Shown: positions 1 through 64,000 of the stretch, one piece after another
Layout: each line of letters starts with the position of its first letter
Position numbering within the stretch: position 1 is the first letter of the stretch
Source of the DNA: Nemertoderma westbladi
Lineage: Eukaryota > Animalia > Xenacoelomorpha
Length of the DNA stretch: 64,000 nt
Reading direction: 5' to 3'
Assembly (NCBI GenBank): GCA_032718475.1
Contig: JAUCBJ010002291.1
Span: 1-64,000 of the forward strand
The notes under the pieces: generated by a model
What the model was told of the DNA's origin: nothing
Databases searched by the model: none
The model's input: only the letters and a program-made list of their open reading frames with translations
Position numbers and translations under genes: made by a program

Positions 1-91
1 ACCACCCTCTGTAACAATGTGTCAACCCGTTAGGTCTGAAGTATCTCATGCGCAAGGTGTGGAGCCTACACGCATCTATACTGCTAGCGAA
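1..91 (+). mobile_element. gag: Fragment of BEL/Pao family-B gag (second copy, cut off by a LINE)
   Basis: Near-identical to ~38520-38608 (CQPVRSEVxHAQGVEPxRIYTASE in both); similarity stops abruptly at ~91 where LINE RT sequence begins. Confidence 0.8.
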
Positions 92-1610
92 ATGAATTTT
101 TCAACAAAGAGTCATCACCAGTCCATGTCGTATCACTCGATCTATCAGCCGCATTTGATACCATTAAACACAATGTCATTTTCAGCAAAATCGAAGAAAC
201 AAACCTGAGTCAACAACTGATCGCTTTGTTATCCTCCTATTACAGCAAATCAAAAGCCTCAATAAAGATTGGTAACCTAATCCATACAAAGATGATACCA
301 TCGTGGCATACGCCAAGGTGGAGTACTCCTGGTTGGATTTTTAATTTTTACTTAGCAGACCTATTTGCATCCCTAGATACTGCCAAACTGGGCCTACATG
401 TTATTGCTGATGAGTCCTACCCAGCCTTTAGTTTTGCAGATGACATATTAATATTGGCCAATTTAAAATCTGATCTCATCAGAATACTACGTCTGTGCAC
501 CGACTATTTCAAGAATAATGGATTATGCTTGAACATACACAAATCCCATTACATTGTTGCCTCTTCACAACCGATAGGAAATCACGAATCAATTCAAGTT
601 GAACCTGGGAAAAACCTAATACAAGAGGCAAAACTTAAATATTTGGGGATACCCTTACCATCTACCCCATCCAACCTACGAGACCACTTCACGAAAAAGT
701 GCTGGATATATGTTTCCCAAACAAAATCACAAGCACTTTCGTCATATGATGTCCCACTTAACGTTACATCTCTCATATGGAAAATTGTATGTCTCCCATC
801 AATTTTTTATGGATCTTCAACTATAGAGATTGCCCTATTGAGACCCCTAGAAAGAACAATCCGAAAAGCCATGCGCACACTACTTGGAGTTAGTAATTAC
901 ATCTCTAACAATGTCTTATGGAAGCTCTTCAACAGTGGAACTGTTCAACAAGTAGTAGCATACAACAAAAGTCGGGTCACATACAACATATTAAATAGCC
1001 ATAATACTAAAGTATTACACTTATTCTCAACAATCCTAGCGCGAGATAATACATACATGTCTGAGTATAGTCTATTGGCATGGAAGGAAGATCTACCATC
1101 TCTAACAAACCTAGCATCGACCCTCTTTAACATAAAAGCCGTCATCAAAGGCGCAAGACGAAGAACATTGAGCAGTGAAGCAACAACACCATTTAAACAT
1201 GAATTCCAGGCCATGTATTGTTATTCCATTTTGAACAGCCATGCAAGCTTTCAAACCACACATGCTGCAATAACAACTTTTTTGAGGGGAGAGGGAATAG
1301 AGACTAAGTTTCAGTAACAACAACTTCCAGTACCTTATTGACTGAAACGAAATGTCCCACGATCGTGTAAAAAAATCTATGTAAAATAAACGACACATCC
1401 GCACCATCTCGTTTTCAATGTTTAACTACGCATTGCATAGTACATGGATTTAACAAATTTTACTTAATTTCTTATCATAACTATTATTTCTACTACTTAT
1501 ATTTTATCGTACTAAATCCATTTGTGAATTGTTCACATTTTATCCCTATTTTAATATTAATGCTAATTAATAGCCACCGGGGCCAGAAGCCGGAAATGAA
1601 ATCAATCAGC
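92..1610 (+). mobile_element. 5'-truncated, decayed non-LTR retrotransposon (RT and C-terminus, RTEX-like)
   Basis: VVSLDLSAAFDTI at ~125-165; ORF 226-1317 with FADD, KYLGI and CLPSIFYG motifs; short AATC-type tail near 1600. Clade call tentative. Confidence 0.75.
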
Positions 1611-2452
1611 CTATTTTAACATATTTATTAAATTCGCTAATATTTCATTTCGATATTCACCATTTACGGAACATTTTAAAGAAAAGTAACAGGTTATAAT
1701 GGCAGTCTTTTTCAGTCTAAATTTAGGAACACAGTTTACAGTAAAATTTTTACTTCTAGGCACTAATTTTTCAATATTAATTTAACATTAACCCTATGAG
1801 AAGTCTCAAACGACAGCCCAATTGGCAATTTGCTACCGGTAATTGTGTTCAATGCAGAAATGATAGACGGTACCCTAGAATGTATATTCATAAAAAATTT
1901 ACCCGTAAGGAGCTTAATAGTGGAGTCATACCTAAGTAGGCCTACCTGCGCATACATTATAATAATGCTAACTTGTCTGTATGTGTCTGGCGAGTAGGCT
2001 AAAATTATGTATGTATATCAGTATATTGCAGTATTGTAGGTCTCTGGTCTACTTGACATTGAACGCAACTACTGAACTGCTGGTAGACCAATGAACAAAA
2101 TACGGCTTACACATTCATCATACTGTATTGCTTAAAGTATTATACACTTTATTGTGATAGATGGATATGACTAGGAGGGTGCATCGTGTATGCATCGTCT
2201 GTCACCTCTTATGTTGGACTTATATGCGGCGATAGTGCTTAAAGCGCAAAATATTATTTCCCAATGTGTGAGAATTGAATTATTAGGCTATAACAGGTGA
2301 ACATTATATTATTGTGACTCTTAAATTATTACTCTCCCATCGTTGCTCTACCATTTATTGTTATACAAATGCAAACCACAGAATCTTTGATTTAGTCTGT
2401 ATATATTTTATCTGACAGAATATATACTTTAGATTTTTCCTAACTTACTTAC

Positions 2453-2574
2453 CTGGTGGCGTTTTCTGAGCCTCCTGACAAACGATCATGATCGAACTAA
2501 TACCATCAACTGGCAACTTAGAACCGTAGAATCCTGGTATCAATTTCTCATTGATACCAGTGTGACCAACACCA
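2453..2574 (-). CDS. Exon 4 of secreted beta/gamma-crystallin-domain host gene
   Basis: Acceptor ttttcccatttag, donor ccag|gtaagt; 122 nt, enters in phase 2 matching exon 3; reads (S)GVGHTGINEKLIPGFYGSKLPVDGISSIMIVCQEAQKTPP, completing the 4th crystallin motif. Confidence 0.8.
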
Positions 2575-2739
2575 CTAAATGGGAAAATAAAGTAGTAAAA
2601 AGTAAATTTACAATGACTAAGAATTTACTGTTGCATATTACTACTACTAGTCGTGTGAGCATGGTAAGTGGAATTTCGGTCTTTCTGGTTTTCCTGATTC
2701 TCAATGTTTGTCACAATTTCGCTTCCCCAAGTCCGGAAT

Positions 2740-3245
2740 CAATTTTCACATTTTTCTATATATTCCAATGTGAATCCAAGATCTTCTCCCTTTGTGGCCA
2801 TCATAATTGCGTAATCGAATACAATTTTGAATAGTAATGGAGCCAATATGTAACTTTGCAGTACTCTATCCTGGATTGAGAACAACTCAGTTTCACCATT
2901 TGAGTACCTGAGTTTCAGTGTCACAATGTAATGCCACCGACAATTACTTATGGTATTCTATAAGCTCAATATCTTATCTCTATGAATGGAGTCGAAAGCT
3001 TTCTTGAAATCAACGAATGTCAGAACTGCGGGAAAGTACTTTGACATAATTCCTTCAACCAGCCCCTGTAGTGCTCGCATTTGAGCCAACGCAGCAATTT
3101 CTCAATGTGATATCTAATTCTATATAGAATAATTTTGTTGTATATTTTGGCAGCTACCAAAAGTAAGCTGATCCCACGTTAGTTTGTTTGTATACCGAAG
3201 TCACCTTTCTTAGTTTTCCCTTTTCAGCATCTGGTTTAAACATCC
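2740..3245 (-). mobile_element. Decayed RTE LINE RT fragment
   Basis: Reverse complement aligns to ~14900-15480 of the full RTE copy (KKGD..., TFVDFKKAFDSI, GETELFSI..VLQ..LAP, TKGEDLGFTL). Confidence 0.8.
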
Positions 3246-4164
3246 AATAATGGTTTATTTAGCACTCCTGATTCACTGTTTCTAGAAGTAGTGTGTTCTC
3301 CAGTAATGGGTCCTCCAGTAATGAATGGGCACTCCATGCCTACAATTTGCCTTTATACCTATGCCAAAGTGCAAATGTACCAGTTCTATAATCGGGTAAG
3401 TTGTCCCTGTTATAACTGCATTTGCATTAAGCGATCAATTATATACAAATGGACCTTGTCGAGATGGTCTCAGTGTTCCTGGAATCCCCTCAGTGGTTAT
3501 ACGGTATATGGGTTTGACCAAAAACCCACCCGTAATGCTCGTCCCATAATTTACGTACTATTCAAAATGATAGAGTTTATCTTCTTCTTCCTTTTTAATT
3601 AGTTCAGTTAATAATATGTACTAATTAATTTACTGGTAAATAATATATTTTAATTATGGAAAACCAAACAGGATGCTAATCGGTTTTCGGCCAAATGGCC
3701 CCATTACAAATCATTGCATCCTCTCAGGGATTCTGTCCTAATTAGTTTACATCTTGAATAATATATTGTTCGTATATAAAACAAGATTGGATTTTCCTAT
3801 CTATCTATATTGCATCCTGATTGGTTAACCAAACTTTTCTAGCAATAAGGCACTCCCTACCGTGTGAACTAGGAAGCTATTTTTATTGGCTTGTTTCTAC
3901 ACGGTAACAGGTTCCCCCCTCAGCTTACTATTACATTGCCCTTCACCCGACCTTTTAATTACCACTCACCTCGTGTCATTACAATCTAACCATCACAGAT
4001 CAATACAGATTCCCCCCCTCTCTCTATCCCTCTCACACTCAATAACAAGACGCTCTCCCAACAATTTACACACCTATATCCCTCTCTGATGGTCACTGCC
4101 CTTCAATCCAAACAAGCTACAGCCCGTTAGGGATTCCTGATGAAATTATTGCAGCAATCAGATC

Positions 4165-5224
4165 AGTATACAATGGTTCGTACAACATTTGTGTCTACTG
4201 TTGACGGTGACACAGAACCATTTGAAGTTTTATGGGGTGTCCTCCAGGGAGAAACATTTGCACCATTCTTGTTCATAATTGTTGTTGACTATGTTCTACG
4301 CATGTCCTTAGATCATCATAATGATGATGGCGTGATGATAACTCCACCTACTGGCTCCAGAAGTCGAGGAAATCCTGCCAAGTACCTAACTGATCTAGAC
4401 TTTGCTGATGACTTAGGAGTACTCTCAGAATCACTAGAGGGAGCCCAACGGCTCCTCAGCTCATTAGAACATGCTGCTTCTAGTGTTGGTATTTTTATTA
4501 ACTCCAGAAAGACCAAAATTTTGACAGTTAACTTTGAAAGTCCTCAGCAAGTCTCTGATCGCATGAGCATAAGCTCAAAAGATGGTATGCTTGAGCATGT
4601 GGATGACTTCTGTTACCTGGGATCATGGATCCGGAAGTCAGGTGAGGACCTTCGAATACGTAAGGGAAAGGCATGGGCAGCCTTGAATAGGCTTTCCAGG
4701 ATTTGGAAGTCACCAAGAATTAATCGGACACTTAAGGTCCGATTATTTAGAGCAGCAGTAGTTCCAGTACTCCTCTATGGGAGTCCATGCTGGGCTCTAA
4801 CTGCTGAGGACACCAAATCTCTGGATGGCACATTCACAAGAATGCTACGCCGGGTTCATTGTGTCAAGTACAATGCACACATCTCCAACCAGACACTATA
4901 TAACATTGGAGGTGTCTCATTGGTTCCCCCAAGCTTCACACTAGAACAAAATCGCCTCTGCTTTGCAGGACATTGCTTTCGCTGTGAGGACCAACCAGCC
5001 AGTGCATAATCTTGTACTTTGGCAGCCTCATGGAGTGAATAAGCATGGTGGACAGACCATGACTTTCCTGAGACGCATCTTAAAGGACACTGGCCTTGAA
5101 GATGCGGATGATCTAGCAAATGTCATGGGTGATAGGGAGTTGTGGCGGTGCAATTTTGTCGATAAGCCGGCACAGCATTCTTAAAAGTGCAGCTGCAATG
5201 CAGCATGCCGATCCTAGTAGTAGC
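4165..5224 (+). mobile_element. 5'-truncated RTE LINE (second family), RT C-terminal half with (TAG)n tail
   Basis: ORF 4140-5009: GVLQGET.APFLF, DLDFADD, FCYLGS, LLYG; ends cctagtagtag; near-identical copy at 51967-52646. Confidence 0.88.
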
Positions 5225-5299
5225 TACAGCCCGTCATGCATGCCCTTATTAATAATTACATTATTAATGGATTTATCCTGCAACAGTCAGTTCCATTCC

Positions 5300-5660
5300 T
5301 AAAGGATCTAAACCACCTGATGTTAGAACCGTTGACATATCCAAGCACGGGTAGAAATGGAATTTTGACCTAGAACTAAAAGAAACTCTATAATAAGTAA
5401 CCCAACTGAGGAGGAATTTACCAGTCAGTACTCAAACAGCGATCAAGGTAATATAGGATAACTATATGAGGCTTAAGTCGGGACTATGGGACGAGGGTTG
5501 AAACAATGGTTCGAACTTGGGTTAAATTGGTCGAGATGCAGAGCAAAGCGAAATCTAAAATCGCTTTCCTCAATCAGTGCTTAAATGAAGGTATCATACC
5601 TCCTTTAAAGATGAGAGCGCCAGGAAATTTGTTAGCGCATTTGATAAAAAAAGACGTTCT
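5300..5660 (+). mobile_element. Possible Penelope-like element N-terminal fragment
   Basis: ORF 5506-5730 contains KIAFLNQCLNEGIIPPLKM, resembling the FLxxCxxxxIIP motif at the start of PLE ORFs; no RT or GIY-YIG seen. Confidence 0.35.
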
Positions 5661-7070
5661 TTCAATCTCAATTTCATATATTGTGACTCTTTCCTGCCGT
5701 TTAATAAAACACATGCAAAATGAATCCTAATTGCCCAGTCTGATACAATGAACGGGATGGCGCTAGTGTACCTTCAATGAAGGCCACTCAAGTGTATCGT
5801 TTTATTTCCCCTTTCTCCCATGATGTATTGATTTGCTCTATATTTGACTTAGTCTAATACGGTATTTGATCGTCTATTATATTTAACTGATACACAGTAC
5901 CGAGAGGGTGAGGCAAAACAGTATAACAAGCAAATATCTCACTAATTAATTATGTAAGGACTCAAGTCTGGTGACTGTGTTTCCCATTAGAGGAAACATA
6001 TTGTAACAAGTCTTTGGTCTAATTATATTGATATCACTACTTACAAGAGCTTTGCTTACAATAATGGTCTGAAATATCGCCATATATTAATTATTGATTA
6101 AGTTAGAGGTACGACGGCACATGTAATTCCTATACAATTGTCCAGATTATCATTAATGCTTAGTTATAGTGACCTACCTGGTTGTGGCGCATGTAAAACT
6201 TCCTTGATTCCGTAATATCGGCGATATATTAAGCAAATAATAATAACAAATTGAGTTTACTAGTAGAATATCAAATATAACAATAAGTAAATATAATTCA
6301 ATTATTAACAATGAATTTAGATTCAAATATTATACTTCAGACATATAATAATCACCAGTCATCAAAAACCTGACCAGTAATTAGTGTTCTGCATGTGCGA
6401 TGTAACTCCACAGCGGAAACAACATGCACAGAGTGAGTAAGCTATTCAACCAATCGTGCTTATATAACAGATTAACAATAATATAGCGACACAGCCATTG
6501 GGGTATTATTACAAGTTGGATATGTGGATAATGGCACTAGATGGCCTCAGATTCTTAGTAAAGCATGAATCAACTGAAAAATAACTGATATTATAACGCA
6601 ACCAACTTTATCAATAAAAATGGTGTTTTGAGTTTAAAATTAGTAAAATAAGTAATCTAAAATGGCCAAGTTCATACTTGCATCAATACCGCTTCCATTC
6701 ATTTAGCTAATACGGTTGTAAAAACGAAGGTATGAGCTCAAATCATACACAAAAGGATGTCTAGTATGTAAATAATTCAATTAACAACATCAAACTCAAA
6801 TTACATAGAACATATGTATCTAGCATATAAAATATCTCAACTCGTGAACAAATTATATCAAGTGAATTATTGAATATCTATTACTTCTAAACAAGCAAAC
6901 TGTAATGCTAAAGAGTATATCTAATGCATATATAAAATGTTTCAGCTCGTGAACAAATAAGCTAAATGAATTATTGGGGACACCACTTATTTTACATATA
7001 ATATAAAGTAGCGATATGAGTTTTATAAAGTAAAATAGTGGTAATAAAAAATAACCAGAAAAATCAATGT

Positions 7071-10000
7071 TTATTTCTGGGACTTTTTCTTTTTAGGGGC
7101 TGGCTTGCGGTGTTGCATTGGTGGAGAACCATTATCTGGTAACGAAGATGGGGAACTTCGCACTTGTAGCCCCTCAGCGGCGGAAGGATGAATTTCCAAA
7201 GAGTCAGGAGGGGGTGCAACAGTCGGCACGGTCAGTCCACCAGTGGACGTTCCTGGTTGAGGTTCGATAACCGTGGCTGCCGCAGGAACTGAATGACGTA
7301 ATAACTTCATACCCTTTCGGAGTATTTTAGCCAGTGAAGATTTAGCGGAAGAGGGCAATGTGGATTGCACCGCTTTCTTGAGGTGGTGGTGACCAGTCCT
7401 TTAAGGGTCTGTGATGAAATCGTGACACCTCCTCGATCCGAAACATACTTTAAAGGTTTGACTGTCTCTTCCACAAGACGTGAAGTACGTAATGCGATCC
7501 AAAGTTTGTAGTAACTCTGGATTGGCGGAGACGAATTCGTAACCAAGGTTGGGGTCCTTACAAATAAAGTCAATGAGGGTATAGGTGGTTAAATCACCAG
7601 GGTTCATGCAGCGAAGGAATGTGCACACATATTGAACATTGGTGAGCTTCGAAACCGTTAGTAATAACTGGTAATCGGGGAGGTTAGAGCGTTGCGCTTC
7701 AATCGCGAAGGTGTAGTGATTGAAGGCAAAGACTCCGCAGTAGGAGCAGGAAGATTCATAGCAAATACGCGTGATTTGGTGTAAATCCACGGAATGTTCC
7801 CACAATTTGATATACTTCAGTAGGGATGTTTCATCATCCCTTTGTGTCAAGTCAAAGGGGCAGGAGACCAGGTAGTGTCCTTTCAATAAACATTTATCAC
7901 ATTGTTCTGAAAATGATTATTGAACAGTCCACAATACGGACAATGAAGCGGTAGATCAGAGCATTGGGAGTATGTCAGACAAGTTTCACCGTTAGGTGGA
8001 GTTTTATGAGCACGGGATCCGCATTGGATACAGCACTTCCGACCTTGGGATACAGCAGAATGAAAGGCAAATCGCATTAGGCGCTGCGGTCCAAGGTGCC
8101 ATGGTATAACAAACTCACCATCGTCATCTAACTCGGAAGTGGGATGGACTGATTTAAATTCTAAGACATTGTCAACCGCGGAGTCGTTTAAATAGGAAGA
8201 CAGCTGTTTGTCTGACATTTGTACAATGGAAACTGAATAGCCAGAATTGAGGATGGGCCGCTCCAGAACAGTGGAGTGTGAGTTTTGGACATACACATCA
8301 CTGAATATAGCAAAACCCTTTCTGTTTAAGTCTTCAAAGGCAGACAAATGCTTATTTACCTGTCCCTTTAGAGTGGGGTCACGGAACTGGCTGTTGATAC
8401 CAAAGAAGGGGAATAAGAACCTTAGAAAACATTCGAAACGTTGGAATTTCCCTTCACGATTAACCTTGGCAAGCTGGGTGCTGAGAAGTAATGGGTGGGA
8501 CCTCAAAGTCCTACTACAAGTATCCCCTACAGTACAAGTATGTCCCAACCAACCTGATACGGCAGAGTTCTTGTATATCATGTAAATAGTGAGAGAAGGC
8601 CGAAGAGGGACACTAATATTGGAATAAACAGCACCGGGGGCGGTTAAAGGACCATTGAAATAATAACGGGAATAATTATCACCATATAAGTTTAAATAAC
8701 GATTATACCGACCTTCCTTGAAATCCCATCCGAGTTCATGGAATGAAATGTGTCTGATGCCGGTACGTTCAGCTCTACGCATCCCACTGCCTACGCGTTT
8801 GTAAATAACGCGGAAGAATCCACATTCCTGGGCCCACGGGAGGATCATTTGCGTGTCCACAAAGGGGTAAGGGATGTCTAGTAAGGAGTCAAAGTCCTTG
8901 TACAAGTCGGGATATATCGCTGAACCGAGATTGCAGATCCTCTCGTTAAATAACAGGTCGAGAATGGGTTGGGGCAACATTGAAGGTTCAATGCCGAGCG
9001 AAGGGTGATGCTTGGTTTCGATAACATATTGGTAGGACTTCTCGAATTGTCCGTGTCGAGGTAGCATCTCCTGAAAGAACAGAGGAGTGAAGGAGGCATC
9101 AGTGCTTTGGGAGGTTCGCATGAATACATGGGTGGCTCCGGTTAAACCATGGATATGTATTAATTTGTGGAACTGAGTTCGCTGTCCGATACGGAACCTT
9201 TGTTGTCATATAGCATTATGCCATATTGGTGGATAACCTCAAGAGTATTGTTAAACTCGAGGTACACGACAGTTTCATCCACTTCCACCAGCATCCATAA
9301 GCTATCCAGAGATCCAATGGAGCCTCGGGCGATAACTACCGTTTTATAGCTCTGGACATTCTCTACTCCGGATTTTCCTTTCAACGTGTTAGAGAGTTTA
9401 TCTTGCTGAAATCGTACGTTGATGTTCCATTGAATCAATCGATCACCAATAAAATTGTCGAGATTTCGAGAAGGCGCAAGTTTATCCTCAATGGTTTGTA
9501 TGTTGAAAGGTTAACGAAAGGCATTCAGTTTGATTATATGATCTAGGTGTTTCTGCAGGGGTTCGATTTCAGTGATGTCGAGGGGATTAACCAAAGGTAG
9601 GAAATCCATACTGCAGGCGGGATCCTCGGGTTTCATAACATAATGTTGACTGAATAAGATGAAATCCGGGTGGTCCTGAATCCCATAGAACAGTGGATGG
9701 AGAGGATGTCTTTCTAGGTTTTTGTCCCGAATTATTGACTTGATTTGGTCAGTTCGACCAAGGGGAGCGATAATCCACTCGTCAGTTTCAGGGCTTTACA
9801 ATGTGGGTTTCCAACATCGGAGCGTCTGCGACTAAGTTTGGGTAAGAGATGTCAGTGTCGAAAGGTATCGTTCGGGTTTGACTGTAAGCGACACCGAAAC
9901 GCTTTATAGACCCAGATGGGTGAGCCTGTACTTTACTTTGGAACCCTTCCATGAGAGTTTGGACTGCGGGTTGGACCAAAGAAGCTAGCTCGTGTTCGTC

Positions 10001-11212
10001 GTTTAAACATTCACACTCTGTCTGTTCCTCTTCCTCACGAATACGTTGGCTTTCTTTCAGAGCTTCCACAAGGGAGATAGCCTTTCCTCGTTTGATTTCC
10101 TCTTATAGGAGGCGGACTTCGGATACGAATTCCTGTAATATCATCCGACGAACAACATCGAGTTTACCGGAGAGTTTAATGGGGTCATCTACACTGATGG
10201 AGTTTCGAAGGGCGTTAAGGAACTCGGTAACCAAGTAGTTACGATTAACCGTAGAGGTCCTGGTGAAAGTGAGAGGAGAAGTCCACATGGATTCCTCGCA
10301 CTGTAGTGAGCTTCCACGACCGATACCAACCATAGAGGGTTGGAGATGGGTTGGCTCTTCCTCTTGGTAATGGGGAGCTATCTGTTCCTCCATAACGAGG
10401 TCTCGGAAATATAGGTACATGATTTGGAAAAGCTGGGGTCGGTCGGAGATAACGTCATGGGCTTCATCATGGGCAACATCGGGTCGGGGGAAAACTCAGG
10501 GACGTGAATCATGGGTTTACGCACCTTGTTCACCTGGTTCATCGACATTGAATCGATTCTCTTCAAACCCTCCGTATGTATACTTGACGAAGCTGTGGCG
10601 GGAGCATCACCTACGTGGATGATTCACAGGTATAGTTGAGACCTGTTGGTTGGGGTAAGGACATTGACCGCATAAGTACCAGAGCTGAAAGTCAGTTTTG
10701 TTCAGAGGTGGAGACTTTATACCTGACTTGCTATACTCCTATGTCGTGGAAGGCATCGGGGAGGACTGGGAGCGGATGATCCTCGGTGAGATACATCATG
10801 GTATGATAAGGATTCTCGGTGTCATCATCCACGATGTCAACACAAATTTGACAATCATATTGCGTTCGGGTCTCGTTACTACGTTGCCATTCAACGTGTA
10901 GTTTGAACATGTTCATGTCCCATGCTGGTCATCGATGTCCCTTAAGTCCATGGTAAGGAAGCTGTTATAACTTCCATCGCGCTCGGTATATTTGAGAATG
11001 AACTCATGGTATTGTTGTTCGATGTTGCGCTGTTCGTTCAGGGTTCATCAACAGTTCGATATAATTCCCTGAAGGATCTATACACGGTACCATGCTCTGA
11101 GCAGGCTCGGTGGATTCGCCGGTGAAATCAGCCATCATCGTATCCATCATCTCCGTGTGCTATTCCCGAGAACATGCTTGACAGATGGGGGTGTCTTCGT
11201 GTATCGAGACAT
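7071..11212 (-). pseudogene. Element C accessory gene (frameshifted): unknown N-domain + DEDDy 3'-5' exonuclease-like domain + Cys/His zinc cluster + basic tail
   Basis: Stacked minus ORFs 10731-10916, 10378-10566, 10103-10420, 9788-10069, 9160-9438, 7883-9121, 7401-7886, 7071-7370. ExoI-like YGIMLYDNKG; ExoII-like LPQPILDLLFNERICNLGSAIYPD...FVDTQ; CIQCGSRAH, CPYC, CDKCLLKGHYLVSC (across a frameshift); ends PKKKKSQK. Homologous to ORFs inside LTR elements A and B. Confidence 0.72.
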
Positions 11213-11229
11213 GTGCGAGTTTGAGTAGA

Positions 11230-11275
11230 AGAATGTATATAGGGGGTAGGCGAGCGTCACCTCCCCAAAGGCGCC
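11230..11275 (-). promoter_or_regulatory. Putative internal promoter of accessory gene C (GACGCTCGC + TATA)
   Basis: Minus strand TTGGGGAGGTGACGCTCGCCTACCCCCTATATAC directly upstream of the ORF; matches TTGGGGTAGGCAGCGACGCTCGCTAGCCTAATTATAAG upstream of the homologous ORF in element B. Confidence 0.5.
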
Positions 11276-11547
11276 GAGACACGCCGTGACGCAGTCCCTG
11301 GTCAATCCCTAGTGGCAAGAATCGAGTTTGCAACTAGCAGCGGTACCGAAATATCGTGGCTATATGCTAAACTCTCATCAAGCCAGGGAGACGGGGGACT
11401 GGCCAGGAGCCATATTTGGTCTGCTATAATCCTCGGATTTATGAAGGGTTGGACAATTGCGTACACCTTAAAACTCATACTATTTGTCGGTTTTCCACAC
11501 TATTTAGCAAAAAGTCACAAAAACTGACTATTTGTAAAAAGTCTGGA

Positions 11548-12475
11548 CTATTTGTAGGTGGGTTTTTTTGAGTGCCTGTTACAAGGTCACCATCTATGAG
11601 GGGTGTGACTCCCGCCATCCAATAAGCTGTGTAGGTGGGTTTTTTTGAGTGCCCATTACAAGGTCACCACTGTCTATGAGGGGTGTGCCACCCGCCACCC
11701 AATAAGCTGTGTAGGTGGGTTTTATTGAGTGCCCGTTAGAAGGTCACCACCGTCTATGAGGGGTGTGACACCTGCCATCCAATAAGCTGTGTACATGGGT
11801 TTTTTTGAGTGCCCATTACAAGGTCACCGTGTATGAGGGGTGAAGGCACCGTGTATGAGGGGTGTGACACCCACCATCCAATAAGCTGTGTAGGTGGGTT
11901 TTTTTGAGTGCCCGTTACAAGGTCACCGTCTATTAGGGGTGTGAAACCCGCCATCCAATAAGCTGTGTAGGTGGGTTTTTTGAGTGCCCGTTACAAGGTC
12001 ACTGTCTATGAGGGGTGTGACACCCGCCATCCAATAAGCAGTGTAGGTGGGTTTTTTTGAGTGCCCGTTACAAGGTCACCACCATCTATGAGGGGTGGGA
12101 CACCCACCATCCAATAAGCTGTGTAGGTGGGTTTTTTTGAGTGCCCATTACAAGGTCACCGTCTATGAGGGGTGTGACACCCTCCATCCAATAAGCTGTG
12201 TAGGTGGGTTTTTTTGAGTGCCCGTTACAAGGTCATCGCCTATGAGGGGTGTGACACCCACCATCCAATAAGCTGTGTAGGTGGGTTTTTTTGAGTGCCC
12301 GTTACAAGGTCACCACCGTCTATGAGGGGTGTGACACCCGCCATCAAATAAGCTGTGTAGGTGGGTTTTTTTGAGTGCCCGTTACAAGGTCACCACCATC
12401 TATGAGGGGTGTGACACCCGCCAAACTATAAGCTGTGTAGGTTGGTTTTTTTTGAGTGCCCATTACAAGGTCACT
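11548..12475. repeat. Minisatellite, ~12 copies of a 76-80 bp unit
   Basis: Unit GTAGGTGGG(T)nGAGTGCCCGTTACAAGGTCACCGTCTATGAGGGGTGTGACACCCGCCATCCAATAAGCTGT recurs at 11554, 11631, 11711 ... 12437. Confidence 0.95.
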
Positions 12476-12782
12476 CTCTTTTGTCACTCGGCCTCTTTTC
12501 GACAAGGTCACTCGGCCTCTTTTCGTCCTCAGCTGTCTCGAGAAGGAACTCTATGGTGCGTAACATATGACTCAGCATCTAGATTAATTGTTCTTATATC
12601 TAACAATGCCAGAGTCTAAGGATTAAATGCACCATGAATATCAACAGAACAACCCCGGCCCATCTCTATCCTTGAGCTGCTGTCTCACAATGGGCTCCAA
12701 GACTACATTATGTGGTTAAATGTCCACTGAAACTGAAAATTCTTCCACTGACACTCGACTCCTAGAAAGAATTATGCGATCT

Positions 12783-12933
12783 TCTGCTACTTTCCACCAT
12801 CATTAATAATAAATACAACTTCAACTGGACTGCTTTCATTGCTTTCTCTACCGACTCCTCCTCCCTAAGGAAATCTAGACGCAACCCTCATAACTTCCAG
12901 CTGCCCTTCCTCCATAAGTCCACCTCTTAGCAA
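12783..12933 (+). repeat. Left copy of ~151 bp target-site duplication of the RTE
   Basis: Directly repeated at 16279-16429 with a handful of mismatches. Confidence 0.9.
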
Positions 12934-15900
12934 AAATTCATCAACTAAATAAGTTATTGAGGGCTATAGCGCCTAGGGCACCATTGAAGGCAAAGGCTTG
13001 ATATGCATCTGCATTAGAGATGATACAAGCCCTGCCCTGTCTATACTGGATGCTCCTCTACCAGTGTTAGGTAACCTAACCCAGGAGGCACACTTGGTTC
13101 AGGGTATAACAAAAGGACCCCTACAGTCGGCAGCAGGGCTGTAGGCCATGGATAGGCAGAAGGTAATCAACCAATGGCTAGACATGCTGACAAGGTTGGC
13201 GGAAGGTAATCAACCAACGGTGACCTGCTGCAAAGACGCTTGTAGGAGTTGCGACCACAAGCGGTTTACTCCCGCAACTGAAAGATATGAGTATGAGAAC
13301 CCTCCAGGAGAAATACCGGCTCGGTCGTCGCCCGGGTCAACAAGGACTGCATCCCTCAGTGGTACACCATCCTGGGGTCGATAAATTGGCTACTGGAAAA
13401 AAAGACAGAGAAGAAAGAAGAACCAACCTGTTGAAATGTAAAAAGACACTAAAGATTGCTACAATGAACGCACGCACGCTGAAAGCACGTACCAAACAGG
13501 GTGACATGGTCGCTCTGGCATTGGAATATCACATCGACATCATCTGCATCCAAGAACATCGGATTTGTCATGAAGACACTGCCATGAAGTACAATGACAT
13601 TGGAAATGGATGGACGTTAGTAACAAGCTCAGCAGTAAGAAACTCGGCCAATGCATCAATTGGTGGAGTAGGAATTCTGCTAAGCCCATTTGCACTTAAG
13701 ACCCTAAACAACATCGAATCTATAAATTCCAGGGTTATGATCGCAACATTTGATGGGAATCCCAAGACAACAGTTATATGTTGCTACAGTCCAACCAATG
13801 CCTCAGAGCCAGAACAAGCAGTCAAGTTTTATGAAGATCTGACTGGACTTGTTAAGGACATTCCGAAACACAATGTTAAAGTCATTGCTGGTGACTTGGA
13901 TGCGCAAATTGGCCCAGAAGACATCAAGGGTTACACCTATAACACCAGTTCTAACAGAAATGGGTACTTTCTTTTGGACCTAATGGAAGAATGTGAATTG
14001 ATACCAACAAACAACACATTCGAAAAGAGTAAGGGGAAGCTATGGACCTTTCAATACCCTAATGGAACCAAAGCACAACTGGATTACATCCTTATAAACA
14101 AAAAACAGCTCGTTCAACCTAATTGTTTGAACCACAGAATTGTGACTGCAGAGATTAGACTCAATTTAATAGCCAGCAAACCCAGGACAAGCAAGCAAAT
14201 CATCTATGACTGGGAGAAACTCAGAACTGACAATGCTGTAAAGGATGCTTATACAGTAGAAGTTCAAAAACGCTTTGAAGCACTTCAGTCAATGGATGAA
14301 GACCAATCCACTGATTCAATATACCAGAATATAATAACAGCCCACAAGGAATCAGCTAAGAGGCATATCCCCCAGAAACCCAAATGAAAACAGTATGTGC
14401 CATGGCAAAACTCTGAGGTACTTGTAAGAGAGAAGATCTTAAGATAGCCTACAAAGTTAAAACCGAACAACCAACAACCGAAAACATTAACAAGGTTGAG
14501 AAAGCTAAGGACGATCTTAAATTGGCCTACAAGATCAGCTAGGAAAAGTACATACGGATAAAACTGAAGCAATTACAACTGCTCACATACAGCAACAATC
14601 AAGACTTACCTGGCAAACTGTAAATGAGATATCTGGTCGGAAAAGTTGTGCAAAGGGGCGCCCCAAACCCAATAGTCCTGAAGAACGTGTTGGGAAGTGG
14701 AAAAATCACTTCAGCAACTTGCTTGGGCAGCCACCAAACATCGAGGTCAGCCCTACAAGGAAAATATATGACAAGACACTACCTATAGAAACAGGGGACT
14801 TCACACCTGCCGAACTCCAAAGAAGCATTAAAAGCATGTCCAATAATAAAGTGAGTGGATTAGATGAAATCCCAGCGGAGGGCTAAACAGACCATTATTG
14901 AATGTTTTGCATGTTAAAAGGGGAAAAGCCACCACCAATTTGGACTAAAGGTCAACTAAAGCCTCTCCCCAAGAAAGGAGACCTCGGCATACCAACAAAT
15001 TATTGTGGGATCTGTCTGCTTGTGGTAGCTGCCAAAATATAAAATAAAATGATTCTATATAGGATTAGGCCTCACATAGAGAAACTACTGTGTAAGAGCC
15101 AAAACGGATTTCGACCAAGTAGATCAACAATAGCTCAGATACTTGCACTACGGAGACTGATTGAAGGAATTAAGTCAAAGAATCTCCCCGCAGTCATGAC
15201 TTTTGTGGACTTCAAGAAGGCATTCGACTCCATCAAATAGAGGTAAAATGCTTGAAATCCTAAGAGCTTATGGAATACCAGAAGTAATTGTTGCTGGCAT
15301 TGGATTGTTATATTGTGACACAGAAGCGCAGGTACTCTCACCAGATGGTGAAACTGAGTTTTTCTCAATCCTGGCTGGCGTACTGCAAGGTGACACATTA
15401 GCACCATTACTATAATTGTGCTGGATTATGCAATGAGGACAGCCACAAAGGGTGAAGATCTGGGATTCACACTTCAAGAACGCAGAAGTAGTAGATATCC
15501 GGCAACTACAGTCACAGACACCAACTTTACGGATGACATCGCCCTGCTCTCTAATACACTAGCAGATGCACAGCTTCTACTAAATAAAGTGGAGAGGGCT
15601 GCTAAGGAGGTTGGATTGCATATAAATGCTACCAAGACCGAATTCATGACCTTTACTGTTGATGGAAACTTGACAACCATTGATAATAATCAACTAAGGA
15701 AGGTTGATGACTTCCAGTACCTTGGATCATGGATAGAGAGTAGCAAAAAGGACGTAGAAGTTAGGAAAGCAAAGGCTTGGGTAGCTCTATCAAAAATGGA
15801 TACCATCTGGAAATCAGATCTCTCCAGGCACCTGAAGACTAAGTTCTTTCGAGCCACGGTGGAAAGTGTATTTTTATACGGGGGTGAGACCTGGACACTG

Positions 15901-16278
15901 ACTAAATCACTTGAATAACGAATTGATGGTTGCTACGTAAGACTACTAAGGGCAGCCCTAAACATCAGCTGGAGACAACACATGACAAACGCCGAGATTT
16001 ATGGTACAATACCACCTGTATCAACCACCCTCCGTGAATGCAGATTAAGATTCAGTGGGCACTGCTGGCGAAGTAAAGACGAGGTCATACCAGATCTACT
16101 TCTCTGGCAACCAACTCATGGAAAGCGTAGTCGTGGACGACCAGCCATAACATATATAGAGCAACTTGAAAGGGATACTGAACTTAGTAGAAACGAAATT
16201 GCGACAACTATGGAGAATCGGGAAGCCTGGAAGGATCTCATCTCCACTGTCCGAGTTCGCTCGACCCAGTAGTAGTAG
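12934..16278 (+). mobile_element. Full-length RTE-clade LINE (APE + RT), inactivated by stops and frameshifts
   Basis: APE motifs in ORF 13287-14387 (IATMNART, IQEHR, GGVG, CYSPT, AGDL, LDYIL); RT motifs QNGFR, FVDFKKAFDSI, GVLQGDTLAP, FTDD, YLGS; C-terminal GKRSRGRP; (AGT)n tail; ~3.3 kb. Confidence 0.93.
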
Positions 16279-16429
16279 TCTGCTACTTTCCGCCATCATT
16301 AATAATAAATACAACTTCAACTGGACTCCTTTCATTGGCTTCTCTACCGACACCTCCTCCCTAAGGAAATCTAGACGCAACCCTCATAACTCCCAGCTGC
16401 CTTTCTTCCGTAAGTCCACCTCTTAGCAA
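16279..16429 (+). repeat. Right copy of ~151 bp target-site duplication of the RTE
   Basis: Starts immediately after the (AGT)n tail; matches 12783-12933. Confidence 0.9.
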
Positions 16430-17214
16430 CATTTCTGGTACTGATCTCACCGGCTAGCCAACCTACTACCACATGAAGTCTACTTCACATGACATACAGG
16501 ACACAGCGATCTGTACTGGAACTTCTTCGTCTCCACTTATATGGAACGGAACCCCTGCACCTGGAGAATTTGATACATGTGTACAGCATGCTCAGCCAAA
16601 CCACCAGACCTCCGACAGCATCTTAACTGACAGCACCTTGATATCTTGACAGCACTTCAACTCAAAGTTGTATATTTACGGGCCCTTAAAACCCTTTAGC
16701 TTGTGCTGTAAATTTATATATATTATTATGATTATTATAATGTAGCAAGACCTAAACTCAAGAATCTAAAGCAAGCAAAGCATAGACAACACTGTTTTCA
16801 TCTGTTATTATTGTTATAAACAATGTCGTTTTTATCCGGAATCATGGCTGTCAACTTCATAGCATATCCACCACCACCCACCGTGATCCCACCAATAACC
16901 TGCTGCTCTGTTTTTTTGGAGCAACTGGAGTAACTCCGCCTATTCATTGGTGAGAAGATTCGTTCCTGGTGTATTTTGTGTTGTCATTAATTTTCCAAAG
17001 GCTTCCCGATCTATATGGGTAAGGAGGACTGCAATGTCAAACTGAGTTTGTTAGCTGCAGCTTGTTCGCTTGTTTTGTCATCGATTGTCATCGATTGTTT
17101 TGTGAGTTTAGCTGGTCACTGGTCACTAATTTAGAGATAGAAAAAGACACTCAAATTTAATGAGAGATAGTAATATTAATGAATGGAAGATTCTTTTAGT
17201 CTCATTAAGCCAAG

Positions 17215-17330
17215 GAATGCCTGTTCACCACCATCGGTGATCTTCCACAGTAAACCCTTCCACTTTGTTTCACAAGGTGCTTTGGTTCCCATTTATCGAC
17301 CACTAAAGGATGAAAGCCAGGGTTGGGCCA
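17215..17330 (-). mobile_element. Possible SINE core fragment
   Basis: Minus strand CTTTCATCCTTTAGTGGTCGATAAATGGGAACC resembles the CATCCTTCCGAGGTCGATAAATGAGTACC core of widespread metazoan SINEs; no A/B boxes seen. Confidence 0.35.
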
Positions 17331-17501
17331 GTAATATTAATGAGTAATGTATTAACTTTATAAATTAAATTAGTAATTTATTATTGGTAATTTTGTTGTC
17401 CATGTTAGCTTTGTTTGTATGGGTTAGTAACCCTGTAAGTAATCTTTATTTATAATTAGATACATAATTTTTAGTTGAAGTATATGTTATTAAACATTTA
17501 C

Positions 17502-17652
17502 CTGTAGATCTGCCAAGGAAATATCCCGGTTATGATGATGGAATTTGTGATGTCATCGAACCCATTCGCTCCCAAATCAGCTACGTTGCATCTTCGGTCA
17601 GCATCAGCGTCAACTTTGTATTCTGGAGCGTTACATGACATGAATGACCGAC
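17502..17652 (-). CDS. Exon 3 of secreted beta/gamma-crystallin-domain host gene
   Basis: Acceptor ttaattctcag, donor acag|gtaaat; 151 nt, phase 1 in and phase 2 out; (G)RSFMSCNAPEYKVDADADRRCNVADLGANGFDDITNSIIITGIFPWQIY. Confidence 0.85.
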
Positions 17653-17799
17653 CTGAGAATTAATTATAAAATACATAATTTCTCGTTGCATAGCAGATCA
17701 TCGATCAGAAATGACTTTCAATGCAGCATTTCAGACACCCGTTCCAATAATGTTAAATCGCAAAAAAATAAATATAGAAGTTTGATATATCTAGTTAGA

Positions 17800-19080
17800 T
17801 AAAATTATTTAATCCATTAAATTCAGAACGGCCACAAACCTCTGAAATTAGAGAAATAAGTTCTCACAAACCTTTAAATTATTGAATAGATTTTCAAAAT
17901 TTCGTGATAGCACCAAATTTTGCACACAGCACCGAAAAATACAAGTTTGATACGCTTGGTGCAACTCGTATATATTCTATCGAAACCAGAACCCATAAAA
18001 ACCCCTATTGCTCAAATAACAGGTTCAAAAAAACTTCTCAATATTTTTGAAAACCATTTTTAGTATTAGGAAGACAATAGATATTTAGGAATAGTTATAA
18101 AATTTCAGATTCCCAACTGCGTTTGTTTCAGAGTTTTAACAAAAAACCACCAATATTGACCCCCCAGGGGGGTTAATAGGGTTAAGGAATAAAATTTTAC
18201 ATCGGAGAACATAATAAAAAATCTGATGAAAAAAAAGACAAAGAGTAACCCCCCCCCCCCCCCCCCCGGGTTACTCTTTGTCTTTTTTTCATCAGATTTT
18301 ATTTAATGTGTTTTCCGATGTAAAATTTTATGGTGATTCCGAATCTGAAATCAGTTTTTCGGAATCAGTTGTTCAAATCGTTCAAAATCTGTTTGCGTTT
18401 TTTTGAAGCTCCTGGTGTCGCCAACAACGTACGATACTGCGAGATTTTTTTTTTTAATTATATCAAAAGTTACAGCATTTAAAACATCAAAATGCTAAAA
18501 TTACCCGAATTTTGAAAATACTAGAATTTTTAGGATATTTTGATATTTTAAATGCTGTAACTTTTGATAAAATTAAAAAAAAATAAATACGGTAGTATCG
18601 TTTGTTGGCGACACCTAGAGCTTTGATAAAACGCAAACATAATTAAAATCAGTAAAAAATTACGGAACTAGTTTCCCTACTAGTTCCGTAATTTTATGTA
18701 AAAAAAAAGATAAACCGAGAAAAACGTGTTTTAAATTTCCTTCTAATTAATTACAACTGTCCAAACATGCAACAAAAGTGAATTTTTTTTAAATTTTTCA
18801 AAAATTATCTTTTTTTGCAGTTTTGATACCTATAGGCTAATTTTTGGCGCTGCTTCCGAAAATGGCAAAATATTTCGACATTTCTGGGTGTTTATTGGTC
18901 TTTTTTGGTGTCAAAAAATTTAAATTAAAAATTTTCAAATTTTTGATGAAAATTACAAAAGTTGCTATAACTCGAGAACTAAACAACTTATCGAAAAACT
19001 GATTTCAGATTCGGAATCACCATAAAACATCGCAAAACATATTAAAAAAAAATCTGATGAAAAAAAGACAAGGGGTCAAC
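17800..19080. mobile_element. Non-autonomous DNA-transposon/MITE-like fragments with nested inverted repeats
   Basis: Inverted pairs 18190-18250/18268-18330, 18271-18362/18990-19075, 18392-18500/18540-18640; TTAACCCTATT end (minus) at 18175-18185; 17880-18030 matches 51060-51230. Confidence 0.6.
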
Positions 19081-19713
19081 CGTGACGGGATCCACCGGAG
19101 TTGGCAGTAATGAATTCCGACCGGTGTGTGTTATACGCGTCGCCGCATCCGTAGGCTGCTAAAGGTGTAGTCTGGATCTATATAGTTTCCCGAAGGCCGT
19201 TCAAATAACTGAGTTTTACTGTCAGTGTTTATAATCGCAGAATGCAATAATAGCACAGTCTGAATATAATAGCACAGTAGTGACGACGGTTAAAACTGTT
19301 CCGGTCTCACAACTGCATAGGACCCAACTGAACCAGTAATCAATAACTGCAATGGTTATATTATTATTAACACATACTAAATTAGCTCTACACTACTGAG
19401 TGGCCTGAGTGTCCAATAGATGCGCTCTAATCACTCCCAATGTGCTCTCCCACCCACCATTGGCTTAACCTGATTAATTGTCACCTCGCCACTCAATGTT
19501 GCCACTATCCCCACGTGCTAGCCTTACTAGCCTGTTTGTCCCTCTAAGGTGGTTTGACCTCTCAACTCTCCCTGTGGCTTATTACGGCGTATATCGCCTT
19601 AGTTGGTTGTGAGGTGACAATATTATTGCTAATGTCACCTCGCCAACTATAATTGGTAAAATGCTACTAATCCCATTTTCGGTGGGTAGTGCAGGGAATT
19701 GAATCCGCTTACA
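19081..19713 (-). repeat. 3' LTR of element A
   Basis: Direct repeat of 29961-30586; begins TGTAAGCGG on the minus strand right after the PPT. Confidence 0.92.
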
Positions 19714-20402
19714 CTCCCCTCCATGATATATTCCCGGTGAGAAGATAGCATCAACCTTAAGTGCGCTTCAATTCCACCGGAATCCAATCTAATATTGGAT
19801 GTGGGGTGGAATTCTCTTCTCAGGGTTGGCTTTCCAGGTCGGCCCCCATGGGTTTGTTATCACTACCCATCCTTGGCACACCTGCGAGCTAGGCTGTACC
19901 AAGGCATCTGGCATCTCTGTTTTAATCGATTGCCCTCACTCCTCACACAATTTTACCTCTCGGACTTTGTTGTCCCTTCCTCTCTCGCCAGTCCCTTGGG
20001 ACTCATCCCCCTCTATGCTCGCTCCCCACACTTGAATCTCGCACCTCTTTTACTTCTTCATACCCTAACACCTCCTCCCCATACTCCTCCCATACTCGAC
20101 CCGTTTTCGCTGTCACTCTCCTCACACTCTTATCGGGTCCCACGCATGTGTACAGCATGTCAGTGAGATCCGTCGTTGTCCCGTCCTCCTGTTTCAGTCA
20201 ATTAGTCGCCAGTCCCAGTAGCTAATTGGAAAAGGTTATATTCGACTATGATAGGTCTATACTGATTATATATTGGGTATGTATATTGATTATTTTACGT
20301 ACGTACATACTAATTGCACTTAATTAAATTGCACTTAGGAGTTTGTACTGCTGCGTCCATGTGGTGCCTTCCAGGCACATTGACATCCCCTGTCTTGGAG
20401 TT

Positions 20403-23002
20403 CTACATTGCTCCTCCCGCACCCTCCGGGAACCATCTAATTTCCTTGCCCCTATCATCATCCTGTCTGGACCGCTTCCTCCCTTCCTGTTTACCCTTGA
20501 GGATACTCATCCTCGCTGATACCATCTTACCAAGCCCCATTGTTGGTTCTTTGGGTGTGGGTGTTATTAAGTCCTGGTATCTCTTCGAAGGTGGTCCCAC
20601 TGAGTGTCCCTCCTGTCTCCCTCTGGTAGCGTCCCACAAGATCATCTTCATCGCACGCGGCATGTGTTCCCCCAGAAAGTCCCTGAATTCGATCCTATTT
20701 TCTGTCCAGATATCTTTGGGTATGGATGACCCCTCTGTACAATGTCGCTGTTGCTACCTCCTGATACGTGAATGGTAGTCTCCTCTTGGTGATCTGCTGG
20801 TGGGCTTCTATATTGATGTTGAAGAAACCCCACCGGAATTACTGGGCCATCATCCTTTGTCGTGTCATGACTCCGATGTCGGCCCACACCTCGAAAATCT
20901 GGAATTTCTCCTCATCGTCCATCCTCAAAGTGCCCTCTAAACTTGCACTTCAAACATCTGTTGTGCAACCTCGGACACGCACCCTTCTTGTGAGTAGACT
21001 CGTGGCAGTAAAGACACGCCATCCCCTTCAGGAAACGGTATAGATAGTTCTTTTGCTGATGGGTTAATCTCCCACAGCAATCGCAACCGTGCATCATTGT
21101 CTCCCGCCCCAAGTCATCCTTGGCTCCGCGTGGCCTCCTGGGTCTATGGAGCCGCTGGTAGGTAAACATCTGGATGTTGTCTTCTCTATCCATGTCGATA
21201 TCCTATGCCAACCTCGGCATCGTTTCTCCAAACACTATTCATGGTGCCGTCCCCGGCTGCTCACCCAGTCTCTGGTACTCGCCGCAAAGTCCATGGCCGG
21301 CTCCCTGTGCTCCCAGGTCCTCTTACCGGGTTTCTCCCAGAAGGCTCTCGCCCCGGTGGCCGTCACCACTCTCCCATCCACCCAGTCTGTGTCTGAGTGG
21401 CCGATCCTTGCTATCGGTGGCATAGACCCGAACTCGTCATCTTCTTCTTCCCCTGCCGGGGGCGCAATCCCCTCTATCGGTGGCATCCCACGAACTCGTC
21501 CTCTTCCTCTTCCCCTGCCGGAGCGTATCCAAACCCAGGAGCCCAGTTAATCCACTGTGTAAGGGACACAGTGGATTAACTGGTATCCGCCCATAGCCTT
21601 TCACCCTTCTACCTCCCTCGGTCTCTTCCTTCTGATGTCACCCTCAGAGCCTGCTGGCATGGGCATTCTTTACAACCCCGATGTTGACTGTGTCGGTGTC
21701 TCTTACATCCAACCCATCGTCCCCCAGCCAAAACTCGTCCGAGGTCTCCGACAACCCATCGTCTAAGTCCTGGGCTTCGAACTCATACTCCTCTCCCCTT
21801 ATATCCGCTTCTCTGCCCGCTGCCTCCCTTCTCTCTCTCCTGGCGACTTCCACTAGTCTCCTCTCCTCAACCCTATCCACCTCCAGTTTCCTCCATGTGT
21901 CTACCTCTCTGTCCACTAGATGTCAGGTATTGTAATATACCGACTCGCCCTTCAGCCCTGGGTGGTCTACAAGACCTTCTAGGGCCACCTTAAAGGCTCT
22001 CCTGTGATTCGGAGGTGCTCCTGATAGTAGAAACGCCGTCGGCTCCCTGCCCATAAATAGTCACCATAATGAATAGGTTTAATAAATCTATGATTATCCA
22101 ATCCTCCTGTAGGATATATCTCTTCTGATATATCTTTATCGCTCCCTTCCGGAAGTGGTATAGTTTCTCCTTTCCTGGTCTCGCTCCCCACTTGAGCGAG
22201 TTCGCAAGTTCTGCTCCATATTCTTCCCGGAACTTGTTCCAGTCCATCGGCTTGTGGCAGACGAGTCCCATCAGTTTTCCCATTGCCACGGCTCCGCTAT
22301 TTCCCGTGTTGTCCACCAATCCCAATCCCTCTGGTTTTGTCATAGCCATGTAGACTACCTGCATGTCCAGAAGATTGGAGGTTCCAGGTCCAATAATTCT
22401 ATCCGCGTCGTTGCGTATCGCCGATCCCACCTTGATCATAGTTTTCTGTCTCACTAGCTCCTGCACCGCCTTCAGTAACCGGTTTAACTTCGGCCCGCTT
22501 TTCTTTCTGTAGGTCCCTAGGTCGAATAGAAAAATATCTCCGTTCGGCACTGCTAAGTGCAGCAATATAGTTCTACCTGATCCTCCCGACCCCCTTCTCG
22601 AGCCCTCGTCATCCTCCACAGTCCCTTCGTCGTTTAGGACCATGTATCCACCCCTCTCCACAGAATTTACAAATCGCCTCCACTCCTTAAACGGTGGTTC
22701 CCTCGGTAATTTGGTATCCCGAACTTTGCCTCGTCCCCCTTTACAACGTAGCGAAGATGCTCGTCGATCGCGTTGTCCAATGACGGTGTCCTGTAGGTCC
22801 CGACCATTCGCCGCTCGTGCATCTCCCTAAACTGATCCTGTAGCGCGTGCACTTTGTGACCCTTTGGGAGTGGTTTGTAGTATCCCTTCGTCTTTTTTTC
22901 CGGATGCCTCTGCATGAAATCCACTAGCAACTCCTTCCTACTCTTCTCCGATTTCCTCTTCTTCACTAGTTTCACCGCCATCACGAATCTGCACACTCTC
23001 AC
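20403..23002 (-). pseudogene. Element A accessory gene (frameshifted): DEDDy 3'-5' exonuclease-like domain, acidic linker, Cys/His zinc cluster
   Basis: GGYMVLNDEG (ExoI-like), ILLHLAVPNGDIFLFDL, VQELVRQKTMIKVGSAIRND...LLDMQ (ExoII), YQKRYILQED (ExoIII-like); then CDCCGRLTH...CLYCHESTHKKGACPRLHNRCLKCKFRGH...FEVWADIGVMTR. Lies between pol remnant and 3' LTR, same strand as gag. Confidence 0.75.
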
Positions 23003-23382
23003 CTAACTGGTGGGGCCTTAGAAAGGCTCAGTTTAAGTAAGAGGGTCGTCAAACAGAATGTTATTAGTTCCGATCAGTGATGGCCTACCTCCTTTGCTGT
23101 GTTTTCCTGTAATTTCGTACAAAATTGCATTTCTAAATTTACAATTTTGTCCATTGCTTTTTATTAATGATTCTAGAATTCATTCCCCAGTTGCCATAAT
23201 TTGTTAATTTTTACTATTATTTATATTCCCCCTTACATGTGCTATTATACTATCTGCCATCTGATTACTTACTTAAGTAACCCATCCCAGTAACAGTTTT
23301 CTTATTACCGTACTAGCTTCATACCAGACAGTTTCCTGGCTCTGTAACAATAACCTAGGTCTGCAGGGGCTAGCAGGCAACC

Positions 23383-23905
23383 TAGGCGCCCTCAGTGCCC
23401 ACAAGTTTATGGTACTGTGTACCCCTCTACTATGGTATGCATACATACCCCCTCTCAATTCCTCACGTGGCGCCCTCAGTGCCCACAAGTTTACGGTACT
23501 GTATAACCCTCTATTACGTTATGCATACCCCCCCTCAATTCCTCACATGGCGCCCTCAGTGCCCACAAGTTTACAGTACTATGTACCCCTCAACTACGGT
23601 ATGCGTACATACCCCCCCTCAACTCCTCACATGGCACCCTCAGTGCCCACAAGTTTACGGTACTGTGTACCTCTCAACTATGGTATGCGTACATACCCCC
23701 CTCAACTCCTCACGTGTCACCCTCAGTGCCTACAAGTTTATGGTACTGTGTATCCTTCTATTACGGTATGCGTACATACCCCCACTCAACTCCTCATGTG
23801 GTGCCCTCAGTGCCCAGAAGTTTATGGTAATGTACCCTTCTGCTATGGTATGCGTACATACCCCCCCTCAACTCCTCACGTGGTGCCCTCAGTGCCCACA
23901 AGTAC
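23383..23905. repeat. Tandem array, ~6 copies of ~83 bp, inside element A
   Basis: CTCAGTGCCC(ACAAG) recurs at ~23391, 23476, 23556, 23639, 23723, 23806, 23888. Confidence 0.93.
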
Positions 23906-24061
23906 TGCGTATGTAAATTAGGTATGTTGGTACATTATTGTACCCATCTGATGTATGTAATTGTAACTACATATACCTATTTATTATATACGTTGGTACA
24001 TCCGTACCCATCAGATGTACATAATGCCTACCTGCAGCGTACCTTGGTACTAGCGTTTTAC

Positions 24062-25700
24062 TTATTTTATTTTATTATTTTGTTTTTGTGGGAAGGGTGT
24101 ATCTCCCTCATTCCCACCCCCCTCAGTCCATCTTATTGGACGACTCAACAACCTAAGGGCGATTCTTCCAGCAGGCAACTCTCCCACTGCCCCCCTGTAG
24201 GTCCTAGGTCCTCTTATTCTTCGCCCCACTCTCCTTTTCGATTTCAAATCTCTTGGATCTGACTTTCCTTTCTCCTCCATCCTAAAATCGGGTCCGTCAC
24301 CTCACTGATCTCATCATGGTCCCCTGGCAGCAAAATGCTACCCTTCATCTTGTCGTCACTTGGTGGTAGAATGCCGCCCTTCATGTCATCCTCACTGGTA
24401 CATGCCACCTTTGCTGGCCTCCCCCTCAATATGTGCGCCGGCGTTAAAGCCCCCGATGACCCTTGGTAATCCTTCGGTACGCATAATGGTTTACCATTTA
24501 ATGCCCCCTCGCACTCTGCCAGCCCCATGTGCAACACGTCTCCTCTAACTTTCCTATCTCCATTACCACCCTTCATTATTAGCTCCTCTCCCTTTGGATT
24601 AACCCTCTTACATCCTCCCCCTCTCCACCTTGTCTTCTTATTCGACCTCCTCTCTATCGGTATGCTTCTTAATTAGACCAGCGTCTCTTCCAGACATCTC
24701 TCTGGATATCTCGCCATCCACTCTTCTCCATCCTCATACCGATACTTGCCAGGAACATCTATCTCCCATCCCATCGCCTCTAGGTCCTGTGCGTTGAACC
24801 CATTCTCCTCCGCCCACTCCCTTGCTGTGACTTGTCGTCCTGTCTCCTCTACCAACAGTACTTCTCTGGATTCATCCTCCACCCTTTCCACTATACGTGG
24901 ATGCAGATCCATACCCATCCCTGACTCCTGGTGTCCTTCCCCGGGCTGCTTCTCATATGGGACCTCCCCATCACCCATCTTTGACTTCTGCTCGGGCCAC
25001 TTCCCATATAGGACCTCCCCATCGCCCGTCTTTGACTTCTGTTCAGGCTGTTTCCCATATGGGACCTCCCCATCGCCCATCTTTGGTTTCTGCTCTATGT
25101 CCTCAACAGTACCGGACAGCATGCATCCAGATGTTTCGGATACGCCAAACGGTGTCCTCGTCTTCATTGGGCCAGTGAGCATCCACCCAAATGGCGCGAG
25201 AATGGCCATCGGGTCTCTCTCTCTGTCATCGCTGAAAATGGTTTGTAGTCTCTCGTGGGCCGTCGGACAGTCCATGCTGACTATTAGAGACACTTTTGGG
25301 ACATCCAGTTCCGGTACGGAAAAGTCGATGTCTTCCAGGTACTTGTATTGCTCAATCTCGATCTTCGTAGGTCACCTGGCGTTAATGTTGATTGACTCTA
25401 TTATCTGAATGGTTTCGATTGTAGCCCCATAGGTGCACCCTGGCTTTATCGCTGCAATCTCGCATCGTCCCCTCCTCATCTTCATGACCTCATCTTTGCT
25501 TGAGATCGTGGTCACTGCTATTTTACTTGGCCTGGTTCGTAATCCTATCTTCTCGCCACCCAACTCTCTGTTAGCGTGAATGCTGCTCCACTATCGACCA
25601 ACATTAGTGTTGTAACCGATAGCTCATTCTCCCCTATTATTCTCACTGGTACCACTCCAAGTAGTACCATTCCCCTCTTCTTTGCTCCCATTGTGCTTGT
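24062..25700 (-). pseudogene. pol: Element A collapsed pol: aspartic protease + integrase C-terminal remnant, RT/RNase H absent
   Basis: VVPVRI...LMLVDSGAAFTL; LIVSMDCP...AILAPFGWMLTGP; LAECEGALNGKPL...LTPAHILRG; LPAGRIAL. No RT or RNase H motifs between them. Confidence 0.75.
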
Positions 25701-28700
25701 CGCCATCGTCTGGCCTCCAGTCCCATCAGTCTCGTCATATTTTACCGGCGGTTCCTGGCACTCATCCTTCCTGTGTCCTCCTACCGCGCATCAATGACAT
25801 AGTCCATTCTTACCCGTATAGGCTACCCGATCTTGTTTAAGCAACGCCTGCCAGTGTTTACAACCGAACCTATGTAATTGGCATTTGTATTGGGGGTTGT
25901 AGCGTTCCTTGTATAGTGCTTCATGTATTGCGCTTAGATTCATATCTAGCGGTTTAGTGTTTTGGTTACTTGGACTCGCGGCCTGCTGAGAGTATTGGGT
26001 TTATATTTGTTTGTGTTGTTACTTTGCTTCTGTCCCTGCCACGGTGTGGCTCTACTTCCATCTCTCTGTGGACTAGAAGTCCCCTGCGTGGCCGCATACA
26101 GTAGCAACTGCCTCACCTTCGGAAGTACATTTGCCGCCCTATGTTCGGGTTTGGGTTGGCTGTATTCGGTTTTTGGTGCCTTTCCTAGACTGTCCTCACT
26201 ATAGACTGGATCTGTTATTAACTCCACCTCGTAGTTAAGGAAGTTCGACATCTCCTCCAACCCTGGCTCCGCACCTTTCTTTTCTCGGGGCGATTCGGCC
26301 CACCCACTATATTTTTGTAATTGTCCAATGAAATCCTACAAAATTTGGGCTGTTGGTGAAACAACTATAGATGATGACTACCAAACCTTAAAAAGTTAAA
26401 ATTTCATAATTTTGATGAAAAATAAAAGTATTCCCAGGACAAAATTACAAAATTTTTCGTTTTCTAAAAACTAATAGTGTGGCAGTGTTGGCTAGATTTA
26501 GTAGGTTTTTCAAGACGCTTACATAGTTGCATACAAGCTTACATACTTGTATAGAGCATTAGAGTGATCCAAACCAATAAAAATAAATAAAAATAGCCCA
26601 AACATAAATAATTACTAAATCACGAATGACTTTGTAAAATTCGAAAATTTCAAAAAATTTGGTGCTGGAGACCAAATTTTGAGGTGGCACCCACATCGAA
26701 AAGTAGAAATTCAATTACAACATCGTTTTTTGCAAAAGATGCGGCATTAAATTTGGCTAATTCTCAATAAAAATTGGGCCGGTACGTAATGTGGTTGCAT
26801 AGTTACAGCAACTAAAAACTAGGAAGGGGCCGTTTTTGGTTGTGTATATTGCGGATACTGTAGTGGGGGAATGTCACCCTGTCCCCTCCCTCCCCCCACC
26901 GATGTTATGTTTGGTACTGAGGTTGATGTCATTATATTCGGGCCCATACACCTATCTGCAATACCCCCCCCTCCCCTGGATATATATTGTATCCATGCAT
27001 GTTACAGTCATACTGATGTGCAGGTACCAGTATAGGCCTATCAGGTTCTTGCCTACTAACTGGTATGTATGCCGCAATCTCCGGGTCCAATCCCGGCATC
27101 CGTACTACCCTATTGCCTACACTATCTCTTCCAGCATGGCCTATAGTATGTGCAGTAAGGCCTACAGTATGTCCTGCAGTCTGCCTGTGTCCTTCCGGAT
27201 CGAAGTTTAATCTTCTTGAATATTCCAAGAACTCCTCCCCGCGACTACCATATCCTCGATTGGTAGCTACATTCCAACGGAAGTTTCCCTCCAATCCCCT
27301 CTTCTGTCTTCTTCCTCGTACCGGTACACTCTGTACCCCTCTCCCGGTGTGTGGTATATTTTGCCAGGTTGTGTTTCTCCGGGTGACAGCAATCTCCCAA
27401 AGTATGACCCCACCGGCTCTCTCTCTCTCTCTCCACTTCGACTATCGACGGTTCGCTGTCCGTCCTTTCTCTCTGGTTGCCCGTAGCAACACTTCCTCGT
27501 CCCTCCTCACTTCTTTTGATTTCAGCATAATGTCCTCCTTCATGAGATCTCGTATCGACCTCCTGGATGAACTCCACTGTTCTTCTTCCGCCTTCCGAGT
27601 GGGCTCGATGTTTCCTCGTTTGGCCGCGCACCAATGTCCCTCCCTCTGCCCGGTTGGACATCCCCGTGGATATTCGCAGTCCTCTTATTATCATCTGTCA
27701 TCGGGTGCCACGGTTCATTTATCTCACCGCGTGCATTATCTGCCGACGCTCCTGGGGCCTCTGTTGCCCCCCCCCCCCCCCCTTTCATCCGTCGTCGGGT
27801 GCCACGGTTCACTTAACTCACCGCGCGCATTATCTGCCGACGCTCGTGGGGCGTTTGTTGCCCCCCACCCCCCCCCCCCCTTTCCTCCATCTTCGGGTGC
27901 CACAGTCCACTTAACTCACCGCGTGCATTATCTGCCGACGCTCATGGGGCGTTTTTTGACCCCCCCCCCTCTCGTCATTAATTGGTTGGTGTGGGGTGCC
28001 CATAGCCCCCACCCCCCACCCCGTCACCTCTTATCTCGCCCTCATGCCCATGTTCCCCTCCAGTCGACACATTAGTTCTATCTTCACTGGGTTTATTTAG
28101 CCGAGTTCCTCCCTGCGCAACTGCGTGGCTTTGTAGGCCTTCTCTAGGCATATTGCCTGTTTCCCCTACGTTTATATTAATTGTACCGCCACTAGCTTCA
28201 CCCTGTTGATTTATAACGTCGTTATTTAGGTTATATTGATTAATCTCGCCGGGATTATTTATTATATTATTATTTGACGTACCCGGATTGTTATTTAAAT
28301 TATTCAAATTATTTTGTTCACTGATATTTACATTATTATTTAAATTATTTTGTTCACTGTTATTAAAATTATTACATAAATTATTTTGTTCACCGTTATT
28401 AAAATTATTACCAAGTAAAATATTATTTCCTGCAAGAAGACTAACGGAAGACTACGGTACTATTAATATTAACGTTTTCACCAAAAGTATTATCATTACC
28501 CCCCCCCCCCCCCCCCCCCCCCGCCCGTACGGTCACACCAGTCTTGGGTCTGTCGTCCGGTACCTGTAAGTGGGGTATTAATAAAGGTTTCCATCACCTC
28601 TGGTTCCTCATAAATACTTCCCGAACCAGCCTCGCTCTCTGATAAACCCATTTTTGCCAGTTCTAATCGGCGCTTTTGCTTCGCCTGATACTGCATTAAC

Positions 28701-29866
28701 CCCTCAACCGGGTATGCATATCATCCCCCATTCGTTTACCCGCCCTCTCTCTCTCTCTCTCTCCTCTCTAACACTCTGGTCGGCTAACTCTGCCTCTCTC
28801 GCCTCTCGTTCTCTACGCTCGTTCACTTCTCTCTCAATCCTCTCAGCTTTCCTCGCTTCCCACTCTTTGCGCTCATTCTCTTCTCTCTCAATCCTCTCAG
28901 CTTTCCTTGCTTCCTGCTCTCTGCGCGTGTTCTCTCCCCTCGCCTCTTGTTCTTTGCGCTCACTCAATTCTCTCTCCTCCCGCTCTCTGTAGTTTCTCGC
29001 CACCCTCTCGGCCCTCTCTTTACACTCTTTCGCTAGTTCCCTCTCCCTCTCTAGTAACGCGGTCCCCTCATCCAGCTGTCTCTCTAATTCCTTTTGATCC
29101 AGTGCGACAATGTCTAGTTGACACGCCAGATCTATCTCTAACACCCTTCTTGCTTTCGCAGAGGATGTAGCGGACTTTTCGGTTGCGACGCACTCCCGTC
29201 GCCTGCTCATCCTACTAATTTTCATGTGCTTACTGGGATTCCTACTAACTGACGACACTGAATCTTCGGGGTTGACCTCGGATTCGGTGTCGTGCGGGTC
29301 TGCCCATCCCACTAACTTAATCCCCCTCGCATCTACTAGATAAGGCCATACGTACACCACACTGGCCTCCACCACCTCGGATCGCCACAATTCGAACAGT
29401 TCTGTGGCGACCCCCCTCGTCTTCTCACTTGCTAGTTCCCCCTACCCAAATCGGACTAGGTAGCTAAAATGTTTTTTGCACTCACCTAGCCTCTGGTACA
29501 ACTTGGGCTGGTCTACCTTTCTTCCCTCTCTAGCGTCCTTCAACAACCTCCTGGTGGCAGTGTACCCTCGTTGTAGGTGATCGCTCATCCCGACGTCTTC
29601 CTCCTGGACTTGGCCTTCCCTCCTCGTCCAGCGCCGTACCGTTAGCCCCACCATTGCCGTTCCGGTGGGCCGTTCGCCGCCCTCAGCCACTGGTTGACTG
29701 GTGACTTTGGTACCTCGTTTGCCGCTGTGATCTCGCATCGACTCGCTCTCCTCTCTTCCTCGTCCCTTGTTGGCGAATCCAGTATGGCGGGCCGGTACTG
29801 CCTCGTCGCTGCTTCCCGAATCGTCTCATTTCTGTCACTCGGGATTCGCATCTTGTGTCCGCTCAT
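25700..29866 (-). pseudogene. gag: Element A gag, fragmented
   Basis: E/R-rich coiled coil (28704-29390), Asn- and Gly-rich low-complexity tracts, BEL motif FLNYEVELITDPVYS (25946-26260), degenerate knuckles CQLH.../LCH*CAVGGHRKDEC. Confidence 0.72.
26295..26830. mobile_element. AT-rich DNA-repeat fragment inside element A gag
   Basis: Sharp GC drop; AAAATTTGGTGCTGG...AAATTTT...CGAAAA motif shared with the 50590-51290 repeat family. Confidence 0.6.
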
Positions 29867-29960
29867 GTTGGCGTCATTGTGGTCACAGTTCCTTTAGGTT
29901 GTTGGGTTGTTGGTAGTTTTAACTCGGCAGTTTTAACTGTGAGTTGATTGGCGTTTTAAC

Positions 29961-30586
29961 TGTGACGGGATCCACTGGAGTTGGCAGTAATGAATCTCGA
30001 CCGGTGTGTGTTATACACATCACCGCGTAGGCTGCTAAAGGTGTAGTCTGGATCTATATAGTAGGCCGAAGGCTGTTCAAATAACTGAGTTTTACTGTCA
30101 GTGTTTATAATCGCAGAACATAATAATAGCACAGTCTGAATATAATAGCACGGTAGTGACGACGGTTAAAACTGTTCCGGTCTGACAACTGTATAGGAAC
30201 CAACTGAACTAGTAATCAATAACTGCAACGGTTATATTATTATTAACACATACTAAATTAGCTCTACACTACTGAGTGGCCTGAGTGTCCAATAGATGCG
30301 CTCTAATCACTCCCAATGTTCTCTCCCACTCACCATTAGCTTAACCTGATTAATTGTCACCTCGCCACTCCCTGTTGCCACTATTCCCACGTGCTAGCCT
30401 TACTAGCCAGTTTGTCCCTCTGAGGTGGTTTGACCTCTCAACTCTCCCTGTGGCATACGGCGTATATCGCCTTAGTTGGTTGTGAGGTGACATTATTATT
30501 GCTATTGTCACCTCGCCAACTATAATTGGTAAAATGCCACTAATCCCATTTTCGGTGGGTAGTGCAGGGAATTGAATCCGCTTACA
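29961..30586 (-). repeat. 5' LTR of element A
   Basis: Minus strand TGTAAGC...CGTCACA; direct repeat of 19081-19713; gag starts ~100 nt downstream. Confidence 0.92.
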
Positions 30587-31479
30587 TAAACCCCAAATTA
30601 AAGACCAGAATAGAACTACCACTCATAGATGGATCCCTTCAAATTCGATGGAACTAAACATGAAGTATACATACAATTCCATACATACCACAACAAAATA
30701 CTATCAAAGAACTTATCAGCATCCGACCTTCACGACATCGTGTGCCAAAACACCTAGATATAGAAGATGGTTTCCAATTACCTTTTAATGGATTATAGAC
30801 AGTGAGTGCAGACATCCGGCAAATATCATATCAGGTAGATTCTAAAAAGCCTCATAACAACAAACATAACAGATAATCTACCGAGTATTAAGGCCTTCGC
30901 AAACAGAATAAAGGAGGCACTCATCACACTAAAAACTCTTAACAAGCCTCAGGAATTTAACTCCTCATCTAACATGACATTGTAGAACCCCTATCAAAAT
31001 TAACACTTTGACTGTCTTTGACGCACCGGTGCGTCAAATGGTAGTCAATAGATTGTGTCATGACGCATATAACCGTCATTGATTCAAACTATGATGTAGA
31101 GGAAATTGTAGGTGATTTGTTAAAATTTCATGTGCCACCTTGTGAACAGATCCCAAATTCATTTTGTGACATCATCCATGACGCATATATGCGTCATATT
31201 ACCACTGCACAATGTCTTAAAAAATATAAAAAATATACCGAGATTCAGGATTTGGAGGCAACTAGAGAGCTTTATAATTATGCCAGAATATGAAATCTAT
31301 AATAAAGTTTTGGTGAGTGTGAAACAGAAAACACCAGGCACAACCCAAAGGCTCTTCTCTCTTGGCTATTACTTGTAAAACAGGGATGTCGCCACACTAA
31401 CTCCCAAGGGAGTACACTCTGAAACTACACAATACTTTTCTACTCCCCACATAGAAGACTGGTTTCCATTTTACCTCAG

Positions 31480-32185
31480 GCATTGCACAGACACACTAAC
31501 CTTGTTCCACCCAGCACCACCCTGCAGATACACCAATCTTACCTCCAACCAGCACCACCCTGCAGACACACCAAACTCGCCTCCACCCAGCACCACCCTA
31601 CAGACACACCAACATTGCCTCCAACAAGCACCACCCTGCAGACACACCAACCTCGCCTCCGCCCTGCAGACACACCAACCTTGCCTCCACCCAGCACCAC
31701 CCTGCAGACACACCAACCTCGCCTCCACCCTGCAGACACACCAACATTGCCTCCACCCAGCACCATTTTGTATTACATGAGTCAATAGACGAGTCAGTTT
31801 CTTGCAGACACACCAACCTTGCCTCCACCCAGCACCACCCTGCAGACACACCACCTTGCCTCCACCCAGCACCACCCTGCAGACATACCAACATTGCCTC
31901 CACCCAGCACCATCCTGCAGACACACCAACCTCGCCTCCGCCCTGCAGATACACCAACCTTGGCTCCACCCAGCACCACCTTACAGATACACCAACCTTG
32001 CCTCCACCCTGCACCACCCTGCAGTCACATCAACCTTGCCTCCACCCAGCACCACCCTGCAGACACACCAACCTTGCCTCCACCCAGCACCACCCTGCAG
32101 ACACACCACCTTGCCTCCACCCAGCACCACCCTGCAGACACATCAACCTTTCCTCCACCCTGCAGACGCACCAACCTTGCCTCAG
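31480..32185. repeat. Minisatellite, 38 bp unit with ~30 bp variants
   Basis: CCACCCTGCAGACACACCAACCTTGCCTCCACCCAGCA in tandem; explains the stacked spurious ORFs at 31471-32282. Confidence 0.93.
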
Positions 32186-33081
32186 TGACGCATATTTGCA
32201 TCACTGACTCATTTTGGTAAACTGCCATTTGTAGGTTTTCAGTGACGCATATATGCGTCACGATTAAATTTTTCTTTGACACATAAACACAACCTATTTT
32301 ATGATTTTATAACACTCAAAGTGAATGAAATGACGGACAGGCAGCTGATAGAAATTAACCGTATCCTACCGGTACTGCTGCACTGTCTGACTTTATCGAA
32401 TATTAATACGAAAATATAATATCGTTCAACTACACACAATATTATGTTTGCGAATTAGCGTGATGCTAAAATTTTAACGAAATTAACCATTTTTCAGCAC
32501 AAAATTAGATATTTCAACAAAAATTTAACAACTTCCTTGGAATAATATTTTTTCTATCTTTGGTCATTTATAGAACATGTTAGTAGAAAAAAATAGACAT
32601 ATTCCGAAATTTTCAAGAGTTGCCCGAACCTGGTCAATTTTGTGGTCAAATCTGGATTACGTTGTATAGCAGTAATACTACGTATGGCTCTTCGGGGAGT
32701 GAGAATAATTTAAACGTTAATAACTCCAGTTCAACTGTGCCGTTTTAACTGTAACAAACACCGATGGAAAGACAATAAAATTATCTGTTGGATTATATGC
32801 TACAACCTGTAAAAAGATTTTAATGTATGTGATGCAAATAGTTACGAATATTTGAACATAGTGATTGCAATGTGAAATATTTAAGAGAAACTCGGCCATT
32901 TATATATTATTCTGTGTAATGTACAGTAGACCTAATGTTTATTATAACATGGCTGAGGTGATCTTCAATTACTTTGGTTACATTTTGTCACTTTACTGAT
33001 CTGATAATCCATTGCGATGGTAAATAAAAACAGTGATCAATTAATACTTGCCTGGAATAATAATTACACGCCTACTGATAG

Positions 33082-33526
33082 TTGCTTTATTGCGGCCTAC
33101 TGATGTTGCTTTATTGCGGCCTACTTAAAATATTTGCTTTATTGCGGCCTACTTAAAATATTTGCTTTATTGCGGCCTACTTAAAATATTTGCTTTATTG
33201 CGGCCTACTTAAAATATTTGCTTTATTGCGGCCTACTTAAAATATTTGCTTTATTGCGGCCTAATTAAAATATTTGCTTTATTGCGGCCTACTTAAGATA
33301 TTTGCTTTATTGCGGCCTACTTAAAATATTTGCTTTATTGGGGCCTACTTAAAATATTTGCTTTATTGCGGCCTACTTAAATTATTTGCTTTATTGCGGC
33401 CTACATAAAATATTTGCTTTATTGCGGCCTACTTAAGATATTTGCTTTATTGCGGCCTACTTAAAATATTTGCTTTATTGGGGCCTACTTAAAATATTTG
33501 CTTTATTGCGGCCTACTTAAGATATT
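33082..33526. repeat. 28 bp tandem array, left arm (~16 copies), split by element B
   Basis: Unit TTTGCTTTATTGCGGCCTACTTAAAATA; continues in register after 44838. Confidence 0.96.
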
Positions 33527-34804
33527 TGTAAAAGCTTTTGCGGAATTGCCCGGTTATTTTTCCCCGTAAAGTACTCTGTAGTTGGTTTAGCAGGCATAAA
33601 AGGCCGTGTCATTGCTGTACCGGTGTTTTTAGGGGACATAAAAGCTATTTCTTCTGTATGTGTACTTTAGAGGACATAATTAGCAATTCTATGACGCAAC
33701 GCCCTAGATCCTCTTGAAACAGTGTCGTTACTATGACGACAGCTAACGGCTGAGCTTTACATGTGTAGCTTGCCCGGAGCCTTGCTTGGTTCTTTGTTCT
33801 GCTCAGCTCAAAATGACGACATCTATCAGCTGTGTCCACTTGGAGCTTTTTGCCATTCGACCAATCAGAGATTCCCTCTTTGTGTAAAAGCTGTACAGCA
33901 GAATTACAGGATTCAGTACTGACGTTTCCCCCACGCCTAGAACACCGGCCGGGGAATGTTTTCTGACATTAGAGCGTCTTTAATTATAAGATCATCAAAC
34001 GGTTATCTCGGTTTTGCACCTCGGTCTTGGTCAACTCGGTTAACTCGGTACTGACTACAGCACCACGGTTTTGCACCTCGGCATATGATTAAGCACCCTG
34101 ACGTAAACTGCTTTTCGCCGCATTATTTACTGCTATTTACTGTGTTGTTAATTGTATCGTTCGTTTACATATTATTATTGGGAAGAATATTGATAACGAT
34201 CCAAAAACCCAATCATCTTGATACACTAAGGTTAGAGAGACCGGTTACATATAACAATTTGCGACATACATTATCGTGGTTTGTAGTGAGTTCAATGCTA
34301 CTTAATAGGCCCTACAAATGTCGGTTGTTATTCTCTTTATATATGATTAAAATCAGTGAATGTCGGCAATTCAGTGTGCAGTTGTGTGCAATAGTTTGCG
34401 TGTGCTTGACCGAGTAACAAAGCATTTCCTAAAGAATGCACTTTGGTGATCTATAAGACATACCGTTGTGTATAGTGTAAGTCATAGCTCTGTTTAAATA
34501 GATAGAGCGCCACGTCCTAAAGGAACTGCTAATATTTCCCAAAAGGTGAATAATATTTGTCAGAGATTATATATTAACGATCAATCGAATAGTACGGTAG
34601 GCCTGCACCGCAATCAAATTAAAGCATCCAAATCCAGTCTCCCGGGTATATCCATCGGGTGAATGGTCGCGCACAGACTGGCTTTGGCTAATGTTAGAAT
34701 TATTATAGGTGTTCAATACTTGTCATAGGCTGGAGTAGATTTATAACCTAGAAGACATATAGATTTGGCGGGTTAAACTGCCAAAGGTCTTAAAAGCGCG
34801 AACA
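33527..34804 (+). repeat. 5' LTR of element B (1278 bp)
   Basis: Starts TGTAAAAGC, ends GCGAACA; contains CCAATCAG (33861) and TAATTATAAG (33981). Confidence 0.95.
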
Positions 34805-37054
34805 ATAACCGTTTGCTAAATTATTGATTGCAGTGTAGGCAATAAATACAGTTTAATATTGTTCTGGTAAGAACAATAACCGTTTGTAGGATCTTGATTG
34901 CGGCGTAAGCGATCAAGACTAAAGTACCGGTCGACCGGTAACCAGTAGGCCTGACTGCCTGATCATCCGGACTGGTACTTACAACAGTACAGGTACAGCA
35001 GTATTATTCGATTTTGATAATTATATACCGGTAGGTCTTGATATTAAATCGGGGACTGCAGCCCTGGTTTTTTATTGGGATTTTTACTTATTTCTGTCAG
35101 TTTTATTTACTAGTAGGCTAATATTGAGCAGAAGGCGTGTAACCCTGCTCAGATTGTTCAGATAATTGTAGGCTGGACTGTTGTCTGACTGTTGATTGGG
35201 TCTGGAGAGATTGCGGCGTGTGTAGAGTCTTTCCGATAAAGTGCCAGTTAGTAAGTTGGGGCATCTTGAGTTGGAAGGTCAACCCCCTCCTAAAGAATAA
35301 GTCGTACTACCGTGTTAGAACGCATACTAACTAACCATTTTGGAATCTGCATATACTGTAGTTTATTTAGGCTTGATAGTAGTCTGCCAGCGTTTTAGCC
35401 TGTGTTTGTTTGTGTGGTCTGTTCAGGTACCGTAATAGTTATTATTCAGATATTTTGTAGGCTGGATTGTTGTCTGGCTGTTATTAGGTCTGAAGGGATT
35501 GCTGTGTGTGTAGAGTGTCTGTCCGATAAAGTGACGGTTAGGAAGTAGGGGCAGCCAGAGCTGTAAGGTAAATCCCCACCTAAAGAATAAGTCGTACTAC
35601 TAGGTTAGAACGCATACTAACTAACTATTTCGGAATCTGCACATACTGTAATTTATTTAGGCTTGATGGTAGTCTGCCAGCATTTGGTTTGTAATTTGTT
35701 TGAGTAGTTTGTACGGGTAGCGTAATATTTATTATTCAGAGTTTATGCGATTATTCGCAACATTCATATCCCTAAGTTTATTCCTACAGTAATTGTGCTT
35801 GTTATATATACCGTTATAGTTAAATTAACCCCGGTACTACACGGGCTGCTTGGCGTAGGTAAAGACTGGTGATCTTGTGCACTGGTCACTCCAGCAGATG
35901 CCGTGGTTCTTTTAGCTGTTCAAGTATTTTTTAACTACTGATTATTTGTTGTACAAGTACTTGTACCTAATTTAGGGTTTAGTGTACAGTGCTTTCCGAG
36001 GGTAATTAGTGTGTAGGCAGTATATTTGTGTTGTAAAGTAATTAATAGGCACGTTGGTTCTGGTAGACCGCGGTAATTAACTTCTAGGTAGGGACACTCC
36101 GTGATACATAACGTAGTACCTATAGCGATACGGCTATAGGTCGTCAGACGGTGGTATTTTCCTATCTGGACAACACAGTGTATTTACTACTACTTATTAT
36201 TTTCAAATACCGTAGTATCCTGTCCGTTGTAATAACCAGAAAATCTAACACTCTGTTAGACTGGTTTGTAGTTCCCTGTAAAATTACCCTAAAATTTCGT
36301 ACGTAATATTTTTGTTGTGTTTAATTAGAGATTTAATCTCACCCGTATCGTAAGTAATTCGTAGATAAGTAACTTAGGAAGTAGAATTATTTGTTTTAAT
36401 GTCCAATAAGTAGCACTTCACTGAGAACGCACAGCCTTTGTGTAGTGACTACTTCCCAGAAATAATAACATCTATTTCAATATTGTAACAAAACCCCTCA
36501 TACGGGTATATATAAATCCACTAAATCTATTAATAAAATAGTAGGCCTGTTATACAACACTTAGGTCTTAATATCAGTTGGACTGCTGCTCAAATAACGG
36601 TAATAAAGTAAGTAAAGTAACCAAGTAACCCCTAACATTCAGAAATTCAATTATTTTTAAAATAATTGACATACCGGTATTTACAATAGGCTTATTATAT
36701 TTATTCTATAAATTTAGGCTGAAATCATACCGGTATTCTGTAATTAATTATAGTCTGTAATAATTATACTTATATATAATATAAGTGTCAGCTGTATACC
36801 GGTATTCACGATAGGCCTATTATATATTTATATATATTTGTGCTAAAATTATATACCGGTATTCTGTGACAAATCTAGTCTGTAATAATACTTATATATC
36901 TACTAAAAGCATACCGGTATTCTAGTATATTATATATATCACGCTACACTGAGTAGCAGTATCGGTAATTAATTATTAGGCTAACAGTGATACTGAATTA
37001 CTAGACTTGCTTTAACTGTAATATAGCAGTAGGCATTCAACTGTACAAACAAAC

Positions 37055-40000
37055 ATGTCAGACGCAACCCAATCACTGTTAGATAGTCTCTTAGAAAGTG
37101 TTAGAATGAGTATTAGACTTAGACAGCGTATTAAAAGGATCTGTGACCAAGATCAAAGTATAGAACATCCTAGATCCAAGTCTAAGTCACCTACTATTGT
37201 AAGAAAGGCCATCCCTACAGTAGTAGTGTCAGACCCTAGGCTAGTAGAACAGCGTAGGTCTATCATCGGCACTCGGGCCCAAGTCAAGCGGGATCAAGAA
37301 GCAGCTATCAAACAGCAGCAACCTCCTAGCCAAGAACCTAGTTCTCAGCGGCCCGATAGCTCCAGTAGTTCGGATACTGTTGAGCGGACGCCCGAACACG
37401 GAGCGAAGATGGCAGATACGGTTTATGATGAGCGGCCAACCTTTGAAGAATCAACCGACGCCACTTCTTCTCAAGAAGAAAGCGAAGTGACAGCGGGGGA
37501 GCCGCGAAAGAGAGACGCTATTGATATTTATCTGTCAGACTATCAGCGATTCCTAGGAGACGAAGAGTTGAGGAGACGACTGTCTGGACTTCGCCCTAAT
37601 AGTGAAGGAACCAAGCTTGTGTTGGACGCAATCGATGCGGAAATGTTAGCTGCGAACCAAGCTGAATTTGATGAAAAACTCCGCCTCGCTAGAGTCCAGG
37701 AAGAACAAGTAAAGAAAAGACGGATAGAGGACCGAAAGGCAGCAGCAGTAGCAGAGGCAAGGGCAGTGGCAGAAGCAGAACGGAGAGCGTCTGAGGAGAC
37801 TACCCAACTGGAGTTGGAAAATCTGCAAGAGACGCAAGACAACATAAATAAACAATTAACTGCTAGTCAAATGCAGATGATGAGTCGATCTACTCCCAAA
37901 CGCCAAGAATACACATCATCGGAAGAAGGCGAGACCACCGATCCTGAAGGCGGAGGAAATAGATCTCGTCTAAGTAGGCGTAGAAAAACATCTCATCGTC
38001 ACAAATTGCCTGATTTGCCCCCAGCGGTTAGAAGACAACTAGCTAGCACAGACTTAGGTAATACAGAACCCACAGACCAAATTATTAAGGTCAAAAGACT
38101 CCCTACGATAGTTGATGAGCCTGAAATAATTAGGCCTGTCGTTCCCAAAGCCACTCCTGTGCTAGAGACCCCTGTACTTCCAGAGCTTAACTCTAAATCC
38201 CCTTTACACAGTACTACACTGCCTGTACCCGGTAGAACAGTCCATGAGAATATCCCTGTCCTGGACGCTGAGAGAGAAATCAAAGATTTGTCTCCCGTCG
38301 TCCCGCGTCTGCCCGCTACAATGTTGGCGACTCCCGCTTCGGCGGTCGAGTGGGTAGAGGAGGGACGGCGGGGGATGAATCTCCTGCTCGGACAGATGCA
38401 GGAGACTGTCCACCAACTCAAGGGAACATTAAGGGAAAGTAGGGTAGAATTGCAAGAAGTGCAGCAAAGCATCGCGCTAGAACGCGACAAATTAGTCAAT
38501 ATACAAAAGGGTATACCAATACCCCCTGTAACATTGTGTCAACCTGTTAGGTCTGAAGTATTACATGCGCAAGGTGTGGAGCCTATACGCATCTATACTG
38601 CTAGTGAAGTAGAAACTCCTATAGCAAACCCTATTAAGGGTGATTATAAACCTGTTGTTGATGATATTCCCTATAGACCTGATAATAATCCGGGAAATTT
38701 ATATACCGATAATTCGATATTAAATAACACGATGGCCCAAGAAAGCTTTACGCGTCAGATGGCTAGAACAGAAGCCCGCCAAGCGGTCAAAGTGGGAGAA
38801 ATCGTCAAATTCAATGGAGATGAGATGAAAATGGTTACCTTTTAATGAATATTACAAAGATAGCATACAGAACTCTGTACTATCTAACGGAGAGAAACTT
38901 AGATTCCTCATCGAGTGTTTGGAAGGACCTCCCAAGTTAATGGCGTTAAAGTTTATTGGACATCCAGATGGATTAAGACAAGTTTGGGATACATTAAACA
39001 TCAGGTATGGTAACAAGGATAACATAGCTAAGTATTTGTATGCAAAATTAGTAGCCCCCCGAAAGTTCCTTAGTAACGGGATTATAGAGTTTTCCGATGA
39101 GATTCAGGAGATCTGTAGACAATTGGATTGGTTAGGTAAGTCTCATGAATATCAGAGTTCCATGGTTATTGGAGCCGTAGTCTCTACTTTACCAAAGGGT
39201 GGAGTATGTACACGCTGGGACAAGAAAGTGTTGTATATGAATGACCAGCAACGACGAGGCCCTACCATGGCTGATCTCATGTCCTTCTTAGATAGTGAAG
39301 TAAAATTACAACTCATAAAGCAGTCCAGAGAGAAAACATCGGAAAATAAGGTAAGTGAGAAACCCGTTTCTAGGAGAAGGGTAACACCAGTGTGTTATAC
39401 TGACGACGGCGAAAGCCAAGTCTCTCAGGAAGAGGACAGCGGGAAAGACACAGCAAAATCTTACTATGATAACAAGACCTATAAAGACGTAAGTAAATAT
39501 AAGTCTCGAACCAGGGACAGAAGAGAACAGGTAACAACAACTCCTCCTACGTCTCCTAAGAGAATTCAAGGAAGAAAGCCCGAAGAAAGAACGAGAGTGC
39601 ATAACGTTGCCCCAGGTAAAGTGAGTAACATCAAACCAAAATGTGCGCTGTGCGACGGGCCCCACCGTTTGAGTGTGTGTGCTGAATTCCTAAAGAAATC
39701 CCTGGTAGACAGACGTGAAGTCATGTGGGATAAGCGGTTATGCTATAATTGCCTCAGACAAGGACACCAACGGCGAACCTGTTACTCCGACGTAAGGTGT
39801 GCAAAGTGCGGTGCGAAATATCACATCTTGTTACACAGTGAATTCGAACGAAACAACCCGAGTCAGGTAAGTGAGCCCGAACTACATGTCCAATTCAGTG
39901 ATGTAAATGACACTGATCAAGAATCTGAGATGGAAGGATTCTATACGGACGAATTCTCCGACGCCAACGAATCCTGTTACCTAATAAATACCGCAGTGTA

Positions 40001-40667
40001 TCGAGCACTTACGTATGAAAAGGACACCGACAATGAGTTCCCCCCAACTACCTTTGACAGACAACCATCTTGGAAACCTCCAACTTCCAACGTAGGAATC
40101 AGAGAATTTCCTGTGGTGCAGGTAAGAGTTCACGGTCCTAACAAAAGTTACATAGTGAACGCCCTCCTTGACTCCGGCAGCACAGGAACATTCATCGATC
40201 AAGAACTAGCCGAAGACATATTTGCTGGACAACCCAAATTCCGAACTAAGTTGAATATGTCAGGAATTATGCAGGTGAAATCTACCATAACGGCAGATTA
40301 CTATGTAGGTGTGTTGTCCACCCCCCAGGATAAATTAGGAGAACAAAGTATAAGGTCAGTAAAAATGGTGGCTATAAAGAACTTCGCTACTACCCAAGTA
40401 GAACCTTATAACTGGGACGAGGACGAGAGCATCCAGCAGCTTAAGATACCTCGATTCCACACAGATTATCCTGGAGTGCAAATACTCATCGGCCAAAACG
40501 CGCATGAGGCGCTAGAGACATTGGAGAACAGCGGAGAAAGTAACACAACAACTCAATCGCCCAGCTGGTCGTTTATGTTTACTGGAAAGAGACCGAAAAC
40601 TGTCCGGAAACTATGGAAGGCAAGATACTCTTCCTACGACCACTTCCCTAATCCGACAAATATCTAG
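37055..40667 (+). pseudogene. gag: Element B gag-protease (frameshift near 38845), fused by deletion to the integrase C-terminus
   Basis: Coiled coil; IVKFNGD...EKLRFLIECLEGPP (DUF1759-like); CALCDGPHRLSVC, CYNCLRQGHQRRTC, CAKCGAKYHILLH; ALLDSGSTGTFI; ILIGQN; then, in another frame at ~40530-40590, TAEKVTQQLNRPAGRLCLLE (BEL integrase end). Confidence 0.9.
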
Positions 40668-42258
40668 GGACTCCATAACGTAATAACATATGGAGTGGGC
40701 GTGTGACTATATCATTTTATATTTGTTTTTATTTTATATTTATGTATGTATTATTATGTAATTTTATTATAATCGTTTTCTTTAATTTTATTTAGTAGAA
40801 TGTTATTTTAGTGATTATTTAGTAGATTAGTGCAATATATTAGTGTTTATTACGTACGTAATTACTTATAATATATATTTAGTGCGACGGCGAGAAATAA
40901 TTATTTTTTCTCTTTCCTTACTGTCCGTATCATATTATAAATACATGACTACAGTAAGATGAAATGTCCGTACTTATTAAAGTACAATAAAGCCACTACT
41001 ACATTCAAGTATTATTGGTAGGCAGAGTATTAGGAATGCAAAGTTCAGATCCTCGTGTCTCGGCTAAACCAAGCTCTGGGTAGACCTTGGAAACGACTTG
41101 CCTCTTCACACTGACATTGCTTTGTGCGATATTACGCTCATACCATATATAATAATACATATAGTAGTGTGATGTCCCTCTAACAGTAGCGTGAAACGCA
41201 AATAAATCTGTTAAACCTTTTGACCATCTGTAATTCTAGTCGATTAAGATATCGCGGCACCCACCGATATACTTGAAAGACAAATTCTAGAATCAGTGGT
41301 TAACGTCCCCAGACAAGTTCTGGAATAAATTGGTGCCCATCTCAAATATTAATTATTTAATATTTATAAATCTATAAATCAAAATCTGTAAAATTCAGAT
41401 CCTTTAACAATTCTAGTCGATTAAGATATCGTAGCCCTTACCGATACTCTTAAAAGACAATTTTCATAGAATTAAGGATCCTATGTCCCCAGACCTGCTC
41501 TGGAATCAAATTGTGTCAATTGCACTATCAAATAATAAAATTTCAGGGAATAAATTTGAATTCATATTTTAATGAATTTAATAAATTGTCATTCTGTGCA
41601 ATTTATAACATTCCCAAAATTCCATTAATTAATAGATCATGGGAGCGGAGATTCATCCTATTGAGTGTATTAGAGTGCGAGAATCTCCAACATATAGTCA
41701 ATAGCCGATAAAATTTATAAAATCATATATAAACGAGATATTGGACCATTAAAGAATTACTATTAAATAGCATCCCAGATCTGTATGCATTGGAATTACC
41801 CTAATTCTACCGCTAGCTTTCCATAATGTCACCATAGTAACACCCACGCTAGAATTAGAAACAAGTTAAAAGGAACAATAAAAACTTGCCCATTACATAG
41901 AGTAAGAAATAAATAGCGCACTGCTAGTATCCAAGGATACATAATAATAACGTGGCATTCTGGAAGGCACTGACTAACGGACAAATGGCCCGAGTGTGTG
42001 CAATCAATTTGTGACAGTTGTGTGTGTGGAGTTTGTGAGTTTATAGGCGAATGTTACTACTAAAGTGTGTTTACAGTAGCGAGTCGCAATTGTGAAAGTA
42101 ACCCTAACTCTCCAGTAAGAACCTGAAGTGAATCTAAGCCTTTGGGACGGACAGTGGAGTGACTCGTGCTAGCGTCGTTGTCGTTGTGTAGCTACACGTT
42201 GGCGGAAAACACAGCGACGACGATACATTTGCGCTGAGCATCTTACACTGTCCGGGGG

Positions 42259-42310
42259 CTGATTGGGGTAGGCAGCGACGCTCGCTAGCCTAATTATAAG
42301 CTCATTATAA
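42259..42310 (+). promoter_or_regulatory. Putative internal promoter of accessory gene B (inverted CCAAT, GACGCTCGC, TATA)
   Basis: CTGATTGG...GACGCTCGC...TAATTATAAGCTCAT; last 15 nt match LTR 33981-33995 at 14/15; layout shared with element C. Confidence 0.5.
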
Positions 42311-42345
42311 TATTAATAAACTCATATATAGCAGATATAACGGAG

Positions 42346-43623
42346 TTGATAGAAGATGGTCTTGGTATCGGGGAGCGATATACTCTACCTTTACAAGTGT
42401 TTGTTGATAGTTTGATACGCGGCGACGCTAGTCCAACTACTACGGAGGACGATGGTCGTTATATCGAACCGACGATTTCCTCGAAGCAACTTACGCGTGA
42501 ATTGGACTATGGAAAATTCGCCGCTCGCTATACGCATCGTAATAGTACGTATATGGACTTCTTAACCATTGGCCATTCTATCGATTCACACGATACGGAC
42601 TATGTCGAACATATATCCTACCCAGCGGAGTCGGAACGATAAACTGAAATTCGAATGCGAAAATTCTATTCGAAATCGACTCGAAAGAAAAGACATTAGA
42701 GAGATAAATGGACGCGGTAACTCTAACGTATATTTGGAATTCTTGATAGAAGCATTGTAACAACAAATAAATATCATCCGCGTTTCCCCTACCAGACATG
42801 CGTCTTTGGTATTATTACGATAAATGCCCTAGACCCAACTAATAAACGGAAAGACATAAACATCCATGGAAACCGAAACTTGTTCGACATATCACCTACG
42901 CTCGCTCGACTCAGACGATCCTTGAGTAAACCCACGATCATAGTTCCGGAATACTCGGTCAGACCACCTCGTTCCTTGATTAGACCTCAGACTTTCGATT
43001 CTGATGGTATCCCGGATCCTCACGAGCTGTATTCACTGTTCAAAGATCTAGTGCTACCCTAACAATTAATCGGTAACACTCCGGCAGCGAGCTCTAGCTA
43101 GCCGCCCATCTTACCTAGCCGTATTGGGACGCGGACACCTAATATCACCATTCAACCATATGGTCGTCCCAGTTTAATGCGATACAACCCTTCATCAAGG
43201 TGAAGGAGAGCGTTGTACGAAACGAGTTAAACGCTATTCTACAAAGATCAGAAAGGAAACCTGCGTTTGTTCAGATAAACGTAAGTTATAACAGCAAGTC
43301 CAAGCGGTAAACGAATTGGCTTTATCTCAGTTCGATTGGGAAATCTTGAATCTCTAAGAAGATATCGAGCTTAGACAACCCTATTCTCTGCGAGAGTTTT
43401 GGACGAGCGTGTCCAACGACAAGCGGAGGAAAATCAGCTCGAGGAGAAGCAGATCGAAATGGACGAGACACTGACCGTAACCCTAAACCTTCTGATGCAA
43501 TTGTATTGCACTCTTCACCCAGGAGTTATAGCCCTCCTAGTAAAGTGGCTCGCTCCAAAGAGAAAAAGACTCTTGCTAGTCTCAAGAAACTGCGTAAACG
43601 CCGTCCGCGCAAGAAAAACTAAC
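42346..43623 (+). pseudogene. Element B accessory gene, internally deleted (N-domain + basic C-terminus only)
   Basis: DGRYIE...YGKFAARYTHRNSTYMDFLT vs C: SGNYIE...YHEFILKYTERDGSYNSFLT; KPTIIVPEYS...LYSLFKDLV vs C: KPMIHVPEFS...LYFRDLV; ends KKLRKRRPRKKN*. Confidence 0.68.
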
Positions 43624-43699
43624 TGTTTAGAGTATCTTTATATTTTAGAAACTGTGATTTTTATATTTTATAGACTAAAATCCCATTTTCTGGGAGCGG

Positions 43700-44838
43700 T
43701 GTAAAAGCTTTTGCGGAATTGCCCGGTTATTTTTCCCCGTAAAGTACTCTGTAGTTGGTTTAGCAGGCATAAAAGGCCGTGTCATTGCTGTACCGGTGTT
43801 TTTAGGGGACATAAAAGCTATTTCTTCTGTATGTGTACTTTAGAGGACATAATTAGCAATTCTATGACGCAACGCCCTAGATCCTCTTGAAACAGTGTCG
43901 TTACTATGACGACAGCTAACGGCTGAGCTTTACATGTGTAGCTTGCCCGGAGCCTTGCCTTGGTTCTTTGTTCTGCTCAGCTCAAAATGACGACATCTAT
44001 CAGCTGTGTCCACTTGGAGCTTTTTGCCATTCGATGGTTATCTCGGTTTTGCACCTCGGTCTTGGTCAACTCGGTTAACTCGGTACTGACTACAGCACCA
44101 CGGTTTTGCACCTCGGCATATGATTAAGCACCCTGACGTAAACTGCTTTTCGCCGCATTATTTACTGCTATTTACTGTGTTGTTAATTGTATCGTTCGTT
44201 TACATATTATTATTGGGAAGAATATTGATAACGATCCAAAAACCCAATCTTCTTGAACACTAAGGTTAGAGAGACCGGTTACATATAACAATTTGCGACA
44301 TACATTATCGTGGTTTGTAGTGAGTTCAATGCTACTTAATAGGCCCTACAAATGTCGGTTGTTATTCTCTTTATATATGATTAAAATCAGTGAATGTCGG
44401 CAATTCAGTGTGCAGTTGTGTGCAATAGTCTGCGTGTGCTTGACCGAGTAACAAAGCATTTCCTAAAGAATGCACTTTGGTGATCTATAAGACATACCGT
44501 TGTGTATAGTGTAAGTCATAGCTCTGTTTAAATAGATAGAGCGCCACGTCCTAAAGGAACTGCTAATATTTCCCAAAAGGTGAATAATATTTGTCAGAGA
44601 TTATATATTAACGATCAATCGAATAGTACGGTAGGCCTGCACCGCAATCAAATTAAACCATCCAAATCCAGTCTCCCGGGTATATCCAGCGGGTGAATGG
44701 TCGCGCACAGACTGGCTTTGGCTAATGTTAGAATTATTATAGGTGTTCAATACTTGTCATAGGCTGGAGTAGATTTATAACCTAGAAGACATATAGATTT
44801 GGCGGGTTAAACTGCCAAAGGTCTTAAAAGCGCGAACA
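43700..44838 (+). repeat. 3' LTR of element B (1139 bp, lacks ~139 bp)
   Basis: Nearly identical to the 5' LTR except for loss of ~33861-33999. Confidence 0.95.
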
Positions 44839-45155
44839 ATATTTGCTTTATTGCGGCCTACTTAAAATATTTGCTTTATTGGGGCCTACTTAAAATATTT
44901 GCTTTATTGCGGCCTACTTAAAATATTTGGTTTATTGCGGCCTACTTAAAATATTTGCTTTATTGCGGCCTACTTAAAATATTTGCTTTATTGCGGCCTA
45001 CTTAAAATATTTGCCTTATTGCGGCGTACTTAAAATATTTGCTTTATTGCGGCCTACTTAAAATATTTGCTTTATTGCGGCCTACTTAAAATATTTGTCT
45101 TATTGCGGCCTACTTAAAATATTTGCTTTATTGCGGCCTACTTAAAATATTTGCT
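44839..45155. repeat. 28 bp tandem array, right arm (~11 copies)
   Basis: Same unit as 33082-33526. Confidence 0.96.
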
Positions 45156-45714
45156 GCGTCCTAATCAAGAAAATTTATGTCGATTATTATGCTATGAAAT
45201 TGCAATAATGCAACAGGCATAGCTTCAATTTTACATAATTATGAATGTTTAAATGAATATGAATATTTGAATATTAAAATATTATTTATTATTTGTTTCC
45301 TTTTGGTGTACATCCATATCCAACCAATATCCCTAGGAGGCTGATATTGATTGGACGTACAGTTAATTTGAGGTAAATTCACCAAATATGTATTAAACTG
45401 ACGGCAGGCTTTACTATTATTTTTCAAGATCTAAGAAATATAATAGATCTACTCGCTATTATATAGAGAAATTCTGTATTGTATTTGTATTTGTGAGTGT
45501 GAAGTCGGTTGGTTGGGCGTTTTTTCTGTTCTTCTCCTATTTTTTTCAATTTTCGCACCCTTCCCCCTACAGTCACTCGGCTATCCTGCCTGAGCCATCC
45601 GCCAGAACCTATTCCTTACAAGAATTCCCCTCTTCCTATTATCATCTCACTTACACCCACCCCCCTAGCACACGCATCCCTTGTTGTCTTTCACTTCTGT
45701 ACATGACTGACAAC

Positions 45715-45855
45715 TAGTTCGGTTTTAAATCCAAACTCGGTACGGATAGTTGTATTTATTCCCTTAAAGGAATTACTAAATTATTAATTGGAGAATGGAA
45801 TGAAGTCCTGTGTATGTTAGATGCATCTAAGGCTTTTGACAGAGTGAACTTTGTT
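45715..45855 (+). mobile_element. Small LINE RT fragment
   Basis: Translates FGFKSKLGTDSCIYSLK...MLDASKAFDRVN. Confidence 0.65.
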
Positions 45856-46094
45856 TAAAAAGTTCTTATAGCGGAATATTCTGAATACTCGGAATAGTGT
45901 CAACAAAATGTACATGCACCGCCAGAGACACAGCGACTATCACTAATAAAAACACCAGACTGTATCACCTGGAGTAGTGTCTATAATGTTGATCGATCAG
46001 TGGGGGGCATCCTTTACACTGGCAGAAACAACCATAGCGACAAAGTTGTTATTATGACTACAACCACCGATTTGGATGTGAAGAAGGAGTGTAC

Positions 46095-46230
46095 TTTTTG
46101 TGTCGATCTTGTAACCAATTTTATTGTGTATCATTTATTGTATTGTTTAGGAAAAAACCACCTCTGTAACATGGTCCTTTCCCATGATTGGTCTATTTTA
46201 TGTATCGACCATGTAACCAATTCTATTGTG
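46095..46230. repeat. Left remnant of the minisatellite that continues at 48375
   Basis: TTTTATTGTGTATCATTTATTG...CATGATTGGTCTATTT...TATCGACCATGTAACC, same unit as 48375-49375. Confidence 0.8.
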
Positions 46231-48375
46231 AAGTCCACCCGATGGTATAATGTTTCTGTGGAGACTGACATCACAGCTTTCCAGCTCCATGTATCATTTG
46301 CCTGGATGTGGAGTTGGGTGCGACTTTGTAAGCCTACTAGAGAGCGAGGCCAATACGTTTGCACAGAATTTAGAAAATAACCTCTCAGATGCTCGATTAG
46401 GTTACTGAAAGATTACTGCTTCTAGAAGGAATTCTTCTTCATCAGGATCCACACGTTAAGAAAGCAGTAGATAAACGTCGGCTGCTTCTGCGAAAGCATG
46501 ACTTTGTGGCTATCTGGGAATGTCATGTTGCTGCAGGAAGCAGATGTAATTTTCTCACAAGCAAAGCGAAAATCAAATTCAGCCGTGGAGAAAGAATAGA
46601 CTGTTCGAGTGTTTACCCGGATTATGCTGGATGGTAAAGGAATGCTGAAGGGAGTCTGATTCACTAAAGGACAAACATTCCACAGCTTCCACCCCTGAGT
46701 GGAGGTGGAAGTCCAATTAGTGCTGACTCCACTCATTGACAGGACTTTCTGCTCCGTTTTGAGGCACACAGTGAGAGGCTGTACAGCGTACTGCAATTGC
46801 CAGCATCACCAGATTGCTCGCTAAAAAGGTAGCTCGGTGGGAAGCAATGAGGGCCCTCATGTTTGGGAGACTAATCGCTCTGGACAAGGGTCCAGAGGTG
46901 CAACACAATGGTATAGGGGAGATACTGGGCTGAATTCTCTGTCATGCGATGGTGCGTGCCACTTGTACACTCATGACTGCCACCTGTGAGGAGCAACTCT
47001 CTGCCGGGACGTCAGCTGGGGGTTGAGGCCGCAGTCCACTCCATGACCACTTTGTTCGAAAGCCGATCTGAGGATGGATGGGGAGTGCTGCTCGTGGATG
47101 TGTCAAATACATTTAACTCCCTCATTAGGACCCCTGCACTTTGGAATGTGCATTGGTTATAGCCATGGTGCTCAACATTCCTGTTCAATTGCTACCGCAG
47201 GCATAGTATTCTGACAATGTGGGGTACAAATACTGTATTATTCAGCGAGGAGGGAGCGATGCAGGGAGACCCTTTGGCAATGCTGTTTTATGCCGCCAGA
47301 GTTCTCCCATTGATCCGCCTCCTCAGTGCCCCATCAGTGTACCAGAACTGGTTTGCCGACGACTCGGCCAGGGTGGTCGATCTCAGTGCATTACTCGAAT
47401 GGTTTGAGAAGCTCCTGTCACTTGGATCCTCTTTTCCCAGAACATATGACCAGTGGCTGGATCATCACACTACCACTCGCCAAGTATGAATTCACCCTAT
47501 CCCCAAGCGAATTCAACGACGGCCTTGCCATCAGATATGGCTGACCACTTACGTGCCCAGCCGCTGCGATGGCTGCGGGGCCCCCTTCGACCTCAACCAT
47601 GGGTTGAATTGTAAATCAGGGGGCATTGTTATCCAGCGGTACAATGAGCTCCAGGACACAGTCAGTTATATAGCTGCCCAGGCATTCAGACCGCGGAATG
47701 TTATACAGGAACCAGTTGTCCAAGAGCAATACAAGTACACCCCTGGAGAGGCCAACAGACTCCGCTGTAACCTGGAAATCCGGGGCACATTCAACCTGCA
47801 GACTCAGGCATTGATTGTCGTCAGGCTAACTCGGTGTGACGTGACCCATTGACAGTCTTCGAAGGAGCTGAAGACACTAAGAGGCAACTCTATTCAGCAG
47901 CAGTGGAGATGCGACATGGTGACTTTACCCCATTTGTGGCACTTTGTGATAGGCTTATTGCTCCTCACGGCAACCAGCTGCTTTGTGTCCTTACGTGTCG
48001 TCTGAGTCAGGTATGGGTGAAGCCTTACAGCGCAGCGTGGTAATGGGGTGGGCAGACAGCGATTCCAGTTCGCTATAATTCGAGGCGTTTCTCGCTGCCT
48101 TCGTGGATCCTGGATCAAGTGGCGCTCTGGACTCCGGACGCTCTGGACTCCAGACGCTCTGGACTCCGGACGCTCTGGACTCCGGACGCTCTGGACTCCG
48201 GACGCTTTGGACTCCGGACGCTCTGGACTCCGGACGCTCTGGACTCCGGACGCTCTGGACTCCGGACGCTATGGACTCCAGACGCTATGGACCAGGACTA
48301 TTTGCCAGGGTTATAAACTATTATTATATTATATTCTAAACTAATACTTCAGAAATTCCATTATATAAACTCTTG
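46231..48375 (+). mobile_element. Decayed CRE-like non-LTR retrotransposon (RT + zinc finger + RLE endonuclease)
   Basis: VEAAVHSM...VLLVDVSNTFNSL; EEGAMQGDPLAMLFYA; WFADD; CDGCGAPFDLNHGLNCKSGG...RYNE; QEPVV; K..LY...FTPFV; end IRGVSRCLRGSWIKWRS. Confidence 0.75.
48122..48292. repeat. 16 bp tandem repeat (~10 copies) at the CRE ORF end
   Basis: GGACTCCGGACGCTCT repeated. Confidence 0.95.
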
Positions 48376-49375
48376 ACCATTCTATTGTGTATCGTTTATT
48401 GTTTTGGTTAGAAAACATCACCTCTGTAACATGTTCCTTTTCCATTATTGGTCTATTTTCTGTATCGACCATGTAACCATTTATAATGAGTATCGTTTAT
48501 TGTTTTGGTTTGAAAACACCGCCACTGTAACCTGTATCTTTTTTATTGGGTATCATTTATTGTTTTGGTTAGAAAACATCGCCATTGTAACCTGTTTCTT
48601 TACCATGATTGGTGTATTTTCTGTATTGACCATGTAACCAATTTTATTGAGTATTGTTTAATGTTTTGGTTAGAAAATATCGCTACTTCTAACCTGTATA
48701 TTTTGAATTGGGTATCATTTATTGTTTTGGTTAGAAAACGCTGTCACTGTAAACTGTTTCTTTCGCATGATTGGTGCATTTTCTGTATCGACCATGTAAC
48801 CATTTTGTATTGAGTATCGTTTATTGTTTTGGTTTGAAAACACCGCCACTGTAACCTGTATCTTTTTTATTGGGTATCATTTATTGTTTTGGTTAGAAAA
48901 CATCGCCATTGTAACCTGTTTCTTTACCATGATTGGTGTATTTTCTGTATTGACCATGTAACCAATTTTATTGAGTATTGTTTAATGTTTTGGTTAGAAA
49001 ATATCGCTACTTCTAACCTGTATATTTTTAATTGGGTATCATTTATTGTTTTGGTTAGAAAACGCTGTCACTGTAAACTGTTTCTTTCGCATGATGGGTG
49101 CATTTTCTGTATCGACCATGTAACCATTTTGTATTGAGTATCGTTTATTGTTTTGGTTAGAAAACACTGCCACTGTAACCTGTATATTTTTAATTGGGTA
49201 TCATTTATTGTTTTGGTTGGAAAACGCTGTCACTCTACCTGTTTCTTCCCCCTGATTGGTGTATTTTCTGTATCGATCATGTAACCAGTTGTATTGAATA
49301 TTGTTTATTGTTTTGGTTACAAAACACCGCCACTGTAAACTGTTTCTTTACCATGATTGGTCTATTTTCTGTAGG
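48375..49375. repeat. Minisatellite with alternating ~102 and ~60 bp monomers and a 324 bp higher-order repeat
   Basis: TTATTGTTTTGGTT(A/T)GAAAA anchors spaced ~102/59/101/62; ORFs 48565-48813 and 48889-49137 nearly identical, 324 bp apart. Confidence 0.9.
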
Positions 49376-50011
49376 TGAGGAATGCGCATTGGATACAACC
49401 CCACCGAAAATTTATTCGTAGGGCAGCCAATTAATAACCTTAGATTTCGGGATTTGATTTCTGGTAAAATGTATTGGAGATTGATGAGTCTTACACGGTC
49501 ACAAACGACTCTTCTCTGACCACACTACTCAACTCATTTATTGAACCGGTATTTAACTGTAATTTAAATTTCATCTACACAAAATTCAATGATTGAATAA
49601 TCGTTAAATTATATTTGAACTTATTTGTGTCCTATATGTGGAAAATAAGTGTATTAAAATAAATTATATTTTAGAAAAGACAATGCAAGATATATTAACG
49701 GCAACAAAACGATGACAAAAAGTCTACCACAAAAAATTTATTATTCAAATCAGCCAATAGGAATTCGCCGTGAAAATTATTAATGGCAGAAGTTTTTGTT
49801 ATGAAATTGGCCGTTGTGATCCACCATATGGGTTAATTGGTTTAGCCATAGCCATATTGGAGTTGCATTCACGGATGCTCTGATTTAGGTGGAGTGTAAT
49901 AATTAGAGGACAGTGCTACATCATTTAGTGCTACATCATTTCGTGCTACATCATTTAATGCTACATATTTAGTGGTACAGCATTTGAAATAAACCATATT
50001 AAGCAGCCTAC

Positions 50012-50169
50012 CTTTAAAGTCTTCATACTCAAACATTAACATTCCTTGTTTCGGTATGACGCGCAGTGAACTGACTTCGGTAGCTGTGGCCGGTAGTTGG
50101 GGACTGTTGAAGCTTCCGAACTTTAAGATGAACGTTGTTCCGATAAATTCACCCGTGTACAAAATCCAA
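50012..50169 (-). CDS. Exon 2 of secreted beta/gamma-crystallin-domain host gene
   Basis: Acceptor atatttag, donor aaag|gtaggc; 158 nt, phase 2 in and phase 1 out; (T)WILYTGEFIGTTFILKFGSFNSPQLPATATEVSSLRVIPKQGMLMFEYEDFK. Confidence 0.85.
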
Positions 50170-50384
50170 CTAAATATATATAAATTTAAATATATAATAG
50201 TAATATAAATTTAAGTTTTGAAAAAACATATGAATACTCAGGGTAAGATAATATAATTCTAAATAGACTTTAATTTAAATAAACTACATATTAAATAATT
50301 TATACTTGAGTCAAATATATTGTTGAGAAATGGAAATAACTTGGAAATTTCAGAGAAGCATTTAATTACAAATTATCTGATTAC

Positions 50385-51290
50385 TATAAATGGCTGATTT
50401 AGTCCTCTACGTAGGCAAAAAATGAAAAAAACTAGTAACCAGCAATTTTCGGTTTGAACACAAAATTTTTAATTCACAAACAAAATGATATAAATTCAAA
50501 TTTTAGGTTTTCTGGGGCGCTGATTCTAGTTGAATACATTTCTAATTTGCCAGATCATTGCAACTCGTATTTTTCAGCGTAATAGGGCAAATTTTAGTGC
50601 TACCACCAAATTTCGTACCCAACTCCAAAAAGTATAAGTTTGAGATGTCCAATGTTGTTTTTATTGATTCCATCGGATTCAGGACCCTCATAAACCCGTA
50701 TAACGTAAGAAACAATATGATACTATTTATTGATAAATTTACTTATTTTCAAAAATTTGGTGCTGGCACAACAATTTTAACCCACCGACGAAAAATACAA
50801 GTGTAAAATGCAATTTTTACTTATTCCATTGAATTCATAACCCTCACATACCCGTATAACGCGAGAAACAAGGTGACACTATCAATTCTATATATTCGAT
50901 GGTTTTCAAAATTTGGTGCTAGCTCCAAATTTTGCACCCACTTCCGAAAAATACAAGAATGAGATGTCTAGAGATAGATAATTATTTATTCCATTGAATT
51001 CAGAACCGCCATAAACCTCTAAAACGCGAGAAATAAGTTATCACAAGTAAAATAAATATTGAATAGATTTTCAAAATTTCGTGCTGGCACCAAATTTTGC
51101 ACACAGCACCGAAAATACATTGTATTGCGCGTGGTGCAACTATGTATGGGTATGTGTAACTCTGTATATATTCCATCGAAACCAGAACCCAAAAAACCCC
51201 CCTATTGCGCATAAAATAGGTTCAAACAATGAATTTATAAAATTGACATATTTCAAAATTTGGTGCTGGCGCCAAAATTTGGCACCCGCG
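50385..51290. repeat. DNA-transposon-like repeat with ~160-180 bp internal tandem units (intron 1)
   Basis: AATTTGGTGCT...AAATTTT anchors at ~50597, 50760, 50916, 51081, 51263; pieces shared with 17880-18030, 26640-26720 and 58920-59045. Confidence 0.7.
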
Positions 51291-51451
51291 TGTTTACTGT
51301 GTTGTTTACAACCTTGCTTCCTAGTTGCCGTAAAACTAGCAAATGCAAATGCAAATGCGAATAGCCAACCATGAGGATGATAATATAAACAATTTCCCAT
51401 TATTACATTGTCCCTCGTTTGACTAACTACATATGATATTATCAGACTTAC

Positions 51452-51657
51452 GTTCCACACTTGACATTGACTGACGTAACATTGTTGTTCATTCCAAGAT
51501 CACTAAGTTGGGTTGTGTCGGTTTCGCCATAGATGTCAACCTTGTTCCCTGCTAACCCATCCTCTGAGAACAACTCTATGTGGGACTCACAACCCGGCAT
51601 CTCTTGAGCGCCACCATGGGTGGCCAATGACAGAGCAGCAACAATCGCAAGTATCAT
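51452..51657 (-). CDS. Exon 1 (signal peptide + first crystallin motif) of host gene
   Basis: MILAIVAALSLATHGGAQ signal-like start; IELFSEDGLAGNKV...LSDLGMNNNVTSVNVKCG; donor gaac|gtaagt, phase 2. Confidence 0.87.
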
Positions 51658-51723
51658 TGCAATCTGCTACTGTAAGACTTTAATCAAACGAATTGTTGTG
51701 TAAATTGGTATACGCCCTGGTTA

Positions 51724-51735
51724 AGTTTATATAGC
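51724..51735 (-). promoter_or_regulatory. TATA box of host gene
   Basis: CTATATAAAC on the minus strand ~70 nt upstream of the ATG at 51657. Confidence 0.6.
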
Positions 51736-51966
51736 AATTATGGCGATCTTGAGAATTAGGTTGTCCTCTCTCTGCCTTAAGGTAACACCTACGAGAGAGC
51801 AGACTTCGGTTTGCCACCGGTTTTTTGATGATTCGTTAAAAACAGGTATTATCGTTGGATAATAAATTTATTCTATACAAGCCTAGCCTTTATATGTCAT
51901 TGCTTTACAATCCTCCTCGTGAGCTTAACCCTATTTTACCTGCTGTGGGGGTCAATTTAGAAATTA

Positions 51967-52646
51967 TCTGATCGTATGAGCATAAGCTCAAAGGATGGAA
52001 TGCTTGAGCATGTGGGTGGACGACTTCTGTTACCTGGGATCATGGATCCGGAAGTCAGGTGAGGACCTTTGAATACGTAAGGGAAAGGCATGGGCAGCCT
52101 TGAATAGGCTTTCCAGGATTTGGAAGTCACCGAGAATTAATCGGAAACTTAAGGTCCGATTATTTAGAGCAGCAGTAGTTACAGTACTCCTCTATGGGAG
52201 TCCATGCTGGGCTCTAACTGCTGAGGACACCAAATCTCTGGATGGCACATTCACAAGAATGCTACGCCGGGTTCATTGTATCAAGTACAATGCACACATC
52301 TCCAACCAGACACTATATAACATTGGAGGTGTCTCATTGGTTCCCCCAAGCTTGACACTAGAACAAAATCGCCTCCGCTTTGCAGGACATTGCTTTCGCC
52401 GTTAGGACCAGCCAGTGCATAATCTTGTACTTTGGCAGCCTCATGGAGTGAATAAGCATGGTGGACAGCCCATGACTTTCTTGAGACGCATCTTAAAGGA
52501 CACTGGCCTTAAAGATGCGGATGATCTAGCAAATGTCATGGGTGATAGGGAGTTGTGGCGGTGCAATTTTGTTGACAAGCCGGCACAGCATTCTTAAAAA
52601 TGCAGTTGCAAGCAGCATGCCGATCCTAGTAGTAGTAGTAGTAGTA
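51967..52646 (+). mobile_element. 5'-truncated RTE LINE, sister of 4165-5224
   Basis: Near-identical to 4555-5224; (TAG)n tail at ~52626-52646. Confidence 0.9.
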
Positions 52647-53120
52647 AGAAATATAAATTAAATGTGTGCGAACTGTTCACGTTATTTTTATGCAATATAT
52701 AATGTTATGAGCCTGAAGATAAATACTCTCTGAGTTCATTAACTTTTTCCTCATCGATTACAGTAATTATTCTCAACCCTTCCTTGAGTTATCTTCCTTC
52801 AAGCTACATTGCAGTTAATCAGTTCGTCAATAAACTACATTCTGCATCAGATACATCAGATGTTCCATTCCCATCATTAAAAGTACTGTAAGATTTATAT
52901 GTTGTATTTAAAATACTCATGGAAAGGAAGCCAATTTACTGTGTCACCGCTAAATTGTATTATTTCACCCCCCAGTTACAACATGTCTTGCCGCAGTAAT
53001 GGAACTTTGCTTAGTCAGGCTTTCTTGAACTGAGGAGGTTAAGAAAAAATGTCGCAGAAAGTTCTCTCCTTTAGCATAAGATTGTTTTTTTCACCTAAAG
53101 TAAATACCTTAAGTTTTTCA

Positions 53121-53765
53121 TTGTGGGGCGAGCCACGAAGTGAGTGAGCCTTAGCGTAGTGGTACCATTAATCAACCTGTCGTTCTGTCGTTCTGTCGTG
53201 TTCAATTTTAAACGTTAATAACTCGGCCAATCTTTGATGAAATCTATCCAAACTTGGTACACATGTTGTTTGGCAAAAGTTTAGAAATTTTCCAAGTTGA
53301 ATTTCCGTGTGGCCTTCGAGAAGCTAAGATAATAGCAGTTAATTAGTTAATTAAGTTGATTACGGTGAAAACACCATTTTCAACCTGCCGTTTAAAGGAA
53401 ATTAATTGTTTTACAGTATAAGATTTAAATAATTATACTTAAAAATTATACAGATGTAATCCACATACGCCATTCTATTATAGTTTTTAATTAGTTCAAG
53501 TGATTTGCTTTAATAAATGTGTCTTTAATTGATCTAAACGTAATTAAACGGCACAATTATTGACTACAAATTTAATCCTTCCCATTATTGGTCAAGTCTC
53601 TGCTGGTGTGGAGCTAGCTTGCTGGGAGTTGTGGCTGTAGACTAACCAGAGAGGAATTGTAATAGGCAACCAGTATTGCTATTCCAGCCCAGACAGCATT
53701 CTTTAAATCCAACATCCCAACATCCTACCTGTATTCCAATTCCTATTGACTCTACTATAAGTGTT
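53121..53765 (+). mobile_element. HINE/DINE-1 (Helentron)-like interspersed repeat
   Basis: GC-rich head, GGTA, (CTGTCGTT)n microsatellite, AAACTTGGTACAC block; inverted copies at 56935-57822. Family call is inference. Confidence 0.5.
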
Positions 53766-54479
53766 GTATTATTATCACTATCACTGAATTGTGTTTATTA
53801 TAGGCTGGACGGGCCGCATAACCGTTCGACTACTACTACTATTGCCATCTCAGGTAAATGACAGATATAATAACATAAATACAATCCATGGCATGGCTGT
53901 TGTAGGCTTCTGAAATAGTTTATTCCACAATGTATATGTCTGGTTATTTTTTAATTGAATTTTTGCAAAGTAGTAAAATTAATGTTCTTAAAAATAATAT
54001 TATTATTTTATATGTAACCTAGGAAATTAGCTACATTTTTTCGCTGCAGCTTTAAGAGTGTACATTGATTTATTAATATTATTTCAATACCCATATTACT
54101 GCATCGGCATAAGATGCGTTGGCGTTGTATCACACATCTCCACATATCACACATCTCCACATAGATGTATCAACAGTTACTCGCACAGTTTCGAAACTTC
54201 GCATAGTTATAACTGTATAAAGATCGTCAGTCTGCGTTTAGGAAAAATATTTTATGACAAAACAGGACAAGCGACGAGCGCAACGAGGCATATAATGAAG
54301 ACGAGTACTGCGTTGACTAAATTATTATATAAACCACCTGCCTTCAATTATTGATCGCATCCCTAGTTATTATTATTATAAAGATCGTCCTAGCCTGCGT
54401 TTAAGAAATATATTTAAATACAAAACAGGACGAACGCAACGAGGCTTATAATGAAAACGAGTACTGCGTTTATTATATT

Positions 54480-54765
54480 CCTATAAACCACCTGGCTTTG
54501 CATATTGAATGTGCGATTGGAAATAAGTTCGTGCTACCCTTCCGTGGGTGGTAGATGTCGCGGTTATGTATTGGTGGTTGGGAAGGGTGGGGGGGGGGGG
54601 GGGGGGGATTAAAAGGAGTGAACACGTACTGTCCCCCTTTCTTTGATTGATTGGTGGTGTGGGTAAATTTCTCAAAACCTGATTTTGTGATACAGTCGCT
54701 CAATTTTAATTTGTATCTCATAACTGGGCCTCGTGCTGCGCGAAGGCCCCACGAACGTGTCCTAT
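54480..54765 (-). repeat. Interspersed repeat, inverted partner of 56000-56290
   Basis: Reverse complement aligns over ~290 bp (both translate RTRSWG..A...IRY.LKLSDCITKS.FEKF). Confidence 0.8.
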
Positions 54766-55999
54766 TTATTGTACATCTATGTTCCATACACTCTCCTGTG
54801 TCTCGGGACCCTTCCACCCTTCCACCGGTCCTAGAGAGCAGTAACCCACTAGCAGCGATGCTATTAGGCTTCCGTATATTACCCCATTTATAATATATTA
54901 GGAGCATGAAATATCCTGTCTTATAATTACAAATTTTCGTTAAAATATCCTATTTTTGTCCACGAAAGTGCCGAAAATATAGTCCCTCATTCGAAATTTT
55001 TTCCTGAGAAAAACAAGTACTTTATCCCTAGGGAAAAAGTGCCAGAATTCTATTTATTTTCTAACGATTTTTCGTTTTATATTTTTTTAAAGAATTAAGC
55101 AACAAAAAGTACCAATATAATAATATAATAACGTTTTACATGGGAAAAAAGTCTAACATTTTTTTCCAATATTATCTATATAACCTCGCTGGCGCGCGTA
55201 GAGGAATGGCTTAGCGTCATAAAAATATGAAAATGTGACAAAAGCGCCAAATCTGTTTTGTACAACGATTATTCCATTTGATTTGAGGGTACTAATATTA
55301 TATTATACACTAGCTGGAATACCAGCTCGCTGACTGTAACAACATAATAATTATTGTATCTTAGCGGTTTATAAAAGAGTTTGTAGCTGAGTTTCACTGT
55401 TTCATTTTGATGTACTGGAACATAGTGGAGAATTATTGGCTTTGAAATCGACTTTATATTTATTTATTACATAGATTAAGTAGGTTAAACAGTAAACCAG
55501 TACTTGGTGGTCAACTATACAAAGAAATGTATCGATTGTATTTGTGTTCTTATTTCGGTTATTAAGTTATTATTTTTATTTATTTATTTATTTATTTCGG
55601 TTATTATTTAAGGAGGTAAAATTAAGTCACTTTGTATAAAAATAACATAGGTCGATTCACCGTGTCCCGTTCTGGTCGATTCACCGTGTCCCGTTCTCAC
55701 AAAGGTTTTCGTATTTTATTCGAGATGTTAGATTCGATTCTATTAGAAGTTAAATAGTGTATAATATGAAATATTCGCCCATGCAGGGTCATACCTACAC
55801 CATGTTAGTGAGTGGGGAAGGATTTTTCTCCATATTGTAGACGTTGATGCAATTATAATTATTCAACTACTACAGCTAGCTGAGGTAGCAAGTAAATTCA
55901 ATGGCTGGGGTGGGGTGTCTGTTGCGACTGGTCATTGGATTGATCACTATGGCAAACGTTGGAGACTTATACCCCACAAAAAAAAATATATATATACAC

Positions 56000-56290
56000 T
56001 CAGGACACGTTCGTGGGGCCATCGCGCTCGCGCAGGACAAGGCTCAGTTATCAGATACAGATTAAAATTGAGCGACTGTATCACAAAATCAGTATTTGAG
56101 AAATTTAACCATACCGACAATCAATCAAAGAAAGGGGGATAGTACGTGTTCCGCCCTTTTAATCTGCACCCCCCCCCCCCCTTCCTACCAACCAATACAT
56201 AACCGCGACATCTACCACCCAAGGGGCGGAAGGGTAGCATAAACTTATTTCCAATCACACGTTCAATATGCGAAGCCATGTGGTTTATAG
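56000..56290 (+). repeat. Interspersed repeat, inverted partner of 54480-54765
   Basis: Same alignment as above. Confidence 0.8.
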
Positions 56291-56934
56291 GAAATATCGA
56301 GAATTCGAGAAAATCGAGAATACGAGAAACTCGATCGAAATACCTGCTCATCCCAGTATCCGTCCATAGTCACCGGACAGCTGCGGTTTATTCCCGTAGA
56401 ACAGTAGAATTACCGCAGCTTCCGACCCAATTCGACAACGAATTCGCCTCGCACTTTCACGTGGCAGAGAACGTAATCTGGTACGATACACGTCTGCCCG
56501 ACTTTCAACAATTTCCCCCAGGCGATCACAGGATCCGGCTGTCCGGGCCGCCGCTAAACCCAAATCGCAATCCTCGTCGATTCGTCCAGTCGTCGACGTA
56601 AGTTGGACTCTTCCCACCGCACTCTTACTGACAAGCAAGCAATTCCGTAGTATTTATTCCTCAGTTAATCGCATCTTGATGCCACTCGGCTGCTCGGGTC
56701 CAGATACATCGGACTGTCGGAAGCTGTTTAGATGAAGAAGTTGTTTAGATGGCCTTGCCGTTGCCAACGACCAACGACCTGAAGACGGCACCGGTAACTC
56801 TGTACCACTGTAACTGTTAACAGTACCGGTAACCTACTGTAATCCTGTAGTCTCCTAGCATCCAGCTGATGCCAAGCCTAATAATTTTTGGGTAGATTAA
56901 TTTAATATAACCGTAAGACAGTTACACAGATGCT

Positions 56935-57822
56935 GCACGAAGAACCCACGCAAATTCAACTTGGAAAATTTCTAAACTTTTGACTTGCTAAACTTTCATT
57001 AACATTTGGCTGAGTTATTAACGTTTAAAATTGGACACAACAGAACGACAGAACAACAGATCGACAGAACGACAGAACAACAGATCAATAGATCAACAGA
57101 ACAACAGACACACCGATTGAGTTAGTGGTACCTGTATGCTGAGCTCGCTTACTTTCGTCGCTTACCCCACAACATTTATAGTATAGAGTCAATAGGAATT
57201 GAAATACAGGCAGTGTATGGTTGGAGTTATGTCTGGGTTGCTATAGCAATACTACTGGCTGCCTATTACAGTACAATTAGCCTCTGGTAAGGTTACATCA
57301 ACATCTCCCAGACAGCTAGCAGCTCTACACCCCGGCAGAGACTATGTTGACCAATAATGGGCAGGATTAAATTTGTACTCAATAATTGTGAAGTTTTAGT
57401 TACGTTTAGATTAATTAAAGACACATTTATTAAAGCAAATTACTCGAACTAATTAAAAACTATAATAGAATGGGATATGTGGATTACATCTGTATAGTTT
57501 TTAAGTGTAATTATTTAAATCTTATACTGTCAAATAATTAATTTCCTTTAACAGGCAGGTTAAAAATGCAGTTTTTACCCTAATCAACTTAATTAACTAA
57601 TTAAATGATATTATCTTAGCTTCTCGACGGCCACACGCAAATTCAACTTGGAAAATTTCTAAACTTTGGCCAGACTACATGTGTACCAAGATTGGTTTTT
57701 AAAATTGGACACAACAGATCGACAGAACGAGAGAACAACAGAACAACAGAACAACAGACACACTGATTGAGTTAGTGGTATCTGTATGCTAAGCTCGCTT
57801 ACTTTCGTCGCTCGCCCCACAC
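56935..57822 (-). mobile_element. HINE-like repeat, head-to-tail ~1.4 units
   Basis: Reverse complement of 53121-53765; unit end joins the next unit start at ~57172. Confidence 0.55.
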
Positions 57823-58655
57823 TAGGATAAAAATAAGGCCCAATAAAAAAGGACCCTAAGTCAGTATGGGGCTACTAATTTCATTTTAGCGCACTGGTCA
57901 TGATATTAATTATGCTTTCTCCATGGCTGCATGTAGGGATAGGTTTATTGGCTTTGACATTGGAGATAACAGCCAATCAGACAGATTTCTACATTTGCTA
58001 AATGTTGTGGAAATGAAAAGTTTTTCGACTAGATTACACCCAGGATTAAGCAATAAACAAAATGCAGTTACATATTATTATTAACTATTCCCGCTTGAAA
58101 CCTTTAGCTGACAAACAAACAGACGTTCAGAATTTTATTATTATTATAGATTTTCACCAACAAAATTACATACGAAAAACTTTTAATAATGTAATAATGT
58201 AAATATAATTGGTAACTTTGGATGTGCACAAGAGAATTACAGCGATATAAATAAATGGATAATATTGAAACATAAACAATATTATAGATATATGAAAATA
58301 TCTTACATAGTAATATTTTGTTTTAAAAGAATTGGAGTAAGAAGGGTCCTCGAAAACTGATGGATTGTTTACTCGAAATTATTCTTACAAAAGGATACTA
58401 TAATCTTACTAATAGGGCGATGAAGCTACAGATTGAGTATCATAGTTGTGGATTGAATAATGTAAATTAAATAGGTTTATAGAGACGGAGGTAAATCTTG
58501 CTTATAGTCAAGTAGACAATGGCGACCACTGTTTAAATTGGGTATGACTGCAGTTTTTTTTGCTAAAGGAGTTAAATTGTAAAGATATTATTTGAATTTA
58601 TGTTAAGTTTCACATAGTCCGCATAGGGCATTTTTTTTCTAGAACACTATTTATC

Positions 58656-59050
58656 TTAACCCTATTAGTACCGTGCTATAAAATGTCATATTGACGCCCA
58701 TCCCCCCCCCCCCCCCCCCCCTTCTAAAATTTACAAATTTTAACGAAACGTCAGATTTTTTGTTTGTACGTAGATTTCACTATTCTGAATCCGACAGTAA
58801 AGAAACATTTCGAAAACATGTGCAGTGGTGGTTATATTGCAGCACCAAAATTACAAGTGGTGAACAATTTTCATAAAATTTGAAAGTTCAAATTTTCAGC
58901 TAATTGTTTTTCAATACAGGTTTTCTGGGGCGCAAAATCCATTGGAAAAATTTAAATTGATCTGATTAGTATAAATGGCTGTTTTAGTAAACTACGTTGG
59001 CAAAAAATTTAAAAGAAACAAGTAACCAGCACTTTTCAGGTTGAAAGATC
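58656..59050 (+). mobile_element. piggyBac-like non-autonomous end (TTAA-CCC)
   Basis: TTAACCCTATT terminus also at 51925 (+) and 18185 (-); internal pieces shared with 50385-50520. Confidence 0.4.
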
Positions 59051-59059
59051 CCTTTCTCT

Positions 59060-61000
59060 ACTCGAGAGAATAAGGGTGCAGAGCCGGGGTTGGAAGAGAC
59101 GTCGAACTTCCTTAACTATGAGGCGGAGTTGATAACGGATCCAGTTTATAGTGAGGACAGTCTAGGCAAAGTACCGAAAACGGAATACAGCCGACGTAAA
59201 CCAGAACATAGTGCGGCAGTCGCTACCACATGCGGCGGCCACACATGGGTCTACAAATCCACAGAGCCCTGGGAATAGAGCCACATCGTGGCAGGGAAAG
59301 AGACAAAACAACAACAGCGGTAGATACAAACCTAACACCCAGAATAGGCCGAGTCCAAACAACCAAAACACTAAACCACTCGACATGATTCTGAACGCGA
59401 TACGCGATGCGCTATATGAGGAACGCTACAACCCCGATTACAAATGTCAATTGCATAGAAGCGGGACACACAAGACCATAAACTATAAGCAAGACCGAAT
59501 AGCTTATACTGGAAAATTTGGACTATGTCACTGATGCGCGGTAGGAGGACACAGGAAGGATGAATGTCAAGAACCTCTGATTAAGTATGCCGAGACTGAT
59601 GGAACTGGAGGCCAGACGATGGCGATGAGCACCATGGGAATACGGATGAAGAGAACAGTACTACTCGGAGTAGTACCAGTGAGGATGATTGGAGAAAGCG
59701 GACGATCGGTTATAACATTAATGTTAGTCGATGTCGGAGCAGCGTTCACGCTAATGGAGAGTTGGGTGGCCGAGAAAATAGGGTTGAAGACCAGGCCAAG
59801 TAAAATGGCAGTGACCACAATATTAAGCAAGGACGATGTCATGAAGATGAGGATGGGATGGTGTGAAATCGGAGCAATAACACAAAAATGGGGCTACCAT
59901 CGAACCCATCCAAATAATCAACTCCAATTATCAACGCCAGGCAACCTACAAAGATCGAGATCGAACAATTCCAGTACCCCTGGACGGCATCGACTTCTCT
60001 GCACCCGAACTAGATGTCCCGAAAGTGTCTCTCATAGTCGGCATCGATTGTCCGACAGCCCACGAGAGGCTACAAACTATTTTCGGCTATGACAGAGAGC
60101 GAGACCCAGTGGCCATTCTCATGCCATTTGGGTGGACGCTCAGAGGCCCAATAAAGATGAGGATCCCGTTTAGTGTATCCAAATCCTCTGGATGCATGCT
60201 GTCTGGTACCGTTGAGGACATAGAGCCGAAGCCAAAGACGGGCGATGGGGAGGTCCCATATGGGAAGCGGCCCGAGCAGAAGTCAAGGACAGGCGATGGG
60301 GAGGACCCATATGAGAAGCGGCCCGGGGATGGATATCAGGAGTCGGGGGCGGGTATGGATCTGGAACCACGCGTAGTGGAAAGGGTGGAGGATGAGTCCA
60401 GAGAAATGCCGCCGATAGAGGAGTCAGGAGGAGGAGCAACAGCAAGAGAGTGGGCAGAGGAGAATGGGTTCAATACACAGGACCTAGAGGCAATGGGATG
60501 GAACAGGGACGTTCCTGGCGAGTATCGGTACGGGGATGGGGAAGAGTTGATGGCGAGATATCTGGAGAGATGCCTGGAAGAGACATCAATCCAACTGAGA
60601 GGTATACTGATACCAGGTGGATTGAACAAGAAGATACGGTGTAAAGGAAGAAACAAAAGAGGATTGATCCAACGGGAGAGGAGTCGATGATGAAGGGTGA
60701 TGGGAGCGGTATAGTTAGAGGAGACGTGTTGAACACGCAGCTGGCAGAGTGCGAGGGGGCTTTAAATGTTAAACCATTTTGTGTACCGAATGATGACCAA
60801 GGGTCATCGTGGGCTTTAACGCAAGCGCACATATTGAGGGGGAGGCCAGCAGAGGTGGAATGTACCAATGACGATGAAATGAAGGGTGGCATTCTGCCTC
60901 CAAAAGACGATTATGAATTCTGTGAGATAACCGGAAGGATGGACAGGAGACAGGAGAAGAGGGAGGGGGGGGAGGCAGTGACGGGCCAGATGTGGATATG
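59060..61000 (+). mobile_element. Fragment D: diverged second copy of BEL family A (gag end, protease, collapsed pol)
   Basis: Colinear with 26290-24250 (minus): FLNYEAELITDPVYS, LMLVDVGAAFTL, PFGWTLRGP, GDGEVPYGK repeats, LAECEGALNVKPF...LTQAHILRG. Confidence 0.9.
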
Positions 61001-62412
61001 AAACCTACCAATGAAAAAACAACCAAGGGTAGCATTCGACTACAAAAGAGGAATTTTATGAAGTTATCCAAGAAAGGAGGCGTTAAAGTTGATCACTGAA
61101 ATTCCTCAAATCCAGCTAGTATCATTACGTGATCTATTGTTTGATGATGTCAAGCAGCTAATGACTCCGGTACAAGTTGTTACATTGAAGTTAAAACCGC
61201 GATTGGCACATGCAGAGTTAGCGACAGATGTATTTGAGTTAACAAAATAAAACTAGAAAACCGCCTGGAAGTTGAGATAAACTGCATTAGTGAACCGCTA
61301 TCTGCTGATTCATTAAGGAAAGAGTTTATTTGAACAATATCTTCGATTCAAGCCAAACTATGTAAAATTGTACAGGAAATAATTAAACTCAAAAACGAAA
61401 ATGTACACATTCATCAGGAAGTACAACACGAACGCCACAAATGATTAATTTTTGAAAACCAAGTATCCCTGCTTCAATCTAGCAAAGAAAAAGATGAAAT
61501 AACTGATGAACTCCCAGAAAAATATATCATTCTAAACAAATGGGACCCGCCTGAATTTGAGAGACCAAACTAAAAGAAAATGTGCAATTCAACACCGCAA
61601 AGGACAGTATACCTAAATTATTCCATAAAATTAAGTTAAGAACAGATACAATGTACTGCAGGATGACGAAAGGGAAGCTGTCCTTTCAAGTCGGGGAAGA
61701 AACTGTGTGATAATTCTGTCAATAGTGGCGCAGAACAGCATGATATAAAATCATTCTCCAAGGAACAAAAGCGAGCTAATAAACTGGTTGTGGGTATATC
61801 ACTGATTCAGTACCACATAGACGACGTCATCCGACTCAGTTTGAGGCTACCAAGAAATACAAACACTCAGACAGGACTTGGAGAAAAGCAATTTTTCAGT
61901 CTATGTTTGTAAATGGAATAAACATTGAAGAATGTGAATCAGACATAGAAAATTACCTCGAAAGTAAAGGAATACATCAACACCGAATAACCACTAGAAT
62001 ACATGGAAAAATAAAGAATATGAAGTTTACAGTTGATGAGGGATATCGGATATGTCACCCAAATTCTTCATCCAGGCTTCTGGCCTGTTGGTATTCAGTG
62101 CACCTTATGGGAAGATAGAGAAACAACATATGATGGTGTGATTACACGGAAACTATCAATAAAATTGAAAGGTTGTCCAGGCATCGTGTTTGACAGTAGC
62201 AGTTCGGAACCCAGCCAAGGAATGAAGCCAGGTAACACCCACAATCAAGATATGAATGTTAAAAGTGTTAAACACGATAGCGAAATACTGAATTGTAGAA
62301 TTATATCCTTCAACTGTCAAGGTATATTGAGAAATTTATGTTATGTTGAACAACTCTTGGAAAATTGCGAAGTGCTAGCTGTTCAAGAACATTGGCTGGA
62401 CCCGATTGAAGC
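61000..62412 (+). mobile_element. Decayed LINE 5' part (ORF1 + start of APE endonuclease)
   Basis: Coiled-coil remnants, FVNGI...DIENYL..KGI, ILHPGFWPVGIQC, then IISFNCQG...LAVQEHWL; cut by the next LINE. Confidence 0.7.
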
Positions 62413-64000
62413 AAAGTTTAGTTTAGTTTAGTTTTAGTTTTATTTCTTTTAATCACGTTAAAAACTCAATATAGCTAAAACTCTATTGGGGCAGTACGCA
62501 CAAAAGTACACACTGATAATTTGAGTGATTAAGCGTCACAGGGCCAATGCTACTATGTAACATTATATTCTAGTACATACATAATAATTATCCAATATTA
62601 AGACATATATTTAACTAATATTACACTACAAATTACACTAATACAATTAATAGAACAACAAAGCACAAGGTAGGGAGTGATGCGGAATATTTATGTATCA
62701 TCTCTTTTATATTGATATAGATATAGTAATTTTATTTTATTTTTAAATGCGTTTATTGATGTGCAGATCCTTGCATCTTTGGGCAATTTGTTCCAGATTT
62801 TTATTAGATTTACTACTAAACTTTCATGTCCATATCTGTTTTTAGTTTTGGGAATCTTGATATTTTTTGTTCTTGAGTTTATAATTAGATTTTTATTAGA
62901 TTGAAAAGGTAAGTGCAGTGTTTTGAATGGTCGCGATAATTTATATATGTATTTGAAGAAATATATAAGACCAAAGTATTCCCGTAAAGCAGCCAGCAAT
63001 GGAATTCTTGCTCTTTCCCTGAGTTCAGTACCAGTCGTATCTTTTATTTTTTTGCCAAATATTGTCCGTAATGCATAGTTTTGAACTTTTTCGAACTTGT
63101 ATAGTGCTTCTTTATAACCATATTTATCATGTAGTGATATTAGTAGCTGACAACAGTAATTGTGATATGGAATTGTAAGAGCCTTATATATATGTATCTT
63201 TGTCCTATTTGTTAATTGCCCCTTAATATTACGCAAACATGAAATACTTACAGTCATCTTTTGTAAGATATGTTCCATATATTCTTTCCATTGTAGTTTT
63301 TTGTCTATTTGTACTCCTAAATATTTAACTGATTGAGATTGAGATATTGGTTTTGTTCCCCCTATATTTAATGTTAAAACAGATTCTGATTTATTTTCCT
63401 TAGGTGAGAGTAGTAAAAATTCAGTTTTTGATGGATTTAGTTTGAGGTGGTGTTCTTCAAAGGTTTTATTTAGTTTTAGAATTTCAGTTTCTAGAACATT
63501 TACCGCAGTTTGAGGAGTTACATGTGCTGTATATATCACAGTGTCATCTGCATATTGTATTATATTTGTATTGTTCGTATGGATATCAGGAATGTCATTT
63601 GTGTACATTGTGAATAGTAAAGGCCCAAGTATTGTCCCCTGTGGTACCCCTTTCGTTTCTGTCAGCCATGAAGAATTTGTGCTACCCAATTTAACCCGTT
63701 GCTGCCTATTAGTTAAGTAATTTCTTATGAGATCAACTGCCGTATTGTGAAAACCCATGTTAGTAAGTTTATGTACGAGTAAGTTTCTATTTATAGAGTT
63801 AAACGCCTTACTTAGGTCCAAAAATGCTACTGCTACATATTCTCCTTTGTTTAAATTTTCCCGCCATGATTCTGTTATATATGTTATCGCATCCCCTGTT
63901 GAATACCCCTTTCTAAATCCAAACTGCTTAGAGTATAATAAATTGTGTATATTTATGTGTGTATATATTTGGTTAAAAATTATTCTTTCGAAAACCTTAG
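62413..64000 (-). mobile_element. CR1/L2-group LINE, RT and 3' end, continues beyond the window
   Basis: Open ORF from beyond the window edge to 62691: QFGFR, FLDLSKAFNSI, GVPQGTILGPLLF, YADD, KYLGV, WNKLP; (AAACT)n tail at ~62415-62440. Confidence 0.92.

Follow-up and report, generated by a model that had tools for sequence, protein, structure and literature searches.

The question raised by this locus is what manner of gene, carried by what manner of mobile element, lies behind a long and interrupted coding span in the genome of Nemertoderma westbladi. We refer to the span and its element as C, and compare them with two further elements, A and D, in the same 64,000 nt stretch of DNA (the window), which is rich in repeats and of animal type. 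The sequence evidence makes it probable that C is an extra gene occupying the env slot of a BEL/Pao-derived retrotransposon family, with a predicted nuclear, RNA-binding 3'-5' exonuclease bearing zinc knuckles as its product.

The C coding span lies on the minus strand. It opens with an ATG at 11212 and closes, after the terminal residues PAPKKKKSQK, with a stop at 7071-7073, in agreement with the initial annotation, which had described a coding span of about 4.1 kb ending in PKKKK. Its longest uninterrupted piece (7883-9205) encodes 440 aa. Along the complete reading path, which was chosen by hand across the breaks, the frame shifts around nine times and no fewer than five in-frame stops are crossed (10915, 10609, 10105, 9513 and 7403). 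C is a genuine but broken gene, and the present copy is dead. An N-terminal region of ~400 codons (9976-11212), itself broken, is followed by a linker (9178-9795, in-frame stop at 9513) that includes the motif LDNFIGDRL (9462) and an ExoI-like strand, YGIMLYDNKG (9225-9196). A frame break is found at ~9164-9187, and contigs from other copies depart from the window sequence at 9163-9187. Next come a DEDDy-like 3'-5' exonuclease core (8600-9172), with ExoII (ICNLGSAIYPD...FVDTQ) and ExoIII-like (PLTAPGAVYSNIS) segments, and three Cys/His knuckle-like motifs (7860-8035, with a frame break near 7920), the third of which is a canonical CCHC knuckle with a weak match to Pfam zf-CCHC_3 (E 0.15). The C-terminal region (7071-7859) contains WEHSVDLHQITR (7802), the stop at 7403, a Pro/Ser-rich tail and the basic PKKKK end, which may act as a nuclear signal. 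An env-like role for C was rejected, since none of the six pieces tested has a transmembrane-like segment (top 19-residue hydropathy 1.26).

C is present in three DNA runs from two studies; no RNA run is listed as containing it. In one run, 1127 contigs fall on 5250-11540. Of these, 791 are less than 95% alike, and unique contigs that match the window exactly occur as well: the C family is a dispersed multi-copy repeat. Internally deleted relatives are also seen among the contigs: each of the three runs shows joints at 7223-7580, 9549-10353 and 10607-11297, and a single run shows one at 7914-10983. The differences between copies were examined in the exonuclease region, using the best-supported 40 of 95 rows from assembled contigs. 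Thirty-seven of these lie within the open frame. Synonymous third-position changes make up 24 of the 37, whereas changes of these types would be expected to give 12.2 (p ~7e-5); read in either alternative frame, just 8/37 and 7/37 would be synonymous. Two rows that fall in the upstream frame each replace a residue conservatively, and a row at the frame break was excluded from the synonymous count; among nine additional rows, five are synonymous. Because the differences between copies are mostly synonymous, the protein of the C family was under purifying selection, and the signal is clear for a sample that is partial and contig-based. Purifying selection had been proposed earlier from the comparison of A with C; support for it comes instead from the synonymous excess among C's own copies.

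Whilst the initial annotation saw no LTR belonging to C, an element end is in fact present at 5630, and we define a putative 3' LTR at 5630-6982 on the minus strand, with a well-supported outer end and an uncertain inner end at 6982 or 6996. Thirteen contigs have mixed loose ends before 5630, summed depth is 55 outside this position as against 2573-4743 at 5670-6089, and a unique contig terminates at 5659. On the minus strand the element ends in GCGCTAACA, resembling GCGCGAACA at the LTR ends of D, and a short purine-rich word precedes the TG at 6982, an inner end that is not itself fixed. The likeness of the putative LTR to that of D is not significant (6/60 shuffles reach the score) and there is no second copy of the LTR-like end in the window. 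Within the putative LTR, a 48-bp repeat with units ~105 bases apart lies at 6825-6976; one unit is skipped in other copies. On the other side of the ORF lies a 77-80 bp tandem array (11553-12474), a putative member of the element, positioned like an 84 bp array in A with units not significantly alike. Neither this array nor the upstream region of C has significant similarity to its counterparts in D or A. No gag or pol of C is found in the window (upstream tiles score 35-47, which is background), as the earlier description had also noted. Beyond 12474 the 5' part of the element (gag-pol and 5' LTR) is missing and LINE fragments are found instead. These fragments, with endonuclease and reverse transcriptase (13224-15918), bound C on its upstream side. 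To either side of them lies a 157-bp copy of a different LINE-like end (12783-12939 and 16279-16435, 93%).

The strongest link found between C and a recognisable carrier is to element D, and is absent from the initial annotation. Frameshift-aware alignment shows homology between the first third of C and the accessory gene at 42.3-43.6 kb in D: C 11078-9994 and D 42445-43468 are 29% identical over 329 codons, with a score of 145 where the highest among 100 shuffles is 64. When the D ORF is used as query against 148 window tiles, two C tiles come out on top (145 and 104), the next scoring 60. Identity per codon position is 0.42/0.54/0.33, and tblastx against the window gives collinear C matches at 42.5-43.4 kb; a further tblastx match at 44129, lying inside the LTR of D, was rejected as chance. 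The link is missed by blastn and visible in a sensitive DNA alignment (130, as against at most 86 in 60 shuffles), for which reason a description of the C–D similarity as protein-only was dropped. The two open pieces of the C N-terminal region that were tested have no Pfam matches.

Element D occupies 33527-44839 on the plus strand and comprises an LTR pair, a BEL-type gag-protease (37022-40667) and a broken accessory ORF (~42300-43622), in sense orientation directly before the 3' LTR. Its LTRs differ at 5/1139 aligned sites, start with TG and end with CA, and are accompanied by a 5-bp target duplication, ATATT. The gag matches Pfam DUF1759 (E 1.1e-10), with knuckles and protease alongside; no reverse transcriptase or integrase was found, and the interval 40667-42289 has no ORF as long as 100 aa. 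By these sequence features, D is a young, non-autonomous LTR element of BEL type. Near-identical LTRs in an element without pol, and with a badly disrupted accessory ORF, make it likely that D was mobilised in trans not long ago. D sits within a 28-bp satellite, and an 88-bp stretch in its gag-upstream ORF (38521-38608) is 92% alike to one at the window start (4-91).

Because the C element is cut off, with gag and pol absent in the window, its BEL origin has to be approached through D. The initial annotation had drawn such an origin from homology to A and to another element, B; a BEL-type LTR origin is supported, but by way of D. The missing gag, pol and LTR pair might also have been read as signs of a processed host pseudogene, or of a member of a non-LTR or DNA transposon family. 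We consider this highly improbable: the family has many diverged copies with a synonymous excess, a sharp end of the TG/CA type with mixed flanks at 5630 and a homologue within the LTR element D, and no poly(A) follows the C stop.

The D ORF has a stop right after its C-like region and lacks the exonuclease part. It could accordingly be argued that the 4.1 kb comprise two adjoining genes: a D-like N-terminal ORF that ends at ~9800, followed by an independent ORF for the exonuclease and knuckles, like that of A, which is without such an N-terminal part. Two stops and a frame change do lie at ~9800, at the point where the D homologue stops. The C copy contains many further breaks, however, so that one more proves nothing, and there is no spacer between the two parts. 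D itself may have arisen by deletion: its tail is similar to that of C, but 62/300 shuffles reach that score. On balance we consider two genes unlikely, and their existence would in any case be compatible with an accessory gene of BEL/Pao descent.

The third element, A (19078-30586, minus strand), has an LTR pair differing at 32/629 sites, a broken gag-protease and an accessory exonuclease-knuckle ORF (~22981-20500). It too looks non-autonomous, because no reverse transcriptase is present between its protease and an integrase-like C-terminal motif ~1 kb apart from it. A BEL-type gag is thus shown in D and recognised by motif in A, and all three accessory copies in the window (A, C and D) are broken. 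An inverted relative of the A gag-protease region is found at 59063-60910 (77% over 1946 bases), and nested inverted repeats at 18189-19082 and 53107-57838 resemble non-autonomous DNA transposons.

Is the central domain of C an exonuclease? Cellular PF01612 exonucleases include WRN-exo, EXD1, EXD2, Mut-7/Nibbler and RNase D, and share an ExoII helix-strand signature with A and C, although the likeness is too low for a Pfam match or a tree. We built DEDDy profiles from bacterial PF01612 domains, in sets of 20 sequences, 11 WRN-like sequences and 43 sequences. With the 20-sequence profile, A scores 9.0 bits and C 5.7-6.0 bits, neither score being reached in 500 shuffles, and the top four of 1104 six-frame window tiles are the exonuclease regions of A (two) and C (two). 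With the WRN-like profile, A scores 9.7 bits (0/500 shuffles) and C just 0.3-0.5 bits (reached by 2 and 6 of 500), outside the top 8 window tiles; with the 43-sequence profile, one unrelated tile outranks C, falling between the A and C tiles. Comparison by hhalign gives 30.7 for C, where the best of 40 shuffles reaches 21.9, and 27.7 against 17.3 for A, with low probabilities in both cases (6-51% for C). The profile match is weak in both A and C and is confined to the ExoII helix and strand.

Database searches add support for A: in the ESM Atlas, 25 of 30 matches to A 21993-22826 belong to the PF01612 cluster set. C has no match there, nor any Pfam exonuclease, PHROGs or PDB-sequence match. 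Its 7886-9205 piece has no homologue in a 5.8-billion set (longer proteins only) or among 1.84 billion representatives, and C has none among phages, viral contigs or metagenome contigs. Homologue searches of sequence collections with the A exonuclease piece were likewise empty; these collections contain little animal repeat sequence, which makes the blanks for A and C weakly informative. Pfam detected neither an HRDC or helicase domain nor Mut7-C, and single-sequence models reached pLDDT 32 and 38, the A model having no Foldseek match. A DnaQ-like/DEDDy fold is weakly shown, for the ExoII stretch of C only, and we consider a DnaQ-like domain likely to be present.

The catalytic residues allow of more than one reading. 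The ExoII aspartate is in place in both C and A. By-eye placement in these copies gives each of them one of the two acids of the ExoI D-x-E, and for the ExoIII Y-x3-D gives a tyrosine without the acid in C and Y-x3-E-D in A. The exonuclease domain of the C family might accordingly have lost catalysis and serve to bind RNA or a partner, in the manner of EXD1/Maelstrom, with selection acting on binding. C scores below A on most of the DEDDy profiles, and the family differences (the best-supported 40 of 95) miss the codons of the missing acids. Yet the copy is a decayed one, that sample of differences is partial, the ExoII aspartate and ExoIII tyrosine are retained, and ExoI and ExoIII were placed by eye. 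We are inclined to doubt a purely binding role; like the two-gene arrangement, it is compatible with a BEL/Pao accessory gene related to exonucleases and neither excludes it.

How C is related to A bears on whether such genes form one family. As had been noted earlier, there is no evident DNA similarity (no blastn match of at least 60 nt), and the listed protein motifs occur at their reported places and in identical order in the two elements. Four patterns, LDN.I...L (C 9462, A 22780), GSAI..D (8932, 22433), C.KC..[KR]GH (7901, 20956) and [FW]E...D....TR (7802, 20895), each have just two occurrences in the six window frames, one in A and one in C, and CxxCGxxxH and CxYC occur 6 and 13 times; the patterns were composed after viewing both sequences, so that these counts constitute no test. 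The first and third knuckles are 131 nt apart in C and 129 nt apart in A.

Alignment does not bear out a relationship. Single-frame local alignment of A and C gives z -0.7, and frameshift-aware alignment scores 45 where shuffles average 46 (39/60 of them do as well) and, in another result, 40 where they average 43. When read-throughs with the breaks marked as X are aligned in chains, between 1 and 76 of 150 shuffles attain the score, a reversed control scoring higher in 4/5 settings, and with four A motif regions as queries against ~310 window tiles C is never first (best ranks 60, 65, 15 and 8). The knuckle cluster and tail, a region picked post hoc, give a marginal result, with between 15 and 77 of 2000 shuffles reaching the score. 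An odd control, C against the opposite strand of A, scores above shuffles (77 and 160), which may reflect the C/T-rich composition common to both. The initial annotation had named a non-significant A–C alignment as grounds for refutation; no significant one was obtained with single sequences, and its statement that the pair show a conserved family is too strong, although kinship between them is probable.

A and C might instead be separately captured exonuclease-plus-knuckle genes whose common motifs are generic DEDDy/CCHC features. No alignment setup is significant, the distance from ExoII to the first knuckle differs (300 vs 449 codons between C and A), the coding strand is 20% G in C and 33% in A, and rotifer elements have acquired such ORFs at least twice, according to PMC5408684. 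The A exonuclease ORF begins only ~110 residues before ExoI and the first third of C has its counterpart in D; the architectures of A and C therefore differ. Set against this, LDN.I...L and [FW]E...D....TR lie outside the generic cores, occur in the same order and are, within the window, unique to A and C (a post hoc observation), knuckle spacing is nearly equal, and both genes occupy the same place in BEL-like elements that share a genome. We consider separate capture rather improbable, and a common origin of A and C the probable explanation.

If C is indeed such an accessory gene, how might its product have served the element? In active ancestors, the C-family protein would enter the nucleus by means of its basic tail, bind RNA through its knuckles and trim or shield RNA 3' ends in trans. 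Our preference, a tentative one, is for a counter-silencing role exerted on small-RNA guides or precursors; a role in processing the element's own RNA or cDNA ends seems doubtful. Counter-silencing is favoured because reverse transcription is assumed to be cytoplasmic and because the nearest animal enzymes of the DEDDy class act in small-RNA pathways. For BEL/Pao elements, reverse transcription is assumed to occur within cytoplasmic particles (PMC8742986), and Mut-7, EXD1 and Maelstrom are raised in the rotifer study (PMC5408684). On the question of why some LTR retrotransposons bear a 3'-5' exonuclease third gene, the rotifer study reports no sign of selection within the genome. The synonymous excess in the C exonuclease region argues that the cargo benefited the element. 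If A, C and D share a single accessory gene, then it is old and modular and resides in BEL/Pao elements. One could go further and imagine an old BEL/Pao lineage carrying a modular nuclear anti-silencing protein in place of env, made up of an undescribed ~400-residue domain, a DEDDy nuclease and three knuckles, selected in A, C and D as three deeply diverged families within a single animal genome and with modules lost family by family; this full scenario is speculative and, as a whole, unlikely.

Nematode Cer elements are said, in work attributed to Malik et al. in 2000, to include an accessory, possibly exonuclease-like, ORF. Keyword searches of the literature (Repbase being outside their scope) found no report of an exonuclease third gene in BEL/Pao. 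The word exonuclease has 0 occurrences in the accessible portion of PMC3118150, and the accessible portions of PMC6338049 and PMC11662393 hold nothing bearing on BEL exonucleases. D matches the Belpaoviridae (PMC8742986) in its LTR pair, the purine-rich tract before its 3' LTR, its DUF1759 gag, knuckles and protease, whereas reverse transcriptase is absent in both D and A, and C is the 3' part only. Belpaoviridae occasionally have a third gene in the same position (PMC8742986; PMC3118150); there it is env-like, and in C it is not.

The closest known parallel is with the DEDDy (RNase D-like) exonuclease ORF3 of the Juno and Vesta LTR retrotransposons of bdelloid rotifers and of Terminons, as described in PMC5408684 and PMC6431247. 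The ORF3 elements belong to rotifer lineages, whereas the carriers in the window have a BEL-type gag (shown in D, by motif in A), and C adds to what is described for ORF3 a 400-codon N-terminal region, three knuckles and a basic tail. Rotifer ORF3 has intact catalytic residues and does not depart from neutrality within the genome (PMC5408684); the C copies, by contrast, are broken, with a synonymous excess in the family. An exonuclease ORF3 cargo has thus already been described in rotifer LTR elements, and C is best regarded as a variant on this theme, set apart by its BEL setting and its N-terminal domain.

Follow-up and report, generated by a model that had tools for sequence, protein, structure and literature searches.

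Element A, an LTR retrotransposon copy in the 64,000-nucleotide stretch of Nemertoderma westbladi DNA analyzed here (the window), is read by us, with a probability of roughly 0.6, as a non-autonomous and likely BEL/Pao element whose third gene (ORF3) encodes a predicted WRN/EXD/Mut-7-type 3'-5' exonuclease together with three CCHC knuckles, acting on RNA. Element A is a decayed copy of a multicopy LTR element that has no reverse transcriptase (RT). A preliminary description had placed a coding region of about 2.6 kb, on the sense strand of the element, between a pol remnant and the 3' LTR; this placement is confirmed, on the minus strand, from the integrase tail to the polypurine tract.

Anatomy of element A and its missing reverse transcriptase

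Element A measures 11.5 kb, inserts included. Its features are given below in its own 5' to 3' order, followed by a second member of the family, with the basis of each assignment in parentheses; element B is a BEL/Pao element elsewhere in the window.

29961 to 30586, minus strand: 5' LTR (94% identity to the 3' LTR, K2P, target-duplication flanks)
28700 to 29830, minus strand: gag-like 5' region, charged, coiled-coil-like and broken (translation; role inferred from position)
26340 to 26930, no strand assigned: AT-rich unrelated insert within gag (composition, high contig depth)
25171 to 25900, minus strand: gag zinc knuckle, aspartic protease (LVDSGAA, 25581-25601) and post-protease motif PFGWMLTG (motifs, collinearity with element B)
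24361 to 24600, minus strand: integrase C-terminal tail, ECEGALN...LTPAHILRG, with LTPAHILRG at 24421-24447 (motif taken to be of BEL/Pao type)
23385 to 23903, no strand assigned: tandem array upstream of ORF3, period about 82-84, 6.3 copies (repeat analysis)
22670 to 22981, minus strand: putative N-terminal ORF3 segment, basic, ATG at 22981 (111-codon open frame; putatively joined to the exonuclease frame)
21993 to 22826, minus strand: open frame with a WRN/EXD/Mut-7-like DEDDy exonuclease domain, core about 22080-22700 (profile, Atlas, motifs)
21240 to 21990, minus strand: putative ORF3 linker, charged-helical, acidic and Pro-rich, with stops and frame changes (translation; tentative frame assignment)
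21543 to 21583, no strand assigned: perfect hairpin of 18 bp with a 5-nt loop, within the ORF3 linker (z -3.1, 0 of 200 shuffles)
20915 to 21085, minus strand: three tandem CCHC-type zinc knuckles (motif search and shuffles)
20403 to 20753, minus strand: putative C-terminal ORF3 segment (116-codon open frame)
19714 to 19722, minus strand: polypurine tract, GGAGGGGAG (precedes the 3' LTR)
19081 to 19713, minus strand: 3' LTR (direct repeat of the 5' LTR)
59063 to 60910, plus strand: second, truncated family member (copy 2), with gag end, protease, integrase tail and an RT-less junction (77.5% identity to element A over 1946 columns)

The LTRs were recognized as direct repeats in a self-comparison of the window; they read TGTAAG...GTCACA on the minus strand, align over 636 columns (K2P 0.0515) and are flanked by GTTTA and GTTGA, which agree in four of the five letters of a target duplication. 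With LTRs of 626 nt and an adjoining 9-nt polypurine tract, element A resembles the Belpaoviridae, which have LTRs of 0.2-1.2 kb and a polypurine tract, and it resembles them also in its gag-protease-integrase order and in the position of its third gene; however, the RT/RNase H/integrase core and the tRNA primer site of that family are missing (PMC8742986). The gag-like region (28700-29830) had no Pfam match, and the insert behind it has an A+G content of 0.46 and a GC content of 0.35, in contrast to A+G values of 0.58-0.68 elsewhere within element A.

RT, RNase H and the integrase core are absent from element A, including what had been called its pol remnant, and no YxDD motif occurs in any frame across the interval from protease to integrase tail. 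This interval, from the protease motif to the tail, measures 1154 nt in element A and 1092 nt in copy 2. Because both copies have the same junction, we regard the loss of these domains as a trait of the family and not as an accident of element A. Copy 2 stops at the integrase tail, and no ORF3 is visible behind it.

The assignment to a BEL/Pao lineage, also made in the preliminary description, is highly likely to be right as to origin. It draws on PFGWMLTG and the integrase-tail motifs, which we take to be of BEL/Pao type, and on a weak but collinear similarity of the gag-protease pieces of element A to the DUF1759-positive gag-protease frame of element B (four scores, reached by 3, 1, 3 and 11 of 500 shuffles). 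In Pfam, copy 2 matched Asp_protease_2, a generic protease, at an E value of 4.6e-5; neither copy matched DUF1759, DUF1758 or another BEL-specific family, and the integrase tail (24361-24600) had no match. Since RT, RNase H and integrase are absent from both visible copies, element A is filed as a likely non-autonomous BEL/Pao derivative and not as a full member. A search for a longer homologue of the copy 2 protease came back empty; three metagenome loci obtained with this query matched over 21 residues outside the protease and were taken as chance.

The leader that follows the 5' LTR begins with GTTAAAAC and not with the TGG expected at the start of a tRNA primer-binding site. The same string occurs three times in the leader (window 29900-29961, minus strand) and has its complement at LTR positions 413-422, which hints weakly at self-priming; complements of 8-10 nt to the LTR are reached by 19-155 of 1000 shuffles.

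Other mobile sequences were observed in the window. In element B (34001-44841, plus strand), a young BEL/Pao element, the LTRs are 99.5% alike and an upstream frame of 607 codons precedes the DUF1759 gag-protease frame of 612 codons; no RT frame of at least 120 codons lies behind these two, making it another apparently RT-less BEL/Pao form. A piece at 5-195 is similar to the upstream frame of element B (83% over 30 residues) and is directly followed by a LINE RT frame. Remnants of LINE-type RT and endonuclease lie at 88-1317, 4131-5009 and 13224-16272, two of them with DUF6451, and the last is flanked by 157-nt direct repeats (12783-12939 and 16279-16435). At 53107-57838, a large inverted repeat pair (about 690 nt, 80%) surrounds inverted arms at 54478-54763 and 56002-56293, resembling a nested or foldback DNA element.

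ORF3 and its exonuclease-like domain

ORF3 extends over about 860 codons, from the ATG at 22981 to 20403 on the sense strand of element A, and is broken. LTPAHILRG lies on one side of it, with an AT-rich spacer and then the approximately 84-nt tandem array in between, and the polypurine tract and 3' LTR lie on the other. As read from the translation, its plausible coding pieces are separated by at least five frame changes, with stops in the linker, in agreement with the earlier remark that the copy is frameshifted. The longest piece is a stop-free frame of 278 codons (21993-22826), a length matched in 0 of 1000 dinucleotide shuffles of the region, which closes with a stop at 21992. All the exonuclease motifs quoted in the preliminary description are present in this one frame: YMVLNDEG (22623-22646), ILLHLA (22551-22568), IFLFDL (22518-22535), IKVGSAIRND (22407-22436) and LLDMQ (22359-22373).

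The zinc motifs that had been listed proved to be three tandem C-x2-C-x4-H-x4-(C) knuckles in one frame (21044-21085, 20975-21016 and 20915-20956), of which only the middle one keeps all four ligands in this copy; three such knuckles within 60 residues were found in 0 of 5000 shuffles. About 320 codons and several breaks separate them from the exonuclease frame, and the segment behind them (20403-20753) was searched against Pfam without a match. An exonuclease-like frame and zinc motifs, as proposed earlier for a large fusion, are both present; given the frame changes and the stops in the linker, a single fused protein is putative. We lean towards this single protein and towards its translation from a separate message, in the manner of env. 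At the hairpin in the linker (21543-21583), some contigs of other copies are shorter; the structure may have arisen as a local inverted duplication or may serve as an RNA signal.

Two tests, independent of each other but modest in strength, support the reading of the domain as DnaQ/DEDDy-like, of the WRN/EXD type; Pfam, PDB sequences and homologue searches do not. In the ESM Atlas, 25 of 30 matches to the exonuclease frame were PF01612 clusters (score 0.93, 173 of 256 features, recognition 3171) and the remaining five were unnamed eukaryotic clusters; shuffled proteins reach at least 0.9 there in 4-10 of 100 cases. The second test was a profile of 30 bacterial WRN-type exonucleases, the seed of which matches the human WRN exonuclease at an E value of 6e-15. 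Three exonuclease tiles came first among 2304 six-frame tiles of the window, at approximately 10.1-10.2 bits (E 0.065), the next tile having 5.2 bits, and the score was reached by 0 of 2000 shuffles and not by the reversed sequence. The signal is modest and comes mostly from the ExoII segment, and the hhalign probability was 6.5%.

In the alignment with the WRN-type rows, the ExoII aspartate, a QLA-like strand, a DL strand, a tryptophan and a Q-x2-Y helix are in register, and K90, G92, D98, W171, Q192 and Y195 are invariant across all 30 rows. A model built on these rows (pLDDT 61, core 61-81, about 50 at ExoI) matches EXD2, Nibbler, RICE1, Egalitarian, TbRND and WRN; this comparison is circular and shows compatibility only. 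The single-sequence model of the frame had a pLDDT of 36 and no DnaQ match in two fold searches, and is unusable.

The PF01612 match for which the preliminary description had proposed a HMMER check was not obtained: ORF3 pieces matched no Pfam family, and no exonuclease even at an E value of 10. A bacterial RNase D-like profile (40 sequences) missed the domain, and a PDB sequence search gave no match beyond three chance rows. No homologues of the exonuclease were found among 5.8 billion proteins of similar length or 1.84 billion representatives, nor in metagenome contigs, viral contigs or plasmids; 301 bacterial genomes gave weak scattered matches in 30, and Rfam gave two weak rows below the gathering score. 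On the Atlas and profile comparisons, a DEDDy (DnaQ-type) fold is very likely for the ORF3 domain.

Whether the domain would also cut is a separate matter, and from its residues the chance of catalytic activity appears about even. The ExoII aspartate follows K-x-G, as expected (K90, G92, D98). ExoI had been read as N-D-E; these residues are indeed there, after the hydrophobic strand of the single-sequence model, but the motif is ambiguous, as a second candidate, TVEDDEG (22602-22622), reads D-D-E seven residues on and is the one used by the alignment and by the model built on it (pLDDT about 50), without the usual hydrophobic residue before D. The ExoIII candidate, KRYILQED (22101-22124), reads Y-x3-E followed by D in place of Y-x3-D.

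EXD1, Egalitarian and Exuperantia are DEDDy-fold proteins that bind RNA or a partner without cutting. ORF3 could likewise be a real, family-borne gene whose product retains the fold for binding, to RNA or to a host partner, and does not cut, which we consider rather unlikely. N-D-E on the predicted first strand, Y-x3-E at ExoIII and the atypical surroundings of the alternative D-D-E all point in this direction, as does the presence of Egalitarian and EXD1 among the fold matches, in a search biased by the alignment. However, with an LTR K2P of 0.05 and many breaks, the window copy is decayed and single changes in it are to be expected; it retains the ExoII aspartate, and an acidic residue both at ExoI and at ExoIII; and the ORF3 proteins of bdelloid rotifers have an altered but apparently intact DEED motif, as given in the available part of PMC5408684.

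At 7400-12474 (minus strand), a 77-80-nt tandem array precedes a long, broken ORF. By eye this unit has the same plan as ORF3 of element A, with exonuclease-like words (MLYDNKG, 9196-9216; CNLGSAIYPD, 8906-8935; FVDTQ, 8849-8863) and Cys/His knuckles (7875-8032), and with no LTR pair within the window. As an exonuclease, 7400-9510 was not confirmed: the Atlas gave 0.82 to DUF707, no homologues were found, its WRN-type profile score was reached by 110 of 2000 shuffles and its similarity to the ORF3 domain by 30 of 1000. The array of this unit is unrelated to that of element A.

ORF3 among the copies of the family

The ORF3 segment is not unique to the window copy, since many diverged contigs cover it at a depth like that of gag and protease. 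All 30 bins of element A were covered by host contigs in four of four runs, with 11,750, 11,065 and 16,685 aligned contigs in the three deep runs. Most aligned contig records are 80-95% alike, from which we conclude that the host carries many diverged copies. Contig depth is a rough measure; by this measure the seven ORF3 bins had medians of 3824, 3845 and 4020 in the three deep runs, compared with 3226, 5190 and 5076 for the four pol-remnant/protease bins.

Fourteen of the 40 variants listed (of 2600 rows) fall in 20403-23002. Five of the 14 lie in the exonuclease frame, and all five are third-position, synonymous changes, clustered in 31 nt. At the other nine, two of which are in the first knuckle, the window copy stands apart from nearly all aligned contigs, a pattern that points to decay confined to this copy. 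The family is likely to carry the ORF3 segment regularly, as a gene under selection with a DEDDy fold.

Alternatively, the 3.8-kb block formed by the array and the exonuclease/knuckle region might be a separate mobile unit inserted in the LTR element, or might be confined to one sub-branch; we consider this quite improbable. One contig of run X2 (depth 300, 22 nt on its short side) joins 20174 to 24004 and skips the array and ORF3, so that forms of the element without the block probably exist, by deletion or by later insertion of the block. Six letters at 20168-20173 recur at 24000-24005, a repeat that a deletion or a spurious short alignment would explain as well as an empty site. Depth in the bins next to the block (20003-20403 and 24013-24413) is approximately 1.8 to 3.7 times the ORF3 median, and among the contig pieces listed none connects ORF3 with the pol remnant or with the LTR. 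At 7400-12474, an array and ORF of possibly similar kind lie in the window without an LTR pair, and DEDDy domains are also carried by Dada DNA transposons (PMC3706591, available part). On the other hand, the block shares the strand and the purine bias of its host element (A+G 0.60-0.64 in ORF3, unlike the AT-rich gag insert), its depth is like that of gag and protease, no inverted repeat of at least 60 nt is present at its ends and its position is that of ORF3 genes.

That the exonuclease likeness is due to chance, the frame encoding an unrelated accessory protein and the knuckle segment being perhaps a separate gene or a duplicated gag piece, is very improbable, since, against blank standard searches (Pfam, PDB sequences, homologues), a single-sequence model without a DnaQ match, shuffled proteins that also score 0.9 or more in the Atlas and a frame that stops at 21992, two independent methods name the same family and the order and spacing of the motifs fit from strand 2 to the last helix.

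Predicted role and related systems

In the reading that we favor, element A would be transcribed from its LTR and make Gag and protease, with an autonomous relative supplying the RT and integrase for its copying and integration. Such a helper is suggested by the lack of RT and by the copy number of the element. ORF3 would be made from its own message, and its predicted exonuclease domain and CCHC knuckles may act jointly, holding RNA and trimming or protecting its 3' ends. By analogy with Trypanosoma brucei RNase D (TbRND), the substrate may be single-stranded RNA 3' ends. In TbRND, CCHC fingers behind the DEDD domain bind RNA and raise cleavage, and the layout, a DEDD 3'-5' exonuclease followed by tandem CCHC fingers, is that of ORF3. 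However, TbRND is a host mitochondrial gRNA-trimming enzyme with four fingers and a linker of about 28 residues, according to the available part of PMC7797062. ORF3 has three knuckles and a linker of about 320 codons and is on a mobile element, and the likeness is one of layout.

The closest parallels on mobile elements are in bdelloid rotifers, where, as the preliminary description had noted, LTR retrotransposons (Juno, Vesta) and Athena/Terminon elements carry a DEDDy ORF3 (PMC5408684, available part); the rotifer ORF3 and Terminons are also treated in the accessible parts of PMC5718144, PMC6431247 and PMC6338049. As in element A, the Juno and Vesta gene is in the env position downstream of pol and has an altered catalytic motif (DEED), with activity and role unproven there too. 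The rotifer lineages (Juno, Vesta, TelKA and Mag) have a full pol, whereas element A is likely BEL/Pao and has no RT; for the rotifer protein, only a Cys-His-Cys motif is noted in the part of the source available, in contrast to the triple CCHC cluster and approximately 860 codons of ORF3, a comparison made by description (PMC5408684). The Dada DNA transposons of Laccaria and Ectocarpus likewise combine a DEDDy domain with zinc fingers on a mobile element; unlike in element A, the domain lies within a DDE transposase and has all four catalytic residues (PMC3706591, available part).

Known BEL/Pao third genes are env-like glycoproteins (PMC8742986). In the available text of PMC3118150 and PMC13524379 they are named only as env-like, and the word exonuclease occurs zero times in the main text of either; for BEL, PMC3985635, as far as available, covers only RNase H. 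An exonuclease as a third gene in BEL/Pao was not known to the preliminary description, and no such element was described in the literature searched; Repbase, Dfam, GyDB, subscription journals and supplements, which were outside the scope of this search, could hold such elements.

As to role, we tentatively favor counter-defence, in which ORF3 would act on the small RNAs that the host directs against the element, or on their precursors. The reasons are that small-RNA 3'-end factors (Nibbler/Mut-7 and EXD1) belong to the nearest structural class and that a family without RT has still kept ORF3. Processing of the element's own RNA inside particles ranks next and is unlikely. A form of either role in which the protein binds RNA and does not cut is likewise rather unlikely. 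A broader proposal is doubtful: that a BEL/Pao lineage has stably kept an active WRN/Mut-7-type exoribonuclease of about 860 residues, which grips RNA through three CCHC knuckles and suppresses small-RNA silencing, and which was selected even after RT loss. The RT-less family would then supply particles and counter-defence and borrow its copying enzymes, and the far-diverged unit at 7400-12474, of like plan, would mark an old feature of the elements of this genome.

What can be drawn from these results is limited in that the window copy is dead and the exonuclease match is remote. Third genes of LTR retrotransposons other than env are poorly understood, and it is an open question whether elements in animals encode a counter-defence against small RNAs. 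With a DEDDy gene in a BEL/Pao-type family, this cargo would be known from a second LTR superfamily besides the rotifer elements, which would suggest repeated capture, and its retention in a family without RT would show that ORF3 brings a benefit independent of the element's own RT.

Follow-up and report, generated by a model that had tools for sequence, protein, structure and literature searches.

Element A, at 19081-30586 (minus strand) of the window (the whole stretch of 64,000 nt that was analysed), is a non-autonomous BEL/Pao copy, and its family probably primes with RNA from its own LTR rather than with a host tRNA. The bases that follow the 5' LTR are complementary to a motif within that LTR, and the same relation, spelled in different letters, recurs among related BEL/Pao families.

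The 5' LTR of element A has 626 nt (29961..30586, minus strand, TG...CA) and is 93.9% identical to the 3' LTR of 633 nt (19081..19713, minus), which ends CACG and is preceded by a polypurine tract at about 19722-19714 (minus). The 5-bp TSD reads GTTTA on the 5' side (30587..30591, minus) and GTTGA on the 3' side (19080-19076), alike in four of five bases. These are the features of a BEL/Pao LTR (0.2-1.2 kb, TG..CA, TSD, polypurine tract), with deviations at the last base of the 3' LTR and at one TSD base. The proteins are also of BEL/Pao type, with profile matches to a Gag knuckle, a protease and an integrase tail; the broken BEL/Pao-type aspartic protease region lies at 25165..25697 (minus; protein match and profile search) and the integrase C-terminal remnant at 24400..24546 (minus; profile search). 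The best of the full BEL/Pao polyproteins that match the protease region is P0038 (E 7e-9), which bears Peptidase_A17 and DUF5641. The RT and RNase H that BEL/Pao elements encode between protease and integrase are absent across element A by profile search, and we therefore file it as a non-autonomous derivative and not as a complete member. The branch of BEL/Pao to which A and its relatives belong is, we assume, the Sinbad/Suzu side.

An RT profile found no match in element A, in element B (see below) or in a fragment at 59063-60910 (plus strand) that is 77% identical to 24353-26287 (minus) of element A and has the same join of protease to integrase tail, without RT/RNase H. Since A and this fragment have the RT-less join in common, the RT-less form seems old, and it may have spread as such. 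Element A also contains internal tandem repeats at 23385-23941 and 27673-27962, whose units are ~82 and 94-98 nt long. An ORF after the integrase tail (21990-22826, minus) may resemble a 3'-5' exonuclease, by motif, but neither Pfam nor PDB, nor a search for homologues among longer proteins, bore this out. No tRNA genes were detected in the 64,000-nt window, and an Rfam search returned only a sub-threshold mir-754 match.

The preliminary description of this DNA drew attention to the junction of element A, and its account of the letters is accurate. The 5' LTR (30586-29961) ends CACA and is followed, without a TGG primer-binding site, by GTTAAAAC at 29960-29953 (minus), the primer-binding position adjoining the LTR; two further copies of the site lie downstream at 29937-29928 (after CACA) and 29923-29915. 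The complement, CAGTTTTAAC, occurs in both LTRs, at 30174-30165 and 19298-19289 (minus), and matches 8 nt at the first site, 10 nt at the second and 9 nt at the third. An arrangement of the Tf1 type, i.e., a site of 10-11 nt after the 5' LTR with its complement in the element's own LTR, is therefore present in A, counting 8 paired nt at the first site and 10 at the second. The 5'-LTR copy of CAGTTTTAAC, the candidate core of a self-primer, is contiguous, without an intron, and lies 214 nt before the LTR end. It is followed after 56 and 69 nt by the hexamers TATAAA (30109) and AGTAAA (30096), which resemble poly(A) signals and may act as such (30091..30109, minus); TATAAA could instead be a TATA box. 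Site units 1 and 3 align with each other, and the extra copies are a local tandem duplication of site and leader that stands outside the mechanism considered below.

Taken alone, the match in element A exceeds chance only modestly (P 0.013-0.033). In the permutation test that had been proposed for it, 5000 dinucleotide shuffles of the LTR reached the anchored 8-nt match in 1.3% of cases; it was equalled at 332 of 18102 random positions in the window (1.8%), and the best 10-nt match within the first 60 nt after the LTR has P 0.033. These values for this copy of A, together with the near-private nature of the duplications, speak for a chance A/T-rich 8-mer that was then duplicated locally. We nevertheless regard such an origin as highly improbable, since longer, co-varying matches are found in A's family and a complement is found in 11 of 12 related families; the family variants, a blind scan and the relatives, all described below, largely refute it. 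The family and clade data make the complementarity of A real.

Variation within the family was surveyed in public DNA contigs of one organism (runs X1, X2, X3 and X5), in which the family is very abundant (29500-30586; more than 1000 contigs in each of X1-X3). The depth that passes from the LTR end into the first post-LTR bases is 1249/3945 (32%) in X1, 694/2021 (34%) in X2 and 66/101 (65%) in X5, and only 50, 17 and 0 units, respectively, continue into the duplicated stretch, which implies that the present copy of A has the duplicated junction almost to itself. Among the matches listed, five loose-end cells (23 contigs; the cells are majorities of 2-9 contigs with an agreement of 0.58-0.68) break 7-8 bases past the LTR. 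In two cells at 29953 (12 contigs) the adjoining letters keep following the LTR motif up to 10 nt, a sign that the first site of this copy is probably one base short, and two of the three cells at 29954 (9 contigs) run one base longer, one of them also with a transition. On the LTR side, an extra base behind 30167 accounts for 10.6%, 12.7% and 4.2% of the depth in X1-X3 and is not seen in X5, where a loose end at 30171 carries the extra base plus the transition and so mirrors the site variant. For the variant in the fifth cell (X5, at 29954), the matches listed include no counterpart on the LTR. Two site variants thus appear mirrored in the LTR motif, a co-occurrence at the level of the population and not of linkage within one element, and other copies of the family apparently carry a site of 10-11 nt. 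The exact LTR pattern of A's family was found in no metagenome loci, and no relatives were found in viral contigs.

A second element in the window, element B, has its 5' LTR at 33527..34804 (plus strand; TSD ATATT) and its 3' LTR at 43700-44838 (plus), and encodes a BEL/Pao Gag (DUF1759) and an aspartic protease, without RT. Its motif CAAACGGTTAT (33996..34006, plus) is the complement of 34805-34815 and of a second copy at 34876-34886. The match of the first 11 post-LTR bases to 33996-34006 has a shuffle P of 0.0006 and is equalled at 52 of 17916 random window positions (0.003). The leader of B at 34824..34840 (plus) is also predicted to pair over 17 nt with the LTR at 34601-34617, in the manner of the Tf1 accessory duplex, and none of 200 shuffles reached this duplex. 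A and B had been put forward as unrelated cases that arrived at the same layout. Both are non-autonomous BEL/Pao derivatives, however, and so are not independent inventions; the layout they share was probably inherited and not invented twice. In both elements the first three bases of the TSD equal the first three post-LTR bases, an identity that we hold to be a coincidence because it is not seen in the related loci L061 and L064.

The LTRs of B are otherwise more than 99% identical, except that the 3' LTR lacks about 140 nt of the 5' LTR (33861-34000 vs 44035), a gap that ends inside the motif and leaves it partly missing there. The insertion of B splits a 28-bp tandem array (32961-33526 and 44839-45300). 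After the protease, at 41600-42300 (plus), there is a broken cysteine-rich frame that looks by eye like the remnant of an env-type glycoprotein and that has no Pfam match.

An alignment of P0038 and three relatives retrieved 80 metagenome loci and 6 genome-contig loci, a set of 86 drawn from a single branch of BEL/Pao. The 3' LTR served to locate the end of the 5' LTR in 13 of these loci, which were chosen by eye and represent 12 families; L026, L028 and L061 lack a clean CA at the LTR end. None of the 13 starts with TGG after the LTR, and 12 of them, in 11 of the 12 families, have a complement of 10-15 nt in their own LTR at an offset of 1-4. This complement is contiguous in three families (L020, L026, L064) and in eight families is split by a predicted GT-AG intron (GTRAG..AG; L003, L006, L011, L016, L037, L061, L073, L081, L082); L028 has no complement (7 nt). 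For each of the twelve positive loci, 0 of 60 shuffles reached the observed length. When sites were compared with the LTRs of other families, the matches on a given LTR reached at most 7-9 nt, apart from 11 for L003/L006, which are a related pair, and 10 for L011/L016, and in the sister elements L081 and L082 the letters differ on both sides while the pairing is kept. The proposal of a shared, tRNA-independent complementarity of LTR and primer-binding site thus holds for 11 of 12 related families, between which the letters change.

A blind scan of 68 loci gave an intron-spanning match of at least 11 nt in 17/68; the reverse strand gave 1/68, and shuffles 2.1%. Some of the 17 look false (L022, L024). 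Contiguous matches were not clearly enriched (13/68 vs 7/68 on the reverse strand). All loci fall in one 68-row branch of a quick RT tree (SH-aLRT 99). Element A, which has no RT, is placed by fragment scores only, closest to L024, L023, L073 and P0038, three of which offer no readable 5' LTR (P0038 being a protein without DNA); L073 bears the complementarity signature. No credible LTR junction was found in L023, L050, L024 and L025, the loci closest to A. Contiguous and intron-split forms occupy nearby positions on the quick RT tree (L064/L045 and L008/L037, the forms of L045 and L008 being blind-scan calls only), which suggests repeated loss or gain of the intron. In A and B, a search for a spliced LTR gave a match no longer than the contiguous one, and a candidate splice acceptor at 30172 in A is contradicted by a family variant without the AG. 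L081, L082 and L084 are whole or nearly whole BEL/Pao elements in contigs filed as bacterial MAGs, likely as a result of host contamination.

Not all of the layout noted in A and B is general. Counted on 11 loci (L011 was dropped as a duplicate of L016, and L028 as negative), three features that had been put forward as shared did not generalize: a second site within 160 nt occurs in 0/11 relatives, a complement starting with CA in 4/11, and pairing from the very first post-LTR base in 0/11, all 11 having offsets of 1-4 (in the blind scan, L056 and L065 have zero offset). In A and 10/11 relatives, hexamers resembling poly(A) signals occur in the 100 nt after the motif, and no common TATA box was recognized by eye upstream of the motifs. 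A Tf1-type downstream duplex with the LTR is missing in A (P 0.76-0.79) and in all 11 relatives. What the relatives do have is a second helix on the upstream side of the core, usually beyond a bulge of 2-4 nt, with an energy of -7.3 kcal/mol over 11 loci, where cross pairs give -4.8 (P 0.0017), although in L016, L037 and L073 it is no better than the cross means. In element A the corresponding extension lies at 30177..30182 (minus) and is predicted to pair with the bases that follow site 2, across a bulge of 2 nt; for A alone it is not significant. Site 2 thereby shows the shape seen in the relatives, core plus upstream helix past a bulge, and its pairing energy is -17.2 kcal/mol, compared with -8.3 for site 1. 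The 8-nt pairing of the first site has -6.6 kcal/mol. The upstream helix of the relatives implies that transcription probably starts upstream of 30174 and not at the motif.

Complementarity is what these comparisons establish, and it could also belong to a structural or regulatory helix that serves packaging, dimerisation, translation or a switch dependent on splicing and lies over the primer-binding position, while some other primer is used. Folding of the leader, another check named in the preliminary description, came out both ways: the pairing is present or absent depending on where the RNA is cut, with a summed probability between ~0 and ~0.99. That instability fits a structural role, as does a 9-bp helix in A between the LTR junction (29966-29958) and the leader (29890-29882; P 0.02), which would compete with the pairing. 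We think a purely structural role unlikely all the same, because in A, B and 12 of 13 relatives the edge of the helix falls 0-4 nt from the end of the LTR, just where minus-strand synthesis must start, because no other recognisable site is present in these elements, and because purine-T opens the site in A, B and 8/11 relatives, and AGT in the other three. A host RNA, be it a tRNA fragment or another small RNA, could also be the primer, the LTR match then being secondary; the ICTV profile gives the Belpaoviridae as tRNA-primed (PMC8742986). A host primer we hold to be very unlikely: the sites differ by family and each fits its own LTR far better than those of others, the site in A's family varies in step with the LTR, and both TGG and an 18-nt site are absent.

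If, as we prefer to read the data, the LTR RNA is itself the primer, replication would proceed as follows. Transcription would start within the LTR, upstream of 30174, and the motif would fold onto the post-LTR site through a core of ~10 bp, often with a second helix past a bulge. By analogy with Tf1, RNase H from the RT of a helper element would then cut directly behind the motif, so that a 3' end remained on the site and could serve minus-strand synthesis; element A, without an RNase H of its own, would depend on the helper for release of its primer. During plus-strand synthesis the primer would be the template from which the site is copied anew; a change in the motif would thereby reach the site, and the two would be kept in step. 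The motif of the 3' LTR, in a second RNA, may be an alternative primer, and a start site downstream of the 5' motif would consequently change the model without killing it. In relatives with a predicted LTR intron the motif would be formed only once the intron had been removed. As the upstream LTR sequence of the progeny would come from the 3' LTR, the intron would be kept unless that copy were spliced, and splicing of the 3'-LTR copy would yield intron-less families such as that of A, from which the intron has likely been lost.

Self-priming is described for Tf1. The first 11 bases of Tf1 pair with its own site and are released by RNase H (PMC7175516), a three-duplex structure makes use of LTR sequence downstream of the primer (PMC10085805), and the site begins ATAAC (PMC11042837); Tf1/Tf2 of S. 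pombe, Tj1, Tosmo and the Tf1/sushi group have no tRNA site and carry a complement of 10-11 nt in their own LTR (PMC7175516, PMC10085805, PMC4600332). A and its relatives resemble this group in lacking a tRNA site and in having a post-LTR site complementary to their own LTR; element B goes further, with a site that starts ATAAC, as that of Tf1 does (PMC11042837), and a downstream accessory duplex. The proteins of A and B, in contrast, are BEL/Pao-like and not those of a Ty3/gypsy chromovirus, and neither gave a match to a chromodomain. The accessory helix lies upstream of the core, the downstream type occurring in 0/11 relatives and not in A; the core spans a predicted intron in 8/12 BEL/Pao families; and transcription in A's branch probably starts further upstream than the primer. 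On this sequence comparison, element A likely uses its own RNA as Tf1 does, yet stands outside the Tf1/sushi group.

According to the ICTV profile, the Belpaoviridae are primed by tRNA through an 18-nt site for tRNA-Arg or tRNA-Gly, and their replication is poorly understood (PMC8742986). A and B resemble them in their TG..CA LTRs, 5-bp TSD, polypurine tract, Gag knuckle and Pao-peptidase-type protease and differ in the absence of RT/RNase H; the 18-nt tRNA site is absent as judged by TGG, which is missing from A, B and 13/13 relatives. Other elements without a TGG site include Dictyostelium Skipper, fungal GalEa copia and bivalve TRIMs (PMC5006619, PMC6934838), which differ in having a polypyrimidine tract or internal hairpin; no LTR complement is reported there for Skipper. 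A term search of the accessible text of three BEL/Pao surveys (PMC554778, PMC3118150, PMC6238403) found no mention of PBS or tRNA, and a literature search by title and the start of the abstract, with subscription journals and Repbase reports outside its scope, found no report of self-priming in BEL/Pao.

It is about an even question whether the following holds for a large animal branch of BEL/Pao as a whole: that an LTR primer split by an intron and assembled by the spliceosome replaces the tRNA, that it is cut from a longer, bulged duplex and is not the opening 11 bases of the mRNA, and that families like that of A arise repeatedly by intron loss, with their primer ready-made. Self-priming is known from the Tf1/sushi group of gypsy elements, to which this branch would, if the proposal is true, add a different RNA architecture. 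Element A contributes covariation within a family and the intron-less state. Priming in most families of the branch would then be tied to the host's control of splicing, and there would be a simple rule for locating the primer site in elements that are annotated as having none.

Follow-up and report, generated by a model that had tools for sequence, protein, structure and literature searches.

The replication of BEL/Pao elements has hardly been studied, and priming by a tRNA is assumed (ICTV, PMC8742986). Whether an element of this kind might prime minus-strand synthesis from its own transcript is the question raised by element B (Table 1), one of the LTR elements present in the window, i.e., the whole 64-kb stretch of DNA analyzed. 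The original prediction stated that the 11 nt following the 5' LTR of this element do not begin with TGG and are the exact reverse complement of positions 33996-34006 inside the LTR, and that the 3' end of the latter segment would face the first post-LTR base. Both statements were confirmed on the sequence: within the 64 kb, 33996-34006 is the sole reverse complement of the 11-mer ATAACCGTTTG, and T34006 stands opposite A34805. As A34805 directly follows the terminal CA, the pairing is in the register needed for minus-strand priming.

Structure and classification of element B

Self-comparison of the window identified 33527-34804 and 43700-44838 as long direct repeats with TG and CA ends, and the boundary of the 5' LTR is set by the 3' LTR and the 5-bp TSD ATATT. 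Since the two LTRs show few differences outside a single gap (4 substitutions, 2 indels of one base each, and 1 base altered where the deletion is joined), the insertion is young. The gap corresponds to about 139 nt missing from the 3' LTR, a difference which the original prediction did not mention; the CCAAT box lies within this gap, as does the beginning of the 11-mer. That these 139 nt were inserted into the 5' LTR is unlikely: one joint would have had to complete a perfect CCAAT box and the other to extend the match from 6 to 11 nt, and no flanking duplication is present. The shortened 3' LTR can still pair with the site over 9 nt, including two G-U pairs.

The reading frame is broken at the overlap of the two ORFs carrying gag and protease, and a 2.2-kb leader separates gag from the 5' LTR. 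The gag matches DUF1759 (PF03564) above the cut-off (E 1e-10, in the second ORF) and carries three Cys-His knuckles, and the protease has a DSG motif, its match with PF13650 being below the cut-off (E 0.003). The longer relatives of the protein are all BEL/Pao polyproteins (25/25), in which DUF1759 occurs with PF05380 or PF18701, which rules out an assignment of B to the Tf1/sushi clade (Ty3/gypsy chromoviruses). The TG..CA LTR ends, the TSD and the polypurine tract are likewise BEL/Pao features. No RT, RNase H or integrase was detected in B by tblastn with 42 long relatives, all the matches being located at 38886-40571, and the ORFs at 41454-43704 gave no Pfam match. Element B is a young, non-autonomous BEL/Pao-derived element carrying gag and protease without RT, and not a full member of this group.

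No close relative of B is on record (best E 5e-27), nor was any autonomous partner found, the best matches being 20-48% identical over parts of their length; the viral contigs yielded no close relatives with DNA (one locus, without a usable 5' end). A tree based on the zinc-knuckle/protease region (91 of 171 rows) has long branches, and neither B nor the relative of element A is placed in a clade. The group nearest to B in this tree contains L073, a locus of the TGG type. The contigs of run X1 cover 29 of 30 bins of B with 80-100% likeness, the uncovered bin being 33905-34282, a gap which carries no weight in either direction, and the B family is therefore taken to be multi-copy; these are assembled contigs in which 0.18 of the words are present, which may derive from DNA and carry no start or strand information.

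Table 1. Positions of the features of elements B and A in the window
Feature	Position	Strand	Remarks
Element B	33527-44838	+	Flanking TSD ATATT
Left TSD ATATT of B	33522..33526	+	Within 28-bp satellite; right copy 44839-44843
5' LTR of B	33527..34804	+	1278 nt, TG...CA
Candidate upstream promoter	33859..33918	+	CCAAT 33859, TGTAAAAG 33883, Inr-like TCAGTA; predicted
LTR segment of about 139 nt, missing in 3' LTR	~33860..33999	+	From LTR alignment
Candidate self-primer CAAACGGTTAT	33996..34006	+	First of four CGGTT repeats in 34000-34070
Rival TATA TATATATG	34338..34345	+	Perfect TATAWAWR, downstream of candidate primer
Predicted U5 hairpin	34761..34790	+	Ends 14 nt before LTR end; z -2.2, 6/200 shuffles
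Non-tRNA PBS, copy 1 ATAACCGTTTG	34805..34815	+	Flush with LTR end GAACA (34804)
Hairpin after PBS copy 1	34822..34848	+	Weak, z -0.8
9-bp hairpin	34857..34878	+	Covers second GAACA and first 3 nt of PBS copy 2
Second duplication unit	34871..34941	+	GAACA LTR end, PBS copy 2 (34876-34886), hairpin 34892-34918
gag and protease of B	37022..40667	+	Two overlapping ORFs, 37022-38845 and 38829-40667
Polypurine tract GGGAGCGG of B	43692..43699	+	Adjoins 3' LTR
3' LTR of B	43700..44838	+	Direct repeat of 5' LTR
Element A	19081..30586	-	Older non-autonomous BEL/Pao-type; LTRs 30586-29961, 19713-19081
Post-LTR region of A	29915..29960	-	GTTAAAAC three times; TCACA before first two; without TGG
Candidate self-primer of A CAGTTTTAAC	30165..30174	-	8 bp with junction 1, 10 with junction 2, 9 with third copy

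The post-LTR junctions of elements B and A

The pairing in B ends on both sides of the 11 nt, C34007/A34804 and T33995/C34816 being unpaired, and the duplex amounts to only -12.7 kcal/mol. Complements of at least 11 nt were obtained in 13 of 20,000 dinucleotide shuffles of the B LTR at offset 0; with offsets 0-5 admitted, the count rises to 41. These values overstate the surprise since the match was chosen out of many windows; the empirical null based on 17,912 window positions was 0.29%, a figure inflated by repeats. From -50 to +150 relative to the LTR end, TGG occurs solely at -38 and +61; the interval from -37 to +60 is free of it, so that B carries no tRNA-type PBS as defined by this motif. 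The cores of the sites are enriched in the LTRs (CGGTT 7 times in that of B and CAGTT 5 times in that of A, versus 0.8 expected in each case), and this enrichment is specific, each LTR being rich in the core fitting its own site and not that of the other element. A search in Rfam gave three sub-threshold matches, none of which lies within the leader. Primers built by splicing were also considered, using all GT/GC..AG pairs at least 40 nt apart: the best joint in B gives 7 nt versus 11 nt unspliced, and those in A give 6, 10 and 9 nt versus 8, 10 and 9 nt, i.e., no gain.

As controls, an alignment of 21 BEL/Pao polyproteins was used to collect 80 loci, to which one locus from viral contigs was added (81 altogether). 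The TGG motif is carried by 29 of the 54 loci examined, and most of the others are incomplete. Of the 29 LTR pairs read, eight without a clean end were omitted, which left 21 controls. TGG is located 0-5 nt after the 5' LTR in all 21 (a single assembly supplied 19 of them); the longest complement found in their LTRs measures 5 nt at offset 0, or 7 nt if offsets 0-5 are considered. The omitted pairs have a TGG site in six of the eight cases, a decayed one in L041 and none in L044. No readable non-tRNA junction was found among 20 loci which were re-read, most of them lacking the TGG motif. The control TGG sites mostly match the 3' end of tRNA-Tyr listed in PMC13524379; a tRNA scan of 36 loci yielded one gene.

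The junction of B is present twice. The recurrence of GAACA and the 11-mer at 34871-34886, which had been noticed at the outset, proved to be part of a 71-nt tandem duplication (34800-34870 and 34871-34941). The two units are identical over GAACA and the 11 nt; beyond this block, 32 of 56 columns are alike (57%), and the last base of the block is also that of the LTR complement. In both units, the site is followed by a hairpin with a 7-nt loop, and an A-U pair of copy 1 is replaced by C-G in copy 2, the hairpin of which (34892-34918) has 10 bp and a z of -4.5 (0/200 shuffles). One X1 contig has a single unit, in which ATAAC is followed by different letters and then, as judged by eye, by a 9-bp form of the same hairpin. 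This variant and the tandem copies together suggest that the hairpin is kept across the family, the site changing after its fifth base. The variant, which is known from the post-LTR side alone, fits a site rewritten from the LTR of each subfamily; its departure after ATAAC may also reflect a break in the pairing rather than covariation. The second GAACA with its 11-mer is likely to be a spare cassette consisting of an LTR end and a primer site. As the 3' LTR of this copy of B ends at the first junction, it was made from that junction. The 5' arm of the hairpin at 34857-34878 could also pair across junction 1.

Element A belongs to a second family. Its LTRs are 94% alike and are flanked by the TSD GTTTA/GTTGA (4/5), and its protease is of the BEL/Pao type (E 7e-9); its 278-aa ORF had no match in a PDB search. 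No similarity between A and B was detectable in the LTRs or, via the relative of A at 59 kb, in the proteins. The two elements nevertheless have a common layout written in other letters: a repeated junction without TGG, with a complement in the element's own LTR. As a parallel to B, element A is weakened by its first junction, which pairs over 8 nt only, a complement obtained in 273 of 20,000 shuffles. Both LTRs of A carry TATAACC (30236) and, 31 nt on, a perfect TCAGTT, a combination expected about 0.1 times. The predicted start at 30205 would place the matching segment at +32 to +41, inside the RNA.

Transcription start and priming of element B

Where the RNA of B begins bears directly on the role of the LTR segment. 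The upstream motif set includes a perfect CCAAT and gives a predicted +1 at 33915, which would place the 11-mer at +82. Its TATA candidate has one mismatch, and TGTAAAAG at 33883 may represent an ancient duplicate of the start of the LTR instead of a TATA box. The perfect TATA at 34338 predicts a +1 near 34368, with the 11-mer outside the RNA. The same would apply to the TATA-like motif at 33985 on which the original prediction had relied, since its use would set the +1 near 34015; this motif, located 11 nt before the segment, departs from TATAWAWR at 2 positions, and the 13 sites of the LTR with at most one mismatch do not include it. Three pairs of TATA and Inr motifs are present in B versus 0.8 expected by chance. 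As the scan of the B LTR yielded no promoter motif giving a +1 at 33996, the idea that the primer consists of the first 11 nt of the transcript is probably wrong.

In whole-leader folding, which is unreliable across 900 nt, the probability of the junction-1 helix was about 0 with all eight choices of start and end, and the junction-2 helix formed only with starts at 33990-33996 (two of the five tested); folding thus lends the priming model no support.

The reading that we favor, with a probability of roughly two in three, is that element B primes minus-strand synthesis in cis with an LTR-derived segment of its own RNA. It starts from what can be read directly in the DNA, i.e., the geometry of the pairing, the missing TGG, the preserved second copy of the junction and the like layout of A. 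The controls, the edge of the tandem block and element A all strengthen the earlier proposal of tRNA-independent priming in its LTR-matched form, whereas the strict version modeled on the first 11 nt of Tf1 has lost ground. The segment would be included in the RNA by a transcription start no further downstream than 33996, the most likely position being near 33915; a primer must be transcribed, but may lie elsewhere than at the 5' end of the RNA. The RT would be supplied within the particle by an autonomous relative. The segment would anneal to the site about 800 nt downstream with the help of proteins, which would be needed because free folding does not favor the helix. A cut of the RNase H type 3' of U34006, as in Tf1, would free a 3'-OH, from which RT would copy U5 from the terminal CA without any spacer. 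Plus-strand synthesis would then copy the attached primer and the site would be rewritten from the LTR at each cycle, which would explain both the perfect match and the family-specific letters.

Several points speak against self-priming in B, among them the folding results, the low stability of the duplex, and the lack of an RT and of any autonomous partner among the matches. If transcription starts downstream (near 34015 or near 34368), the segment would be left out of the RNA. The arm of a predicted local hairpin competes with the primer for the initial 3 nt of the site, and R plus U5, which together measure at least 800 nt, are long.

More tentatively, and at somewhat less than even odds, A and B might represent a BEL/Pao lineage without tRNA priming, in which the primer is cut from the interior of the transcript, site and primer are rewritten together, each family has its private primer, and tandem cassettes serve as alternative starts. 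Under this reading, the primer would lie 30-90 nt from the cap and up to 800 nt from the site. An internal primer of this kind would differ from that of Tf1, and it predicts an RNA end at one named base.

Among the alternatives, priming in trans by a host RNA without a CCA end (a half or a fragment of a tRNA, or another small RNA), with the LTR match as a secondary feature, seems improbable to us. Priming by half-tRNAs is known in copia lineages (PMC6317226), and the constancy of the site in both tandem copies is what any primer site would show. It would leave unexplained, however, why the tandem block and the LTR complement share their last base, and why A has an LTR match of its own; it should also keep the site constant across the family, whereas the X1 variant differs after ATAAC. 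In addition, GGTTAT is absent from the tRNA 3'-end 12-mers in the PMC13524379 supplement, a comparison limited to 3' ends. The 64-kb window contains no tRNA gene.

An explanation that we rate as equally improbable is that protein-binding motifs, repeated in the LTR and present in inverted form in the leader, gave rise to the match through chance extension, and that priming occurs in some other way. CGGTTA and CAGTTR resemble Myb-type sites (YAACNG), a likeness which makes an inverted match more probable, and CNGTTR is frequent in both LTRs: 7 copies in that of B (3.0 expected; 33/1000 shuffles) and 5 in that of A (1.3 expected; 12/1000 shuffles), i.e., 5.5 and 8.0 per kb, respectively, versus 1.7 per kb in the LTRs of the 21 controls. 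With the perfect TATA at 34338 as promoter, these repeats would be U3 enhancer sites. Even if the cores are granted, however, the chance of the extension is 0.0025 in B and 0.006 at the second junction of A, and neither the loss of TGG nor the flush position at the LTR end is accounted for in either element.

The view that the pairing is structural and uncut, closing the 5' leader for packaging, dimerization or translation control, fits the abundance of conserved hairpins in this region and the junction-2 helix (not at the junction defining this LTR end) formed with a start at 33996, but is slightly less probable again, as it would leave two integrated elements without a primer site, and the duplex ends directly behind the terminal CA, in the priming register.

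Significance and comparison with known systems

What would be new, if the favored reading is true, is a Tf1-like mechanism in a superfamily for which tRNA primers are assumed: self-priming would extend to a third superfamily and to an animal lineage outside the chromoviruses, and if the internal-primer lineage is also true, it would have arisen in all three LTR superfamilies. Self-priming would make these elements independent of the host tRNA supply. In mammals, tRNA fragments targeting primer sites silence elements, and self-primed elements would escape silencing of this kind. Annotation tools requiring a tRNA site would miss or misjudge them.

A precedent for tRNA independence in BEL/Pao would be provided by Cer7 of Caenorhabditis elegans, which has reportedly been proposed to dispense with a host tRNA and to encode the primer RNA itself; this primer is said to be a separate tRNA-like segment close to the element's 3' end and not an LTR fold-back. 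No publication describing a self-primed BEL/Pao element was found in the literature searched, to which the Repbase reports and most subscription papers do not belong, and the available parts of PMC3118150 and PMC554778 do not mention any PBS or tRNA.

Canonical BEL/Pao elements (Belpaoviridae, Semotivirus) have an 18-nt site for tRNA-Arg or tRNA-Gly and LTRs of 0.2-1.2 kb according to the ICTV (PMC8742986). Element B, the LTR of which slightly exceeds that range, is unlike them in lacking a tRNA site as well as RT, RNase H and integrase; it resembles them in the TG..CA LTRs, the short polypurine tract, the DSG protease and the gag with DUF1759 and a triple Cys-His knuckle.

The original prediction had confined self-priming to the Tf1/sushi group, which is too narrow: it has also been predicted for Tcn1 and for the copia TAR lineage (PMC6317226). 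In the TAR lineage of plant Ty1/copia elements (Houba, Osr-1), the prediction was made from sequence alone, the criterion being a complement of at least 10 nt starting 0-5 nt after the LTR (PMC6317226). Such a complement is present in B and not at the first junction of A, and B belongs to a different superfamily and kingdom from the TAR lineage.

Tf1 and Tf2 of Schizosaccharomyces pombe and Tj1 of S. japonicus have no tRNA site, and Tf1 has an 11-nt site complementary to a segment of its 5' LTR (PMC7175516 and PMC4600332). The Tf1 primer is released by an RNase H cut between bases 11 and 12 (PMC7175516). Unlike Tf1, element B, which is known only as DNA sequence, has a gag and protease of the BEL/Pao type, partners about 800 nt apart, a tandem junction and no RT of its own, and its primer is more likely to be internal than to consist of the first 11 nt. 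Like Tf1, Tj1 and the Ty3/gypsy elements Tf1/sushi and Tcn1, it combines the lack of a tRNA site with an 11-nt post-LTR site complementary to the 5' LTR, and this site starts with ATAAC, as does that of Tf1 (PMC11042837).

Relatives of the two elements

In element A, the older non-autonomous BEL/Pao-type element, the integrase C-terminal remnant is followed by an 80-84-nt tandem array and then by a 278-aa ORF. This ORF matched nothing in Pfam or PDB; judged by eye, it may resemble a 3'-5' exonuclease fold. The LTR-less fragment at 59 kb carries a protease-to-integrase-tail deletion identical in kind to that of element A, which indicates that the deleted form has spread as a family. The gag-like piece at the window start, which a fragment of LINE RT truncates, is another copy of the family of element B, the young BEL/Pao-derived element.

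Features of the two families
Feature	Position	Strand	Description
Gag-like piece	4-91		88 nt, 92% alike to element B gag (38521-38608)
Element A	19081-30586	-	BEL/Pao-type gag + protease, then directly integrase C-terminal remnant
278-aa ORF	21990-22826		element A
Satellite array halves	33073-33526 and 44839-45155		28-bp unit; flank element B
AT-rich stretch	40668-43699		~3 kb, between element B protease and polypurine tract
LTR-less fragment	59063-60910	+	family ~80% alike to element A

Insertion site, leader and 3' part of element B

Element B was inserted within a satellite array and divides it into two parts. A probable diverged internal copy of the first 40 nt of its LTR (33883-33931) falls within the stretch lost from the 3' LTR. 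Between the two copies of its candidate primer-binding site lies a strong splice-donor-like site (CTG|GTAAGA, 34868), which, given the 2.2-kb leader upstream of the gag ATG (37055), may be a major donor; if so, spliced RNA would retain only the first copy of the primer-binding site. The AT-rich stretch may be a disrupted accessory gene. Its short ORFs (42289-43704), which had no Pfam match, are covered by contigs of one sequencing run (X1, possibly DNA).

Primer sites in other BEL/Pao loci

In most of the control BEL/Pao loci (L010, L013, L014, L019, and others), the site matches the tRNA-Tyr(GUA) 3' end given in PMC13524379, whereas the ICTV profile (PMC8742986) gives tRNA-Arg or -Gly for BEL/Pao.
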